This document shows positions 1 through 64,000 of a stretch of 64,000 bases of DNA, one piece after another. Source of the stretch: Alphaproteobacteria bacterium (GTDB lineage: Bacteria; Pseudomonadota; Alphaproteobacteria; Bin95); NCBI GenBank assembly GCA_963665325.3, contig OZ224045.1, positions 1,312,001 to 1,376,000 on the forward strand, read 5' to 3'. A program made the position numbers and the translations under genes. Under the pieces are notes generated by a model. That model saw nothing but the letters and a program-made list of their open reading frames with translations. It ran no database searches and was not told the DNA's origin. The number at the start of each line of letters is the position of its first letter. Position 1 is the first letter of the stretch.

Positions 1-8
1 CCCCAAGT

Positions 9-356
9 GTGCGAATTGTTCAGCTAGAAGACATTTCACAACATTTTGAACATAACGAGCGAATTCTATTGTGCGCTGATTTTAATACATTTGCCCGGCC
101 CTGGTACAACTTTATACTAGGGTGGTTTTTCGGTTTTAAAGTTCATGACTTACGGACAAACGAAATCGCATCCTTGAAAACCTTTTCAGACAAACACGCC
201 ATGCATAGGGCATTTGTTAATGTCGTCACTTTTCCGCGATTCAGATTGCAACTTGATAATATGCTAGTCAGAGGACTCCACGTCACTATGAGCCGAGTAG
301 GGACTTACACCTACGGATCAGATCATCGGCCCCTAATTGCAACGTTCGATAGCTGA
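9..356 (+). CDS. Endonuclease/exonuclease/phosphatase (EEP) family protein, C-terminal part (probably 5'-truncated by the window edge)
   Basis: Motifs ILLCADFNT, QLDNMLV and GSDHRP are typical of the EEP fold; low GC. Confidence 0.75.
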   Translation: MRIVQLEDISQHFEHNERILLCADFNTFARPWYNFILGWFFGFKVHDLRTNEIASLKTFSDKHAMHRAFVNVVTFPRFRLQLDNMLVRGLHVTMSRVGTYTYGSDHRPLIATFDS

Positions 357-365
357 GGTGAACAT

Positions 366-1517
366 ATGATAACAACATGTCCTTCCTCTCATGATCGATT
401 AGTAATGGATCAAAAAGCACTATACTCTTTGTATTTATGTTTGTTCATAGTTGCCAGTCTGGGCCATAGTCTTGCTTACTTTGGTCCCTTTTCTAGCGAA
501 TTATGGTGGTACTTAGACGGCAACTACGCATGGGTATTGGGAATACAGCGTATAATGGTAGTTGCGCTCCTATCCATATTTGCGCTGAGGAATATGAGGT
601 TAATATCATCACAAGTTTCGTCAAATCGACTTCTGAATCTCTTTCCCAAGAGAAGGGCGGCCCGTATTTTATTCGTGTTATCGTTGATAGGTCTGCCAGT
701 ACTGGTTTATTTTCTCGGTCAAGGCGCTATTTCTTCTGCTGAAGACAAGGGCCGCGAGGTGGCGCCACAATCTGAGATCAAGGAGGTGTGGCTGCCATAT
801 ATCTGGTACTCTCTTTATGTGTATGCACTTTGGGGGGGAATGTTCATTTATTTCCTATACTGTGTAACAGTTAGCGGTATAAACGATATTAATTGGATTC
901 GAGCAAACGGCGCGCGCCTTGTTGATGAGATCGAGAAACAAACCGCAACGGCGCAGAAAATGTCAGCGGAGCTCGATAACGTTGAGATGCTCTTTCAGTC
1001 GCATGTGGAAGCCGTGCGCGATATCGGACAACGCAATGCAGTAGCGGTTTTAGTATTGGTTCTCGCGTTAATGCACGAGAGGTTGCTGGCCGAGTCGGTG
1101 ACATTAATTTCTCACGAGTTAGCAAAAAGCGCAATTTTGTGTATGATGCTGTTTACGGTTGTTGTCGTTGTTTTGGTATTGCGACCGTACGCTAAACTTT
1201 GGGAGAATGTTTCGTCGACTAGCATGATGTTGGCGGCGAAGACCTCAAGTTTGGGAGATACAAGGGGATATGGTCGTTGGATCAGTTTTTACCGGATTGT
1301 GAAGACGGAGAATAGTCCGGGAAGATTAGTGAGGGCGATACTCATGGGCGGAGGAGTTAGCATGTCACTTATTGTGAGCGTGGCCGGGTTCGCGTTTAAT
1401 GTTCTCGGTGGAAAAGGGGACGGGTTTATAGACGTGTCAAAGGCAATTATCCCAGAATGGCTGATTGAGAGTATTTGTAATTTGATCGTATTTCTGGGAA
1501 GTCAATCTCCCCATTGA
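366..1517 (+). CDS. Multi-pass membrane protein of unknown function
   Basis: 383-aa ORF with several hydrophobic segments; low GC; starts 9 bp after the EEP stop. Confidence 0.7.
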   Translation: MITTCPSSHDRLVMDQKALYSLYLCLFIVASLGHSLAYFGPFSSELWWYLDGNYAWVLGIQRIMVVALLSIFALRNMRLISSQVSSNRLLNLFPKRRAARILFVLSLIGLPVLVYFLGQGAISSAEDKGREVAPQSEIKEVWLPYIWYSLYVYALWGGMFIYFLYCVTVSGINDINWIRANGARLVDEIEKQTATAQKMSAELDNVEMLFQSHVEAVRDIGQRNAVAVLVLVLALMHERLLAESVTLISHELAKSAILCMMLFTVVVVVLVLRPYAKLWENVSSTSMMLAAKTSSLGDTRGYGRWISFYRIVKTENSPGRLVRAILMGGGVSMSLIVSVAGFAFNVLGGKGDGFIDVSKAIIPEWLIESICNLIVFLGSQSPH

Positions 1518-1742
1518 GGCCGTCTGTCTAGCAAAACGGGGTCTCGAAGCGAGTAACCCGCGTTTCGCCCATGGCGCCGCGCGCGCCAAGCCCTGGCCCT
1601 ATCGCGTCCTCATTGCCGGAATACTTTCACGGTTAAGCAGGTAACCGTTTGACGTATTCTTCGTTAGTACAGGACGAACTAAAAAGTAAGTGCGTGTCCT
1701 TAGCACGCCCAGGGGCACGGGCTCCAAGATTTGACGTAACGG

Positions 1743-2110
1743 GTGCGCAGGGTTGTGGCCCGCGCCGGGCGCGGCGAGGATCCCTGCAAGGCGCGGGAGG
1801 CGGTCCTGGCCACGCCGACGCTTGAGGACTTCTTCGAGGCCTACAGGTCCGCCGACGAGAGTCGGTCACCGCGAACCGTCGAGGCTTACCGCTACGAGAT
1901 GAAGCGCTATCTCGGCGATTGGCTGTCCAGGCCACTCGAGTCCATCGACGCCGAGGAAGTTCGGAATGGTTTCGAAAGATTCACCGACAATAACGGCTGG
2001 TCCGCCGCCAAACGGGCAATCTCGCTGCTGCGTTCCCTCTACTGCAAACCCTGCGCCGGCATCGAAACCCTGCACAACCCGGTCAGACACTGGCTCGCCG
2101 AGGGCGCCCA
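1743..2110 (+). pseudogene. Tyrosine integrase remnant (core-binding domain only)
   Basis: TPTLEDFFEAY...SPRTVEAYRYEMKRYLGDWLSRPLESIDAEEV...AAKRAISLLRSLY...NPV resembles an integrase N-terminal SAM-like domain; no catalytic domain follows. Confidence 0.65.
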
Positions 2111-2358
2111 GGATAGCGCCTGTGACAGGGAAGGACAGCGGCTGAAGGGGGGGGACGATTTTGCTTCTCCTGGAGCGGCCCCCGAACCGGCTGTCGGTGT
2201 CGTACACGTGCTCGCGGGAGGCTGCCCCCTTTCTCCCGTCCCGCTCGGCGGGAGGGCCTCTCAGCACTCCATTTGGCCCGGTTCCGCCCGAAACCGCGAT
2301 TGCCGGTGTCGCCGCGGGCGTTCGAGAGTTTCGGGAACCGCGCTATCGTCGGGGGAGA

Positions 2359-2756
2359 TCAACGCTCGAAGTGGTAGGCGATCTCGTCGAAGCGGTCGCG
2401 GGGAAAGGCGAACACGAACACGAGCGGCTCCGCCCCCGTGCAGCGCGGCGCATGCCGGACGTCGGGCGGGATGTAGACCGCACAGCCGGGCCCCACCGGC
2501 TGCGACCGGTCCCCGATGTCCACCTCGCCCCGGCCGCTGACGATGAAATAGATCTCGGCAGGCTCATGGCGGTGACCCGTCAGCTCCGCGCCCGGCGCCA
2601 CCTCGGCAATCCCGGTAGCAAGGCCCCGGGTCTCCGTCCGCTCGCCGGCGATCAGCACCTTCCAGCGGTCCCTTCTCCCGCGGCAAGGCTGGCGTCTTCG
2701 CCGCCTTCCCACTCGAGATCGGCCTGGTCGACAATCGCAGGTCTCGGTGCGAACAA
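2359..2756 (-). pseudogene. Cupin of the DMSP lyase DddK/DddW type, frameshifted near 2669
   Basis: RWKVLIAGERTETRGLATGIAEVAPGAELTGHRHEPAEIY...YIPPDVRH...FPRDRFDEIAYHF; the plausible N-terminus (PAIVDQADLEWEGGEDAS) is in another frame. Confidence 0.65.
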
Positions 2757-3118
2757 GGAAAAACCCGTCGACCCGCCGCCGGGCCAGCGGACCTCTAGGT
2801 CCGGTTCGTCATGCACGATCGCGCAAGCATCCATGGGGTCAGGCCTCGGTTCGCACGAGTGCGCCGTTGTCGGGACGAAGGGGCGGCACGACCGGGACAT
2901 GACAGGCTGAAGGGCGACAGGAACCGACGAGCAGCGACATGACGACCCCATCTCCCGGAACAGCTCAGTCGCCTGCTATCGGCGCCGTGTGTCTGTGCCG
3001 GGAAGAGAATCGCCCGTGACAGAGGACCGACACTTGTCGCGATGCGACCGGCAACAAGCCCGGATGCGACCTTCGGACAAGAAAACGCCAACGGGAGCGG
3101 GAAGCCGACCTTGTCGGG

Positions 3119-3493
3119 CTATGGCGCCCGCCCTGTTTCGGTCAGCGGAAAGGGCTCCTCCGGGAGATGGGACGGCGTGCCGGCGGGCAGGCCCGCATAC
3201 CGGTACCAGGTCTGGTCCACCGAATTGTGCCAGCGCTCCAGGCGCCGGAGAATGAGCGCGACGAGTTCGCCGCCCCTTTCCGCGCAATCCGCCGCGGGGC
3301 AGAAGGCGACGAGCCTCCGGGGATAGTGCCGTTCGAAACAGATCCGGCCGTCATGGACCTCGACCCTCATCCAGCCGGGTTCCCCGAAGCAGGTTCGCCC
3401 GCACAGCGAGCATGACATCGCGCCGGAGACGGTCTGGCGCCCGACCAGGGCCTCGACCTCGTGAATGCCGCTCGGGCTCCGGAGCGCGGTCAC
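3119..3493 (-). CDS. Small Cys-rich hypothetical protein
   Basis: CSLC and CPAADC motifs; linked to the AAA gene through a 19-codon ORF (3490-3549) with TGATG and GTGA overlaps. Confidence 0.45.
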   Translation of the reverse strand: MTALRSPSGIHEVEALVGRQTVSGAMSCSLCGRTCFGEPGWMRVEVHDGRICFERHYPRRLVAFCPAADCAERGGELVALILRRLERWHNSVDQTWYRYAGLPAGTPSHLPEEPFPLTETGRAP

Positions 3494-3548
3494 GCGGCGG
3501 TCCCCGTGAACGCGTTTCCCGGCTCGCCCGGAATGTCGGCCCTCGCCA

Positions 3549-4760
3549 TCAGTGCATCACCGGGCGGCTGGCCAGGTCCTGCGCCCGCTCCAGCATCCGG
3601 TTGACATCGCGCAGGGAGAGCCGACGCGGCAGCAGGGCGGGCGCCCGATCGAGGGCCTCGACCACCGCATCCACCGCCGCATCCGGAAGCTCCATCGCGG
3701 CACCCCGGCGGCGCGCGAAGCCCTGCAGCTGGTCCGGCGTCACGTCCGGGATGTGCAGCACCCGGCAGCGGCTCACCAGCGGCTCCGGCAGGGTGTCGAG
3801 CGTATTGGCGGTCATGACCCAGCTGAGATGGCTCATATCCACCCGGACCCGGAAATACGGGCAGTCCCAGGCCCGCGAACTCTCCGGCTCCAGCAACCCC
3901 AGCATGGCCGGCAGGAACGCCGCCGAGGTCCCGCGCGTGGTCGTCGGGCTGCTCGCCTTGCAGATCTCGTCGACGATGACGACGGGGTTCGCCATCCGCG
4001 CCTCGATCATGGTCTCGAGCGGCCGGCCGGGCTGCTGGGTCGCCCAGCCCTTCTCGGTGCCGACCAGCGAGAAGCTGGCGAGCCCCTTCGAGGTGTCGAT
4101 CATGCAGGCGGGCAGGTCCAGGCACGCGGCGAGCCGACGGGCCCAGGCCGTCTTGCCGACGCCCGGAGGCCCGACCAGGAGGAGCGGCCCGATCCGGACC
4201 GGCGTCCCCTCGCGGGCGCTGCGCCGGAGCGCGTCCCAGGCCGCCTTCGTCGCCGGGGCCATCCAGGGCATCTCCTCATGCAGGGAGGCTGCGATCTCGT
4301 CGGCCCGGTGCTCCGAGGAGACCGTCACCGCCGGCACATCGCCCAGGAGAGGGCGCAGGCGCTCCTTCTCCCCCTTGTCCTTCAGATGTCCCAGGCCGCT
4401 CGCCCTGTGCCGGCGCTCGACCACGGCGTCCACCCGGCGCTTGAGGCGGGCCTGAGCGAGCGCGGGAAGCCCGAAACTCGACAGGCCGACCTCCTCGCGC
4501 AATTCCCAAAAGTCCCCCCGCCGATAAGGCGGCGCCGGCGCAGGAGCGGACTCTTGCTCCCGTTCCCGCAGATCGCCGAAATACGCCAACAGCAGGCGCC
4601 GTTTGCGCAGCCCGGTCAGGAACGCCGTCAGGCGCTTCTCAATCGGGGCGCGGGCGGTGTCGATGACCGGGAGGTCGATCAGCCGGACGGTATGTAGCGG
4701 GGCCGGACTCCCTCCGGCCGGGCGCCGAAGAGCGCCTTCAGGATCGTGGCGGGCTTGCAC
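3549..4760 (-). CDS. Lon-like AAA+ ATPase lacking the protease domain
   Basis: Walker A GPPGVGKT, NPVVIVDEICK Walker B, LLEPESSRAWDCPYFRVRVDMSHLSWVMTAN, PLVSRC; start uncertain. Confidence 0.85.
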   Translation of the reverse strand: MQARHDPEGALRRPAGGSPAPLHTVRLIDLPVIDTARAPIEKRLTAFLTGLRKRRLLLAYFGDLREREQESAPAPAPPYRRGDFWELREEVGLSSFGLPALAQARLKRRVDAVVERRHRASGLGHLKDKGEKERLRPLLGDVPAVTVSSEHRADEIAASLHEEMPWMAPATKAAWDALRRSAREGTPVRIGPLLLVGPPGVGKTAWARRLAACLDLPACMIDTSKGLASFSLVGTEKGWATQQPGRPLETMIEARMANPVVIVDEICKASSPTTTRGTSAAFLPAMLGLLEPESSRAWDCPYFRVRVDMSHLSWVMTANTLDTLPEPLVSRCRVLHIPDVTPDQLQGFARRRGAAMELPDAAVDAVVEALDRAPALLPRRLSLRDVNRMLERAQDLASRPVMH

Positions 4761-5214
4761 AAGGGTTCCCGGCTGTTGGACCGGGCTCCACTCCGTCGGG
4801 GTCTGTCACACCTCGTCCGGAGCCGTTCTACATCATCGAAGGGCGGACGGCCTCCCGGGCACTCCCGCCCCCCGGACCGTCATCAGCTGACCTTGATTTC
4901 CGGCGCGCAACCTATGCCAAACCGATTGTCGTGACAATCGGCAATTCAGGCTGCAGGCCAATCTCCGGATTGACTGCAAGCGCTCCGGAGAGCCGAAATC
5001 CGACAACCCCGGGATCCCTGCCCGTAACAGACCCGAACGATGACGCCCGCGCCAGACCCCCCGGGGCGCAATCGCTGAGGTCCAGTCACGATACAGGATT
5101 TTTATTCTATTTGTATTCATGCAGATTTCGCCAATGACACAGCCAGTGAAAGTGCGGCTGGAATCGGGCCTTCGGGGTGCCCATACTTTCGGCTTCATTG
5201 TCGAATCGTGTCCC

Positions 5215-5245
5215 AATATCATGTTGATATTATGTAATAATATCA
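5215..5245. promoter_or_regulatory. Overlapping AT-rich palindromes in the divergent AAA / transposase-like intergenic region
   Basis: AATATCA-tgt-TGATATT (5215-5231) and TGATATTAT-gta-ATAATATCA (5225-5245), both with perfect arms. Confidence 0.6.
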
Positions 5246-5310
5246 GAAAAAGGACTTTACAGGAGGCCCCTCCGGCGTTACAATAGGGAGCTCTTCGAGG
5301 AGGAAGAGCC

Positions 5311-7212
5311 ATGGCTATGACGCCCCGCACGCTCCGGGTCCCCGAGACCGCCAATGCCCGGATTCTCGGCGATATGTTCCCGATACAGACCAATCACTGC
5401 CGCACGCCGGGCTGCGCCAATTTCGGCGTGCCGGCCCGCACCAGGCCCGGCAAGAGGGGTCCGAGCAGGGATCGCGATCCCCATTACGCGCTGATCTCGA
5501 CCTCGAAGGGCCAGGAGCCGGCTCTCAGGTGCAAGGCGTGCAACGGCAAGGGCGCCATCCGCTCGAACGCCGCCATCGCCGAGGAGGTCGAGCGCATCGC
5601 CGATTATGCCCGGCCGCTGGAATACCGCTTCGCCTGCAAGACCCCGGGTTGTCCCAATGAGGGGCGCTCCGTCGGCGAGCATCGCCAGCTCTATACGAAG
5701 TACGGCTACTACAAGACACCCGAGAACCCGATCTACCGGTGCAAGAGCTGCCTGCGCAACGTGCTCGTCTCGCACAAGGCTCCCAGGATCCACGCCAGGA
5801 ACCAGTCGCTCGCCGCCGACGTGTTCTCGCGCATTGCCAACAAGTCGCCCATGCGCCGCACGGTGGAAGGCGCCGGGCTCAGGAGCCATGCCGACTACTA
5901 CACCATCCTCGATTTCATTCATCGCCGCTGCTGCGATCTGAACAGCGCTGTCACGCGCTCCTTCCTGACCGGCGCGCGCCGCCTGCCGGCCGGGATGAAC
6001 ATCGCCATCGACTCGCAGTCGCTCATGGTCAACTGGCCGAGCAGGGCCCAGCGCCGCACGGTCGAGATGACCTCCTGCTGCAGCGTCGATGCCGCTTCGC
6101 GCTTCATCCTTGAGCTGGACGTCAATCACGATCCGCGGTTCGACCCGTTCGACGTCAACTACGAGTCCGCCGAGTTGGGCGACATGACCCGCAAGGAGGC
6201 GTTCCGCAAATATGCCCGCTTCTGGCTCGCCGGCGACGAGATGCGCAGCAGGAGGACCGGCCAGAGGCGGATGGGCCGCGAGGCCGCCGAGCAGGCCGTC
6301 GGAGACATCCAGGACGCCTTCCGGGCCGCCAATGCCTATGAGGACGTGGCGGAGATGGAGATCGTGCCGGGGCAGGGGCCCCTGCGCGACCACATGCTGC
6401 GCTCCGGCATGCTGGTGAAGACCGGCTACCGGACGCTCGGCCACATGTTCGTGCTGCGGGAGATCCTGAAGGGCGCCGGCGTGGAGCGGCTCCAGCTCTG
6501 CATGGACCAGCATCTCTCGACGATCTCGTCCTTCATGTGCGCCTTCCAGGAGCAGATCGCAGAAGGCGCCGCGCACGGCTTCCTGGTGCGCTTTGACAAG
6601 AACTGCGCGGTCGACGAGCGCGACCGGCTCTACGACGAGGCCATGCGGCAGCTGCGGGCCTTCGCCCGGGCGCGGGCCCTGGAGGGCATGGACAGGGAGG
6701 AACTCGGCCTCGAGATGATCCGGACCGCCTTGCGGGCCGGCGGCCTGCCCGAGCATGGCTGGCTGCGCCATCCGGTGCCGACGAAACAGGAGCCCGGCAA
6801 GCAAGTCCGCTGGATCACCGAGAATGCGGACACGGAACTGGACCCCCGCCTTCGCGAGGGCAGGCTGGCCCGGCTCTATCTCGGCGCCTCGCTCGGCCGG
6901 GTCGACAATGTCTTCGAACTGACCCGGCGGTTCCTCTCACCCCTGGAGCGGCCCTTCTACACGCCGAGCGGCGGCTGGAACCAGGTCTGGTACGGCTATG
7001 CGCCCTACAACCCTGACATGGTGCGGAAATATCTCGACATCTTCCGGGTGGTGAACAACTTCATCCACACCGGCAAGACGGACAGGGCCACGCCCGCCAT
7101 GCGGCTCGGCTTCGCCGACCGTCCGCTCACCTATGCCGACGTGCTGTGGCCGGGCGAGAAGATCCCCAGGCCGAAACGCACGCGTCGCAAGGGGCGCGGG
7201 TTGAAGGCCTGA
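5311..7212 (+). CDS. Large zinc-finger IS1-like DDE transposase-related protein (copy A)
   Basis: RBS GAGGAGGAAG; CRTPGCANFG, CKAC, CKTPGCPN and CKSC zinc motifs; acidic motifs IAIDSQ, LCMDQH, RVDNVF; C-terminal NFIH...TPAMRLG tail typical of IS1-type InsB. Confidence 0.7.
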   Translation: MAMTPRTLRVPETANARILGDMFPIQTNHCRTPGCANFGVPARTRPGKRGPSRDRDPHYALISTSKGQEPALRCKACNGKGAIRSNAAIAEEVERIADYARPLEYRFACKTPGCPNEGRSVGEHRQLYTKYGYYKTPENPIYRCKSCLRNVLVSHKAPRIHARNQSLAADVFSRIANKSPMRRTVEGAGLRSHADYYTILDFIHRRCCDLNSAVTRSFLTGARRLPAGMNIAIDSQSLMVNWPSRAQRRTVEMTSCCSVDAASRFILELDVNHDPRFDPFDVNYESAELGDMTRKEAFRKYARFWLAGDEMRSRRTGQRRMGREAAEQAVGDIQDAFRAANAYEDVAEMEIVPGQGPLRDHMLRSGMLVKTGYRTLGHMFVLREILKGAGVERLQLCMDQHLSTISSFMCAFQEQIAEGAAHGFLVRFDKNCAVDERDRLYDEAMRQLRAFARARALEGMDREELGLEMIRTALRAGGLPEHGWLRHPVPTKQEPGKQVRWITENADTELDPRLREGRLARLYLGASLGRVDNVFELTRRFLSPLERPFYTPSGGWNQVWYGYAPYNPDMVRKYLDIFRVVNNFIHTGKTDRATPAMRLGFADRPLTYADVLWPGEKIPRPKRTRRKGRGLKA

Positions 7213-7307
7213 GCGCAATCGGGCGCGCCGTTCCGCGGCCAGCGCCAAGCGCTGGTTGCACACCTAGAACAGAGCACGGCCACGCCCGGAAGCACTACCC
7301 TTTTGTG

Positions 7308-9809
7308 TCATACTCGTGGTGCCACACGGGCCGCAACTCGTATGTCTTCCATTTGCACACCGAGGCCTATAAGCGTTTGTCTCAACTCATCAAAAACCGG
7401 CTGTTCGCCCCTCGGATCAGATATGGTCAAAATCGCCGTAAACGGAATCCCGTGCTCCGGCACCTGTTCGTTCGAACGAGTCAAATAGTCCACAAACAAT
7501 CGCCAATTCGATGATCTTCCCACTCCGACAGGCATACTACGTTCATACACCTTTACGGGACTCCACTTCAATCCATGTTGAATTCGTTCCGCCTCAATAA
7601 TTCTCTGATCTCCTCCCTCCGGAAGATATACAGGCCGCAATTGCCTTTCCCATCCCCCCATTAGATTTTGTTGCTGTAACGCCGCATCTACATTTACGCG
7701 CACAAATTCCGACCCGAAATTGCCATCCAGGGGAGGACTGGCAACCAAGGTGAGGCGAGAGCGTCCCCTGCAATTTCCCTTTTCTCCTACTAGCGAGGGT
7801 GGCCAGGAAAACTGAAACGATATCTGCTGATCCCTCCTTATGCGCGATGCAAATACCAAGGTGATTGAATGGTCATCCGTTTCCAGTATCCGCTCAGCGG
7901 ACTCGGGTACTCCAAACCCTACCAACTGTCGAGCCACCTGCATGAGTGATTTCGATTGTAGCGGTTTAGGCACTTGTGCGTGGTGCAATAGCAATGCAAT
8001 GAGCGTTTCCCGAGAAACATCACCCTCAATTGCGTGCTCCAACGAAGCGGCAATCTTGGCTATCACCGGGGTTGCGTAGCTCGTTCCGCATCCGCTAACG
8101 ACTACTCCATCCGGCCTGACCGAAAACAGGCCATGCTCTGTTGGGTTGCCCTCTGGCGAACCCGACCCACCAACATGTGCCAAATCCGGTTTCACGCCAG
8201 TGCGCAAACCCGGTCCCCGCCGGCTGAACCGCGCCGGCGCGAATGGCACAGACGTACCGACCCCAGGCGGATTGACGGCCGCTACCGCTACGTTTCGAAC
8301 ACTCTCTGCCGGCGTCAGCAACCGATCCTCCGTTGCCGCCGCAAGTTGTGCCAGCGCTCGTGCGTCATCGCTCGGCCACTCGGGCCTCTGATCCCTCGGC
8401 TCCACATTGCCGACTGATACCAGGACAATGGCGTCCTGATCCTCAACAATTCTATCCAACCGCAGCGCATGGGGGTCATATCGGTCGAGTGAAGCCGGTC
8501 TCTTGATATTCAAGCTCATATTGTAGACACGCACACCGTGTCTCGACCGCGCCTCACCAATGGCTGTTTCCACCTCGTCGAAAAACTGCAAGACACCGTG
8601 CGGATAGTATGACGAAAACGCCTCCGTATCGTCCTCTCGCGGAAATACGGCTATATCCACAAGCTCGGCACCGTCCTCTTCCGGACAGCATTCCTCCCCG
8701 TTCAACGCCCTTCCCATCACCGCCAACCCGCCTATGAACGTGCCATGGTCATGGCTCGCATGTTCGCTCGCCAGGATATTCCATCGATCGATTACCCAAT
8801 CAGACAGAACCTCCCCCAAGCCTCCATCAATAATCCCTATCTTGGGGTAAGAGCGGCTTGTTTGTCTGTGTGGCACTGGAGCCACCGACCCGACGTCTTC
8901 CGTAATGCCGATACTCGGGCGCACCACTATGGCCGGTAACGATATTCGCCTTACAAGCGGATGCGCTTCCAGAAAGGTCAAGAGCCGAAGATGTTTTTCT
9001 TCGGAGGAATCAAACGGGACAACACTTCCCGTCCGCTCAGAGACGGTCGGCGAACCAAGCAGCATGGCCGTACTGTCGCTGGAACGAGAAATGTGCATTG
9101 CTACTGCTGCACGGTCCATATTTCGGGTCCCCAGGCGCCTGACCGACAATCCTCCCGCAATACCCTCGAGACCTGCAATAAACGACTCAAAAAGCCGGGT
9201 GTGGCTTCCGTCTAGCCCATTGACCACTCCCTTCGTTGGCGGCATCTCAAATAACTCGACTTCATAGCTGCTGCCGGTGATAGGGTTCGAGAGCCAAGCG
9301 ATGGCGCTCTCCAAAGAAAATTCCCGTCGATCATCTCTACCAAACAGCTCGATGCGTTCTATCGCACCGGCTTCGCTTCTCCGCGCCGAAGGGTACGGAA
9401 CATCTTTTTGTTTATTCGGATCGAAGCGCCACGCCAATATATCTTCCGCCTTAGTAATTTCATTCACAACCTCATGAATCGCTTCCGGCTTCACCTTGAA
9501 AATCATTACGCCGAGATCTTCACCCCCCACCAGCGCGGCGCGGTTGGAACGGAACAATGCACTCACTGGCCGATGGCTTTTGGCCCAGGCTGAGCGACGC
9601 AAAGTGACCTTTATGTATCCGATGTCACTGTAAGGAGATTTGGCGAGAGCATCAGCTATTGAACCAAGCTCAGCAATAAGTTTCGCCTTGTGCCGACTAA
9701 ACTCGTCATTTGCTCCTACGAAAAATTCCTTCTTCGGTCCTCCACCGGATTTTTCCCGGTTTTGTTCGAAGTTTTCGGGATTAAGAATTACTTGTATCGG
9801 ACCAGCCAT
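7308..9809 (-). CDS. ietS: S8 subtilisin-like serine protease, IetS-like
   Basis: Catalytic triad IGIIDGG / HGTFIGG / GTSYATP, LLTPAES, VKPDL; directly downstream of an AAA ATPase; lower GC. Confidence 0.85.
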   Translation of the reverse strand: MAGPIQVILNPENFEQNREKSGGGPKKEFFVGANDEFSRHKAKLIAELGSIADALAKSPYSDIGYIKVTLRRSAWAKSHRPVSALFRSNRAALVGGEDLGVMIFKVKPEAIHEVVNEITKAEDILAWRFDPNKQKDVPYPSARRSEAGAIERIELFGRDDRREFSLESAIAWLSNPITGSSYEVELFEMPPTKGVVNGLDGSHTRLFESFIAGLEGIAGGLSVRRLGTRNMDRAAVAMHISRSSDSTAMLLGSPTVSERTGSVVPFDSSEEKHLRLLTFLEAHPLVRRISLPAIVVRPSIGITEDVGSVAPVPHRQTSRSYPKIGIIDGGLGEVLSDWVIDRWNILASEHASHDHGTFIGGLAVMGRALNGEECCPEEDGAELVDIAVFPREDDTEAFSSYYPHGVLQFFDEVETAIGEARSRHGVRVYNMSLNIKRPASLDRYDPHALRLDRIVEDQDAIVLVSVGNVEPRDQRPEWPSDDARALAQLAAATEDRLLTPAESVRNVAVAAVNPPGVGTSVPFAPARFSRRGPGLRTGVKPDLAHVGGSGSPEGNPTEHGLFSVRPDGVVVSGCGTSYATPVIAKIAASLEHAIEGDVSRETLIALLLHHAQVPKPLQSKSLMQVARQLVGFGVPESAERILETDDHSITLVFASRIRRDQQISFQFSWPPSLVGEKGNCRGRSRLTLVASPPLDGNFGSEFVRVNVDAALQQQNLMGGWERQLRPVYLPEGGDQRIIEAERIQHGLKWSPVKVYERSMPVGVGRSSNWRLFVDYLTRSNEQVPEHGIPFTAILTISDPRGEQPVFDELRQTLIGLGVQMEDIRVAARVAPRV

Positions 9810-9816
9810 GGCTTAG

Positions 9817-11001
9817 TTACCCTTGGTCTGTGTTCTTGCTGAGTTGACGACTGATTGTCGATGGCGAGCGGCAAGATACTTCAGCTATGTCGTTTGCAGA
9901 AAAGTTAAGTTCGGGATCACTTTTCATTCCACGGAACAAATCGATAGGACGCCCAAATAGCAGAGCGCGGCGGGCATTGTGTACGCGGGCACTGTTCAGG
10001 GTAGAAAATTGTCTCATCGTCTCTATGAGATTAAGAGGAGCATCCTTGGATAGGGCGACGGCTTTCTTGTATGCTCGGATGATGAGTTCGATTTCGGCGC
10101 CTGTGCACCCTTTCGTGATCCAAGCCATCAGTCGCACATGGTTGTCGGGGGCAGCAACGGGAAAGAGAAAATGGTGCGCAATACCCACACGCATTGAGAA
10201 GTCGGGCTTGGGTATTTCGAGCTGAACTTCGAAGCGACGCCAGACAGCGCGGTCGAGCAAAAGCTCGTGATTTGTAATAGCAATGGTTAAACCAAAGGAC
10301 TGCCGGCCGTCTAGATTTTGAAGAAGAGCGTTCACCACGCGCTTTATCTCGCCAACTTCCTGGGGATCGTCGCGGATCTTGGCAATAGCGTCGAATTCAT
10401 CGAGGAGGAGAACGCATTGGTTGCGATTAGCGAAAGTAAATAGGCTTCTGATATTTCTTGCAGTTGTTCCCAAAAAGGAAGAGACAAGACCATCTAATCG
10501 TACCAAGACGACCGGGAGGGACAGCTTGAAGGCGATCCAAAGTGCAAGCCGGGTTTTCCCGGTCCCCGGGGGGCCGTGAATGAGGCAGGTTCTCGGGGGG
10601 TGGAGGCCGACTTCGGATAGTTGGTCGAAATTGGCCCATTCTTCGATGATAGTGGTGATTGCTGTAGTTACCGCCGGGTTGAACAGAGGGGCATGGGGTT
10701 GGATGTCTTTCGGGAAAACGAGTTCTGCCAGGGGAGCAGAGGTTTCGCGATCAACAGGAACGGGGGTGGTAGGGGTGAGAATCCCATCGGGGGATTGCAG
10801 GCGGGAGCGTGCAAGCTGGCTCGGGGCTACCTCTCGTGTTCGCGCGGCCTCGGTAAGCAGCCTCGTTAGAGTCGCGGCTTGGGTGCTGTTTCCATTTCCC
10901 GCCAAGGCATCGCGCAACCGCTCAATCTGCTTTCTGACCGCAGGAGAGGGGTCTGCCATAGCCGATCGGCAGAGTGCCTGAATGATTGCAAAGTGCTCCA
11001 A
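9817..11001 (-). CDS. ietA: AAA+ ATPase, IetA-like, with C-terminal HTH
   Basis: GPPGTGKT, SSFLGTTARNI, LLLDEFDAIAKIRDDPQEVGEIKRVVNALLQ, LDRAVWRRF; likely TTG start at 11001. Confidence 0.85.
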   Translation of the reverse strand: MEHFAIIQALCRSAMADPSPAVRKQIERLRDALAGNGNSTQAATLTRLLTEAARTREVAPSQLARSRLQSPDGILTPTTPVPVDRETSAPLAELVFPKDIQPHAPLFNPAVTTAITTIIEEWANFDQLSEVGLHPPRTCLIHGPPGTGKTRLALWIAFKLSLPVVLVRLDGLVSSFLGTTARNIRSLFTFANRNQCVLLLDEFDAIAKIRDDPQEVGEIKRVVNALLQNLDGRQSFGLTIAITNHELLLDRAVWRRFEVQLEIPKPDFSMRVGIAHHFLFPVAAPDNHVRLMAWITKGCTGAEIELIIRAYKKAVALSKDAPLNLIETMRQFSTLNSARVHNARRALLFGRPIDLFRGMKSDPELNFSANDIAEVSCRSPSTISRQLSKNTDQG

Positions 11002-11080
11002 ACCTGTCTCCCCCACACTGCAAGACTGGGCGTCTCTCGAAGGGTCGATACTCCAATGTGACCTTCGAAGCAAGGGAAAA

Positions 11081-11120
11081 TTGCATGAAATGCAGAAAAC
11101 TTGCATGAAGTGGAGAATTT
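11081..11120. promoter_or_regulatory. Two imperfect 20-bp direct repeats upstream of ietA
   Basis: TTGCATGAAATGCAGAAAAC followed by TTGCATGAAGTGGAGAATTT. Confidence 0.45.
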
Positions 11121-11216
11121 ATTGCAAATAGGGGTATTTTATCTCATCGCTGGCTGTTTTGGCGCGCTGTGCGGCTGATCTCTCAATCACCCGATCCCTT
11201 GATGGGGTAAGCACGT

Positions 11217-11687
11217 TCAGTTGTATTTCGCCTGATATTTGCGGGTGCGGCTCCAGGCGGCCAGCATCAGGCGCCTGTAGGCGCAGGTTTTCCCGAACGC
11301 GGGACAGGCGTAGCGGGCCATGTCCCGGGCTTCGTCTATGGCATCGCCGCTGCCGGCCGGATCGGCGCCAGCGTCCAGCGCCGCCTCGATGAACGCCGCA
11401 TTGGCGGAGCTGATGGCGTAGTCGAGCGGCTTCCGCCCGTATCCCTCGCAGATTTCGGGATCGGCTCCGGCCTCGAACAGCGCTCGGGCCACCTCCCCGA
11501 CGGCGTTGTCGGCGGCGGCGTAGTGCAACGGCGTGCAACCGCCGGCGTCCCTGGCATCGGGATCCGCGCCAGAGGCTACCAGATCGTCGATTTCGGCGCG
11601 GTCCTCGGCCATGGCGGCAGCGACATGGATGAATTGCGCCCCGTAGCCCAGCCGGAACCGCCCATGCATGCCGTGGGCATAGATCAT
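11217..11687 (-). CDS. Ankyrin repeat protein
   Basis: GADPDARDAGGCTPLHYAA...LFEAGADP...GRKPLDYA...LDAGADP. Confidence 0.85.
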   Translation of the reverse strand: MIYAHGMHGRFRLGYGAQFIHVAAAMAEDRAEIDDLVASGADPDARDAGGCTPLHYAAADNAVGEVARALFEAGADPEICEGYGRKPLDYAISSANAAFIEAALDAGADPAGSGDAIDEARDMARYACPAFGKTCAYRRLMLAAWSRTRKYQAKYN

Positions 11688-11834
11688 GATTGCAGGTCGT
11701 TCGCTGCTTTTCTTCCCGATGCTTCAGGCGGCTTACACCGGAGCAATCGGGAATGCCACGGTCTCGAACCGGGCAGGGGGATCGAGACGGCGGTCTCGAT
11801 ATCCGGGATCGCCCGCGATTCATCCAGCCAGCCG

Positions 11835-12896
11835 TCACGCGGCGTCCTGCGGTTCTTCCGGCTCGCGCTCCAGCAAATCGTCGATCTGGCCGCCGCCGGC
11901 ATGCTGTTCGAGCAGTTTCGCGAATTTCAGCCCGGCCCAGCCTCTCGTGAACGGCCTGCTTTCATTGAACATCGCCATGGTCTGGGCATGGAGCCTGTCC
12001 AGGATCGCGGCCAGGTCCGCTCCGGTCAGCGGGTGGACATCGGTGCGGCCCCGGCAATAGAGCTTGTGCAGCCTGTAGCCGATATGACTCAGTTCGCGGA
12101 TGCCGAAGACGAGGAACTTCGCCCGGTCGCGGTGCCTTTCGTCCAGTCTTCCCGGCGCGTCCTGGAGCCGGAGCCGCACCCGGCCGTCGGTCAGGTCGGC
12201 CTTGCTGACCATGAGGCAATAGACGCGCTTGCGTCCTTTTTCCTTGAGCGCCTTGTCCACATGGCGGACGGCGCTGTCCCATTGTTCCTTGACGGTCTTG
12301 TTGCGCAGTCTTTGCCCCTGGCCTTCCTGCATGGTGACTTCGCCGATCACGGTGAAGCCTTCGTAGTCAGCGCGGACATCGGGCTTGCCCTGCGGCGTGT
12401 GGCCGTAGGGGATGCCGCGCAGCCGGCCTGTCCTGTGCACGCGGCAGGGACACAGCGCGGTCTTCGGATCGCCCAGGCAACTGAGCAGCAGGGCGACGAT
12501 CAGCTCCAGGCCGACCCCCTTGGGATAGAAGCGCTGCTGTTTCTTCAGCAATCCGGTCGCGGGGGCATCCTCGCCGCCGCCCCGGTCGCCTTCACCCTCA
12601 CCCCGGTCGTCCCGGCTGTCTTCGCCATCCTCCGCGAGGGCGGCGTCGCGCGCTGCCGCCTCAAGGGCGGCCTTTTGCTGCTCCTCCTCGTCGAAGGCGG
12701 CCCAGTATTTCTGCGCGGTCTCGTGGTCGAAGCCGATGGCCGGATAGACATAAGCCGCGCTCACGCTGTCGTGGTTGTTGCAGAGCTGGGTCGCCGCGAG
12801 GTCCAGTATGCGGGGATCGACGTCGATCCCGGGATCGGGAAAGCGGATCCGGCCCCTGGACCCGGGGCCGACCAGGACGCGCGCCGTCAGCGTCAT
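11835..12896 (-). CDS. AlwI/Nt.BstNBI-like PD-(D/E)xK nuclease domain protein
   Basis: HTPQGKPDVRADYEGFTVIGEVTMQEGQGQ...QWDSAVRH matches the AlwI-family PD..EVT..Q..RH pattern; ATG at 12896 overlaps the upstream stop (ATGA). Confidence 0.65.
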   Translation of the reverse strand: MTLTARVLVGPGSRGRIRFPDPGIDVDPRILDLAATQLCNNHDSVSAAYVYPAIGFDHETAQKYWAAFDEEEQQKAALEAAARDAALAEDGEDSRDDRGEGEGDRGGGEDAPATGLLKKQQRFYPKGVGLELIVALLLSCLGDPKTALCPCRVHRTGRLRGIPYGHTPQGKPDVRADYEGFTVIGEVTMQEGQGQRLRNKTVKEQWDSAVRHVDKALKEKGRKRVYCLMVSKADLTDGRVRLRLQDAPGRLDERHRDRAKFLVFGIRELSHIGYRLHKLYCRGRTDVHPLTGADLAAILDRLHAQTMAMFNESRPFTRGWAGLKFAKLLEQHAGGGQIDDLLEREPEEPQDAA

Positions 12897-13777
12897 CGCC
12901 CACCCTCCGGCTTCGTCTTCCGCTTCCCGCTCTTGCGGGTTTCGAGCGGGAACAGCCACTGCACACCGCCGGGAAAGCCTTCCGGGACCAGCACGCCGGC
13001 ATCGCAGAGCATGAGCGCGCTCGATTTGGCCGCGGCGATCTGCTCGCCGTTCGGGGAATAGTCCTTCTCCACCCGGTCGGCGGCACCGTCGGCCATGACG
13101 AGGGCGGCATATTCGAGGCCGCCCCCACCGACATCGAGCCCGGCCAGGTCTTCCTCCCGGTCGCCCACGATCGTCCCGGCGAAATCCACGGGCCGGGGGG
13201 CTGCCGGCCACCCGTCCTCGTCCTTCTTCGTCGCGTCCGCCTCCGACAGCCAGAAATGGAAGCGCATGAACTCGGCGAGGCAGAGCGCCGGACGGTAACA
13301 GGCCGACTTCGGGACATCGTCCTGCTCCTTGCCGAGCTTTTCGATCGCCCGGCGCACCTTGCGCAGCCGCCCGGCCACCGCGCGCGCCACGTAATCCCGC
13401 CCGGTGACGCTGTAGCGGCTGCGAACGGCCCGGCGCAACGCCCGCTTGCGCTTCATGCAGCGATAGCCCTCGGGCGTCACCCGGTCCTCACCGTCCACGA
13501 GTTCGAGTTGCCGCAGCTGGACGAGGCAGTCCTCCGCCATCCGGGGCAGGATCTTCGACCAGTCCGGGATCGCCGGATAGCCGTCCTCCTCTGCCGGCGT
13601 CCCGAACAGCCCGAGCCCCTCGAGATGCTCGTCGCTCAGGCCCTCTTCCTCGATCCGGGCCTCCAGCACTTCCAGGGACGTGCGGCCGCGCGGGCGCTCC
13701 GCCGCCAGCGCGTCCAGAGCCGAGGGCAGGAAATACAACTCCTGCTGAAGGCCGGCCAGGAAGAGCAGTTCAGCCAT
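12893..13777 (-). CDS. Hypothetical protein, possible winged-helix DNA-recognition module
   Basis: LVQLRQLELVDGEDRVTPEG is wHTH-like; overlaps both neighbouring genes. Confidence 0.55.
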   Translation of the reverse strand: MAELLFLAGLQQELYFLPSALDALAAERPRGRTSLEVLEARIEEEGLSDEHLEGLGLFGTPAEEDGYPAIPDWSKILPRMAEDCLVQLRQLELVDGEDRVTPEGYRCMKRKRALRRAVRSRYSVTGRDYVARAVAGRLRKVRRAIEKLGKEQDDVPKSACYRPALCLAEFMRFHFWLSEADATKKDEDGWPAAPRPVDFAGTIVGDREEDLAGLDVGGGGLEYAALVMADGAADRVEKDYSPNGEQIAAAKSSALMLCDAGVLVPEGFPGGVQWLFPLETRKSGKRKTKPEGGR

Positions 13778-15722
13778 TGCCGAGCCTCCGGGTCATCTCC
13801 CTTGCCTCCCGCCAGCCCAGGCGGAAGTCGGGCTTGCGCGCGATCGGCCGACCGCTCCGTTCCTCCCAGGGCAGCAGGCCGAGCCAGTGCGCCGGGTGTT
13901 TGCCCCGCGCCAGCGAACGCTTCGGGCGCGTGAAGTTCATGGCGAACCAGGCGGCCCAGAGCTTGAAGCACGCATATTCGGCGTTCACCATCGACTTCGC
14001 GAAGCTGGAACCGGATTCGGCGCGCATGCCCGGCCGGGCGACGGCCTGGGACCGCCGGCGCAGGGCGCCGATCGCGGAGTCCACCGATTGCGGGCTGGCA
14101 TCCTCCAGGAACGCGTCGATCTGCTCGCAGGGCGGCCAGTCCCGGTCCGGTCCCTGCGACAGCCACAGCACGGCAAGGCGCGTATTCTCCCAGCCTGCCC
14201 GCTCGCGCCACCCCCAGCCGCCCCGTTCCGACCAGGCGCCGTGCATGACCTTCCTGAAGAGCTCCGCCTTCGCCCGGGTGAGCCGCCGCGGGTCCCCGCC
14301 TCCCAGGAGGTCGGGGCCGTCCTGCGCGAGTTCCTCCCCGATCCTGTCGCGCCAGGCCTCGCCGAGCCGTTTCGTCTCGGACGTCCAGGTCGGCGCGGAG
14401 GTTTCGGAGAACCTCGCGCGACCCTCGGAGCCTGCGATCTGCACCACCGCGATCTCGGCGCGGCGGATATCGTCGTGCCCGTCCCCGTCACCCCCTTTCG
14501 TGGCGGCGGGGGTCCGCATGTCCCCGGCGAAGACGGCGGCCGCGCTCCGGTATGCCGTGTATTTCCCGTCCAGCGACAGGGTGACCCGGTCGAACCGGGC
14601 GGTCTGCTCCTTCAACACCATGAAATGCGCCAGTTCGGCATATTCCTCGCGCATGAACAGCGCCCCGGCGCCCAGATAGGAGTATTTGTTGCCGCGAAGT
14701 GCGGCGTCCCCGTGGTCGGTGCCGAAGTGGAACAGGTGGTCGAACCGCCGCTCGGCGACGGGAAGACCGCCGTCGGCCATGGCTGCGGCCGGATCCTCCG
14801 GCGGCAGGTTCTCCTTCCCGAAAACCGCGCAGGGATGGGCGCCGAGCACGAAATAGGTGGCGGGCTCGTGGAAGCGAAGCGCCGTCACCAGCACCGGGAG
14901 CCAATGGAAGCGGGGCCGGTAGGCCTTCCTCGGCCTGCGCAGCGAGCCGTACAGCGTGTCGGTGCGCAGCGTGGCGACGCCGTTGAACGGGCTGTCGTCG
15001 GGACCGGGGTCCCTGCCGCCGTTCTCCCGGACGAACAGCCGGCGAAGCTGTTCCGTGCAGTCCCGCGCCATGAGGGCGGCGGCGTTGTAGCTCTGGTAGT
15101 CGCGGACCCGCTGTCCGACATTCCTGACCGCCGCCTCGTAGTGGCTTGCATTGCCGCGCGGATCTTCCTCTTCTTCCAGCTCCTCCAGCGTCTCGCGTAT
15201 CCCCCGGCCCTTGCGCACGTTCCAGAAGATCGTCGCCAGGCGCGCTTCCAGTTCGCCCGGCTCGTCGCGGCCCAGATGCAGGCGCGTGGGGCCGCCCAGG
15301 CTGAAGGTCGTCGTGCATTCCCGGCACCTCGCGCGATCGCGCGCATGCGCCTCGTAGCGGTCGCTGTGCTCGAAGACATTGATGCCTTCGTTTGCGCAGC
15401 CCGGCTTGCCGCACGCGGCGAACGGGATGCTCTGGCGCTTGAACCACACATAGGCCGCCCGCAGCGAGCGGTTCGACAGCAGCCGCGATATCATCCCGCA
15501 GGCCCCGCACCGGTAGCGCCGGTCGGCCAGGAAGCCGCGTGCCGGTTCGACCGTGTAGCGCCCGGCATAGCTCCCGCGGTCGGGCGCCGGCCCGAAATTC
15601 GGGCACATCGGGTTGCGGCAGAAATTGGCGTTAAAGGTGAACCCCGGCCCGATCTCCGGGAACGGGATCGGGTCAAAGGCGCAAAGGTCGGCCTCTGCCA
15701 TGCGCCCGGTTGTTCCCGCCAT
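13770..15722 (-). CDS. Large zinc-finger IS1-like DDE transposase-related protein (copy B, divergent paralogue of 5311-7212)
   Basis: CRNPMCPNFG, CGAC, CGKPGCANEG, CREC; LRTDTL, LSLDGK, SVDSAI; MNFTRP...HPAHWLG tail; G-rich RBS before ATG 15722. Confidence 0.65.
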   Translation of the reverse strand: MAGTTGRMAEADLCAFDPIPFPEIGPGFTFNANFCRNPMCPNFGPAPDRGSYAGRYTVEPARGFLADRRYRCGACGMISRLLSNRSLRAAYVWFKRQSIPFAACGKPGCANEGINVFEHSDRYEAHARDRARCRECTTTFSLGGPTRLHLGRDEPGELEARLATIFWNVRKGRGIRETLEELEEEEDPRGNASHYEAAVRNVGQRVRDYQSYNAAALMARDCTEQLRRLFVRENGGRDPGPDDSPFNGVATLRTDTLYGSLRRPRKAYRPRFHWLPVLVTALRFHEPATYFVLGAHPCAVFGKENLPPEDPAAAMADGGLPVAERRFDHLFHFGTDHGDAALRGNKYSYLGAGALFMREEYAELAHFMVLKEQTARFDRVTLSLDGKYTAYRSAAAVFAGDMRTPAATKGGDGDGHDDIRRAEIAVVQIAGSEGRARFSETSAPTWTSETKRLGEAWRDRIGEELAQDGPDLLGGGDPRRLTRAKAELFRKVMHGAWSERGGWGWRERAGWENTRLAVLWLSQGPDRDWPPCEQIDAFLEDASPQSVDSAIGALRRRSQAVARPGMRAESGSSFAKSMVNAEYACFKLWAAWFAMNFTRPKRSLARGKHPAHWLGLLPWEERSGRPIARKPDFRLGWREAREMTRRLGNG

Positions 15723-15834
15723 CGCTACTCCCCCCTGCGGTTCGCGACCCCGGATCGGAGTCCGGGGTTGGCCGCGAGCCACTCCAGGGTCCGCTCATCG
15801 GCCTTTTCGTCTTTGCATCCGGCACGCCCGCCGT

Positions 15835-18800
15835 TCAGAACCGCGCCGTCAGCCGGATACCGAGACTGTGCTCGGGCTCTGCATTGTCGTTGGCGCTCTC
15901 CTGCCGCCTGGCCTCGAAGGAGAGCTCCAGCGAGCCGATGCCGCCGGGCCGCGGGTCGCGGGCGAACCGCCAGCCCAGGCTGTAGTCCCGCCGGCCTTCG
16001 GACATCCCGAAGCCCAGCTCCGGCGTCGAGGTGAACCGGTCGCCGAACGCCCCGAAGCCGTAGCCGAGCCGCAACTCCAGGCGCCGGCGGTCGAGCTCGT
16101 TGCCCTCGTCGTTGGCCGCGAGGCCCTCCAGCGTGGTGCGGCCGAGCAGCGCGTCCGCGCCGCCCCTCGCCGACAGGCCCATGGTCTGGGTGAGGCTCAG
16201 GCTCGGGCCCCGGTCCGTGCCCGGCGCCGGGTCCCAGCCGAACGACCCCGCGATGCCGCGCTGGCTGAACCCGGCGCTCTCGTGGGTCAGCAGGCCGCGC
16301 CCGCTCACCTCCGCCCGGATCCCGGTCCCCGGGTCCGACCAGGCGAGACCGCCGCCGAGGTCGAGCCCGAACCCGGTCTCCGCGTCGCCGCCGTCATGGC
16401 GCACGCCGGCCTCGAGACGGGGCTCAAGCGTGCCCGTGCCGATGGCGAGGCCCCGCCACGTCCCCTCGAGGCCGAGCCGCAGGCGCGTCACGTCGCCTTG
16501 CGCCGCCGCCAGGTTGCGCGCATCGTCCTTGCTGCCCCGGACCGCCTCCGAGGAGGTCCGCACGGCAAGCGCGTCGGTCTTCACCGCAAGCTCCGGGCCG
16601 CCGCCCGCCGGCGCTTGCACCACCGTCCCGCGCAGGCCCGCCGCCCCCATCATCAGGTCCATGTCGGTCCGGATCGCCGCCCGGGGCGCGCCGTCGTCAT
16701 CCTCCGGCGTCAGCGTCAGCGTGCCCGCGCCGTAGCCCGCCACGCCCCACACCGTCACCCGCTCGCTCAGCGCGTGCCGGCCCCAGGGATAGAGGCCGGT
16801 CAGCGTCGAGGACACCGTCCCCGCGCCCGCCTCGCCGCGGTAGCCGCCTTCGCCGCGGCTGTGCGACAGGATCAGGCCCAGCGTGCTCCGCTCGCGCGCC
16901 CAGTCCGCGCCCAGCAGTCCGCTCGCCACCTCGCCGTCCAGCGTGAGCCCGTCCTCGCGGCCGTCGAAACGCGACACCGCCGCCCGGCCCCACAGCGACA
17001 CCGCGCCGGGCGCGCCGTCCCCGGGCGCCGCGGTCAGCGAGAACGAGCTCCCCAGCAGCAGCGCGCGCTGCGTCACCGTGCGCGTCTCCAGGCCCGGCCG
17101 CTCCTCTTCCTCCGCCGCGCCCCGCAGCCACGCCGCCAGCCGGCGCTGCCCTTCCTCGGCCTCCGCCCCGGTCTCCCGCGCGCGCTTCGCCAGCGCCGCA
17201 TCCGCCCCGAACAGCGGGCCGAGCCCGATCCGCCGGCCCGCAAGGCTCACCTCCGCGCCCGGGGTCCGCGGCGCCCGCATCCGCGACTCCACCGCATCGA
17301 TCACCTGCTCGGCCACCGTGCGCCCGAACCGCGCGAGCCACGCCTGCGGCATCAGGTCGGTGTTCTCGATCGTCCCCGTCGCCTCGCCGTCCGCAATCCG
17401 CGCCCCCGACGGGTTCGAGAGGCGCAGCACCAGCGTCTCGTTGCCCTCGTCGTGCAGGTCGTCGAGCACGGCGACCTCGACGGTCTTCGCCGTCTCGCCC
17501 GCGGCGAAGGTGAGCGTCCCCGACGCGGCCGTGTAGTCCTCGCCCGCCGTCGCGGTCCCGTTCTCGGTCGCGTAGTCGACCGTCACCGTGTCGTGCCGCG
17601 TCCGGTCGAGCGTGACCGCGAACGCGAGCACCGCTCCGGCCGCCTCCTCGACCGTGGCGTCGGCGACGCTGATCGCCACCGGTCCGGGGATCGTCACGCT
17701 GATCCCCGTCTCGAGCTTCCCGCCCGCGGCGGTGCAAAGAGCCCCGGCGGCGGCGCAGTCGGCGGTCGGGTTGAGCGTGACGGCGATCGGCCGGAAGTCA
17801 TGGGGCCGAAGCGCCGAGCGGTAGAGCTTGTTCGTGTCGTCGAGCGGCTTCACGCCCCACTTTGCGGCTCGCGTCATCGTGAGCGACGCCGCCACCGCGT
17901 TTCTGCCTCCGGTGGGCGGCTCGCTGAAGCGTACGTGCAGGTCGAGGCGCGTCTTGCCCTGGTGCTCCTTGGGCACGTTCTCGAATGTGGCGGTGATGGG
18001 AGCCGGCGGCGGCGGCGCCGAGGCCGGTCCCGGGACGGAGAAGCCGATCAGGCTCTCCAGCTTCCGCCCGTCGCTTGTGCAAAGGGCGTTCTCCGCCGTG
18101 CAGTCGGTCGTCGGGAAAAGCGACAGCCGCACGTCGGCGTCTCCGCTTGGTTCGATCTCGACCCGCCGGTGCGCTTCGTCGCCGTTGGCGGCGCCGCCGA
18201 CCACGCGCACGCGCAGGATGGTGCCCCCGCTGATCTGCAGCGCTGCCTTGATGTTGAAGTTCTTCACGTTGGCGGGCGCTTCGCTGAAGCGCAGGAACAC
18301 GTTGAACGCGCTCGCCCCGTCGTGGGTGCCGGGGCCGTCCTCGAACGCTGCGGTGAACGGCCCGGCGTCCTCGCCCTCGACCGTCGCGGTCACCGTCGCA
18401 GAGAGGCCTTCGCCCCCGGCGGTGCAGAGCACGCCCGGGTCGCCGCACGCGCCGCCCGCCTCGACCGTGAGGGTGATGTCGCCGGCGCCGTCCGGGTCGA
18501 CGGTGATCCGCCACTCGTCGGTCTGTCCGTTGACGGAGGTGGCGCTGCCGACCGACCCGCCCGTGACCTTGACGACGTTGTCGCGCACGTCATCCGCGTC
18601 ATTCGCGATGGCCTCGCTCAGCACGATGCGGAAGGTGAACGGCGTCGCGCCGTCATGGCTCCCCGGGACGTCCTCGAAGGCCGCGGTCAGCGCCGCCGCC
18701 TCTTCCTCCTGCGTCGCGCTCTGGAGCGTGCCGGTGCACGCCAGCCACACGTCCTCCTCGGGCTTGCAATTGTGGAGCCCGACGCCCGCGTTGTAGCAGT

Positions 18801-21800
18801 GGTGCAGCCCGGTCGGACCCGGAGACCCCGCCGGCCTCCAGTGCTTGTCGGTCTCCGAGACGCAGCGCACGTCGTCGAGCCAGATCTTCAGCGTTTGCGC
18901 GGCCTTGCCGGCGTTGGAGACCATCGCGCCGGTCTCGAATCCCGCCCACCGGCAGGCCAGATGCGCCGCCTGGTTGGGCACCTTCGTGCTTTCGGGGGTG
19001 CCGGGGTCGTCGAAGTCGCGGTCGAAGCGGTCGTCGCACACCGAGCCCCATCTGCCTCTGAAGAACACCTCCAGCCGGCCCTCGGCGTCGCCGTCCGCGG
19101 GGTCGTAGGCGTTGCCATTCCCGTCGGTCAGCTGGGTGTCGCCCTTGTCCGCCTCCGTGGTCCGGTTGGTCACGGGCCAGTTCGCAAACGTCGCCACCTC
19201 CTTGCCGGACCCGTCCTCGAGCCGGTTGTCGTCGTCCGTCCCGGGCACCGTGTAGCCCACTGTCACCGTGTCGCCGGGCGCCACCGCCGAGGCCAGCGTC
19301 AGCGTCACCCTGGCGCCGTCGATCGACGGGGCGCCGCTCAGCGTCACCGTCGCCTCCGTGCCGCTGCCGGACGGCGTCACCTTCACCGTGAAGGCGCCGC
19401 TGGCGAGTTTGGACGCCGCCGCCAGCGGCTCGTCGAAGGTGATCACAAGCTCGTCGCCGTCGACCTTGGCGGAACTCACCGCCGGGGCGGTGGTGTCGGA
19501 CCGGGTCACCGTCACCGTGTAGGTCTTCATCGTCGTGCCGTCCTCGGCCGTCACCTTCACCTTGATGGTGTTCTCGCCCACCTCGAGCGCCACCTGCTGG
19601 CCCGTGGCCACGGTGTCGTCGTCGGGGATGTCCACGTCACCGGCGTCGAGGTAGTCCGCGCTCGCGCCGCTGTCGGAGAAGGTCGGCGCCACGGTGATCT
19701 GCGAGACTCCGTTCGCCACCGTCGCGGTGTAATTCTCGGTATTCGACGCGAACGCCGGCGTGAGGTCGACCGAGGCGGTGCCCGCGGTCAGGACGAGGGC
19801 GCTCAGGGTGGCGTCGTCGGACACGCCGGTGTTGTTGGTCACCGGATAGTCGGTCTCCGCAGACGCGTCGAGGCCCGATAGGTCCTGCAGCGGGCTGGAC
19901 GTCGGCACCGCGTAGCTCACCTTCACCGTGTCCGAGGCGACCACCGCCGCCGTCAGCGTCAGCGTCACCTTCGCGCCGCTGATCGTCGGCGAGCCGCTCA
20001 GCGACACCGTAGCCTCGGTGCCGCCGGACGGGGTCTTCTTCACCGTGAACTGGGCCAACGCCGGGACCGAGCCCGTGTCCAGGTTCTCGTGGTAGGTCAG
20101 CACCAGCGAGGTGGCGTCCACCGTCGCCCCGGTCAGGACCGGCGGCAGGTTCGCGCTCACCGTCACCTTCTGGCCGTCAAACCAGGCCAGGTCCGCGGGA
20201 CGGGACCATTGGTACGTATCGTCGTTGGTGGACTCGGAATCCGCATCAGCCGCGAACGTCGTCCCGCCGAAGTTGAACGTCGTGCCGCGCGGCACGCGGC
20301 CGGTCTCGAAGCTGATCACCACAAGTTCGGCCTGCAAGACCGACGTCGACTCGTTCAGCCGAAGCCGATCGACGACATAGGTCGTCCCCCCATGTGGAAG
20401 GGTCTTGTTGGCAAGCGTTCCTTTGTCCCCCTCCTCGAATCCGTAATAGACCGCAACTCCCTGATTATCCGCCTCCACCGTCATCGTGGTGCACCAGTTG
20501 GCGCCGGCGGCCTCGCGGACGGAGCAGGCCTCCGGCGCGGCGATCACCTCAATGTCGAAGGTGTCGCTCACCGTGGCGTTCGTCGCGCCCGAACCGTCGT
20601 CCGCCGTCACCTTCACCGAGACCGTCCCGACGTCCGTGTCCGCAGGCGTGCCCGAGAAAGTCCGCGTCCCGGCGTCGAAGGAGAGCCAGGTCGGCAGCGT
20701 CGTGTCGTCGTCCTGCGCCGCCGTGTAGGTCAGCGCGTCGCCAGTGTCCGTGTCGTCGAAGGTGTCATCATCAAACGTGAAGCTGAACGCCGTTCCCGCC
20801 TGGGCCGACTGGTCCGGGATCGCATTCGCGACCGTCGGGGCGGTGTTGGTCGCGCCGGTGTTGTTGGTCACCGGATAGTCGGTCTCCGCAGACGCGTCGA
20901 GGCCCGATAGGTCCTGCAGCGGGCTGGACGCCGGCACCGCGTAGCTCACCTTCACCGCGTCATCGGTGGCGACCACCGCCTCGTCCAGCGTCAGCGTCAC
21001 CTTGGTGCCGCTGATCGTCGGCGAGCCGCTCAGATCCACGTCCTCCTCGCTGCCGCCCGACGGGGTCTTCTTCACCGTGAACTGGGCCAACGCCGGCACC
21101 GAGTTCGTGTCCAGGTTCTCCGCATAGGTCAGGACCAGGGAGGCGCCGTCCACCGTCGCGGAGACCAGCGTCGGCGGCAGGTTCGCGCTCGCCGTCACCT
21201 TCTGGCCGACGAACCAGGCGAAGCCCGATGGCAGGTTCCAGGCGTACGTACCGTTCGTCCCATCCGCGGTGAACAGGCTTCCGCCGAGATTGAACACGGT
21301 GCCCGGGTGGATGAAGGCGTTCAGCTTCACCGACATCACAGTATCGGTATGTTGGATGTGCGTGATGGACCAAGTCCTACCGCCGTATTCGATATCCCGG
21401 TCGTCCGCGTCCATCGATCCGTAGGCATTGGGCCCTTTCCACCCGTAGAGGGCGGAATTGGCGTCCGTCCCCACCGTCAGCGTCGTGCACCAGTTGGCGC
21501 CGGCGGCCTCGCGGACGGAACACGCCTCCGGCCCGGCGATCACCACGATGTCGAAGGTGTCGCTCACCGAGTCGGTGCCGTCGCTGGCCGTCACCTTCAC
21601 CGAGACCGTCCCGACGTCCGTGGCCGCGGGCGTGCCCGTGAAGGTCCGCGTCGTGGCATTGAAGGAAAGCCAGGTCGGCAGATTACTGTCGTCGTCCTGC
21701 GCCGCCGTGTATTCCAGCGTGTCGCCGGCGTCGGCGTCGTCGAAGGTGTCCGCCGGGAACTGGTAGCTGAACGCCGTCCCCGCCTGAGCCGCCTGGTCGG

Positions 21801-24800
21801 GGATCTCATTCTCGACCGTCGGGGCGTTGTTGGTCGCGCCGGTGTTGTTGGTCACCGTATGGTCGGTCGAGCCGAAGCCGGCTGCGGCGATCCCGGACAC
21901 GTCCTGCACCGGGTTCGTCGCGGGCACCGTGTAGCTCACCGTCACCGCCTGGCCGCTGCTCACCGCCGACGCCAGCGTCAGCGTCACCTTGTCGGCGGCG
22001 ATGCCCACGTTCGACGGATTCGCCGCCGCGCCGCTGTCCACCGATACCGAATACGCGCCCACCCCCGGGACCGAGCTCGTGTCCAGGTTCTCCACATAGG
22101 TCAGCACCAGCGAGGCGCCGTCCACCGTCGCCCCGGTCACCTCGGGCGGCAGGTTCGCGCTCACCGTCACCTTCTGGCCGACAATCCAGGCAAGGCCCGC
22201 GGGAAGGTCCCACCGGTACCTGGTGTTGTCGCTGTGTTCGGACGCCGCGTTCGCCGTGAACGACTCCCCGCCGAAGTCGAACGCCGTGTCGTGCGGCACC
22301 CGCCCGGTCTGGAAATCGACGATCACTCCATCGGTGCCGCTGTTGGCGTCCCAGATCCAGACACCGCGCACCTCCCACGTTCGGCCATGGTCGATGGTGC
22401 CTTCGACGAGCCCGCCGTAGTCGTTGTGCGCGAAACCGTAGGCCGTGCCGGAGCCCCCGGCGCTCTCCCCCACCGTCATCGTCGTGCACCAGTTGGCGCC
22501 GGCGGCCTCGCGGACGGAACACGCCTCCGGCGCGGCGATCACCTCGATGTCGAAGGTATCGCTCACCGTGGCGTTCGTCACGCCCGAACCGTCGTCCGCC
22601 GTCACCTTGACGGAAATCGTCCCCACGTGCGTGTCCGCAGGCGTGCCCGAGAAGGTCCGGGTCCCGGGGGTGAACGTCAGCCAGGTCGGCAGCGTCGAGT
22701 CGCCGTCCTCCACCGCCGTGTAGGTCAGCGTGTCGCCGGCGTCGGCGTCGTCGAAGGTGTCATCATCAAACGTGAAGCTGAACGCCGTTCCCGCCTGGGC
22801 CGTTTGGTCCGGGATCTCATTCTCGACCGTCGGGGCGGTGTTGGTGACGGGCCTCGACAGCGCCAACCCCACGGAGCCCGCCGTGGCCCAGTCGAGAGTG
22901 GTGTTGGACCAAGTGTAGCTGTTGATGTGGCCGAGAGACACGGAATGAGACGCAGCGCTCGCGTCGAAGGTGGTATTGCAGACATGCAATCTCAGAGCCG
23001 CCCGGTCGCCTGCGGGCAACTCGCTCTCCAGAACAAAGGCGAGGTTCGTGGGCGTTGAGTAGATTAAATTGTCACCTCCAAGGGTGATGCCAATGATTGT
23101 GTGATCGTCTCCTCCCAAATTGACTGTATTGTCGGAAAGATCGCCAAGATTTTCATTGAATCCGAAAAAACCAACAGTTGAACCAAACAAGAAAGACGTT
23201 CCCACCGTCAGGGTGCCCGACCAGACCTCGACGCGGTCGTCGCCCAGGCTGTCGATAGTGCACACCGACTTCACCGCGATGTCGAAGGTGTCGCTCACCG
23301 TGGCGTTCGTCTCGCCCGAGCCGTCGTTCGCCGTCACCTTCACCGAGACCGTCCCCACGTCCGTATCCGCGGGCGTGCCCGAGAAAGTCCGGGTCGAGGC
23401 ATTGAAGGAAAGCCAGGTCGGCAGCGTCGTGTCGTCGTCCTGCGCCGCCGTGTAGGTCAGCGTGTCGGCGGTGTCGGCGTCGTCGAAGGTGTCCGCCGGG
23501 AACTGGTAGCTGAACGCCGTCCCCGCCTGGACCGCCTGGTCGGGGATCTCGTTCTCGACCGTCGGGGCGTTGTTGGTGGGCGTGGGCGTGATGGTGGTGC
23601 CGACCGGACAGATCTGCGTCGCGGTGCGCAGGCACACGGGCACCATTGCGCCGATCGCGAGCGTGGTCGCGAACTGGCTGCTGCTGAGCGACGGCGCGTT
23701 GGCGAGCAGCCACGTGTCGGTCCAGGCAACGTCCGTATTGCCGCGACCGCTGGAACCGCTGAAGGGCAGCCTCTCGCCCGCCACCTCCAGAACGAGGCCG
23801 TCCGCGTGCGACCCATCGAAGTCCAAGCCGTTGTGGAGTGCTGCAAAATAGAACGTCCCAGTCCCCACAGCCTTGGATAGCGAGCTCACGGCCGCGTGCA
23901 CGCTGTTATAGGTAAGCGCGCTGTCGGCGAGGGCTCCTTTTGTGCCACCGGAGTTATAGCCCCGCCCCCCATCGGTGATCTCCCCCACCGTCATGGTCGT
24001 GGACCAGAGGGGAGTGGTGTCGGCGCTCACCACGATGTCGAAGGTGTCGCTCGCCGTCAGGCCGCCCGGATCGGTGGCCGTCACCTTCACCGAGATCCGC
24101 CCGACGTCCGTGTCCGCAGGCGTGCCCGAGAAGGTCCGCGTCGTGCCGTCGAGGGAAAGCCATGCCGGCAACGCCGTGATGCCGTCGGCCAGCGTCGCCG
24201 TGTAGGTCAGCGTGTCGCTGTTGGCGTCGCTGAAGGTGTCCGCCGGGAACGTGTAGCTGAATGCGGTGCTCGGCGTCGCCGTCTGGTCGGGGATCGGATT
24301 GTCGAGCGTCGGGGCGGAAAGATCCGGACAGGTCTGCGCCGCGGTGCGCAGGCAGACGGCCATCTTGTTGCCGACCGCGAGCGTGGTCTGGTACTGGCTG
24401 CTGCTGAGCGACGGCGCGTTGGCGAGCAGCCACGTGTCGGTCCATCGAACGGTAGTAGATGTGCGATTGTCGGCACCGCTGAAGAGCAGCTCCTCGCCCG
24501 CCACCTCCAGAACGAGGCCGTCCGCATGCGACTGACCGAAGTTCGCTTCGCCGTGGATAACACCAAATTCGAAGGGATCAGCCCCCGACTCTTTGACCAA
24601 GACGCCCACTCTCGTGTCAGTGCTGTTATAGGTTAACTCTGCGTCGCCCATAGTTCCATTTGACCAAGAGGCGTTGAACCCTCGGGCCGCATTGCTGGTT
24701 TCCCCCACCGTCATGGTCGTGGACCAGATGGGGTCGGTGCCCTGCGCCTGGGCCGGCGAGGCGAACGTGCCCGCGAGCGCCAGGGCGAGGCAGGCCCACA

Positions 24801-25155
24801 GCAGGCCGGCCGCCGGGGCGAGGCGCAACCGGCGCGGCAGGCGCCCGGCGAGCGACGAGGCGGGGGCGGCAAGCCCCGCTAGGGAGCGGGGGCGGAAGCT
24901 CAGGCGGCGGGACGGGCGCTCCCGCCGGGCGCTCTCGGCGCGGCCCATGGCGTCAGCCGCGCCGCGCTGAAGTTGAACGAATCGCAGTGAACCGCCCGGA
25001 CGCCGGACGCAGCTCGGCTCTCGGCTCTCGGCTCTCGGCTCTCGGCTCTCGGCTCTCGGCTCTCGGCTCTCGGCTCTCGGCTCTCGGCTCTCGGCTCTCG
25101 GCTCTCGGCTCTTACTTACCGGGCCTGCAACATCCCCCTTCTCGCAGAGAAACAT
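15835..25155 (-). CDS. Giant autotransporter adhesin (about 3,100 aa): 5 CADG/He_PIG Ig domains, 4 SwmB-like domains, cadherin-like sandwich, SRCR, Calx-beta, C-terminal beta-barrel
   Basis: Repeated APTVENEIPDQ...LPTWLSF..TRTFSGTP; LVLTY.ENLD...VTVSY; TVDYATENGTATAGEDY; barrel ending in LTARF; signal-like LLWACLALALAGTFASPAQA; alternative in-frame ATG at 24948. Confidence 0.9.
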   Translation of the reverse strand: MFLCEKGDVAGPVSKSREPRAESREPRAESREPRAESREPRAESREPSCVRRPGGSLRFVQLQRGAADAMGRAESARRERPSRRLSFRPRSLAGLAAPASSLAGRLPRRLRLAPAAGLLWACLALALAGTFASPAQAQGTDPIWSTTMTVGETSNAARGFNASWSNGTMGDAELTYNSTDTRVGVLVKESGADPFEFGVIHGEANFGQSHADGLVLEVAGEELLFSGADNRTSTTVRWTDTWLLANAPSLSSSQYQTTLAVGNKMAVCLRTAAQTCPDLSAPTLDNPIPDQTATPSTAFSYTFPADTFSDANSDTLTYTATLADGITALPAWLSLDGTTRTFSGTPADTDVGRISVKVTATDPGGLTASDTFDIVVSADTTPLWSTTMTVGEITDGGRGYNSGGTKGALADSALTYNSVHAAVSSLSKAVGTGTFYFAALHNGLDFDGSHADGLVLEVAGERLPFSGSSGRGNTDVAWTDTWLLANAPSLSSSQFATTLAIGAMVPVCLRTATQICPVGTTITPTPTNNAPTVENEIPDQAVQAGTAFSYQFPADTFDDADTADTLTYTAAQDDDTTLPTWLSFNASTRTFSGTPADTDVGTVSVKVTANDGSGETNATVSDTFDIAVKSVCTIDSLGDDRVEVWSGTLTVGTSFLFGSTVGFFGFNENLGDLSDNTVNLGGDDHTIIGITLGGDNLIYSTPTNLAFVLESELPAGDRAALRLHVCNTTFDASAASHSVSLGHINSYTWSNTTLDWATAGSVGLALSRPVTNTAPTVENEIPDQTAQAGTAFSFTFDDDTFDDADAGDTLTYTAVEDGDSTLPTWLTFTPGTRTFSGTPADTHVGTISVKVTADDGSGVTNATVSDTFDIEVIAAPEACSVREAAGANWCTTMTVGESAGGSGTAYGFAHNDYGGLVEGTIDHGRTWEVRGVWIWDANSGTDGVIVDFQTGRVPHDTAFDFGGESFTANAASEHSDNTRYRWDLPAGLAWIVGQKVTVSANLPPEVTGATVDGASLVLTYVENLDTSSVPGVGAYSVSVDSGAAANPSNVGIAADKVTLTLASAVSSGQAVTVSYTVPATNPVQDVSGIAAAGFGSTDHTVTNNTGATNNAPTVENEIPDQAAQAGTAFSYQFPADTFDDADAGDTLEYTAAQDDDSNLPTWLSFNATTRTFTGTPAATDVGTVSVKVTASDGTDSVSDTFDIVVIAGPEACSVREAAGANWCTTLTVGTDANSALYGWKGPNAYGSMDADDRDIEYGGRTWSITHIQHTDTVMSVKLNAFIHPGTVFNLGGSLFTADGTNGTYAWNLPSGFAWFVGQKVTASANLPPTLVSATVDGASLVLTYAENLDTNSVPALAQFTVKKTPSGGSEEDVDLSGSPTISGTKVTLTLDEAVVATDDAVKVSYAVPASSPLQDLSGLDASAETDYPVTNNTGATNTAPTVANAIPDQSAQAGTAFSFTFDDDTFDDTDTGDALTYTAAQDDDTTLPTWLSFDAGTRTFSGTPADTDVGTVSVKVTADDGSGATNATVSDTFDIEVIAAPEACSVREAAGANWCTTMTVEADNQGVAVYYGFEEGDKGTLANKTLPHGGTTYVVDRLRLNESTSVLQAELVVISFETGRVPRGTTFNFGGTTFAADADSESTNDDTYQWSRPADLAWFDGQKVTVSANLPPVLTGATVDATSLVLTYHENLDTGSVPALAQFTVKKTPSGGTEATVSLSGSPTISGAKVTLTLTAAVVASDTVKVSYAVPTSSPLQDLSGLDASAETDYPVTNNTGVSDDATLSALVLTAGTASVDLTPAFASNTENYTATVANGVSQITVAPTFSDSGASADYLDAGDVDIPDDDTVATGQQVALEVGENTIKVKVTAEDGTTMKTYTVTVTRSDTTAPAVSSAKVDGDELVITFDEPLAAASKLASGAFTVKVTPSGSGTEATVTLSGAPSIDGARVTLTLASAVAPGDTVTVGYTVPGTDDDNRLEDGSGKEVATFANWPVTNRTTEADKGDTQLTDGNGNAYDPADGDAEGRLEVFFRGRWGSVCDDRFDRDFDDPGTPESTKVPNQAAHLACRWAGFETGAMVSNAGKAAQTLKIWLDDVRCVSETDKHWRPAGSPGPTGLHHCYNAGVGLHNCKPEEDVWLACTGTLQSATQEEEAAALTAAFEDVPGSHDGATPFTFRIVLSEAIANDADDVRDNVVKVTGGSVGSATSVNGQTDEWRITVDPDGAGDITLTVEAGGACGDPGVLCTAGGEGLSATVTATVEGEDAGPFTAAFEDGPGTHDGASAFNVFLRFSEAPANVKNFNIKAALQISGGTILRVRVVGGAANGDEAHRRVEIEPSGDADVRLSLFPTTDCTAENALCTSDGRKLESLIGFSVPGPASAPPPPAPITATFENVPKEHQGKTRLDLHVRFSEPPTGGRNAVAASLTMTRAAKWGVKPLDDTNKLYRSALRPHDFRPIAVTLNPTADCAAAGALCTAAGGKLETGISVTIPGPVAISVADATVEEAAGAVLAFAVTLDRTRHDTVTVDYATENGTATAGEDYTAASGTLTFAAGETAKTVEVAVLDDLHDEGNETLVLRLSNPSGARIADGEATGTIENTDLMPQAWLARFGRTVAEQVIDAVESRMRAPRTPGAEVSLAGRRIGLGPLFGADAALAKRARETGAEAEEGQRRLAAWLRGAAEEEERPGLETRTVTQRALLLGSSFSLTAAPGDGAPGAVSLWGRAAVSRFDGREDGLTLDGEVASGLLGADWARERSTLGLILSHSRGEGGYRGEAGAGTVSSTLTGLYPWGRHALSERVTVWGVAGYGAGTLTLTPEDDDGAPRAAIRTDMDLMMGAAGLRGTVVQAPAGGGPELAVKTDALAVRTSSEAVRGSKDDARNLAAAQGDVTRLRLGLEGTWRGLAIGTGTLEPRLEAGVRHDGGDAETGFGLDLGGGLAWSDPGTGIRAEVSGRGLLTHESAGFSQRGIAGSFGWDPAPGTDRGPSLSLTQTMGLSARGGADALLGRTTLEGLAANDEGNELDRRRLELRLGYGFGAFGDRFTSTPELGFGMSEGRRDYSLGWRFARDPRPGGIGSLELSFEARRQESANDNAEPEHSLGIRLTARF
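18735..19086 (-). other. SRCR (scavenger receptor cysteine-rich) domain within the adhesin
   Basis: EGRLEVFFRGRWGSVCDD...AHLACRWAG...IWLDDVRC...LHHC...HNCKPEEDVWLAC. Confidence 0.85.
25013..25110. repeat. Perfect heptamer microsatellite (CTCGGCT)14
   Basis: 98 bp, 14 units; translates as SREPRAE repeats in the adhesin N-terminal extension. Confidence 0.95.
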
Positions 25156-25451
25156 CCGTCCACCCCCAAAGCCAAACTTCCAATGCAAGCGGCACCGTTC
25201 CCTCGGAGGGCCCTACGAGGCGCTGCGCGACCGAGGTCAAGACCACGTTTCAGTGGAAGGATGGCAAAAACTTCATGGACACAATGTGAATAATCTCGTT
25301 TATTCAGTGTTACTTTCATGTAATCCATGCCGGAATGGCATGGACTAAGGCCCCGTTAGGCATTCGCCGGGGCAGCGGCGCGCGTCAGCGGCGGTCCGAT
25401 TCGCCCGGCGATTCGCATCGCAATCCAAGGGAACCGGACGGACGGGCCGGG
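25106..25451. repeat. Duplicated promoter/leader region, copy A
   Basis: Colinear similarity with 33834-34174, e.g. AACATCCGTCCACCCC, ATGGCAAAAA..CATGGAC, ATGCCGGAAT, CCGGACGGACGGGCCGGG. Confidence 0.85.
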
Positions 25452-25499
25452 GCCTGCCGGCCCGCCTGCGTTTCATCTTGTCGCCACTGATATCCGGCC

Positions 25500-25526
25500 A
25501 TTATTCACGCACCGTTCATGAATAAT
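25500..25526. promoter_or_regulatory. Inverted repeat, operator candidate upstream of murJ
   Basis: ATTATTCA-N11-TGAATAAT with perfect arms. Confidence 0.55.
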
Positions 25527-25554
25527 CTGGAAGACTGGCCACCGGCGTCCGGAC

Positions 25555-27156
25555 GTGTCGGGGCGCAGCGGCAGCGGAAGGGCCATTCGATTGAGCGAGG
25601 CGGACCGGAGACCCCGGCTGTTGCGCGCCGCCGCCACGGTCGGCGCGTTCACGGTGGGCGGCCAGGTGAGCGGCTATGCGCGCCACGTGGCGGTGGCGGC
25701 GGTGCTCGGCGCCGGCCCGCTGGCCGACGCCTTCTTCCTCGCCTTGCGTGTGCCGGGCCTGGTCTCGCGGCTGTTTGCCGGACGCGGTGTCGGTGCGGTG
25801 TTCATCCCGATGTTTACGCGCCGGCTCGCGCGGAGCGGTGCGATCCCGGCGCGCGCGTTTGCCGGCGAGGTGCTGTCGTTCACCGCGGCGGCGCTGGCGG
25901 TGCTGACTGCGGGGCTGGAGCTGGCGGCGCCGTGGCTCGTTCCCCTGCTCGCCCCGGGCTTCGCGGGTGAGGCCGGGCAGGCGGCGCTGACGGCGGGGCT
26001 GCTGCGGATCCTGCTTCCCTTCATGGTGTTCGCCGCGCTCGCGCAGCTTCTCGGCGGCATGCTGAACGGGCTGGGACGGTTCGCCGCCGCGGCCGCGATG
26101 CCCACGGTGTTCAACCTTGTCGTGATCGCGGCGCTGCTCGCGTTCGCGCGGGGGTCCGGGACCCCGGCCCACGTGCTGGCCTGGGCCATCGCCGCGGCCG
26201 GGGCGGCGCAGCTCGCGTTCCTGGCGCTTGCCTGCCGGCGCGCTGGCGTCTTCCCCGCTCCCGGACCCATGCTGCCGTCGCGGCGGGTGCGGCGGTTGAT
26301 GCGCCGCGCGGCGCCGGCGGTGGCCGGGGCCGGGGCCGCGCAGGCGATCCCGTTGACGGACCTCGCCCTGGCCACCCTGCTGCCGGCGGGCTCGGTGTCG
26401 TTCCTGTACTACGGCGAACGGGTGGCGCGGCTGCTGCCTTCGGTCGTCGGGGCCGCCGCGGCCACGGTCCTGCTGCCGCACCTGTCCAGGCGCGGCGGCA
26501 GGGGCGCCGCGGCGGGGCGCCATGACGCCAACCGCACGCTCGAGGCGGTCGTGCTGCTGGGCCTGCCCGGCGGCGTGGCGCTCGCGATCATCGCCGAGCC
26601 CCTGCTCGCGGCGCTGCTCCAGCGCGGGGCGTTCGGAGCCGACGCGGTGGCCGGGACGGCGGCGGCGCTCGCCGCCTATGCCGGCGCGGTGCCGGCGTGG
26701 ATGCTGTCACGCAGCCTCGCCGCCGTGTCCTTTGCCCGCGGCGACGCGGGCACGCCCATGCGCGCGGCACTTGCCGCCGCCGCGCTCAATCTCGTGCTGA
26801 GCCTGGCGCTGATGGCGCCGCTGGGCCATGTGGGGATCGCGCTGGGCACCACCGTTGCCGTGTGGGCGCAGACGGCTCTGCTCGCGCGCGCGCTCGTGCG
26901 CCGGGGCGCGCTCGCGCCGGACCGGCGCCTCTATCGCCGGGCCGGCGCCGCGGCGGTGGCCTCCACGGTCATGGCGGGCGCCCTGTGGTGCGTGCGCCTG
27001 TGGCTCGGCGAGAGCGCGGAGGCCGGCGAGCTCGAGCGCATTGCGCGGCTCGCGGCGCTGGTGGCGGCGGGCCTCGGCTGCTACGCGCTGGCGGCCCACG
27101 CCACGGGCGCGCTGCGCTGGCGGGAGCTGGCCGGGCGCCCCGGCGGGAAGAGCTAG
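25555..27156 (+). CDS. murJ: MurJ/MviN-family flippase
   Basis: LGAGPLADAFFLALRVP, FIPMF, LNGLGRFAAAAAMPTVFN, SVSFLYYGERVARL, FARGDAGTPM; start uncertain. Confidence 0.9.
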   Translation: MSGRSGSGRAIRLSEADRRPRLLRAAATVGAFTVGGQVSGYARHVAVAAVLGAGPLADAFFLALRVPGLVSRLFAGRGVGAVFIPMFTRRLARSGAIPARAFAGEVLSFTAAALAVLTAGLELAAPWLVPLLAPGFAGEAGQAALTAGLLRILLPFMVFAALAQLLGGMLNGLGRFAAAAAMPTVFNLVVIAALLAFARGSGTPAHVLAWAIAAAGAAQLAFLALACRRAGVFPAPGPMLPSRRVRRLMRRAAPAVAGAGAAQAIPLTDLALATLLPAGSVSFLYYGERVARLLPSVVGAAAATVLLPHLSRRGGRGAAAGRHDANRTLEAVVLLGLPGGVALAIIAEPLLAALLQRGAFGADAVAGTAAALAAYAGAVPAWMLSRSLAAVSFARGDAGTPMRAALAAAALNLVLSLALMAPLGHVGIALGTTVAVWAQTALLARALVRRGALAPDRRLYRRAGAAAVASTVMAGALWCVRLWLGESAEAGELERIARLAALVAAGLGCYALAAHATGALRWRELAGRPGGKS

Positions 27157-27157
27157 G

Positions 27158-28159
27158 GTGGCGGACCCGGCGGGCAGCGGGCGGCCGCGCGAGCCGGTGC
27201 TGGTGACCGGCGGCGCGGGCTATGTCGGCAGCCACATCGTGCTCGCCCTGCGCGACGCCGGGCATCCGGTCGTGGTGCTCGACGATCTGTCCACGGGCGA
27301 TCGCCGGGCGGTCCCTCCGGGAGTCCCCCTGGTCTGCGCCGACGCGGCCGACGACGGGACGGTCCACGCCACGATCGCGCGCCACGGCGTGGCCGCCGCC
27401 GTGCACGCGGCGGCCGACGCGGCCGACACCCCGGCGGCGGCGGCGCGCAACCGGGCCATGACCGGGGCGTTCGTCGGCGCCTGCGCCGCCGCCGGCGTGC
27501 GCCGGCTGGTGCTCACCTCGAGCGCCGCGGTCTACGGCGCCGGGCCGGCGGGCGCGATCCCCGAGTCCCGGTCCCCTGCTCCGGCCCGGCCCTATGGCGC
27601 GGGCAAGCTCGCCTGCGAGGCGGCGGTCAGGGAAGGCTTCGGCGTGGACGGATACGCCTATGCGATCCTGCGCTGCTTCAACGTGGCCGGCGCGGACGCC
27701 GCGGGCCGCGCCGGGCCGCGGGCTGGCGAATCGCTGGTGGCGGCCGCCTGCGAGGCGGCGCTCGGGCTGCGCGCGCCGCTCGCGGTGTTCGGCACGGACT
27801 ACCCGACCCCCGACGGCACCTGCATCCGCGACTACGTGCATGCGGAGGATGTCGCCGGGGCCCATGTCGCCGCCCTGGACGCGCTCGGGCGGGGGCTCGG
27901 TGCGGCGACGCTCAACTGCGGCACCGGCCGGGGCCACTCGGTGCGCGAGGTGCTGGCGGAGGTGGCCGCGCGCGCCGGGGCCGCCGCGGGCGGAGCCGCC
28001 GGCCCCCGCCGGCCCGGCGATGCGCCGGTCTCGATTGCCGCGATCGGGCGGATCGGCGAGACGCTCGGCTGGCTCCCGCGCCACGGGGACCTCGGCGCCA
28101 TCGTGCGCTCCGGCCTCGCCTGGACCCGGCGCCTTCGCCGCGGGGCCGCCGCCTCGTGA
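27158..28159 (+). CDS. galE: UDP-glucose 4-epimerase-like protein
   Basis: VLVTGGAGYVGSH, YGAGK, FNVAGAD, FGTDYPTPDGTCIRDYVH; the usual PESV..P..YY segment is degenerate. Confidence 0.8.
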   Translation: MADPAGSGRPREPVLVTGGAGYVGSHIVLALRDAGHPVVVLDDLSTGDRRAVPPGVPLVCADAADDGTVHATIARHGVAAAVHAAADAADTPAAAARNRAMTGAFVGACAAAGVRRLVLTSSAAVYGAGPAGAIPESRSPAPARPYGAGKLACEAAVREGFGVDGYAYAILRCFNVAGADAAGRAGPRAGESLVAAACEAALGLRAPLAVFGTDYPTPDGTCIRDYVHAEDVAGAHVAALDALGRGLGAATLNCGTGRGHSVREVLAEVAARAGAAAGGAAGPRRPGDAPVSIAAIGRIGETLGWLPRHGDLGAIVRSGLAWTRRLRRGAAAS

Positions 28160-30096
28160 ACCGTCCGGCGGTGGAGCGTGGGCTGCTCGCGGCGGTTCAC
28201 GCCGGGCTGGCGCTGGTGCTGCTCACGCCGCTGGCCTGGGCGCCCGAGACCTACCATCCGTTCGCCATCGGCAAGGCGGCCTATGCGCGCTCGCTGATCG
28301 CGGTGACCTTCGCGCTGTGGGCGCTGCTCGTCGCGGTGGCGCCGCGGTGGGGCCCGCGGCCGGGCGCCATCCTCGCCGCGCTGGCCGCGGGCCTCGCCGC
28401 GGCGGCTGTCTCCGCCGGGCTGGGCGTGAGCCCGCAACGCAGCCTGTGGTCGACCTACACGCGCATGGACGGCCTGGTGGAGAGCGCGCACTGGTTCGCG
28501 TTCGCCCTGGTGCTCGCCGCGGTGCTGCGCGGCCCGCGCGGCTGGAGCCGGCTGCTCAACGCCAACCTCGGGGTGGGCCTGGTGGCGGCGCTGGTGGCGA
28601 TCGCGCGCTTCCATGCGCCCGACGCCCCGATCCTCGATGCGCTGCCGTCCGAGTCGCGCTTGCCCCGCATCAGCGCCACCACCGGCAATCCGACCTTCCT
28701 CGCGGCGTATCTGCAGGCGATCGCATTGCTCGCGGCCGGCTTCCTCGTCCGCTCATGGGCGCGCGCGGCCCCGTCGCCGGGCGGGGCCGGGCGCGGCCGG
28801 CGGGCGCCGGGGCGGACCTCGCACGGGCCGGCCCGGCTGTTCTGGGGCGCGACGGCGGTGTGCGCGGCCTACGCGCTCGTGCTCACCGGCTCGATCGCCG
28901 CGCTGGCGGGGCTGGGCGCCGGCGCCGCTGTTGCGGCCGCGCTGTACGCGTGGCTCGGCCATTCGCCGCGCGCGCGGCGGCTCGGACGCCGGAGCCTGGC
29001 CGCGCTGTGCGCGGGCGCGGCGGTCCTTGTCCTCGCGATCGGCATCCGCGCCGCGGGATCCGGCGCATCGGATGCTTACCGCCCGGCGTTCGACACCATC
29101 TTGCTGGAGCGCATCACGAGCGTCGAGCGGATCGGCAACACGCTGCGCCCGCGCCTGGACAACTGGCGCGCGGGGCTGCACGCGTTCGCGGAACGCCCGC
29201 TGTTCGGCTGGGGCGCCGGCAACTATTTCGTGGCCGCGGCCCGGCACATCCCCCGGCACGCGCAGGGCAACCGCGTCGACGACCACGCCCACAACGTGCC
29301 GGTCGAGGAGGCCGCGACCAAGGGCATCGCCGGGCTTGCGGCCTACCTCCTCCTGTGGGGCGCCACCGCTGCGGTCGTGCTGCGCCACGCGCGCGCCGCC
29401 GGCCCACGCGAACAGGCCCTGACGATCTTCGCCGGCGCGGCGCTGGCGGGCTGGTTCGTCCAGAGCCAGACGCTGTTCTACTCCTCGTCGAGCTGGCTGC
29501 AGCACATGCTCCTGCTCGGGTTCGCGATGCGCCTGGAGGCCGACGGCGCGGACCGGGACGGGCGGGCGCTGGCGCGCTGGCGGACGTGGCTCGCGGGGGT
29601 ATGCGATGGTATCGCCCGGGCCCTGCGGCGGGCGCCGGCCGCACGGATCGTGCTGGCCGCGGCGGCGGTGGCGCTCGCCGCCGGATCGCTCGCCGCCAAC
29701 CGCGCCGCGCATGACGGGGCCGCGGCGATCTACCGGGCGGAGTTCTCCGGGCGGTTCCTGGAGGACCTGGAACGCTCCATGCGCGCGTTCGAGCCGCTCG
29801 CCAACGGTCCGCGCGCCATCCTGTTCAACAATGTGGCGGCCAACTGGCCGGTGCTGACCGCCAATCGCCCGGCCGAGGCCCGGCGCCTGCAACAGTGGAC
29901 GCAGCGCGAGGCGGCCGCGGCGCTCGCGGCCGAGCCGCAGAGCTGGGTCGTCCACCACGCCCTGGCGCGGCTCTACGCCCGGTTCGCCACCACCGACCCG
30001 AGCTTCGCAGCGCCGGCCCGGCGGCACCTGGAGCGTTCGCTGGAACTGGCCCCCAACCTGGATCCGCTCGCACCGCCGCCGGCGGACCCGCCATGA
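28156..30096 (+). CDS. O-antigen ligase / O-oligosaccharyltransferase-like membrane protein with helical C-terminus
   Basis: ATTGNPTFLAAY, ERPLFGWGAGNY, DHAHN..EEAATKGIAGL (Wzy_C signature). Confidence 0.85.
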   Translation: MNRPAVERGLLAAVHAGLALVLLTPLAWAPETYHPFAIGKAAYARSLIAVTFALWALLVAVAPRWGPRPGAILAALAAGLAAAAVSAGLGVSPQRSLWSTYTRMDGLVESAHWFAFALVLAAVLRGPRGWSRLLNANLGVGLVAALVAIARFHAPDAPILDALPSESRLPRISATTGNPTFLAAYLQAIALLAAGFLVRSWARAAPSPGGAGRGRRAPGRTSHGPARLFWGATAVCAAYALVLTGSIAALAGLGAGAAVAAALYAWLGHSPRARRLGRRSLAALCAGAAVLVLAIGIRAAGSGASDAYRPAFDTILLERITSVERIGNTLRPRLDNWRAGLHAFAERPLFGWGAGNYFVAAARHIPRHAQGNRVDDHAHNVPVEEAATKGIAGLAAYLLLWGATAAVVLRHARAAGPREQALTIFAGAALAGWFVQSQTLFYSSSSWLQHMLLLGFAMRLEADGADRDGRALARWRTWLAGVCDGIARALRRAPAARIVLAAAAVALAAGSLAANRAAHDGAAAIYRAEFSGRFLEDLERSMRAFEPLANGPRAILFNNVAANWPVLTANRPAEARRLQQWTQREAAAALAAEPQSWVVHHALARLYARFATTDPSFAAPARRHLERSLELAPNLDPLAPPPADPP

Positions 30097-30407
30097 GCCA
30101 CGCTCCCGGCGCGCTCCGCGCGCGCTTCCTTCAGATCGGCTTCGGGCACGGCGGCACGACGGCTCCCGCCGCCTTCCTCAACCGCTGCGCGTTCCCCCGC
30201 GTGCACGGCATCGGACCGGGTCCCCCCGAGCGGCCGTGCGGCTTCATCGGCGTGCCGCGCGTCTGCGCGCGCCTGTATACGCATGCAAGTCCCCGGACGG
30301 CGCCGCTTGCCGAAGCGCCGGCCGCCCGGGTCCCGGGACCGGTGCGGCGGGCGGCGGCGCCACTGCCCAGGCGCCGCGTCGAGACGCTGCTGCGCCGGCG
30401 ATCATGA
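30093..30407 (+). pseudogene. Remnant of a sulfotransferase paralogue
   Basis: FLQIGFGHGGTTAPAAFLNRCAFPRVH parallels FFQIGFQRCGTTAIALFFNRSGIPAVH of 31356-32081, then degenerates. Confidence 0.6.
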
Positions 30408-31399
30408 ACGACGTGCGCCAGCCCGCGGTGTCGGTCATCGTGCCGGCGCGCGACGAAGCCGCGCACCTGCCGCGCGCGCTGGACTCGGTCCTGGCGCAGG
30501 ACTACTGCGGCGCCGTCGAGGTCATCGTCGCCGACGGCTCGCAGACCCCGGAAACGGCGGCCGCCGTGCGGGCCCGCTTTCCCGGCGTGCGCATCGTGCC
30601 CAACCCCCGCCGCCACATCCCCGCCGGGCTGAACGCCGCGCTCGGCGCCGCGTCGCACGACATCGTGCTGCGCTGCGACGCGCGCTGTGAGCTGCCGCCG
30701 GACCACGTGCGCAAGGCCGTCGCCACGCTGCTGCGCACCGGCGCGGCCGCCGTCGGCGGGCGCCAGCGCCCGCTGGGCGACAACCCCTTCACCCGCGCGG
30801 TGGCGCTGGCCATGACCATGCCGCTCGGCGCCGGGGGCGCCCGCTACCGGATCGGGGGGCGCGCCGGGCCCGCGGATACCGTCTGGGCCGGCGCGTACCG
30901 GCGCGCGGCGCTCCTCGCCGCCGGCGGCTTCGACGAACGCCTCCGGCGCAACGAGGACTACGCGGTGCACTTCAGGCTGCGCGAGCTGGGCGGGACGGTC
31001 TGGTTCGATCCCGACCTGAGCGCGGGCTACCGGCCGCGCGGGACCCTGCCTTCGCTGGCCCGGCAGTACTTCGACAACGGACGCTGGAAGTTCCGCATGC
31101 TCTGCCGCCATCCGCGCTCGCTGCGCGCCCGTCAGCTGGCGCCCCCGGCGCTGCTGCTCGGCCTCGCCGCCTCGGCGGTGCTGGCCGCCTCGGGTGTGGC
31201 CGGGGCGGGGCTCGTGCCCTTCGCCTACGCCGCCGTGCTGGCGGGCGCCCCGGCCGCCAGCGCGCGCGCCCGTCGCGACCCCCGCGCCGCACTCCTGCTG
31301 CCGGCGGTGCTCGCCACCATGCACCTCGCCTGGGCCGCCGGGTTCCTCGCCTCCGTCAGCGCGCGGGCTTGCTCAGCAGGTTCTTCACGGGCCGCTTGA
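30404..31399 (+). CDS. GT2 glycosyltransferase, ExoA-like
   Basis: VSVIVPARDE, VIVADGS, LRCDAR, GGFDERLRRNEDY, RQYFDNGRWK. Confidence 0.9.
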   Translation: MNDVRQPAVSVIVPARDEAAHLPRALDSVLAQDYCGAVEVIVADGSQTPETAAAVRARFPGVRIVPNPRRHIPAGLNAALGAASHDIVLRCDARCELPPDHVRKAVATLLRTGAAAVGGRQRPLGDNPFTRAVALAMTMPLGAGGARYRIGGRAGPADTVWAGAYRRAALLAAGGFDERLRRNEDYAVHFRLRELGGTVWFDPDLSAGYRPRGTLPSLARQYFDNGRWKFRMLCRHPRSLRARQLAPPALLLGLAASAVLAASGVAGAGLVPFAYAAVLAGAPAASARARRDPRAALLLPAVLATMHLAWAAGFLASVSARACSAGSSRAA

Positions 31400-32081
31400 A
31401 GCGCTGCGGAACGCGTTCCTTGACCGCGACCGGCATGGCCTTCGCCAGCAGGTTGCCGAACACGCTCATCGTCGCGTTCTGGCGCGTGTAGTAGCGGGCA
31501 CAGGCGCGCGGCACGCCGACGAAGTCGCTCAGCCGCTCCGGGGGATCGGCCTCGATGTCGAACACCAGCAGTTCGTCGGCCGGGATCTCAGCGACCACCC
31601 TGCGATGGTGCTCCTCCCAGTCCCGGAGCAGGCACTGGCGCACCCGGGCGGGGTCCGCGGTGCCGAACCGCAGCTCGTACTGCGCGGTCATTTCGCGCCG
31701 GCCCCGCCGCGCCTTGTGGGCCATCACGCTGCGCACCCAGTGCTCCGGGGGGCGGGTGTTGAGGATGAAGCGCCCGCCATAGGCGGCCCGCAGCTCGCCG
31801 TAGTGCTTGAACGCGTCGAAGAAGTCGTCCGCGCTGTTCCAGTTCATGTTCGTGAACGCCCGGTAGCGCTCGTCATAGCCGGCCAGCGGCCGCTCCCCGG
31901 CGGCGAGGTTCGCCCGCATGCGCTGCGCCAGCCGGCCGCGGTCGAAGTGCACGGCGGGGATCCCGGACCGGTTGAAGAACAGCGCGATCGCCGTCGTGCC
32001 GCAGCGCTGGAACCCGATCTGGAAGAACATCCCGCCGGCGTGTTGCGCGGCGGCTGCCCCGGAGGTCCGCCCGCCCGTCAC
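31356..32081 (-). CDS. Sulfotransferase family protein
   Basis: PAPS-binding loop QIGFQRCGTT, FILNTRPPEHWVRS, LLVFDIE; GTGA-coupled to the upstream gene. Confidence 0.75.
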   Translation of the reverse strand: MTGGRTSGAAAAQHAGGMFFQIGFQRCGTTAIALFFNRSGIPAVHFDRGRLAQRMRANLAAGERPLAGYDERYRAFTNMNWNSADDFFDAFKHYGELRAAYGGRFILNTRPPEHWVRSVMAHKARRGRREMTAQYELRFGTADPARVRQCLLRDWEEHHRRVVAEIPADELLVFDIEADPPERLSDFVGVPRACARYYTRQNATMSVFGNLLAKAMPVAVKERVPQRFKRPVKNLLSKPAR

Positions 32082-32734
32082 GAGACCCGGCTCCACGCCT
32101 CGCACTCCCCGGGCGCGGGTGCCGCCGCGCCGCGCGAAGCACGGGCGCCGCGACAGCGCCGCGGCGGGCCGCGCAGCACGCGGCGCAGGCACAGCAGGCA
32201 CAGCCTGAGGTCCAGCCAGGGGCTCATCCGCGCGATATACAGCTTGTCGTAGCGCAGCTTGCACCGCGGATGCAGGTGATAGTGGCCGCGCGCCTGCGCC
32301 AGGCCCGCGATACCGGGCCGCACCCGCAGCCGCTGCGAAAACCCGGGAACCGCCCGCTCCAGCCGGCTCGCCATCTCCGGGCGTTCCGGCCGCGGCCCCA
32401 CCAGGCTCATCTCGCCCCGCGCGACGTTCACGAGCTGCGGCAGCTCGTCCAGGTGCAGCCGGCGCAGCCACCGGCCCACCCGGGTCACGCGCGCGTCGCG
32501 CCACGCGGCCCACACCGGCCCCGTCCTGCGCTCCGCCCCGTCGAGCATGGTGCGGAACTTGATTATGCGAAACGGCCGCCCGCCGCGCCCGAGGCGCGTC
32601 TGGCAGTACAGCGCCGGTCCCGGGCTGTCGAGCCGGATCGCCAGCGCGATCAGCGCGCAGAGCGGCAGCAGCACCACGCCCGCAAGCACCGTCAGGCACA
32701 GGTCCATCGGCCGCTTGTATCCGTCGTTCACCAT
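32078..32734 (-). CDS. Priming sugar transferase (Bac_transf family)
   Basis: KRPMD, IRLDSPGP, KFRTM, RVTRVGRWLRRLHLDELPQLVNVARGEMSLVGPRPERP. Confidence 0.93.
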   Translation of the reverse strand: MVNDGYKRPMDLCLTVLAGVVLLPLCALIALAIRLDSPGPALYCQTRLGRGGRPFRIIKFRTMLDGAERRTGPVWAAWRDARVTRVGRWLRRLHLDELPQLVNVARGEMSLVGPRPERPEMASRLERAVPGFSQRLRVRPGIAGLAQARGHYHLHPRCKLRYDKLYIARMSPWLDLRLCLLCLRRVLRGPPRRCRGARASRGAAAPAPGECEAWSRVS

Positions 32735-32923
32735 CGCCGTCCCCGACCTGAAGACCCGTGCTCCACGCCGCCGTGTGCGGGCCGGCCCGGCCATGCGGGC
32801 GACCGCGTCCAGGCCGTCTTCCGGACCGCCGGACCGCGCTCCGCAGCGCCGGACGAACCGGCGCAAATGCACCGTGCACCCGGTGTGTGTCTCGTTGCGG
32901 TCTTCATGGAACCGGAGGGAGTG

Positions 32924-33883
32924 TCATCCCGCGCCGCCCCCGGGCTTGCCGCCGCATCCCGGAACCGGCGACCGCCCGGCGGCCGTCGCCGCGTGCGGTC
33001 GGGGCGGCGGCGGGTTCGCCGTCCGCGATGCCGCGATCCCGGCGGCGGATCGGCCGATCGGTCCCCGCTTCTCAAGCTCGGCCAGGATGCGCCGGGCGGC
33101 GAGGTCGGGCCCGACGGTCGTGGTATCGATCTCCATGTCATGGCTTCGCGGACGTTCATAGGGGTCGTCGATGCCGGTGAACCGCTCGATCAGGCCGGCC
33201 CGCGCCCTGGCGTAGAGGCCCTTCGGGTCGCGGGCCTCGCAGACCGCAAGCGGCGTCGACACCCAGACCTCGACGTAGCGCCCGGCCGCTTCGACCGTCT
33301 CGCGGAAGCGGCGGCGGCCGGTTGCATAGGGTGCGATAACGGCGCAGATCGCAATGCCGCCCTGGCGGGCGACCTCGGCAGCCGCGAGCCCGATGCGCCG
33401 CAGGTTGGTCTCGCGGTCTTCCCGGGAGAAGCCCAGTTCGCTGGAGAGGCGCGTGCGGACGATGTCGCCATCGAGAAGGGTTGCCTGACGGCCCGATCTC
33501 TCGCTCAGCAGTGCTGCGAGCGCGTTTGCGAGCGTCGACTTGCCGGCGCCCGAGAGGCCGGTGAACAGGACCGTGAAGCCTTCGGGAGCAGAGAAGCCGC
33601 CATTGGGCAGGCGTTCCGGATCGCAGCGCCGGCGTGAGGCGAGGTCCCGACCCTTCGCGTTCCGGGCGGGGGACTGGGTCCCTGGCGAGCCGCCAGGGAC
33701 TTCAGGCGGCAGCCCGGGCCGCCCACTGACGATCGGAGAGTTCATCGCGGCCCTTCCTGCAGGGTCGGTGTCGTTTCCGCCTGTCTCGACCGCGTTGCCG
33801 CCCGGGACCAGATCGATGCGGGCGCGCCGCTCCCGGCTCTTGCTTGCCGGGCCCGCAACTTCCCCTTTCGCCGCAGAGAACAT
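32924..33883 (-). CDS. cysC: Adenylyl-sulfate (APS) kinase with N-terminal extension
   Basis: FTGLSGAGKST, LLDGDIVR, LSSELGFSREDR, RDPKGLYARARAG, FTGIDDPYE; start uncertain. Confidence 0.88.
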   Translation of the reverse strand: MFSAAKGEVAGPASKSRERRARIDLVPGGNAVETGGNDTDPAGRAAMNSPIVSGRPGLPPEVPGGSPGTQSPARNAKGRDLASRRRCDPERLPNGGFSAPEGFTVLFTGLSGAGKSTLANALAALLSERSGRQATLLDGDIVRTRLSSELGFSREDRETNLRRIGLAAAEVARQGGIAICAVIAPYATGRRRFRETVEAAGRYVEVWVSTPLAVCEARDPKGLYARARAGLIERFTGIDDPYERPRSHDMEIDTTTVGPDLAARRILAELEKRGPIGRSAAGIAASRTANPPPPRPHAATAAGRSPVPGCGGKPGGGAG

Positions 33884-34174
33884 CCGTCCACCCCAAAGAC
33901 AAACTCCAATGCGAGTGGCGCCGCTGTCTGGGAGATGCCCCCCTCCCCGGCGCGCCACCCGGCCGCGGTCCGGACCGCGGCCGGGCGGGATCATGGCAAA
34001 AAGAGCATGGACCTGGTGTGAATTATCTCGTTGTTCCAGTGGTGATTGCATGTATTCTATGCCGGAATCGCATCGACAACGCCCCGTTCGGCATCGACTC
34101 CGGTAGCGATGCGCCTCCGCGGCGGATCGATTCGCCCGCCGATTCGGGGGAACCCGCCGGACGGACGGGCCGGG
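33834..34174. repeat. Duplicated promoter/leader region, copy B
   Basis: Direct-orientation homologue of 25106-25451. Confidence 0.85.
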
Positions 34175-34188
34175 AAGAGGAGGGAACG

Positions 34189-36540
34189 ATGGCCGGTCGC
34201 GACACGATCGAGCGGGAGAACGCGGCGCTGCGCAGGCGCGGCGCGGAGCTCAACGCGGCGATCCTGCGCATCGGCGCGAGCCTCGACCTCGACACCGTGC
34301 TGCGCGAGATCGTCGACAGCGCCCGCGCGCTCACCGGCGCCCGCTACGGCATGATCGCGACGTTCGACGGGGCGGGCGCGATCGAGGAGTTCATCGCCCC
34401 GGGGCTTTCGGACGACGAACGCCGGCACATGGCCGGGTGGCCGCCCGGCCACGCCTTCTTCGAGCACCTGCGCGGCCTTCCGGACCCGCTCCGGGTAGCC
34501 GACCTGCCCGCCTACCTGCGCTCGCTCGGCTACACCGACGGGCTCACGCTCTCGAAGACCCTGCAGGCGACGCCGATGCGCCACCGCGGCGCGCATGTGG
34601 GCCACTTCTTCCTCGGCGAGAAGGAGCAGGGCCAGGAGTTCACTGAGGAGGATGAGGAGGTGCTGGTGCTGTTCGCCTCCCAAGCGGCGACGGCGATCGC
34701 CAATGCCCGCACGCATCGCGACGAGCGGCGCGCGCGGGCCGGCCTCGAGGCGCTGGTCGACACCTCGCCGGTCGGCGTCGTGGTGTTCGATGCCGGAAGC
34801 GGCCGCCCGGTCTCTTTCAACCGCGAGGCGCGGCGCATCGTGGAGGGGCTGCGCTCGCCGGGCCAGCCGCCCGAGCAACTGGCGGAGACGATCGCCTGCC
34901 GGCGGCCCGACGGACGCGAGGTCCGGCTGAGCGACCTCTCCCATGCCGAGACGGTGCGCGCCGAGGAGATGGAGCTGTCGGTGCCGGACGGGCGCAGCGT
35001 CACCACGCTGCTCAACGCGACGCCGATCCGGCTGACGGAGGACTCCGTCGAATCGGTGGTTGTCACCATGCAGGACCTGGCGCCGCTCGAGGAGCTCGAC
35101 CGGCAGCGCGCGGAGTTCCTGGGGCTGGTCAGCCACGAGCTGCGCACGCCCCTCGCCGCCATCAAGGGATCGGCCGCCTCCGTGCTGGGCGCGGGCCCCG
35201 AGCTCGACCCCGCCGAGATGCGCGAGTTTTTCCGCGTCATCGACGAGCAGGCCGACCACATGCGCGGCCTGGTCGGCGACCTGCTCGACGTCGGGCGCAT
35301 CGACGCCGGCACGCTGTCGGTGTCGCCCGAGCCCTCCGCGGTCGCCGCCCTGGTGGACCGGGCCCGCAACGCCTTCCTCGCCGGCGGCGCCCGGCACGGC
35401 GTGTCGATCGACCTGCCGCCCGACCTGCCGCCGGTGATGGCCGACCGGCGGCGCATCGTGCAGGTGCTGAACAACCTGCTCGCCAACGCCGCGCGGCACG
35501 CGCCGGAGTCCCTGCCGATCCGGATCGCGGCGGTGCGCGACGGCGTGCATGTCGCGCTCACGGTCTCCGACGAGGGCCGGGGCGTGGCGCCGGAGCGGCT
35601 CCCGCATCTGTTCCGCAAGCACACCGGCCTCGCCGATGGCGGCGACGGCGCGCTGGGGTCGGCGGGTCTCGGCCTCGCCATCTGCAAGGGCCTCGTGGAG
35701 GCGCATGGCGGGCGCATCCGGGCCGCAAGCGGCGGGCCGGGCCAGGGCACGCAGGTCACGTTCAGCCTGCCGGTCGCCGGCGAGCCCGGCGAGCCCGGCG
35801 AGGACGAGACGGCGGGCCGTGCTGCGGGCCGCCCGGCCGCGGCGCCGAACGGGCAGAAACCGGCGCCCGTCCTGGTGGTCGACGACGATCCGAAGGCGCT
35901 GCGCTTCGTGCGCGACGCGCTGGCCGGCACGAACTACGTCCCGGTGGTGACCGGCGATCCGGAAGCGATCGCCGGCCTCATCCACACCGAGAAGCCCCGG
36001 CTGGTCCTGCTCGACCTGATGCTGCCCGGGACCGACGGCATCGAGCTGATGCGGCGCGTCCCGGAACTCGGCGACCTGCCGGTCATCTTCATCTCGGCCT
36101 ACGGCCGCGACGAGACCATCGCGCGGGCGCTTGAGGCGGGCGCGTCCGACTACATCGTCAAGCCGTTCTCGCCGACCGAGCTGGTGGCGCGGATCCGGGC
36201 CGCGCTGCGCCGGGAGGCCGCGCCCGAGCCCTACCTGCTCGGCGATCTCGCGATCCACTACGAGGAGCGCCGGGTGAGCGTGGCGGGCCGCGACGTGGCG
36301 CTGACCGCGACCGAGTACGAGCTGCTGCGGGTGCTCTCGCGGAACGAGGGACGGGTATCGACCTTCGAGGCCCTGCTGCGCCAGGTCTGGCGCGGGCGGC
36401 ATCACGGCGACCCGGAACTCCTTCGCACCTATGTGAAGAAGCTGCGCCGCAAGCTCGGGGACGACGCGGCGCGCCCCGCCTACATCGTCAACGAGCGCGG
36501 CGTCGGCTACCGCATGGCCCGGCCCGGCCAGCGGCCCTGA
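34189..36540 (+). CDS. Hybrid histidine kinase: GAF-PAS-HisKA-HATPase-REC-OmpR wHTH
   Basis: SHELRTPLAAIKG, NLLANAARH, GLGLAICKG, LVVDDD / LLDLMLP / KPF, LTATEYELL...IVNERGVGYR. Confidence 0.92.
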   Translation: MAGRDTIERENAALRRRGAELNAAILRIGASLDLDTVLREIVDSARALTGARYGMIATFDGAGAIEEFIAPGLSDDERRHMAGWPPGHAFFEHLRGLPDPLRVADLPAYLRSLGYTDGLTLSKTLQATPMRHRGAHVGHFFLGEKEQGQEFTEEDEEVLVLFASQAATAIANARTHRDERRARAGLEALVDTSPVGVVVFDAGSGRPVSFNREARRIVEGLRSPGQPPEQLAETIACRRPDGREVRLSDLSHAETVRAEEMELSVPDGRSVTTLLNATPIRLTEDSVESVVVTMQDLAPLEELDRQRAEFLGLVSHELRTPLAAIKGSAASVLGAGPELDPAEMREFFRVIDEQADHMRGLVGDLLDVGRIDAGTLSVSPEPSAVAALVDRARNAFLAGGARHGVSIDLPPDLPPVMADRRRIVQVLNNLLANAARHAPESLPIRIAAVRDGVHVALTVSDEGRGVAPERLPHLFRKHTGLADGGDGALGSAGLGLAICKGLVEAHGGRIRAASGGPGQGTQVTFSLPVAGEPGEPGEDETAGRAAGRPAAAPNGQKPAPVLVVDDDPKALRFVRDALAGTNYVPVVTGDPEAIAGLIHTEKPRLVLLDLMLPGTDGIELMRRVPELGDLPVIFISAYGRDETIARALEAGASDYIVKPFSPTELVARIRAALRREAAPEPYLLGDLAIHYEERRVSVAGRDVALTATEYELLRVLSRNEGRVSTFEALLRQVWRGRHHGDPELLRTYVKKLRRKLGDDAARPAYIVNERGVGYRMARPGQRP

Positions 36541-36718
36541 GCCGCCCGTACGCGACACCCGAAAGCGCGCAGCCGGACCCGCCGCGAGGATGACCGATGA
36601 CGGGTGGCGACGGGGATCGGGAAACACCTCTCGATGCCGCTTCACGGACGGGCGCGGGCCCGCCTTCCGGAATACCCGGCCGGCGACCGCCCGTGAGAGC
36701 CGCAGCGGAGGCCGGTTC

Positions 36719-38047
36719 CTAGACCGCCGGGACTTCGCGCCAGGATGTCCGCTCAAACCCGTCGAGCTCCCGTGCGAGCCGCGCGACCGCGGGTGCCGTC
36801 CGCGCAAGCGCCGGTCCGGGATCGGCGCGGGATTCGGCGTGAATGAGGTCCGCGATGCACGCACCGAGACCCTCCATGCCGCCAGGGTCGAGACCGCGGG
36901 CGGTCGCCGCGGCGACGCCCAGGCGCAGCCCGGTCCACTTCGAGGGATTGCGCGCGTCGAACGGCACCGGGTTCCTGTTCGACGTGATGCCGGCGCGCGC
37001 GAGCGCGGTCTCCGCCTGGCTTCCGAGGAGCCCCACCGAAGCAAGGTCGAGCAGCACCATGTGGGTGTCGGTGCCGTCGCCGACGATCCCGATGCGGCGG
37101 TCGGAGAGCGTGGCGGCAAGCGTGCGCGCGTTCGCAACCACGCGCCGCCCGTAGACTGCGAACTCCGGGCGAAGCGCCTCGCCGAGGCACACCGCCTTGG
37201 CCGCGAGCACGTTGGAATGGAGGCTTCCCTGGACGCCGGGAAATACGGCGGACTGTAGGCGCTTTGCGAACTCGTCCGACCGGGAGAGGACGATTCCGCC
37301 CCGGGGCCCGCGCAGCGTCTTGGTGGTGGTGCAGGTGACGATGTCGGCATGCGGCAGGGGCGAGGCGTGCACGCCCGCTGCGACGAGACCCGCGATATGG
37401 GCCATGTCGACCAGGAACCGCGCCTCGACCGCTTCGGCGATGCGGCCCATGCGTTCGAAGTCGATCGCATGCGGATAGGCCGAGCCGCCGGCGATCAGCA
37501 GCGCCGGGCGCACCTCGCGGGCGCGGGCCTCGATTTCGTCGTAGTCGAGCAGGCCGCTCGTGGGGTCCACGCCGTAGCGATGGGCGTCGAACCAGCGCCC
37601 CGAGAGGTTGGCCCCGGCGCCGTGACTGAGATGCCCGCCGGCCGCCAGGTCGAGGCTCAGGATCCGGTCTCCGGGGCGCAGCAGCGCGAAGAACACCGCC
37701 TGGTTCGCCTGCGTGCCGGAATGCGGCTGGACATTGACGTAGGCCGCGCCGAACAGCTCCTTCGCGCGCTCGATGGCGAGGCGCTCCACGACGTCGACAT
37801 GCTCGCCGCCGCCGTGAAAGCGGTTTCCGGGATAGCCCTCCAGCGTCTTGTTGCCGATCTCGTGGCCGAGCGCCTCGCGCACCGCGCGGCTCATGACATT
37901 CTCCGAGGCGATGAGCTCGATCTGCTCGCGCTGGCGGCGCGTCTCGCCTTCGAGCGCTTCCGCCACCGCCGGATCGGTGTCGGCAAGGGAACGCCGGGCA
38001 TGGGCGCCGGGATTGTCGTTCGCGTACATGGGCGGTCTCATCCGCAT
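36719..38047 (-). CDS. SHMT-family enzyme, most like 2-methylserine hydroxymethyltransferase
   Basis: LIASEN, NKTLEGYPGNRFHGGG, VTCTTTKTLRGPRGG (canonical GlyA has TTTHKT), PGVQGSLHSN. Confidence 0.85.
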   Translation of the reverse strand: MRMRPPMYANDNPGAHARRSLADTDPAVAEALEGETRRQREQIELIASENVMSRAVREALGHEIGNKTLEGYPGNRFHGGGEHVDVVERLAIERAKELFGAAYVNVQPHSGTQANQAVFFALLRPGDRILSLDLAAGGHLSHGAGANLSGRWFDAHRYGVDPTSGLLDYDEIEARAREVRPALLIAGGSAYPHAIDFERMGRIAEAVEARFLVDMAHIAGLVAAGVHASPLPHADIVTCTTTKTLRGPRGGIVLSRSDEFAKRLQSAVFPGVQGSLHSNVLAAKAVCLGEALRPEFAVYGRRVVANARTLAATLSDRRIGIVGDGTDTHMVLLDLASVGLLGSQAETALARAGITSNRNPVPFDARNPSKWTGLRLGVAAATARGLDPGGMEGLGACIADLIHAESRADPGPALARTAPAVARLARELDGFERTSWREVPAV

Positions 38048-38478
38048 CCGGAACGCAGATGTGGGCGTCCCGCCGCCACGATCGGGAAAACCATGACCCC
38101 ATTATCCGGATCTAACCTGTATCCAATGTGAATAATCGCTCCGGTTGCGGGGTTTTATCGTGTCTTTCACGAAGGATCTCTTCGATGGAGTCACCGCGGA
38201 GCGCCATGTTTCCGCCCGGGCGCGGCGCCCTGACCGCCTCCCGATCCGGCTCCCGCTCCCTCCGACCCGTGATAGCCCCGTCGAACGACGGCGCCCCCCA
38301 CGCCGACGTCGCGTCGGCACTAGCATCGCGATGCCCGGGGCCGCCCGGGTCGGGGCGGATAACAAATTCCTATCGCCCACATTGGAAAATCCGTCTGGTT
38401 GCGGCGCCAGTGCTGCCCACGTGACTCGGTAGCGCATCCCTTCGGGGAGCCGCCTCTGGATCGCAGAGGAGCACCGCA

Positions 38479-39477
38479 ATGGTCGCACCGGGCACCGTTC
38501 GCGCGGCAGGACCGCCGATCGCCGTCCTCGCCGCCGCGTTCACGCTTCTTCTTTCGGCAGACGCGGCCTTGGCCGCATGCAGCAAGGGGAACCGGGTGAA
38601 CCACAGGGACGCGGAATGCCTGAGCGCCAGCTGGAACAACCGGGGCGTGCTCAGGAAGAGCCCCTACCATGTCCGGAACATGTGCCCCGACTACGGCACC
38701 GTCGTGGCCAAGGTAGACCTGAAGTCCGCCATGGACCGCACGCTCCACCTCGACGATGGTGACGAGAGGGACGGCTCCACCATCCACAGGATCCGGGGCA
38801 TCTCCTGCTGCTCCGACTCGGGCGACCTCTGCAACCGGTCCGACGTCCTCACCGACGCGGGCTGCCTGGCGCGGTTCCGGCAGGTCAGTCCGGCGGCGGG
38901 AACCTGCACGAACGCAACCGCCACGTTTTCCGGCGAGAACAACACGTGCACCATCGCCGCCGAATGCGAGTGGATCGACCCCGAGCATGCGGTCTTCCCC
39001 TACATGCCCACCGGGATCGTCATCCCCTTTCCGGATCTGGACGAGGTCCAGAATTGCGGCGGGCTTTTGAGGCGCGGACCCTGCAACAGCAACCCTCAAG
39101 GCATGACCACGGTATCGGTCGGCGATGCGCGGGTCCGGGAAGCCCGGGGCGCGTCCCTGGAATTCGCGATTACGCTGAGCCGGATACACCCGAAGTCACT
39201 GACCCTCGCTTACGTCACCAGGGACGGCACGGCCAGGGCCGGGTCGGACTACAGGGGGACCGGGGGCGTGCTGACCTTCTGGTCGGGCCAGACGCGGAAG
39301 ACCGTGTCCGTGCGGGTGCTGGACGACGAGCTGGACGAAGGCCCGGAGACGCTGAAGCTGAAAGTGACGGTGATGGGCGGGTGGCCGGTGACCCTGGCGA
39401 ACCCGACCGCGACCGGGACGATCGTCAACGCCGACAGCGTGCCGAAGGCATGGATTGCGCGCTTCGGGTGTTGTTAA
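38479..39477 (+). pseudogene. Secreted Cys-rich Calx-beta protein, autotransporter truncated by IS21
   Basis: Signal peptide, many Cys, YVTRDGTARAGSDY Calx-beta, then PKAWIARFG (the adhesin has PQAWLARFG just before its barrel) running into the IS end. Confidence 0.75.
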
Positions 39478-39583
39478 GCGTGGAAGATTGACCCCCTGTT
39501 GGGGGTTATCGGCGTCCAAAATTGACCCCCCATGGATTGTGTCCATGAACACGCCCTGTCGTTGGACGGACGGGGTGGGGGAG

Positions 39584-41098
39584 ATGCTGGTTGTGGAGAC
39601 GATAGCGCGGATCCGTCGGGATCATCTGGTGAAGGGCGTTCCGATCAAGAAGCTGGCGCGGGATTTGAGGGTTTCGAAGAACACGATACGCAAGGTGGTT
39701 CGGGGCGATACGACCTCGCACAGCTATGAGCGCAAGATCCAGCCGATGCCGAAGCTTGGGCCTTGGGTGGCAGAGCTTGAGCGCCAGCTGGAGGCCAACG
39801 AGAAGAAGAAGCGCCGGGATCGCCTGTCCCTGCTGCAGATCCATGAGGACCTTGGCGAGCTGGGCTACAAGGGCGGCTATGACGCGGTCCGGCGCTACGC
39901 CAGGGCGTGGCGGCGCCGACGCCGTCTGTTATCGCCGTCGCAGGCCTATGTGCCGCTGATCTTCGATCCGGGCGAGGCCTACCAGTTCGACTGGAGCCAC
40001 GAGTATGCGCGTCTGGCGGGAGCGACGACCAAGGTGAAGGCGGCGCACATGCGGCTGTGCCACAGCCGCATGTATCTGGTGCAGATCTTTCCCCGCGAGA
40101 GCCAGGAGATGGTCTTTGAGGCGCACGAGCGTGCCTTCCGCTTCTTCGGCGGGGTCTGCCGACGGGGCATCTACGACAACATGAAGACGGCGGTGAACAC
40201 GATCTTCGTCGGCAAGGAGCGTGCCTACAACCGCCGCTTCCAGGAGATGTGCTCGCACCATCTGGTGGAGCCAGTGGCGTGCACGCCAGGGGCGGGCTGG
40301 GAGAAGGGGCAGGTTGAGAAGCAGGTGGGAGACCTTCGCGGGCGTCTGTTCGCGCGCAGCCCGCGGGGCCGCTCCTACACCGAGATCAACGAGTGGCTGA
40401 TGGATCGGTGCATCGAGGAGGCCAGGAAGCAGCCGCATCCGACGATCGAGGGCAAGACGGTGTGGCAGGTATTCGAGGAGGAGCGGCCCTTCCTGATGGC
40501 ATACCGCGGTCCCTTCGACGGCTTCCATGCCAGCGAGGTGTCAGTCTCGAAGACCTGCCTGGTGCGCTTCGACAACAACCAGTACAGCGTCTCTGCCCGC
40601 GCGGTGGGACGGCCGGTGGACGTGCGGGCCTATGCCGAGCGGATCGTCATCCGCCAGGACGGCGAGATCGTCGCCGAGCATCCCCGGAGCTTCGGGCGCG
40701 GTCGGTTCGTCTACGATCCGTGGCATTACGTGCCGATCCTGACGAGGAAGCCCGGCGCACTGAGGAACGGCGCACCCTTCAAGGACTGGCAGTTGCCCAA
40801 CGCGCTGGGCCGCCTGCGAACCCGGCTCGCCGGCCACGACGACGGCGACCGGCAGTTCGTCAAGATCCTCGCGGCGGTGCTGGAGGACGGGCTGGAGGCG
40901 GTCGAGGCGGCCTGCGCCGAGGCGCTCGCCTGCGGCGCCTGCAGCGCCGACGTCGTGCTCAACATCCTCGCCCGGCAGCGCCAGCCGGCACCGCCGGCAA
41001 TCATCCCGACGCCCGAGGGCCTGAAGCTCCGCCACCAGCCGGTGGCCGACTGTCAGCGCTACGACAGCCTGAGGGAGGCCGGTCATGGAGCGTCATGA
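39584..41098 (+). CDS. istA: IS21 transposase
   Basis: [27 protein letters not shown]. Confidence 0.95.
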
Positions 41099-41813
41099 TG
41101 TGCTGGAGATGATGACCCAGCTGAAGCTCGCAGGCATGCGAGCCGCCTATGACGACATCCTCGCCGACGGGCTCAAGCGCCGTCATCCGGTGCAGCAGAT
41201 CATCGGTACGCTGCTGCAGGTCGAGATCGCCGACAAGAGGGCACGCTCGATCAAGTACCAGATGGCGTCCGCCAAGCTGCCCACGGCCAAGGAACTGGCC
41301 GACTTCGACTTCGCCGGCTCGCCGGTCAACGAGCCCCTGATCCAGGAGCTCGCCGGCGGCGGCTTCCTCGAGGGCCAGCGCAACATCGTCCTGGTCGGCG
41401 GCACCGGCACCGGCAAGACCCATCTCGCCGTCGCCGTCGCGCGCTCCTGCATCCGCAAGGGCGCCCGTGGCCGCTGCTACAACGTCGTCGACCTGGTGAA
41501 CCACCTCGAGGCCGAACTCCGTGCCGGGCGCCAGGGCCGCACCGCAGACCAGCTCGTCCGACGCGACTTCGTCATCCTCGACGAACTCGGCTACCTGCCC
41601 TTCGCCCAAGCCGGCGGACAGCTCCTCTTCCACCTCATGAGCCGGCTCTACGAGCGAACCTCGATCGTCATCACCACCAACCTCGCCTTCGGCGAGTGGC
41701 CGTCCGTCTTCGGCGATCCCAAGATGACCACGGCGTTGCTCGATCGTCTCACCCACCATTGCGAGATCATCGAGACCGGCAACGAGAGCTGGCGCTTCAA
41801 GAACCGCTCCTGA
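41085..41813 (+). CDS. istB: IS21 helper ATPase
   Basis: [29 protein letters not shown]. Confidence 0.95.
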
Positions 41814-42014
41814 CCCGCCGCCGGCCTCCCCTGCGGCCCGGTTGCCCCGGTGGGTCAACAGGGACCCCCCACGCGGCTTCGCTCCGCGTAGCGTGAGACG
41901 CTACACGAAGCCGCGCGGGTCCCCCCTATTGACTACCGGGACAACCTCCACCGTGCCTCTCAGGGGGTCAATTTTGCACGCCGATAGGGGGTCATTATTG
42001 AAAGCCGATTGACA

Positions 42015-42517
42015 GCTCCAGAACCGCAAGCACACGGGCCAGCGCCGGGGCATCGACCGTCGCGTCTACAATCACCCGCGAGCGACCGCCCAGCACAATC
42101 TCCATCCGTCCGTCCGACGGCGAAACCTCCCAGACGCCATCCTCCGGGAGCACTTGGCTGGGTGGCGCGACGACCACCGGCACGAAGGCACTGGAGCGGG
42201 GCTCACCGTCCTGCTGCCGAAACTTCCGCCGCCAGTCGAACAGCAGGTTGGCGTTCAAGTCGCGGCGCCTCGCCACCGACGCCACCGTCACGCCAGGCGC
42301 GTAGCTCTCCGCAACGATCCGACGCTTGTCGGCCTCGCTCCACCGCCGCGCTCGACGACGTGGTCCGCCTCCTGCCTCGGCGCTCGACAGAAATTCCTGG
42401 TTCGACATTCGCGATCGTCTCCACGTGGGTCACGGTGGACGCTCGCCGTCCACCTCCGATCGCTCAAACTCGACCAAAGTCACCGTCACGCACAGACGGT
42501 CCTCGCCGGATGCTCAC
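42015..42517 (-). mobile_element. tnpA: IS66-family remnant (left end and tnpA, 3' end cut by IS21)
   Basis: RRRARRWSEADKRRIVAESYAPGVTVASVARR...NLLFDWRR...MEIVL; terminal GTGAGCATCCGGCG reading from 42517. Confidence 0.8.
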
Positions 42518-43452
42518 CGTCCCCATCGTGTCGTCAAAAAAACATTTGGCAGCGCATCGTCCCCTCCATAGTCAAAAATTCCAGTTCTTCCTTGAATTGG
42601 TTTTTCGGCCAATCCATAATAGAAATTAGACAACTGTCTTACTATAATTACTGCATCAATCGACGGAAATTCAATCGCTTCTTCTTGAGAGTTTTTGTGA
42701 AAAGAATTCTCAGTCAACAGTCCAGATATATCGTTTACCAATATTGAAATCGGTTCGTAAATATAATCGTCCCAAACTATCACTAATACATTAGCACCAT
42801 CGGTCTGTTCAAAGTCAGAAAATTTTTCTTCTGTATTGGTGAGAAAATCCTTGATTGGATTGTCTCTTGGTAAAGTCACTGGCCTTCCTTTTCCAATTGT
42901 GTCGATAAGTTTCTTCGGAATTATTCTGGATGGGACCTGCAGATCGTGTGTCTGTCGTTCTTTAACATGTTTGATTAGTGAAGGCGCCTTTACCTCAAAC
43001 AGGAACCGTTTTCCTTCGGATTCAATTAATAATTCAGGCCTCTTTCCAGTCTGTCCAGCTTCTTCGTAACGAAAAATTGTCTCGCATGGCCAAGAAATAC
43101 GAAGAACACGATAAACTATTAACATCTCTGCTAGTACTTGCATTATACGATCATAATCACCGTCATCCTTTGGCCTATCCTTTATCGAGACCAATCGATC
43201 TACATAGTGACAACCAAGGCCGGTAATTTTCTGTTCAACAAAAGCACATGTTTCCGCAATTTCTTGGGCTATTGGATGAGGCGGAAGAAAGAAGTAGAAG
43301 TATTGAAGCCAATGCCAATTGCATTTTCCTATTTTATCCATTGTGTATAGGAAGAATTTAGCAGCAGGAATTTTTTGTTCCGAAAAACCAATTGCAGATT
43401 TCAGATATGCTAAACGAATATCTTTGTCGTACATCAACAATGTAGAGTTCAT
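42514..43452 (-). CDS. Low-GC PD-(D/E)xK-like hypothetical protein, probably 3'-truncated by IS66
   Basis: GKRPELLIESEGKRFLFEVK; the stop codon is supplied by the IS66 end. Confidence 0.6.
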   Translation of the reverse strand: MNSTLLMYDKDIRLAYLKSAIGFSEQKIPAAKFFLYTMDKIGKCNWHWLQYFYFFLPPHPIAQEIAETCAFVEQKITGLGCHYVDRLVSIKDRPKDDGDYDRIMQVLAEMLIVYRVLRISWPCETIFRYEEAGQTGKRPELLIESEGKRFLFEVKAPSLIKHVKERQTHDLQVPSRIIPKKLIDTIGKGRPVTLPRDNPIKDFLTNTEEKFSDFEQTDGANVLVIVWDDYIYEPISILVNDISGLLTENSFHKNSQEEAIEFPSIDAVIIVRQLSNFYYGLAEKPIQGRTGIFDYGGDDALPNVFLTTRWGR

Positions 43453-43851
43453 TCACCGGTGCTCCAAACTGTATTTGAGTTGCTTCATATGGATCGAATA
43501 TTGCTGACAGAGTGGTGTCGAGCTATGGGAAAGAAAATCTTTTGCTAGAGCCGCGAAGCCTCAAACCGTCGATTAGGCAACATAGCAGTACTCGTTGAAT
43601 CCGTCGACCACCAAGTTACATGGCGGGAGCAAGTCCCGTGTGGCGAGGGTAATCAGTTGATTTATTGAGTTCTTGTGTTGTTTTCGTTGGCCATTGCCGG
43701 CGATTGGTGGCAATCGAGGGTTCGAGGTGCGGCGCGGCGATCAACCTGAGATTTGCCCCGGTGCTCCCGGGCGCTCACCTAGATTGTCGTAGCGCCAGGC
43801 GAAGTCCTGGAAGGGGGGGATCTCGTTGCCTCAGCGCAATGTTCCCCAGCG

Positions 43852-44640
43852 TTGCGGCTGTGTCCGACATGCCGGTTTCGTGATCGCGCTGGAGGCGTGG
43901 GTAACAGGCTTGCCGCCGCGACCATCATGAATCTGGCGGAGATGGCGGCCTGGATCCTCGCCGGGGCGGGCGTCGAACCGCACGCGGTCGGGGGCGCCAT
44001 CGTGATCCCGCACGGACCCATCGTCGAGACCATGAAGGAACGCGGCTTCACGGTCTACTCCGTGAATCCGAAGCAGCTCGACCGCTTCTCGCCGGCCGGC
44101 GCCAAGGACGATCGCCGCGACGCCCGCGTGCTCGCCGATGCCCTGCGGACCGATGGCCATGCGTTCCGGCGCCTGGATCCGGCAGCACCGGAGATCGTCG
44201 AGCGGCGCGAGTGGTCGCGGATCGCCAACGACCCGACCCGCGACAGGACCCGGCTGGTGAACCGGGCCCGCCAGCAACTCTGGCGCTACTATCCGCAGCT
44301 CCTCAGGGTCGAAAGCGATCTCACCAGGACCTGGGTCCGCGAGCTCTGGTGCCTTGCGCCGATGCCCGCCAGGGCGCAGCGCGTCCGCGCCGCCACCGTC
44401 GCCAAGCTCCTGAAGCGCCATCGGGTGCGCCGGATCGATGCCGAAACCGCGCTCCGAATGCTGCGCGAGCAGGCGCTGTTCGTCGCGCCCGGCACGACCG
44501 AGGCCGCGGTTGCCCACATCGAAGTCGTCTTCTCGCAGCTTGCCGTCATCGCGCAGCAGCTCGCCAAGGCCTATGGCGAGCTCGACCGTCTGAGCGCAGC
44601 GCTGTCCCGATCGGCGGCCTTCCCGGAGGACGAGCCGGGA
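43852..44640 (+). pseudogene. IS110-family transposase fragment
   Basis: HGPIVETM..GFTVYSVNPKQLDRFSPAGAKDDRRDARVLADALRTD; the first catalytic D and the C-terminal domain are missing. Confidence 0.8.
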
Positions 44641-45031
44641 ATAAATGCGCAGCGCGATGCTCTAAAACCAGACCGTCTTCAATCCCGCCCTCGCGAGTCA
44701 AGCCCATGCAGCGTGACGCAGAAACCACACAGAGTGCCAAGTACGCGTACTCGCGCGCGGCGGATCTCTCTTTACAAATGGTGGGGAGTCCCCCGAAAGG
44801 CGTCCTGCCGCGCTCCCGCAGAAATCCATGGGAACCCTCCCGATCGAAGGCGGTATGTCGAGCGAGGGGCGGCAGTCCGGTTACGCACCGCCGCATGCGT
44901 GCTCTCGTGCGGCGCGCCGCTCGCGAAAGCTTGCTGCGGGCTTGAAGCCCGCGCTCCCGTGGAGCCGGGCACGTTACCACGCAAGGCCGCAGGTCCGGGA
45001 TGAGGATCAAACCTAACCACCCAAATACCTA

Positions 45032-45204
45032 CCTGATTACGTGTCAAGCTCATCTTGCGACTGCCCGCTGCCGGAAACCGGGGTTCAGGAGGCTACGCGA
45101 CGACGGCTCCCAAGACACGGACGTTGATTCGCGGCCCCCGGCGAGCTACCGAAATCGATTGCGTTACGTGCCCGTAGCTCGGATGAGCTTGGTCCGTAAT
45201 CAGG
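45032..45204. repeat. 173-bp element with ~23-bp imperfect terminal inverted repeats, copy 1
   Basis: CCTGATTACGTGTCAAGCTCATC ... GATGAGCTTGGTCCGTAATCAGG. Confidence 0.85.
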
Positions 45205-46294
45205 GACATCTATTAATCCTATCGTTGGTCTGGGTCGCTTGGGACTCTCCGGCAATAACTTGGACTGCTTTGTCGACTTCCACTGCAATCAGAGAAAACC
45301 CTTCTCTATTCGGATGCGTTTCGTTTGCCCACTTGTCGGCGCCAACTACGCCAAGGAGGTTTATGTAGAAAACGGAAGGATTACTGTCGGAGAACTGCTC
45401 AGTAATCTTCATGCAAATGGCTCGATTATATTCTTCCATGAAGTCTCGAATCTCCTGCTTCATAAACGAAATATCCTCGTAATTCTTATGATCAAAGGAA
45501 GGCTTTATCCAAGGTCCCTTGAAATTAAGTGGGTAACCATATCCTCGACCATCGGGCACGATAAAGTCATATCCATGCACAAGAATAGGCACAGGTGGCG
45601 AATTGTGATCTTGCCCTCCTTCTTCTGCCTCAAGAGGGAATACCATATCCGTGGCATGTCTGACCGCTTTCAGATACTCGATCATGATTCCAGATAATCG
45701 CTCTATGAAAGCGGTGGACATCGCGTTATTCACTCCATCCGCTAGAGGTCCTTGATAAAGTCTGTGATTGATCAGCGTTGCAATCTCGGGACTCGCCACA
45801 TCATTACCCCCGGCCGAAATCAGGACTGCCTCTGGCCGATTATTCCGGTACAAGTTTCTGACGTCAAGCATTTTAGAAACCAGGCCGGAAATCTGATTCT
45901 TGTCGTAGGCCATTTGCTCCAGAGTTTCACCGTAGTGTGCCACGGAAAACACTACGTAATTGTACGTCTCCTCTAGTTCGACGAGGATGTCATCACGGGC
46001 CCGCAAGTCCGCCATCCGTCGAAGAGATGGGTAATTGAACCAGGAGTCACCTTCAGCAATAAGAATTTTCCCTTCGTCTCCTGCTAACTTTCCGCGAAGC
46101 GTCTCTTCTTCAATCGCTTCGTCAACTAGGCAGTGGGTGTAGCTGTTGTTGTCTAAAAGACACTTGTGGAAATCGAAAGCTTCCTGAGACAATGCGACCG
46201 ACGGGTTCAGCAATAGGATCCATACAATACCGACCAGCGGGCACCATCTTGCGCATTGTTGTGATGAAGTCGTTGCTTGGCTTGTGGTCATCAC
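45200..46294 (-). CDS. Secreted SGNH/GDSL-like hydrolase
   Basis: Signal-like N-terminus, AEGDSWFNYP, ISAGGNDV, HGYD, NETHPNREGF; low GC. Confidence 0.8.
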   Translation of the reverse strand: MMTTSQATTSSQQCARWCPLVGIVWILLLNPSVALSQEAFDFHKCLLDNNSYTHCLVDEAIEEETLRGKLAGDEGKILIAEGDSWFNYPSLRRMADLRARDDILVELEETYNYVVFSVAHYGETLEQMAYDKNQISGLVSKMLDVRNLYRNNRPEAVLISAGGNDVASPEIATLINHRLYQGPLADGVNNAMSTAFIERLSGIMIEYLKAVRHATDMVFPLEAEEGGQDHNSPPVPILVHGYDFIVPDGRGYGYPLNFKGPWIKPSFDHKNYEDISFMKQEIRDFMEEYNRAICMKITEQFSDSNPSVFYINLLGVVGADKWANETHPNREGFSLIAVEVDKAVQVIAGESQATQTNDRINRCP

Positions 46295-46384
46295 TATGCC
46301 TCCATTCCATTGCGCTACTCAGGACACACTCTACCGCATCCCTGACTGGTTTATCCAGACTTGATTTCGTATCAAGTAGATCTT

Positions 46385-46557
46385 CCTGATTGCGTATTAA
46401 GCTTGTCTTGCGAATGCGGCTCGCGGGAAACCGGGGTTCAGGCGGCCACGCTACGACGTTTCCGGCGGCCCGTTCCTCGATTTCCAGATTCGGGCGAGCC
46501 ATCGAGGTTGATTACGTTTCGTGTCCGTAGCTCAGATGAGCTTGGTACGTAATCAGG
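46385..46557. repeat. 173-bp element with terminal inverted repeats, copy 2 (direct orientation to copy 1)
   Basis: CCTGATTGCGTATTAAGCTTGTC ... GATGAGCTTGGTACGTAATCAGG; shares internal GGAAACCGGGGTTCAGG and CCGTAGCTC with copy 1. Confidence 0.85.
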
Positions 46558-47125
46558 AGAAGTGTGCCTGCTTCGAACTTTCCCGAGCGCCAGTATGTCG
46601 GATACTTGGAGCAGATTTCCGCGTTGGCGTCCGACGTGAATGTCCAGCCCGCCGCGCTTCCGTTGCGACGGTGCATCCGGGCCCTCTGTCTGCCGGCGGC
46701 CACATGCCGCCGAGCGGCAACTTGCCGGGCGCACCAGAGCGCGTGACAGAACTGCGGGCGGCTGCGCTCGGCTTGTAGGGAGCGCGTTCCCGCTGCGCTT
46801 ACGGTGTGCTACGACTGGCACCCGTGTTCTCGGAGAAATCGGCCCACACCGGAAGAATAGTGCTCGACCGGAGCGGACCGCTTGATACCGTGGCCCGCAA
46901 CCTCGTACCGTTCTCTACCCACTTCACGACGCGCGAAGGACTGAGGTGGCATGCGCAGGATGGCTTCAGGCGAGACATGCAGGAGGTTGTAAGGACAGGA
47001 CGCACCCTCGGTGCGCTGGACCCAGAGTTGAGGCAAATCCGCTTACGGTACGATTGCGGATGAGCTGGATTCTTCCTGCGCAGGCTAGATGAGAAGCATA
47101 GTAATACACTGGTATATAACGAAAA

Positions 47126-49210
47126 ATGGATGACAAGAAGCCCGTCTACCGAGTAGGTGTCGATGTTGGCGGCACCTTCACGGATATCGTGCTGGAGGCT
47201 GCCGGCGTGCGGACGTCCGCCAAGGTGCTGACCACATCGCAGGCCCCGGAGAGGGGCGTGATCGACGGTCTGCGCGAGGTCCTGCGGAAGTCGGAGCTCG
47301 CCCCCGGCGATGTAGGCCTTGTCCTCCACGGCACGACACTCGCCACCAATGCGGTCATCGAGAGGCGCGGTGCGCCCACCGCATTCATCACGACCGCCGG
47401 GTTCCGCGACATTCTCGAGGTCGGCTACGAGACCCGGTACGACCAGTACGACCTGATGATCGAGAAGGTGAAGCCGATCGTGCCGCGCCGGCTCCGTTTC
47501 ACCGTGCCGGAGCGCGTCGATGCACGCGGCCGCATACTGGAAGACCTCGACGAGGAGGCCGTTCATGCGCTGGTGCCGGCGCTTTCCGCCGCCGGAATCG
47601 AGAGCGTTGCCGTCGGGTTCTTCCATGCCTACGCCAATCCCGTCCATGAGAAGCGGGTCGAAGCGATCCTGAGCGAGGCCTTGCCGGCGCTCTCGGTGAC
47701 GCTTGCCTCCGAAGTGTGCCCGGAGGTCCGGGAATACGAACGCTTCACCACGGCCAGCGTGAACGCGTATGTCCGGCCGCTGATGGAGGGCTATCTCGCG
47801 CGTCTCGACGGGATGCTCGGTGAAATCGGCATCGGCTGTCCGTTGCTTCTCATGACTTCGGGGGGCGGCCTCACGACCGTTGAGACGGCGAGGCGCCAGC
47901 CGGTTCGGCTCGTGGAATCCGGTCCTGCCGGCGGCGTGTTGCTGGCCCGGGAAATTGCCGCCAGAGCCGGTCTCGACAAGGTCATGTCCTTCGACATGGG
48001 CGGCACGACGGCCAAGATCTGTTTCATCGAGGACCTGGAGCCGAGGCGCGCGCGGGAATTCGAGATCGACCGCCAGGCCCGCTTCATGAAGGGCAGCGGC
48101 CTGCCGCTCCGCATTCCTGTCATCGAGATGGTGGAGATCGGCGCGGGCGGCGGGTCGATCGCCCGCGTGGACCGGCTGGGCCGGATCTCCGTCGGGCCGG
48201 AAAGCGCCGGTGCCGAGCCCGGACCGGCAGGCTATGACCGCGGCGGGGCCGAGGCGACGGTCACGGACGCCGATATCGTCCTTGGCCGCATCGACCCGGA
48301 GGGCTTTGCCGGCGGGCGCATCGAACTGTCCCCCGAACTGTCGGCCGAGGCGGTCGGCCGCAATGTGGGGGCAGTCCTGGAGCTTGGGCATTCGCAGGCG
48401 GCGCAGGGGCTGGTCGAAATCGTCGATGAGAACATGTCGAACGCGGCGCGGGTTCTCGCCGTCGAGGAAGGCAAGGTCGCATCGGAGCAGACGATTATCG
48501 CCTTCGGTGGCGCAGCCCCCCTCCATGCCTGCCGGATTGCGGAAAAGCTGGGCATTCAGAGAATTGTCGTCCCGGTCGATGCCGGAGTGGGTTCGGCCGT
48601 CGGGTTCCTCAGGGCCCCGGTCGCCTACGAGGTGGTGCGCAGCCTCAATATGCGCCTGTCGGCCCTCGACGCCGGGGCCGTGAACGAGCTGATGGCCGAC
48701 ATGCGCCGGGAAGCCCGCAGCGTCGTGGAGTCGGGCGCATTCGGCGCGGCGCTTGCCGAACGCCGCGTCGCTTACATGCGCTATCTGGGGCAGGGGCACG
48801 AAATCGCCGTGTCCGTAGAGGCCGAGCATCTCGGCCCCGATGACGGGCGCACCCTGCAGGCGGCCTACGACCGCGAATATGAGCGCTTGTTCAAGCGGGT
48901 CATCCCGGACGCCGATGTCGAGGTGCTGTCCTGGGGCCTGACCGTTTCGACGGCGGAAACCATGCCGGCGGCCGAGGCGGGCGCGGGAATATCGGCCGCG
49001 CCGGAGCCGGCCGGCTGGCGGGACATCCACGACACGGAAAGCGGCGAGGCGGCCCGGGTGCCGCTGTACCGGCGCGCCGACCTGGCCGCGGGTGACGGGC
49101 TGGACGGCCCGGCGCTGATCGTGGAAGAGCAGACTTCGACCTTCGTCTCCCGGGCGTTCACGGCGATGCTCGCTCCGGGAGGTAATATCGTGTTGGACAG
49201 ACGGGTTTAG
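47126..49210 (+). CDS. hyuA: Hydantoinase A / 5-oxoprolinase-family subunit
   Basis: VDVGGTFTD, HGTTLATNA, ESGPAGG, FDMGGTTAK, GPESAGAEPGP. Confidence 0.92.
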   Translation: MDDKKPVYRVGVDVGGTFTDIVLEAAGVRTSAKVLTTSQAPERGVIDGLREVLRKSELAPGDVGLVLHGTTLATNAVIERRGAPTAFITTAGFRDILEVGYETRYDQYDLMIEKVKPIVPRRLRFTVPERVDARGRILEDLDEEAVHALVPALSAAGIESVAVGFFHAYANPVHEKRVEAILSEALPALSVTLASEVCPEVREYERFTTASVNAYVRPLMEGYLARLDGMLGEIGIGCPLLLMTSGGGLTTVETARRQPVRLVESGPAGGVLLAREIAARAGLDKVMSFDMGGTTAKICFIEDLEPRRAREFEIDRQARFMKGSGLPLRIPVIEMVEIGAGGGSIARVDRLGRISVGPESAGAEPGPAGYDRGGAEATVTDADIVLGRIDPEGFAGGRIELSPELSAEAVGRNVGAVLELGHSQAAQGLVEIVDENMSNAARVLAVEEGKVASEQTIIAFGGAAPLHACRIAEKLGIQRIVVPVDAGVGSAVGFLRAPVAYEVVRSLNMRLSALDAGAVNELMADMRREARSVVESGAFGAALAERRVAYMRYLGQGHEIAVSVEAEHLGPDDGRTLQAAYDREYERLFKRVIPDADVEVLSWGLTVSTAETMPAAEAGAGISAAPEPAGWRDIHDTESGEAARVPLYRRADLAAGDGLDGPALIVEEQTSTFVSRAFTAMLAPGGNIVLDRRV

Positions 49211-49221
49211 GGGACCGGGAT

Positions 49222-50886
49222 ATGGCAAACAAAGACGGCCTTGATGTCATTACCAGGCAGGTGATGTGGAACCGCCTGATCTCCGTTGTCGAAGAGCAGG
49301 CGCAAACGCTGCTGAGAACGGCCTTCAGCCCGATCGTGCGCGAATGCGGCGACCTCTCGGCCGGTGTGTTCGACCTCAAGGGCCGGATGCTGGCCCAGGC
49401 GGTGACCGGGACCCCCGGCCATGTCAACTCCATGGCCGAGTCCGTGCAGCATTTCATCCGCCACTTCCCGGTCGCGGAGATGAACGAAGGCGACATCTAC
49501 ATCACCAACGACCCCTGGCTGGGCACGGGCCACCTCAACGACTTCGTGCTGACCACACCCTGTTTTCGCGAGGGCAAGCCGGTCGGCCTGTTCTCCTGCA
49601 CCTCGCACCTGACCGATATCGGCGGCATCGGCGTCGGCCCCGACGCGACGGACGTGCATATGGAGGGGCTCTACATCCCGATGCTGAAGCTCGCCGACCG
49701 CGGCCGGATCGACAAGACCCTCATGGCGATGGTCCGCCGCAACACCCGCGAGCCGGTGGAATGCGAGGGCGACGTCTATTCGCTCGCTGCCTGCAATGAG
49801 GTGGGCTGCGTTCGCCTGGTCGAAATGATGGACGAATTCGGGCTCGACGAACTCGGCGAACTCGGCGAATACATCGTCTCGAGTTCCCGCCGCGCCGTGC
49901 TCGCGGAAGTCGCCGAGCTGCCGAAGGGCAAGTATCGCAACGCCATGACCCTGGACGGATACGACCGGCCGATAGACCTGGTCGCGACGCTGGAGATCGG
50001 CGACGAGGGCATCCATGTCGATTATGACGGCACTTCGCCCATGTCGCGCTACGGCGTGAATGTGCCGATGGCCTACACGACCGCCTATACCAGCTTCGGG
50101 CTCGGCTGCGCGATTGCGCCGGGCGTTCCGAACAATGCGGGCTCGCTCTCCGCCTTCCGGGTGACGGCGCCAGAGCGCTCCATCCTCAACGCGCCCTATC
50201 CGGCGGCGGTCTGCGCTCGGCACCTCATCGGGCAACAGTTGCCCGACGTCGTGTTCGGTTGCCTCGAGAAGGTCGTGCCCGAGCGCGTGCCGGCGGAGGG
50301 TGCCTCGTCGCTCTGGAACATCACCTTCCGCGGGGAAGCCGACCGGGGCTCGAACGAGCGGAGGCTATTCGCCTTCACCGCGGTGACGAACGGAGGCACC
50401 GGTGCGCGGGGCGTGAAGGACGGCCTGAACGGCACCGCCTATCCGAGCGGGGTCAAGGGCACGCCGGTCGAGATCGTCGAGACGATGACGCCGGTGGTGT
50501 TCCGCCGCAAGGAGTTGCGCACCGATTCCGCCGGGCCCGGAACCTGGCGCGGCGGAGCCGGGCAGGTGATCGAGCTCGAGTCGGCGGACGGCAGGGACAT
50601 GGAGCTGCTGGCCGCCTATGAGCGCATCGACCATCCGGCGCGGGGGCGCGCCGGCGGCGGCGGCGGAGAGGCGGGCGCGGTCTTCCTGGCTTCGGGAACC
50701 CGGCTGAAGGGCAAGGGCACGCAGACCATCCCGGCCGGCGAGACGCTCGTGCTGCACACCCCCGGCGGCGGAGGGCACGGGCCCTCAAGGAACCGCCCGC
50801 CTGAAGCCGTGGCTGCGGATGTCGAGGACGGCCTCATCACCGAGGCGGCAGCCCGCAGAGACTATGGCTGGGAGGGCGCTGCCTAG
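49222..50886 (+). CDS. hyuB: Hydantoinase B / 5-oxoprolinase-family subunit
   Basis: RTAFSPIVRECGDLS, NDPWLGTGHLND, HLTDIGG, TPGGGGHG. Confidence 0.92.
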   Translation: MANKDGLDVITRQVMWNRLISVVEEQAQTLLRTAFSPIVRECGDLSAGVFDLKGRMLAQAVTGTPGHVNSMAESVQHFIRHFPVAEMNEGDIYITNDPWLGTGHLNDFVLTTPCFREGKPVGLFSCTSHLTDIGGIGVGPDATDVHMEGLYIPMLKLADRGRIDKTLMAMVRRNTREPVECEGDVYSLAACNEVGCVRLVEMMDEFGLDELGELGEYIVSSSRRAVLAEVAELPKGKYRNAMTLDGYDRPIDLVATLEIGDEGIHVDYDGTSPMSRYGVNVPMAYTTAYTSFGLGCAIAPGVPNNAGSLSAFRVTAPERSILNAPYPAAVCARHLIGQQLPDVVFGCLEKVVPERVPAEGASSLWNITFRGEADRGSNERRLFAFTAVTNGGTGARGVKDGLNGTAYPSGVKGTPVEIVETMTPVVFRRKELRTDSAGPGTWRGGAGQVIELESADGRDMELLAAYERIDHPARGRAGGGGGEAGAVFLASGTRLKGKGTQTIPAGETLVLHTPGGGGHGPSRNRPPEAVAADVEDGLITEAAARRDYGWEGAA

Positions 50887-52187
50887 CCCTTCAGCTTGAT
50901 GTTGTCGGGCAGGAACATGACGATATCGGGGAAGACCGTAATCAGCAGCGCCATCGCCGCCATGATGAAGAAGAAGGGCAGGGTGGCGATGGCGATGCGC
51001 CCGATCTTCTCGCCGGTCATGCCCTGAATGACGAAAAGGTTGAACCCGACGGGCGGCGTTATCTGCGCCATCTCCACGACAATCACCAGGAAGATGCCGA
51101 ACCAGACCTTGTCGAAGCCGGCCTGCGTCACGAGCGCCAGCGTGATCGGCAAGGTCATGACGATGCTCGACATGCCTTCGAGCACACAACCCAGAATGGC
51201 GTAGAAGACCAGCAGCAGCAGGATGAGCCCGAAGGGCGACAGGCCGAGCCCCGCGATCTCTCCGGCGATGATGCGCGGCACGCCCAGATAGCCGATGGCA
51301 ATGGACAGGAAATAGGCGCCGGCCACGATCAGCCCGATCATGGAGATGGTGCGGACGGCGCCGAAACAGGCCTGGCGCAGATTGCCGTAGGTGAGCGTGC
51401 CCTGCATGGCGCTGACGATGAGGGCGCCGACAACGCCGACCGCGGCCGCCTCCGAAGGGCTGGCATAGCCGCCGTACATCGAGCCCAGCACGAGGAAAAT
51501 CAGGAAAACGACCGGACCGAGATGCCGGAGGCCGGCAAGCCGCTCGGCCATCGGGACGAAGAGTTCCTCGTTCGAGGCCATGGAAGGCCGGGTCAGGGTT
51601 CTGATCGCGATATAGAGCATGTAGCCGAGCGCGAGCAGGAGCCCCGGAACCACGCCCGCGATGAAGAGCTTCAGGATCGAGGTCTCGGCGAGCACGCCAT
51701 AGACGATCAGCACCAGGCTCGGCGGGATCAGCAGGCCGAGCGTGCCGGCGCCCGCGAGCGAACCCATCGCCAGGTCCTTGTCGTAGCCGCGCCGGAAGAG
51801 TTCGGTAAGCGTGATGCGCCCGACCGTGGCCGTGGTGGCGGCCGACGAGCCGGAAATCGCGGCGAAGAGCGTGCAGCCGATCACATTGACATGCAGCAGG
51901 CGGCCGGGCAGGCGGGTCGTCCAGGGCGTGATCCCGGCGAACAGCGTCTCGGAAAGCTTGGTGCGGAACAGGATTTCCGCCATCAGGATGAACATCGGCA
52001 GCGCCAGCAGCTCCGGCGTCGTCGTGACGTTCCAGATCATCTGGGCGAGCAGCTTCTCGACCGGCATGGACCGGAAGAGGCCCAGCGAGATCAACCCGAC
52101 GGATATCAGCGACACGGCAACCCAGACGCCCGCGGCGAGCGTAACCGCAAGAAGGCCGAGGACCGTGAAGACGATGGCGGTGGTCAT
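50883..52187 (-). CDS. dctM: TRAP transporter large permease
   Basis: ISGSSAAT, AGTLGLLIPPS, ITPPVGFNLFV. Confidence 0.95.
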   Translation of the reverse strand: MTTAIVFTVLGLLAVTLAAGVWVAVSLISVGLISLGLFRSMPVEKLLAQMIWNVTTTPELLALPMFILMAEILFRTKLSETLFAGITPWTTRLPGRLLHVNVIGCTLFAAISGSSAATTATVGRITLTELFRRGYDKDLAMGSLAGAGTLGLLIPPSLVLIVYGVLAETSILKLFIAGVVPGLLLALGYMLYIAIRTLTRPSMASNEELFVPMAERLAGLRHLGPVVFLIFLVLGSMYGGYASPSEAAAVGVVGALIVSAMQGTLTYGNLRQACFGAVRTISMIGLIVAGAYFLSIAIGYLGVPRIIAGEIAGLGLSPFGLILLLLVFYAILGCVLEGMSSIVMTLPITLALVTQAGFDKVWFGIFLVIVVEMAQITPPVGFNLFVIQGMTGEKIGRIAIATLPFFFIMAAMALLITVFPDIVMFLPDNIKLKG

Positions 52188-52202
52188 GGAGGCTGCCGCC
52201 TT

Positions 52203-52727
52203 CTACTCGACGCTGTAGGAGCGCATGGCTTCCCGGTCGTCGGGCGGATCGTCGATAAGCAGCCGGATCAGGCGGACGATCATCTGGAGGGCCAGAAGCG
52301 TTGCGCCGACCGCAAGCCCGGAGGTCGGATAGATCAGGGGCACGGCGACCACGGTGAACGAGGTGCTGCCGGAGACGAAAGTCTGCCAGGCGAAGAGGAT
52401 CATGGAATAGGCCAGGTAACAGGTGATGGCGACGCCGAAGATCGTGGCGAGGAACTCCGAGATCCTGGCCACATGGGCGTTCCGGCTGGTGATGAGGAAC
52501 GCGACACGGACCTGGCCGCCGGTTCGAAGCGTGAAAGCGGCGCCGAGGAAAATCGCGGTGCCGAGGAAATAGGAACTGTATTCCCAGGCGAAGCTGAGCG
52601 AGATGTTGAAGACGGTGCGGCAGATGACTTCCGCGATAATGAGGACCACGATGCCGACCACGAGCAGCACGGCGAGCACGCCGGCAACCTGGGACACCCT
52701 GTCCATGGCGGTCAGCACTGCCCGCAC
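52203..52727 (-). CDS. dctQ: TRAP transporter small permease
   Basis: Four TM segments; lies between dctP and dctM. Confidence 0.9.
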   Translation of the reverse strand: MRAVLTAMDRVSQVAGVLAVLLVVGIVVLIIAEVICRTVFNISLSFAWEYSSYFLGTAIFLGAAFTLRTGGQVRVAFLITSRNAHVARISEFLATIFGVAITCYLAYSMILFAWQTFVSGSTSFTVVAVPLIYPTSGLAVGATLLALQMIVRLIRLLIDDPPDDREAMRSYSVE

Positions 52728-52744
52728 CGGTCCCTCCCCGCGAA

Positions 52745-52771
52745 CGGCTCCCCGGCGAAACCGGGGAGCCG
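52745..52771. terminator. GC-rich hairpin between dctP and dctQ
   Basis: CGGCTCCCCGG-CGAAA-CCGGGGAGCCG, 11-bp perfect stem. Confidence 0.65.
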
Positions 52772-52788
52772 CGCCGCCCTAAAGTCGA

Positions 52789-53781
52789 TTAGCGTCCGAC
52801 AGCCTTCCAGAAGTCCTCGATGACCATCTTGGCCTTCGGATTGTCGTCCATGAACATGGCGACCATGGGCTGCGTCGATTCCTGCATGCCCTTGAGCATT
52901 TCGGGAGTGACTACGCCCATCGCGACGCCATTGTCGTTCAGGATCTTGGACTTCGCCTCGTCCTCCATGCGACTCACATCCCAGAACGGGGCCTCGAGCC
53001 GCTTGGCGGTTTCCTCGATCGCGGCCCGGTCCTTCTCGTCGATAGCCGCCCAGGCGTCGAGATTGACGTTCACCATGTTCGAACCCCAGACATGGGCGGT
53101 CGGATACATGAACTTCAGGAATTCCCAGAACTTGCCGTCCACGCCCGAACTGGCCGAGGTGGTGACGGCGTCGATGGTGCCGGCGGCGAGCGACGGCACG
53201 ACCTCGCCCCAGGGAAGCTGGACCGCCGTCATACCCACGGCATTGAAGAGAGCGGTGGTGGTCTTGTCATAGGTACGGATCTTGATGCCGGCCAGGTCTT
53301 CGAGCTTGCCGATCGGCACTTTGGTGTAAACATACTGCCGGGGCCACGGCACCATGTAGAGCACCTTCTGGTTGAACTCGGCCGCGACCTCGTTCAGCAC
53401 CGGACGGAAATGGCTGTGCAATGTCCGCAGTTCGTCGAACCCGGAGACGAGATAAGGCTGTGCCTCGATACCGACGAGAGCGGACTCGCCGACCTGCTGG
53501 TTCAGCAGGACGTCGCCGATCGGCACGAGCCCGTCGCGGACCGCGGTCAGCATTTCCGGGCCCTTGAAGCCGAGCGAGCCGCCGGGGTGGATATTGATCG
53601 TCACGCGGCCCTCGGTCGCCTTTTCGACCTCGGCAGCGAACACCTTGGCGTTCTCGACATGGAAATTGCCGTCCGGCCACGCCAGCGGCAGGTCCCATTC
53701 GGCCGCCGAAAGCGCGGTGGCGCCGAACGACAGCAGCGCAGCCGCCGCGGTCACAGGCAAAATTCGACGCATTGCGGTCAT
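52789..53781 (-). CDS. dctP: TRAP substrate-binding protein
   Basis: Signal peptide, HPGGSLG, LAGIKIRTY, QLPWGEVVPSLAAG. Confidence 0.93.
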   Translation of the reverse strand: MTAMRRILPVTAAAALLSFGATALSAAEWDLPLAWPDGNFHVENAKVFAAEVEKATEGRVTINIHPGGSLGFKGPEMLTAVRDGLVPIGDVLLNQQVGESALVGIEAQPYLVSGFDELRTLHSHFRPVLNEVAAEFNQKVLYMVPWPRQYVYTKVPIGKLEDLAGIKIRTYDKTTTALFNAVGMTAVQLPWGEVVPSLAAGTIDAVTTSASSGVDGKFWEFLKFMYPTAHVWGSNMVNVNLDAWAAIDEKDRAAIEETAKRLEAPFWDVSRMEDEAKSKILNDNGVAMGVVTPEMLKGMQESTQPMVAMFMDDNPKAKMVIEDFWKAVGR

Positions 53782-53978
53782 GGAAATTCCTCCTCCCGGT
53801 TGCTAGTCAGCGGACTCGGCAGGACTCGCTCACGCCCGCCGGCGACTTGCAAGTTCCGCTTGTCGCACTGTCGCGACAGTCGCGCAGCCAGCCTGGGCTG
53901 TCAAATGCCGTTCCGCGGCATCGGCCGGCATGACCGCGCCTCCCCCGGGCGGGGCCGTTGTGCTAGGCTCCGCGCGCA

Positions 53979-54590
53979 ATGGCTGTCCACGTCCACCGCA
54001 ACGATATTCCCGAAGGTCTGGCTTTCGGCGCCCTGGCGGCGGTCGATACCGAAACCATGGGACTGAAGCCGTCCCGGGACCGGCTTTGCGTGGTGCAGCT
54101 TTCGGCCGGAGACGGCAACGCCCATCTGGTCCAGTTCCTCGACGGTGACTATGCGGCTCCGCGCCTGAAGGCCTTGTTGACAGACCCCGGCGTCACCAAA
54201 TTGTTCCACTTCGCGCGCTTCGACCTCGCTGTGCTGAAGCGTTATCTGGGCGCGGCGGCTTGGCCGGTCTATTGCACCCGCACCGCTTCCCGGCTGGTCC
54301 GCACCTATACCGACCGGCACGGCCTGAAGGACCTCTGCAAGGAACTGCTCGGCATCGAAATCTCCAAGACACAACAGTCGTCGGACTGGGGCGCGGCTGA
54401 CCTGACCGGACCGCAGCGGGACTACGCTGCCGCCGATGTGCTGCACCTGCACCGCCTGAAGGAACGCCTCGATTCCATGCTAGCCAGGGAAGGTCGGACG
54501 GAGCTGGCGGCGGCCTGTTTCGACTTTTTGCCGGTTCGGGCGCGGCTCGACCTCGAGGGCTGGGCCGAGGAGGACATCTTTGCTCACTGA
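53979..54590 (+). CDS. rnd: Ribonuclease D-like 3'-5' exonuclease
   Basis: AVDTETMGL, FHFARFD, QQSSDWG, YAAADV. Confidence 0.92.
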   Translation: MAVHVHRNDIPEGLAFGALAAVDTETMGLKPSRDRLCVVQLSAGDGNAHLVQFLDGDYAAPRLKALLTDPGVTKLFHFARFDLAVLKRYLGAAAWPVYCTRTASRLVRTYTDRHGLKDLCKELLGIEISKTQQSSDWGAADLTGPQRDYAAADVLHLHRLKERLDSMLAREGRTELAAACFDFLPVRARLDLEGWAEEDIFAH

Positions 54591-55551
54591 ATCGCCCGAT
54601 AACGCGGTGCGCGCGGCCGGACGCAGGGTACTTGCGATGGAGGCGGAGGCGCTGCTGGCGCTGGCCGACAGTCTGGAGGGCGCCTTCGACGAAGCGGTGG
54701 ACATCCTGGCCGACGCCAGCGGGCGGGTGATCGTGACCGGTATGGGCAAGAGCGGCCATGTCGCCGTCAAGATCGCGTCCACGCTGGCCTCGACCGGCAC
54801 GCCCGCGCACTTCGTCCATCCGGGCGAGGCGGCGCACGGCGACCTCGGCATGATCGCGCGGGGCGATGTTCTGTTGGCGCTTTCGAATTCGGGCGGCACG
54901 GCCGAACTCGCCGCTGTCATCGCCCATGCGGCGCGCAGTTCGGTGCCGTTGATCGCAGTGACGGCCAACGCCGACAGCCCGCTGGCCGGGGCCGCCCGGC
55001 TCTCGATGGTGCTGCCGCCGGTGTCTGAAGCCTGCCCGATGGGCCTCGCGCCCACGACCTCCACCACCATGATGCTGGCGCTCGGCGATGCCCTGGCAGT
55101 GGCGCTGCTGGAGCGCAAGGGCTTTTCCGCGGACGATTTCCGCACCCTGCATCCCGGCGGTTCGCTCGGCCAGAGCCTGCAGCTCGTTTCGGACATCATG
55201 CATGACGGAGATGCCATGCCGCTCATCGGGACCGACACGTTGATGGCCGAGGCGCTGATCGAGATCTCGTCCAAGACGTTCGGCTGCGTCGGCGTGACAG
55301 ACGGGGCGGGCGCCTTGCTCGGCATCGTGACGGACGGCGACCTGCGCCGCTCGATGAGCACGGACCTGCTGCAGCGTCCCGTGTCGGCGATCATGACCGC
55401 CTCGCCCAAGACCATCCGCCCGAGGGCGCTGGTGGCCGAGGCCGTGGCGGTGATGAACGAGGCTCAGATCACCGCGCTTTTCGTCGTCGAGGACGATATG
55501 CCGGTCGGCATCGTCCACCTCCACGACTGCCTCCGCGCCGGGGTCGCCTGA
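54580..55551 (+). CDS. kdsD: Arabinose-5-phosphate isomerase (SIS + CBS)
   Basis: TGMGKSGH, HPGEAAHGDLG, APTTST, HPGG. Confidence 0.95.
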   Translation: MLTESPDNAVRAAGRRVLAMEAEALLALADSLEGAFDEAVDILADASGRVIVTGMGKSGHVAVKIASTLASTGTPAHFVHPGEAAHGDLGMIARGDVLLALSNSGGTAELAAVIAHAARSSVPLIAVTANADSPLAGAARLSMVLPPVSEACPMGLAPTTSTTMMLALGDALAVALLERKGFSADDFRTLHPGGSLGQSLQLVSDIMHDGDAMPLIGTDTLMAEALIEISSKTFGCVGVTDGAGALLGIVTDGDLRRSMSTDLLQRPVSAIMTASPKTIRPRALVAEAVAVMNEAQITALFVVEDDMPVGIVHLHDCLRAGVA

Positions 55552-55554
55552 GCC

Positions 55555-56193
55555 TTGGCGGCCCGCAGCGAGGCATATTTTGCTTTCGCGCGCGCCGGCC
55601 GGCGGCCGCGGGTCTCGCGCCTCTATTCGCTCTTCGTGCGGGGGGCGAAGGTCGCGCTGCCGGCTGGCGCCGCCGTTCTGCTGCTTGCGGTTTTCGCGTG
55701 GCCGGAAGCCGAAGACATTCTGGTGCCGGGGTGGAAGGATGAGGTGTCCACGCAGGTCTCGATGACCAATATGGAGGCCTTTGGCTGGGACGAGGACCGA
55801 CCCTACTCGATCCGTTCCGCCGGCGTCCGCCAGCTCGGCACCGAGGGGCGGCGTTTCCTGATGGAGCGCCCGAGGGCCTGGATCGTCCTTCCCGACGGTG
55901 CATGGCTTTCCGGCAGCGGCGAGAGCGGCGTCGTGGACTGGACGAAACGGACCGTGCACCTGTCGGGCGAGGTTCGGCTCACCCACGAGGCCGGCTACGC
56001 TATCCGCACCCAGGCGGCTTTCGTGAACCTTGCCGACAAGACGGCAATCGGAGACGGGCCGGTGGAGGGCGACGGCAATTCGGGCCGGTTCCGGGCCGAG
56101 GGCTTCCAGGTTCTGGATGGCGGGAACAGAATCCGGCTGCTGGGCCGCTCCGCTGTCCGGTTCAATATTGAGCCTGGGGCAACACCGCAATGA
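55555..56193 (+). CDS. lptC: LPS export protein LptC
   Basis: Single TM plus beta-rich domain; synteny between kdsD and lptA. Confidence 0.8.
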   Translation: MAARSEAYFAFARAGRRPRVSRLYSLFVRGAKVALPAGAAVLLLAVFAWPEAEDILVPGWKDEVSTQVSMTNMEAFGWDEDRPYSIRSAGVRQLGTEGRRFLMERPRAWIVLPDGAWLSGSGESGVVDWTKRTVHLSGEVRLTHEAGYAIRTQAAFVNLADKTAIGDGPVEGDGNSGRFRAEGFQVLDGGNRIRLLGRSAVRFNIEPGATPQ

Positions 56194-56990
56194 AACGGGC
56201 CGCGCTCGCCATTCTTCCGATTCTGGTTTCCGCTGCGGCGGGAGGTTTCGAACTCGACCTCGCTACCGGAACGGGAGGCCCGCTCCAGATCGAGGCAGCC
56301 GGGAGCATCGAGTGGCGGCGCGACGAGAAGGTCTATATCGCGGAAGGCAGCGTTCGCGCCGAGCAGGGCGACCTGATGCTGGAGGCGGAAACCTTGGCCG
56401 CCTACTACCGGCCTGACGAGGAGGGAAAGACCCAGATCGAACGGATCGAGGCAAGCGGCGGCGTAACGATCCGTTCCCCGGACGGGACTGCGAACGGCAG
56501 CGAGGCGGTATACGACGTCGACAAGTCGCTCATCGTGATGCGCGGCGGCGACCTCGCGCTCAAGACCGCCGAATACCGGGTCACGGCCCGCGAGAGCCTC
56601 GAATTCCATCGGGGCGAAAACTATGCCGTGGCGCGCGGTGCGGCCCGGGCGGTGCGGGCGGAGGAGTCCGTCTCGGCGGAGACCCTGGTGGTGCGGTTCG
56701 AAGAAACGGGCGAAGGCAGTCTCGCCGCGCGGCGGCTGGAGGCGTTCGGCGGCGTCGAGGTCCGAAACGGGCCCGATACGATTACCGGCGAGCGGGGCTA
56801 TTACGACGCTGGGACGCAGACCGCCGAAATCTGCGGCGATGTCCGGGTGCAGCAAGGCCCCAACAGGATGGCCGGCGAGTGCGCCGAGCTCGACCTGGCA
56901 AGGGGCCGGAGCCGCCTGATCGCGGGTGCCGGCCAGCGTGTGAGCGGATTGTTCGAGCCCGGCGCAGCGGACGTCGCGCCGTCGCAATGA
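56190..56990 (+). CDS. lptA: LptA/OstA-family protein
   Basis: Signal peptide, IEASGGV, OstA-like repeats; synteny. Confidence 0.85.
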   Translation: MKRAALAILPILVSAAAGGFELDLATGTGGPLQIEAAGSIEWRRDEKVYIAEGSVRAEQGDLMLEAETLAAYYRPDEEGKTQIERIEASGGVTIRSPDGTANGSEAVYDVDKSLIVMRGGDLALKTAEYRVTARESLEFHRGENYAVARGAARAVRAEESVSAETLVVRFEETGEGSLAARRLEAFGGVEVRNGPDTITGERGYYDAGTQTAEICGDVRVQQGPNRMAGECAELDLARGRSRLIAGAGQRVSGLFEPGAADVAPSQ

Positions 56991-57715
56991 CGGAGACCGG
57001 CCTCGCCGCGTCCGGCCTAGCCAAACGGTATCGCAGGCGCACGGTCCTGCGCGATGTGTCGCTGTCTGTCGGCAGGGGCGAGGCTGTGGGCCTGCTCGGG
57101 CCGAACGGCGCCGGCAAGACCACCTGCTTCTACATCATGACCGGCCTGACGGCGCCGGACAGCGGAAATGTCAGCATTGACGGGCAGGATGTGACCGGCC
57201 TTCCGCTCTACCGCCGCGCGCGGCTCGGCCTCGGCTATCTGCCCCAAGAGCCTTCGATCTTCCGCGGCATGACGGTCGAGGCGAACATCCGCGCCGTGCT
57301 CGAAGTTGTCGAGAGCAGCCGGCCCCTGCGCGACGCCGTTCTGGAAGACCTGCTGGAGGAATTCGCCATCGGCCATTTGCGCCGCTCGCCGGCTTTGGCG
57401 CTTTCCGGCGGCGAGCGGCGGCGGGTGGAGATAGCCCGCGCGCTCGCGGCGCGTCCGAACTACGTCCTGCTGGACGAGCCGCTGGCCGGCATCGACCCTA
57501 TCGCCGTCGGTGAAATCCGCGATCTGGTCTCGCGTCTCAAGGACCGGGGCATCGGCGTGCTGATTACGGACCACAATGTCCGCGAGACACTGGAGATTGT
57601 GGACCGCGCCTACATCCTGGCGGGCGGCGCCATCCTCAAGGAGGGCGCCCCGGTGGATATCATCGCCGACGAGCATGTCCGCCGCGTCTATCTCGGGGAC
57701 AGCTTCAGCCTGTAG
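56987..57715 (+). CDS. lptB: LPS export ABC ATPase
   Basis: GPNGAGKTT, YLPQEPSIF, LSGGERRR, ITDHNVRETL. Confidence 0.96.
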   Translation: MTETGLAASGLAKRYRRRTVLRDVSLSVGRGEAVGLLGPNGAGKTTCFYIMTGLTAPDSGNVSIDGQDVTGLPLYRRARLGLGYLPQEPSIFRGMTVEANIRAVLEVVESSRPLRDAVLEDLLEEFAIGHLRRSPALALSGGERRRVEIARALAARPNYVLLDEPLAGIDPIAVGEIRDLVSRLKDRGIGVLITDHNVRETLEIVDRAYILAGGAILKEGAPVDIIADEHVRRVYLGDSFSL

Positions 57716-57771
57716 GTCCGTTTTGGGCTATAACGCGCCTCGGAGAGAAGACGGGATCGGCGAACGGCTGC

Positions 57772-59205
57772 ATGACGACGATGGCGCTCGGACCGAGGTT
57801 GCGGCAACGCCAGACCCAGGGGCTGGCGATGACACCGAGGCTGCAGCAGTCGATCAGGCTGTTGCAGATGGGCAGCCTCGAGCTTGAAGCATTCGTCGAT
57901 TCGCAACTCGAGGAAAACCCGCTTCTGAAGCGGGGCGAACCGGATGGTGACGAGGGCGCCGCGGAGGTGCCGGACGAGCCGGCCTTCGGGTCCGAAGCCG
58001 CCGAGGACAGGTTTCGCATGGCGGAGGAATTCTCCGTCCTTCCCCGCAGCAACGGCAGTTTCGACGGCGACATGCCCGGCCCCGACGAGCGCGTGGCGGC
58101 CGCACCAAGCCTGCGCGACCGCCTTGAACGGCAGTTGACGCTCGACATCGCCGATCCCCGCGACCGGCTGATCGGGCGCGCGGTCATCGATGCGCTCGAC
58201 CCCTCCGGCTGGTTCACCGCCGATCTCGTCGAATTCGCGCTTGCCCTGGGGGCCTTGCCGGAGGATGTCGAGCGTGTGCTGCTGTGCCTGCAACAGTTCG
58301 AGCCGGCGGGCCTGTTCGCCCGCTCGCTTGCCGAATGCCTGGCGCTGCAGCTGCGCGACCGGGGCCGCTACGACGCGGCCATGGCGGCGCTTCTCGACAA
58401 TCTCGATCTTCTGGCAGCGGGACGATTCGACGCGCTTGGCAAGGCTTGCGGCGTTCCCCGGGAAGAACTTGCCCGGATGGTGCGCGAGCTGCGCTCTCTC
58501 GACCCGAAACCGGCCTCGGCGCTCGACGACGACGCGGCCGTCCTGCCGGTCCTTCCCGATATTCTCGTGCGCGCACATCCAGGCGGTGGCTGGGCAGTCG
58601 AACTCAACGATCGGGCGCTGCCTCGCGTGCTGGTGGACCGCGAGTACTACGCCCGGGTGCATGGGGATGCGGCATCGGATGCGGACCGGGAGTTCATCGC
58701 AGATCGGTTGAGCAGCGCGAACTGGCTGGTAAAGGCGCTGCACCAGAGGGCGGAAACCATGCTGAAGGTCGGCGACGAGCTGGTGCGCCGGCAGCAGGAC
58801 TTCTTCGCGCATGGAGTCCGGCATTTGCGCCCGCTGACGCTTCGGGATATCGCGGAGGCGGTGGGCATCCACGAGAGCACGGTCAGCCGGGTGACGGCCA
58901 ACAAGACCATGGCCACGCCCCTCGGCCTCTTCGAACTGAAATACTTCTTCACCGCCGCCATAGCCGGAATGGGCGGCGGCGAGGCGCATTCCGCGGAGGC
59001 GGTCCGGCATCGGCTGAAGACGCTGATCGACGGGGAAGAAGCCGGAAGGACGCTCTCGGACGACAAACTGGTGGCCGCGATGCGAACCGAGGGCATCGAC
59101 ATAGCGCGGCGAACGGTCGCCAAATACCGGGAGACGATGGGCATTCCCTCTTCCGCGCACCGCCGCCGCCGCAAATTAGCGGCGGCCGGAGGAATTGGGC
59201 ATTGA
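57772..59205 (+). CDS. rpoN: RNA polymerase sigma-54
   Basis: MTPRLQQSIRLLQ, HESTVSR, RpoN box ARRTVAKYRE. Confidence 0.97.
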   Translation: MTTMALGPRLRQRQTQGLAMTPRLQQSIRLLQMGSLELEAFVDSQLEENPLLKRGEPDGDEGAAEVPDEPAFGSEAAEDRFRMAEEFSVLPRSNGSFDGDMPGPDERVAAAPSLRDRLERQLTLDIADPRDRLIGRAVIDALDPSGWFTADLVEFALALGALPEDVERVLLCLQQFEPAGLFARSLAECLALQLRDRGRYDAAMAALLDNLDLLAAGRFDALGKACGVPREELARMVRELRSLDPKPASALDDDAAVLPVLPDILVRAHPGGGWAVELNDRALPRVLVDREYYARVHGDAASDADREFIADRLSSANWLVKALHQRAETMLKVGDELVRRQQDFFAHGVRHLRPLTLRDIAEAVGIHESTVSRVTANKTMATPLGLFELKYFFTAAIAGMGGGEAHSAEAVRHRLKTLIDGEEAGRTLSDDKLVAAMRTEGIDIARRTVAKYRETMGIPSSAHRRRRKLAAAGGIGH

Positions 59206-59272
59206 CCGGAGGCCGCGGGCGCTCCTAATTTCGGGTAGAACCGCCCGGTCCGGAGACAGTAGGGAGCGGCAG

Positions 59273-59857
59273 GTGCGGATTTCCGTAAGCAGTAAACAGT
59301 TTGACGTGAGTCAGGGGCTCGCCGACCGGGTCCGGGCCTCGCTTGAGCACTCGGTGGCCCGGTATTTCGACCGGGCGATCGACGCCCAGATCGCGTTTTC
59401 GAAGCAGGGAGCCGGCGTCCGCGCGGATGTCTCGGTCCATGCCGGGCGTGGGCTCACGGTGCAGACGCATGGCCAAGCGGTGGACCCGTGGCTGGCCTTC
59501 GGCGAGGCGGAGGAGAAGGTCGCAAAGCGCCTGCGCCGCCACAAGCGCCGTCTGCGCAACCACCACCGCCGCGAGGAGACGGAGTTCGACCGCTGGTCCG
59601 TCGCCCACCGGATCCTCGACGAACCGGAAGGCGTCGGCGAGGAGGCGCCCGAGGAGAGTCCCGCGATCATTGCGGAGATGACCGACGATGTGCTGACGCT
59701 CAGTGTCGGCGAGGCGGTGATGCACATGGATTTCGGCGGGCGGCCGGCATTGCTGTTCCGCAACGCCGCCCATGGCGGGCTGAACATGATTTACCGGCGC
59801 GCCGACGGCAATGTCGGCTGGGTTGACCCCGACGGTCTGCCCGGCCCCGGCGCTTGA
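59273..59857 (+). CDS. hpf: Ribosome hibernation factor (long HPF)
   Basis: KRLRRHKRRL, LSVGEAVM, IYRRADGNVGWVDP. Confidence 0.92.
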   Translation: MRISVSSKQFDVSQGLADRVRASLEHSVARYFDRAIDAQIAFSKQGAGVRADVSVHAGRGLTVQTHGQAVDPWLAFGEAEEKVAKRLRRHKRRLRNHHRREETEFDRWSVAHRILDEPEGVGEEAPEESPAIIAEMTDDVLTLSVGEAVMHMDFGGRPALLFRNAAHGGLNMIYRRADGNVGWVDPDGLPGPGA

Positions 59858-59864
59858 CGCCGCG

Positions 59865-60311
59865 ATGGGCGTCCTCGAGCTCGTAGGTTCCGACGGCGTG
59901 ATGGCCGATCTGGAGGCGTCCAGCAAGAAGCACGCGCTCGAAATGATGGCCGCTTTCGCTGCCGAGAGCCTGGGTTTGAGCTCGAAGGCGGTGTTCACGG
60001 TGCTGGTGGACCGGGAGAAGCTCGGCAGCACCGGCGTCGGGCGCGGCATCGCCATTCCGCATGCCAAGATGGCCGGCCTCGAGGGCATACACGGTTTCCT
60101 GATCCGTTCGCGCGAAGCCGTGCCATTCGAGGCCGTGGACGACGAGCCGGTCGATCTCTTCTTCCTGCTGCTCGCCCCGGAAAGCGCGGGCGCCGAACAC
60201 CTGAAGGCCCTCGCGCGGGTTTCTCGCGCGCTTCGCGACCGGGACACCGTGAAGGCCTTGCGCGAGGCCGCCGGCGCTGCCGCTATGCGCGCCGTTCTGG
60301 AGGACCGTTAG
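59865..60311 (+). CDS. ptsN: PTS IIA(Ntr)
   Basis: REKLGSTGVGRGIAIPH, HLKALARVSR. Confidence 0.95.
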   Translation: MGVLELVGSDGVMADLEASSKKHALEMMAAFAAESLGLSSKAVFTVLVDREKLGSTGVGRGIAIPHAKMAGLEGIHGFLIRSREAVPFEAVDDEPVDLFFLLLAPESAGAEHLKALARVSRALRDRDTVKALREAAGAAAMRAVLEDR

Positions 60312-61489
60312 ACGGTCGGCTGAGGCCGGCGCATCCGGCGCGCGAGGACGCCTGCCAGCAGCAGGCTGCACGCCGAAAGCGCCATCATGAACCAGAACGC
60401 GTCGCCGCCGAAGCGCTCGTAAAGCGGCCCCGAGGCCACGAGGGCAAGCCCCGTAGACCCGCCCATCGCGATGGACGAATAGAGGCCCTGCGCGGTTGCT
60501 GAAATTTCGGGCGCGACATGGCGCTGGAGCCAGGTCATGCCGCCCAGATGCGTCGCGGCGAAGGTAAAGCCGTGCAGCATCTGGACAGGCGCGAGCAGCC
60601 AGAGGTCGGTCGTGAGCGCCGTGCCCGCCCAGCGCAGCATGGCCGCCGAGGCGCCGAGCGCAATCAGGCCGGCGATGCCGATCCGGTCCACGACCCGGCT
60701 GCCGAGAGCGAAGAGCGCGACTTCCGAGATGACGCCGACCGCCCAGAGCGGCCCGATGACGTCCTTGCCGTGCCCGGCGGCTTCCCAGTGCAGGGTGCCG
60801 AATCCCATCAGCACGGCATGGCTCGCCATGTTGCAGGCGATGGCGGCGGAGCAGAGCAGGAAGCCGGTATCCGTCATAAGGCGGCCAATTGCATGACGGG
60901 ACGCGCGCCGGGTCTCCGGGCGGGCGTCGGGCAGCGCCGCCGTCGCCGCCGCGACCAGGAGCAGGCCACCGACCATGGCCGCGACGATGGCTTCGTCGCC
61001 GCGCCCGGCCAGCATCCAGCCGCCGGCCGTGGAGGCCAGGATGAACGCAACCGACCCCCAGACGCGCATCCTGCCGTAGTCGAGCCTGCGCGCGCGCGCC
61101 GTCAGCAGTGCGATATTGTCGGAGAGCGGCAGGGTCGGTCCGTGGGCGAACGCGAACAGCAGCACGAGGAGGAAGACCGGCCAGAAACCTTCCGCCAGAG
61201 GGAAGCAGGCCGCAACCGCCACCGAGGCAACGGCGAAGCCGAGCGCGTAGCGCCGCCGTTCCCCGCGCCAGTCGGCGTAGCGCAGCACTGCGGGGTTGAC
61301 GGCCACGCGAAGCCACATGCTCGCTGCCATGACCCAGGCTATCTCCGGCGCGCCCAGGCCCCGGGACTCGAGCCAGAGGGGGAAAAAGGGCTGATAGACG
61401 CCGACCATCGCGAAATAGGCGGTATAGAAGAGGGAGATGCGCAGCGCCGGCCGTGCGGTCTCTGCCAGCCGGACCCGGGAGGTGATCAT
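60308..61489 (-). CDS. MFS transporter (HcaT/MFS_1-like)
   Basis: PFFPLWLESRG, YGRMRVWGS, QMLHGFTFAATHLG. Confidence 0.88.
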   Translation of the reverse strand: MITSRVRLAETARPALRISLFYTAYFAMVGVYQPFFPLWLESRGLGAPEIAWVMAASMWLRVAVNPAVLRYADWRGERRRYALGFAVASVAVAACFPLAEGFWPVFLLVLLFAFAHGPTLPLSDNIALLTARARRLDYGRMRVWGSVAFILASTAGGWMLAGRGDEAIVAAMVGGLLLVAAATAALPDARPETRRASRHAIGRLMTDTGFLLCSAAIACNMASHAVLMGFGTLHWEAAGHGKDVIGPLWAVGVISEVALFALGSRVVDRIGIAGLIALGASAAMLRWAGTALTTDLWLLAPVQMLHGFTFAATHLGGMTWLQRHVAPEISATAQGLYSSIAMGGSTGLALVASGPLYERFGGDAFWFMMALSACSLLLAGVLARRMRRPQPTV

Positions 61490-61540
61490 GCCGCCGGCCT
61501 CGGGTATATGGAAGTGCCGACAGGGGGACCGGGAGGGGAC

Positions 61541-62065
61541 ATGGACGATTGGCGGGACGGGATTTTCGAGGCGGTCAAGGCGGCGGGCGTGACCCAGGTC
61601 GCCTATGTGCCCGATGCCGGGCACAGCCGGCTGATCGAACGGTCGATAGAGGACAACGACCTGCGCGCGGTGTCGCTCACCACCGAGGAGGAGGGCGTGG
61701 CGCTGCTCGCCGGCGCCTGGCTCGGCGGCGCGAAGGGCGTGCTGCTGCTGCAATCCTCGGGCGTCGGCAACTGCGTCAACATGCTCTCGCTTGCCAAGAC
61801 CTGCGCCTTCCCGCTGGTGATGCTGGTGACCATGCGCGGCGAATGGGGCGAGTTCAATAGCTGGCAGAAGCCCATGGGCGTGACGACCCAGGCGCATCTG
61901 GAGCTCTGCGGGGCCACCTGCTACCGCTGCGACCGGCCGGAGGACGTGCGCGAGACCGTCGAGTCGGCCTTCCGCTTTGCCTATTTCACCAACTCCATCG
62001 CCGCCGTGCTGCTGGGCCAGCGGCTGATCGGCGCCAAGGTGTTCGAGGAGCCGGCCTCATGCTGA
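61541..62065 (+). CDS. Sulfopyruvate/phosphonopyruvate decarboxylase-like alpha subunit (ComD-like)
   Basis: YVPDAGH, TTEEEG, LLQSSGVGNCVN, MRGEWGEFN. Confidence 0.85.
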   Translation: MDDWRDGIFEAVKAAGVTQVAYVPDAGHSRLIERSIEDNDLRAVSLTTEEEGVALLAGAWLGGAKGVLLLQSSGVGNCVNMLSLAKTCAFPLVMLVTMRGEWGEFNSWQKPMGVTTQAHLELCGATCYRCDRPEDVRETVESAFRFAYFTNSIAAVLLGQRLIGAKVFEEPASC

Positions 62066-62634
62066 ACCGGAGGGAGGCCGTGCGCCGGCTGCTGGCGGAC
62101 CGGGGCAACATGCTGGTGGTCGCGGGGCTCGGCCAGTCCTGCTTCGACTGCTTCGCGGCGGGTGACGACCCGCGCAACTTCTATCTCTGGGGCGCGATGG
62201 GCGGTGCCGTGCCGGCTGGCCTCGGGATCGCGCTTGCGCAGCCGGAGCGCCGGGTGCTGGTTGTGACGGGCGACGGCGATGCGCTGATGAGCGCGGGCGC
62301 GCTCGCCACCGTCGGGGCCGAGGCGCCCGAAAACCTCGCAATCTGCATTCTCGACAATGAGCGCTATGGCGAGACCGGCGGGCAGGTGACGCACACGGCG
62401 CGCGGCGCCGACCTGGCGGCGATGGCGGCTGCAGGCGGCGTCGGGCGGTCTTGGACGGTCCGCACGAAGGCGCAGCTGACGGACGCCATCGGCGCGCTCC
62501 GGCAGGGCGCGGGGCCGATGGTCGCAGTTGTCAAGGTGGCGCCCGAAAACGAGCCCGGCGCGCTGCCGCCGCAGGACGGCCCGCACCTTAAGCGCCGCTT
62601 CCGCAGCGCCGCGCTCGGCGTCGAGGACAAATAG
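62059..62634 (+). CDS. ThDP-binding beta subunit (ComE-like)
   Basis: WGAMGGA, GDGDALM...DNERYGETGGQ. Confidence 0.85.
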   Translation: MLNRREAVRRLLADRGNMLVVAGLGQSCFDCFAAGDDPRNFYLWGAMGGAVPAGLGIALAQPERRVLVVTGDGDALMSAGALATVGAEAPENLAICILDNERYGETGGQVTHTARGADLAAMAAAGGVGRSWTVRTKAQLTDAIGALRQGAGPMVAVVKVAPENEPGALPPQDGPHLKRRFRSAALGVEDK

Positions 62635-62641
62635 GGCGCGC

Positions 62642-63016
62642 ATGAGCGGGCTGCCTTTCGAGTTCCAGCCGGCTATCGGGCGCGATGCGCGGGCGGTGGC
62701 GGGTCTTTCGCGGCAAGCGGACGGCTCGATCTGCGCGGTCTGGCTGGCGGCGATCGGCGGGCTCGCCCTGGCGTTCCTGCTGTTCTTCGAGCCGGCCGGG
62801 CTTGCGGCCTGGATGATCTACGCCAATGCGGGCGGGCTGGCGCTCTGCCTTCTGGCGGCGCTCGGGCGCTATCTGGGCTGCACCGTCCGGGCGCGCCGGA
62901 TCGCCGCCGCCTGGAAGCGAGCGGGCGTCGTCTTCCTGCCCGGCGCGGAAGGACTTGTCGAATATGATGGCGCGGTCCACGATCCGGCCCCGCCGCCAGA
63001 GCGGGGGAACGGGTAG
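62642..63016 (+). CDS. Small membrane protein
   Basis: Two hydrophobic segments; in operon spacing with neighbours. Confidence 0.5.
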   Translation: MSGLPFEFQPAIGRDARAVAGLSRQADGSICAVWLAAIGGLALAFLLFFEPAGLAAWMIYANAGGLALCLLAALGRYLGCTVRARRIAAAWKRAGVVFLPGAEGLVEYDGAVHDPAPPPERGNG

Positions 63017-63037
63017 AACTGCGTCGGGGAGAGGGGT

Positions 63038-63799
63038 GTGGCAAGGCTCGCGGGTAAAGTAGCGGTGATTACGGGGGCGACCGGGGGCATCGGCGCGGCG
63101 GCCTCGCGGCTGTTCGCGGCCGAGGGGGCGCAACTCATGCTGGTCGATATGGACGCAGGCCGGCTGGAAGCGCTGGCCGGCGAGACCGGCGCGGCCTGGC
63201 ATGCGGGCGACGTGTCGGACCCGGAGGTGAACGAGGCGGTCGCGGCGGCTACCGCCGAACGGTTCGGGGGCATCGACATCGGCCTGCTGAACGCCGGCAT
63301 AGAAGGCGCGCTGGCGCCCATCGGCGACTATACGGTCGAGATGTTCGACCGCGTCATGGCGGTCAATGCGCGCGGCGTCTGGCTCGGCTTAAAGGCGCTG
63401 ATGCCGCATCTGGAGCGGCGCGGCGGCGGGTCGCTGGTGCTGACATCCTCGACCGCGGGCATCCGCGCCGTGCCGGACATGTCGGCCTACACCGCCTCCA
63501 AGCATGCCGTGATCGGGCTGATGCGCTCGGCGGCCATCGAGGGGTCGGCGTCGAACATCCGCGTGAACACGGTCAATCCCTCGCCCATCGACACGCGCAT
63601 GATCCAGAGCCTCGAAGCCATGCACGGCGTGGACGGCTCGGGCGCGAACCAGCCGCTTGCCGGCGCGACGCCGCTGCGCCGCTACGGCGAGCCGGAGGAG
63701 GTCGCGCGGCTGATGCTGTTCCTCGCGAGCGACGAGTCCAGCTTCTGCACCGGCGGCGTTTACATGGTCGATGGCGGCGTCTCTGCCGGACGGCTGTAG
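63038..63799 (+). CDS. Short-chain dehydrogenase/reductase
   Basis: TGATGGIG, NAG, YTASK, NPSPIDT. Confidence 0.93.
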   Translation: MARLAGKVAVITGATGGIGAAASRLFAAEGAQLMLVDMDAGRLEALAGETGAAWHAGDVSDPEVNEAVAAATAERFGGIDIGLLNAGIEGALAPIGDYTVEMFDRVMAVNARGVWLGLKALMPHLERRGGGSLVLTSSTAGIRAVPDMSAYTASKHAVIGLMRSAAIEGSASNIRVNTVNPSPIDTRMIQSLEAMHGVDGSGANQPLAGATPLRRYGEPEEVARLMLFLASDESSFCTGGVYMVDGGVSAGRL

Positions 63800-63881
63800 G
63801 GCCGCGGCCGGGAGACGGGGCGAAACGAGTCCCGTCCCGCCAACCGTCGCCGGGCGCGGCCCCTGACGACCGCTGTCTGCC

Positions 63882-64000
63882 CTAGAAGTGGGCCGCCAGC
63901 TTCTTCAGGCACTCGGCGGCGACGCTTCGATTGGGGTCGGTCGAACCGGGCATCGTCGCCCAGCCGGCATCCATGACCAGCGAGCTACGCTGGTAGGAGC
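63882..64000 (-). CDS. C-terminus of a hypothetical protein (runs off the window)
   Basis: Open frame SYQRSSLVMDAGWATMPGSTDPNRSVAAECLKKLAAHF*. Confidence 0.5.
   Translation of the reverse strand, partial: SYQRSSLVMDAGWATMPGSTDPNRSVAAECLKKLAAHF

Follow-up and report, generated by a model that had tools for sequence, protein, structure and literature searches.

A three-gene cassette on the minus strand of the window (the whole stretch of 64,000 nucleotides analyzed here, C1:1312001-1376000) is predicted to encode a zinc-ribbon protein with an RNase H-like core together with a nuclease of the AlwI/N.BspD6I type that is divided between two chains. We tentatively propose, with confidence just short of even, that the cassette is a module of a new family of DDE transposons specific for tRNA-Ser, in which labor is split as between TnsA and TnsB of Tn7. 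Counted from the start codons of the initial annotation, gene 1 (P0001, 13770..15722), gene 2 (P0002, 12893..13777) and gene 3 (P0003, 11835..12896) encode 650, 294 and 353 aa; the full ORFs in the ORF list are 13770-15782(-), 12893-13777(-) and 11835-13211(-). Genes 1 and 2 overlap by 8 bases, where the gene 2 ATG (13777-13775) and the gene 1 TGA (13772-13770) form ATGGCTGA on the minus strand, and genes 2 and 3 overlap by 4 bases, where an ATGA at 12896-12893 joins the gene 2 stop to the gene 3 start. Both overlaps of stop and start codons, reported in the initial annotation, can be read in the sequence, and each internal start has a GGAGG-like motif just 5′ of it; as read from the DNA, translation of the three genes is coupled.

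The cassette is conserved as a unit. Co-occurrence and gene order, which the initial annotation had named as a check, are kept in 13/13 loci with a full-length gene 1, at identities down to 44%/40%/34% for genes 1, 2 and 3. These loci are the window, a paralogous site in the same genome (site B), four further loci and seven from a contig search, which gave 13 loci in all: seven with full gene 1, each of them ordered (7/7), and six with fragments only.

Gene 1 combines a pair of double-Cys zinc ribbons with a helical region and an RNase H-like core that contains D255, D385 and D548. The four Cys-pair motifs noticed earlier (C35/C40, C72/C75, C104/C109 and C133/C136) are invariant across 39 aligned homologues. 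The three aspartates, and R555 seven residues beyond the last, are conserved in the alignment of gene 1, plasmid homologues and a second gene of the window, par633; D548 is replaced by N in 3 of the 39 gene 1 homologues. The AF2 model (pLDDT 83.9, pTM 0.90) has the ISCth4 transposase of the IS256 family as its best Foldseek match (E 1.6e-2, prob 1.00), with P element, Tn5, RAG1 and Argonaute PIWI next in rank, and the fold matches are weak (E 1.6e-2, TM 0.24/0.36-0.39). As modeled, gene 1 has an RNase H-like fold closest to DDE transposases, at weak E-values, and with the conserved acidic triad this agrees with the transposase-like protein of RNase H fold that had been postulated.

The “IS1-like acidic core and tail” ascribed to gene 1 could not be recovered: an IS1-type DDE core was undetected, and gene 1 has neither an NCBIfam match (E<=1) nor a Pfam match. 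The sole likeness to IS1 that was detected lies in the N-terminal zinc and HTH part of other members of its superfamily. Of 60 members, 28 matched NCBIfam NF033558 (IS1) and 25 the IS1/IS1595 zinc domain, the IS1 matches covering model positions 8-81 of 199 and scoring 29.8-33.5 bits where the cut-off is 100; par633 gave no IS1 match either, and neither gene 1 nor its relatives reach the NF033558 cut-off over the whole model. The superfamily comprises 1153 cluster representatives. Its closest Atlas clusters carry the name “putative transposase”, and a Staphylococcus plasmid homologue lies with dfrG between 75-nt inverted repeats of 80% complementarity. These names and repeats suggest that the superfamily acts as a transposase elsewhere.

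Genes 2 and 3 were analyzed against the AlwI family, whose enzymes are normally a single chain paired with a methyltransferase. The six top Foldseek PDB matches of the gene 2 AF2 model (pLDDT 81, pTM 0.82) are all chains of N.BspD6I (prob 0.93-0.99, TMq 0.46-0.49, about 300 columns); the likeness is at the fold level only, with no Pfam match and no PDB sequence match. By its model, gene 2 has N.BspD6I-type recognition domains and supplies the half of an AlwI/N.BspD6I-type enzyme that recognizes DNA. In gene 3, an N-terminal region of ~125 aa precedes an AlwI-type PD..EVT catalytic domain, and the PD..EVT..Q..RH motif of the initial annotation proved robust, with D173, E186, T188, Q205 and H212 invariant among 17 sequences. 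The gene 3 profile aligns with N.BspD6I residues 445-512 (E 2.2e-5), PD..EVT being common to both, and its Pfam RE_AlwI (PF09491) score of 22.3 bits (E 7.7e-5) sets it just below the family cut-off of 23.1; 6/17 members of the gene 3 family match RE_AlwI at E<=0.01. Judged by these alignments, gene 3 is the catalytic half of a type IIS or nicking endonuclease of the AlwI/N.BspD6I type.

Based on the fold of gene 2 and the PD..EVT core of gene 3, the two genes would together form a split AlwI-family enzyme, as had been suspected. Unlike in N.BspD6I and AlwI, recognition and catalysis lie in two polypeptides, encoded by genes that share the ATGA overlap, and a transposase-like gene is coupled to the pair; the split is identical in all 13 loci. 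BspD6I itself has a small subunit that is a chain of its own with catalytic function only (PDB 2p14), which is a precedent for a multi-chain form.

The wider arrangement places the cassette in mobile units of 15-19 kb, with the cassette at one end, par633 and an ankyrin-repeat gene at the other and variable defense-type cargo between them. In the window, par633 (P0132, CDS 5311-7212, plus strand, 633 aa) and its conserved promoter region span 5231..7256, the ankyrin-repeat gene (P0133, 156 aa, Pfam Ank families) lies at 11217..11687 on the minus strand, and the minus-strand cargo between the two (7308..11106, GC 52-58%) holds an S8 peptidase (7308-9809) and an AAA ATPase (9817-11106). BLASTP aligns par633 with gene 1 at E 5e-9 in the zinc-finger region, and weak matches continue colinearly beyond it, which makes the two genes distant paralogs; par633 is a candidate for the core transposase of the unit. 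The par633 region of the window is 83% identical in DNA to site B, and the stretch upstream of the gene shows promoter-like conservation. The ankyrin gene always adjoins par633 and is 70-90% identical across the other loci; at site B the AAA and S8 stretch is missing and the two genes abut.

Directly upstream of gene 1 lies a gene for a giant surface protein (15835..25188, minus strand, 3117 aa, Calx-beta), which is probably cargo inside the mobile unit. A homologous C-terminus is encoded upstream of gene 1 at L004, L005, L007 and L009, as judged by the top matches alone, since the search was run without composition correction and returned numerous spurious matches; in G011, a gene of this type separates gene 1 from the terminal repeat. 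The C-terminus resembles an outer-membrane barrel by eye only and has no domain match.

Three complete units have terminal inverted repeats of 23-32 nt and are flanked by a direct repeat of 9-10 nt with the same sequence as the 3′ end of a tRNA-Ser gene. The inverted repeat is perfect at site B (24 nt, unique in the genome), where TGGCGGATGG is found on either side and at tRNA-Ser(TGA), and at L001 (32 nt), with TGGCGGTGGG at tRNA-Ser(CGA); in G011 it is 23 nt long with 1 mismatch. A 4.6-kb mini unit, with SIR2 as its sole content, shows the same kind of ends and duplication, which fits mobilization in trans. The search for empty-site alleles suggested by the initial annotation was successful: in the related genomes G001, G005 and G015 the core flanks are 18, 8 and 35 nt apart, and the native flanks could be read. 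The 5′ end of gene 1 is always turned to the nearer unit end, at a distance of 217-340 nt from the cassette in three loci and with one large gene intervening elsewhere. For the window copy, no terminal repeat, target-site duplication, nearby tRNA gene or far end was detected, and this copy is probably immobilized.

In the proposed scheme, the units would be DDE-type transposons specific for the tRNA-Ser 3′ end, and the cassette would belong to the machinery that moves them. The 3′ ends would be cut and joined by a DDE-type enzyme, par633 and/or gene 1; gene 2 would read a short site, and gene 3 would cut at a fixed distance from it. The split nuclease would cut the second strand at the ends, or else the target, like TnsA beside TnsB. 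Tn7 combines TnsA, a restriction-enzyme-like nuclease, with the DDE enzyme TnsB and targets glmS. In both, a gene for a restriction-type nuclease neighbors a DDE-type gene at one end of a large transposon that is site-specific and carries cargo. What they have in common is confined to the working principle: genes 1-3 have no TnsA, rve or TnsC match in Pfam, and a sequence relation to Tn7 was not found. Unlike Tn7, the cassette has no AAA+ regulator, its nuclease has a DNA-reading subunit of its own, a second DDE paralog (par633) lies at the other end, and the target is tRNA-Ser.

A more specific version, which we regard as rather unlikely, is a heteromeric machinery in which the zinc-ribbon DDD enzyme works with the split type IIS nickase as a programmable “ruler” that measures the ends and the insertion point. 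AlwI cuts GGATC with 4/5 geometry. As read off the sequences of the unit ends, a GRATC-like pentamer stands 5-6 nt inside each terminal repeat, and the recognition subunit would read this pentamer and also the GAATC in the tRNA-Ser T-arm, 5 nt before the duplicated bases.

The strongest rival, in our estimate somewhat less likely, is that the cassette is a defense system traveling as cargo: gene 1, as a domesticated paralog of the element's transposase, would sense or bind foreign DNA and would turn a type IIS-like nuclease, split and independent of methylation, on phage or plasmid DNA. The cassette keeps company with defense-type genes, namely AAA and S8 in the window and AAA_21 with RloB, DUF4238, NYN, NACHT, SNF2-PLD, Eco57I methylase and SIR2 at other loci, and plasmid homologues of par633 have a large N6 methylase or an AAA and HNH pair as neighbors. 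Genes 1 and 2, however, match no model of PADLOC-DB 2.0, and gene 3 has only weak REase_II matches there (E 0.007-0.05). Gene 1 has retained its catalytic triad, which would be superfluous for a mere sensor, and the cassette has a fixed position near the unit end, whereas cargo should vary in place.

Divergence and distribution bear on the same question. Cassettes fall into deeply diverged types, with 67-78% or 44-50% identity to the window gene 1 on a backbone of 77-84%, as diversifying selection would give, and in the same unit pairs from six loci the identity is 34-50% for the cassette versus 71-81% for par633 and the ankyrin gene. The cassette thus looks exchangeable or fast-evolving and not like a co-evolving core. 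It is patchy within one genus (10/16 other genomes), which also fits defense. This genus of Alphaproteobacteria is known only from metagenome-assembled genomes. In G011 (C3:342097) and G009 (C1), par633 and the ankyrin gene stand beside tRNA-Ser without a cassette, and the cassette may therefore be dispensable, as a defense function would allow; the far ends of these two units were looked for and not found. Among the cassette loci, par633 is convergent at the far side in 10/13, absent from two and cut off by a contig break in one, and no complete unit with the cassette but without par633 was found. At site B, gene 1 is broken (1 TAG and a frame change), though the ends are perfect.

We consider it improbable that the units are ordinary tRNA-linked islands whose integrase is encoded elsewhere and whose short repeats are att sites, with the cassette and par633 as unrelated passengers such as decaying insertion sequences or a stand-alone nuclease. 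Integrases classically target tRNA 3′ ends, units occur in tandem arrays at one tRNA, and the terminal sequences have 9-nt arms either side of a 9-nt center, which recalls recombinase core sites; the inverted and direct repeats could also be the core sites of a site-specific recombinase acting in trans. There are 64 PF00589 matches elsewhere in G000, and an N-terminal integrase fragment lies at 1743-2540 of the window. On the other hand, neither PF00589 nor PF00239 (tyrosine and serine recombinases) matched in any of the three complete units or the window (searched: G000 C1:163008-189737, G013 C5:3405980-3421358, G011 C3:1907792-1925027 and the window), and ORF coverage at site B leaves no space for a further gene. 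The repeats, at 23-32 nt, are perfect or nearly so, and units lie in both orientations relative to tRNA-Ser, which asymmetric att crossover would not yield: the cassette end is nearer the tRNA at site B, G012, L006 and G011b, and the par633 end at L001, G005 and G009. Finally, par633 and gene 1 have kept their catalytic residues and co-occur in 9/9 genomes, par633 being present in 9 of the 17 genomes of the genus, the same nine that have full-length gene 1. Of the two functions offered by the initial annotation, transposition or defense, it is transposition that this context of inverted-repeat units at tRNA-Ser, with no other recombinase, favors.

The reported absence of a methyltransferase stands: PF01555, PF02384, PF07669, PF00145 and PF02086 have no match within the window, and all five match elsewhere in the same genome. 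None was found in the cargo of L004 and L005, and no self-protection gene, methylase or inhibitor, is conserved with the cassette, which differs in this from the AlwI family and from a type IIS restriction-modification system with a cognate methyltransferase beside the nuclease, and which speaks against defense as well. That the cassette is an orphan type IIS remnant lying by chance beside an insertion sequence is scarcely credible: it would account for the AlwI-family likeness and for the methylase genes that adjoin the cassette at site B and L001 only, but order and coupling persist in 13/13 loci even where identity falls to about 35-45%, the catalytic motifs do not vary, and those methylases are large Eco57I/N6 types with partners of their own, absent from the window, L004 and L005.

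Among other transposons, IS1 makes a 9-bp target duplication, comparable to the 9-10 nt repeat that flanks the units, and the N-terminal zinc domain of superfamily members recalls IS1/IS1595. Unlike IS1/IS1595 and IS256, the proteins have about 600-650 aa with two zinc ribbons, and the elements are site-specific and 15-19 kb long. For the Dada elements we know of no nuclease partner. Dada are eukaryotic DNA transposons described as targeting small RNA and tRNA genes and as inserting strictly in multicopy small RNA genes (PMC3706591); the bacterial units are likened to them in this choice of target.

If the cassette serves transposition, it would be a second, independent pairing of a restriction-type nuclease with a DDE enzyme, unrelated in sequence to Tn7, in which the nuclease retains a separable DNA-reading subunit. 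It would then let one ask how a type IIS “measure” sets target or end cleavage, and could yield compact parts with which to insert DNA specifically at the tRNA tip, a safe and conserved site. If it serves defense instead, a transposase paralog would have been recruited to direct a methylase-free restriction nuclease. In either case, the analysis defines: (i) an uncurated, transposase-like superfamily of 1153 cluster representatives without a Pfam family, (ii) small non-autonomous units that share the island ends and (iii) tRNA-Ser-specific islands that spread anti-phage genes within one genus of Alphaproteobacteria.

The three cassette genes are carried on the minus strand of the window, where gene 1 (13770–15722, 650 aa), gene 2 (12893–13777, 294 aa) and gene 3 (11835–12896, 353 aa) are intact and overlap at their stop and start codons, with the junction sequence ATGGCTGA between genes 1 and 2 and ATGA between genes 2 and 3; a GGAGG-like motif precedes both internal starts. 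These overlaps had been described in the initial annotation and are borne out here, as are the four Cys pairs of gene 1 (C35/C40, C72/C75, C104/C109 and C133/C136), none of which varies across 39 aligned homologues. The claim that the window holds no DNA methyltransferase also stands for the five Pfam families searched across the whole genome: all match elsewhere in the genome, and none within the window. The predicted complex of gene 1 and gene 2, built from two alignments, scored 0.00 and weighs neither for nor against an interaction.

Genes 2 and 3 together form a split AlwI-family enzyme. The AlwI/Nt.BstNBI-type motif previously claimed for gene 3 is confirmed by a match of the family profile to residues 445–512 of the N.BspD6I large subunit (E 2.2e-5), with the PD..EVT core common to both, and the homologue alignment contains the invariant residues D173, E186, T188, Q205 and H212. 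Against Pfam RE_AlwI, gene 3 itself scores 22.3 bits (cut-off 23.1), and 6/17 gene 3 homologues match this family (E ≤ 0.01). Pfam, NCBIfam and PADLOC provide no name for gene 1 or gene 2, and their profiles returned nothing useful from PDB sequences. The AlphaFold model of gene 2 (pLDDT 81, pTM 0.82) has N.BspD6I chains as all six of its top PDB matches (prob 0.93–0.99, TMq 0.46–0.49, ~300 columns), with FokI and PaqCI lower in the list. The match is one of fold, the matched target residues not being part of the output; since the catalytic domain is already accounted for by gene 3, we infer that the gene 2 model corresponds to the recognition half of N.BspD6I. The assignment of the split enzyme follows from the pairing of this putative recognition half with the catalytic domain in gene 3.

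The AlphaFold model of gene 1 (pLDDT 83.9, pTM 0.90) is structurally closest to the IS256-family ISCth4 transposase (E 1.6e-2, prob 1.00), followed by the P element, Tn5 and RAG1 transposases, Argonaute PIWI domains and RNase T, all of which are RNase H-like folds. Because the scores are weak, these matches identify the fold, not the family. A distant paralog in the window, par633 (5311–7212, plus strand, 633 aa), aligns with gene 1 over the zinc-finger region (E 5e-9), with weak colinear matches beyond it. In a joint alignment of gene 1 homologues, par633 copies and plasmid homologues, the Cys pairs, D255, D385, D548 together with an arginine seven residues on, H366 and N596 are conserved throughout, except that the plasmid homologue pl_Saur is without some of the Cys pairs and the gene 1 homologue P0055 has a histidine at D385. 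As judged by the alignment, D255/D385/D548 look like a DDE-type triad.

A profile of the gene 1 and par633 families, run against 1.84 billion proteins, matched 1153 cluster representatives (E ≤ 0.001), of which 242 pass E ≤ 1e-30, and the Atlas name of the nearest clusters is “putative transposase”. Pfam transposase domains are absent from all 60 superfamily representatives scanned; 28 of them match the NCBIfam IS1 transposase model, at ~30–34 bits against a cut-off of 100 and limited to the N-terminal zinc-plus-helix part (positions 8–81 of 199). The “IS1-like” label given to gene 1 in the initial annotation is therefore right for the DNA-binding head and does not extend to the rest of the protein. 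Three of the 60, P0207 among them, have a C-terminal DEDD (RNase T/DnaQ-like) exonuclease domain. The plasmid homologues of par633 stand alone in varied settings. On a Staphylococcus aureus plasmid (L032), a 3.3-kb unit at 5321–8648 contains a 98-aa ORF, a 650-aa par633 homologue and dfrG between imperfect inverted repeats of 75 nt with 80% complementarity; homologues in Enterococcus plasmid records are annotated as “insertion element protein”. The superfamily may be repeatedly paired with large DNA-acting partners. A par633 homologue lies immediately ahead of a 1165-aa N6 DNA methylase on a Trichlorobacter plasmid (L033, 7944–13216), and another lies ahead of a 1414-aa AAA protein and an HNH nuclease on a Polaromonas plasmid (L035, 5010–11773).

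At the sensitivity of the database search, 52 relatives of gene 1, 63 of gene 2 and 14 of gene 3 were found, none of them named. A search of genome contigs yielded 13 loci, and genes 2 and 3 are directly downstream in all seven that have a full gene 1; the order is unchanged at four loci fetched later. The window's own genome (G000) has a second cassette, at site B (C1:181070–184854), in which gene 1 is interrupted. With the window and site B included, the three genes occur together in the same order at 13/13 loci. Tblastn was run without composition correction and produced many spurious matches; the top matches alone were used. Within the order containing G000, the gene 1 profile matches in 11/37 genomes; by genus, it matches in 10 of 16 other genomes of the window's genus and in none of 20 from two sister genera.

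The cassette occupies one end of an island, hereafter the unit. Past gene 3 the cargo varies, with AAA_21 and RloB, DUF4238, DUF6197 and NYN among the loci examined, and NACHT, SNF2-PLD and an Eco57I-type methylase elsewhere; on the far side of the cargo, 10/13 loci have an ankyrin gene and a convergent par633. These two genes are 71–90% identical to the window's copies, and cassette identity is 67–84% (L004, L001) or just 34–50% (six loci). In the window, par633 and the ankyrin gene, which abut at site B, are separated by an insert of lower GC (52–58%; 7308–11106, minus strand) that encodes a 429-aa AAA ATPase and an 833-aa S8 subtilase; we take these two enzymes to resemble ATPase–protease defence pairs. 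A second AAA ATPase (3549–4760, minus strand, 403 aa) is a recurrent passenger or component of these units, with 55–77% identical full-length homologues in four islands (L005, L013, L041 and L048); a short fragment is present in L002. On the other side, a repetitive Calx-beta surface protein (15835–25188, minus strand, 3117 aa) ends 113 nt ahead of gene 1, and homologous giant genes occupy the same place in L004, L005, L007, L009 and G011. By eye its last residues resemble the C-terminus of an outer-membrane barrel, although no domain match supports this. An ORF at 1743–2540 (plus strand) with an N-terminal SAM-like integrase domain and without the PF00589 catalytic domain is probably a remnant.

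At site B, a perfect 24-nt inverted repeat, unique in the genome, marks both ends of the segment that runs from par633 to gene 1. The sequence TGGCGGATGG on both outer sides is the 3′ end of the adjoining tRNA-Ser(TGA). Empty sites exist in three related genomes, where 8–35 nt separate the core flanks and the tRNA runs on into unrelated native sequence, which assigns the repeat to the insert. Logan contigs from four sequencing runs cross both junctions of site B, and no joint skipping the unit was seen in them. The unit in G013 (L001) has a perfect 32-nt repeat and TGGCGGTGGG at tRNA-Ser(CGA), and the G011 repeat is 23 nt long with a single mismatch, two units there standing in tandem with abutted ends. 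Both orientations occur, since the end next to a full tRNA-Ser gene is that of gene 1 in G012 and L006 but that of par633 in G009 and the par633-only unit of G011. PF00589 and PF00239 have no match within any of the three complete units or the window. Based on these observations, the units appear to be DDE-type transposons that insert at the tip of tRNA-Ser and duplicate 9–10 bp of the target.

Related elements are also present. A 4.6-kb unit in G000 (L038, C1:185104–189728) carries a 1244-aa SIR2-domain gene alone between the same kind of ends, adjoins tRNA-Ser(TGA) and looks like a non-autonomous, defence-carrying mini element. G016 has a decayed unit (L047, C1:3589000–3598500) at the chromosomal position of site B, in which part of par633 remains and ~54 initial codons of gene 1 directly adjoin part of an ankyrin gene; N-terminal stubs of gene 1 at other places (L011–L013, G000 C1:1638654 and C4:546637) may be similar scars. 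No far ends were found at ≤5–6 mismatches for the cassette-only units (G012, L006) or the par633-only unit (L048). A 1.05-kb repeat in G000 (C1:164750–165808; L037 3750–4808), with at least five further genome copies at 98–100% identity, is presumably an active small insertion sequence.

The window's own copy is probably fixed in place. There are no tRNA genes in the window, and the region from 120 kb left of its start to 184 kb right of it has no tRNA-Ser. Positions 4400–16400 contain no terminal repeats, the 400-nt outer flanks have no inverted match (score 19; shuffle mean 18.8, max 24), and 65 kb on the left compared with 68 kb on the right gave no terminal repeat pair, the three 24–27 nt inverted matches being far outside and seemingly unrelated. 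A two-unit junction 8.2 kb left of the window (G000 C1:~1303787–1303830) consists of an end repeat, TGGCGGTGGG and another end repeat beginning AGAGGGGATCGG, with no tRNA gene beside it; this candidate left end has no partner within 98 kb at ≤6 mismatches. When cassettes are classed by identity to the window's gene 1, both type-I cassettes (window and L001) are in or near units with ends beginning AGAGG, the window's end being a candidate, and ATAGCCGAT-type ends accompany 4/7 type-II cassettes, too few to count.

We tentatively favor a role for the cassette in transposition, by analogy with Tn7, where the nuclease TnsA works with the DDE enzyme TnsB: a DDE-type enzyme would move the unit, and the split nuclease would take part in this movement. 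Three observations argue for such a role: (i) the cassette keeps a constant place and orientation at one end of the unit, (ii) gene 1 is kin to the enzyme at the other end, and (iii) cassette and par633 co-occur genome by genome, par633 being present in 9/17 genomes of the genus, precisely those nine with a full gene 1. AlwI-family enzymes cut at a fixed distance, and a GRATC-like pentamer is located 5–6 nt inside the repeats and 5 nt ahead of the duplicated bases in the tRNA T-arm, a spacing that, speculatively, would fit such cutting. The cassette could instead be a defence system carried as cargo, a somewhat less probable but serious alternative, since it diverges much faster, par633-only copies exist and the surroundings are rich in defence genes. 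A reading of par633 as a plain insertion sequence bounded by ends of its own was rejected, as the similarity of the two G000 copies begins at a promoter-like stretch and not at a repeat.

The portions of the literature available to us on AlwI, transposase and defence associations and on tRNA-Ser transposons with terminal repeats hold no account of such a cassette or element. Although the principle of a nuclease acting with a DDE enzyme is already known from Tn7, Tn7 offers no precedent for these protein families, for a split nuclease, for a second paralog or for tRNA-Ser as the target.
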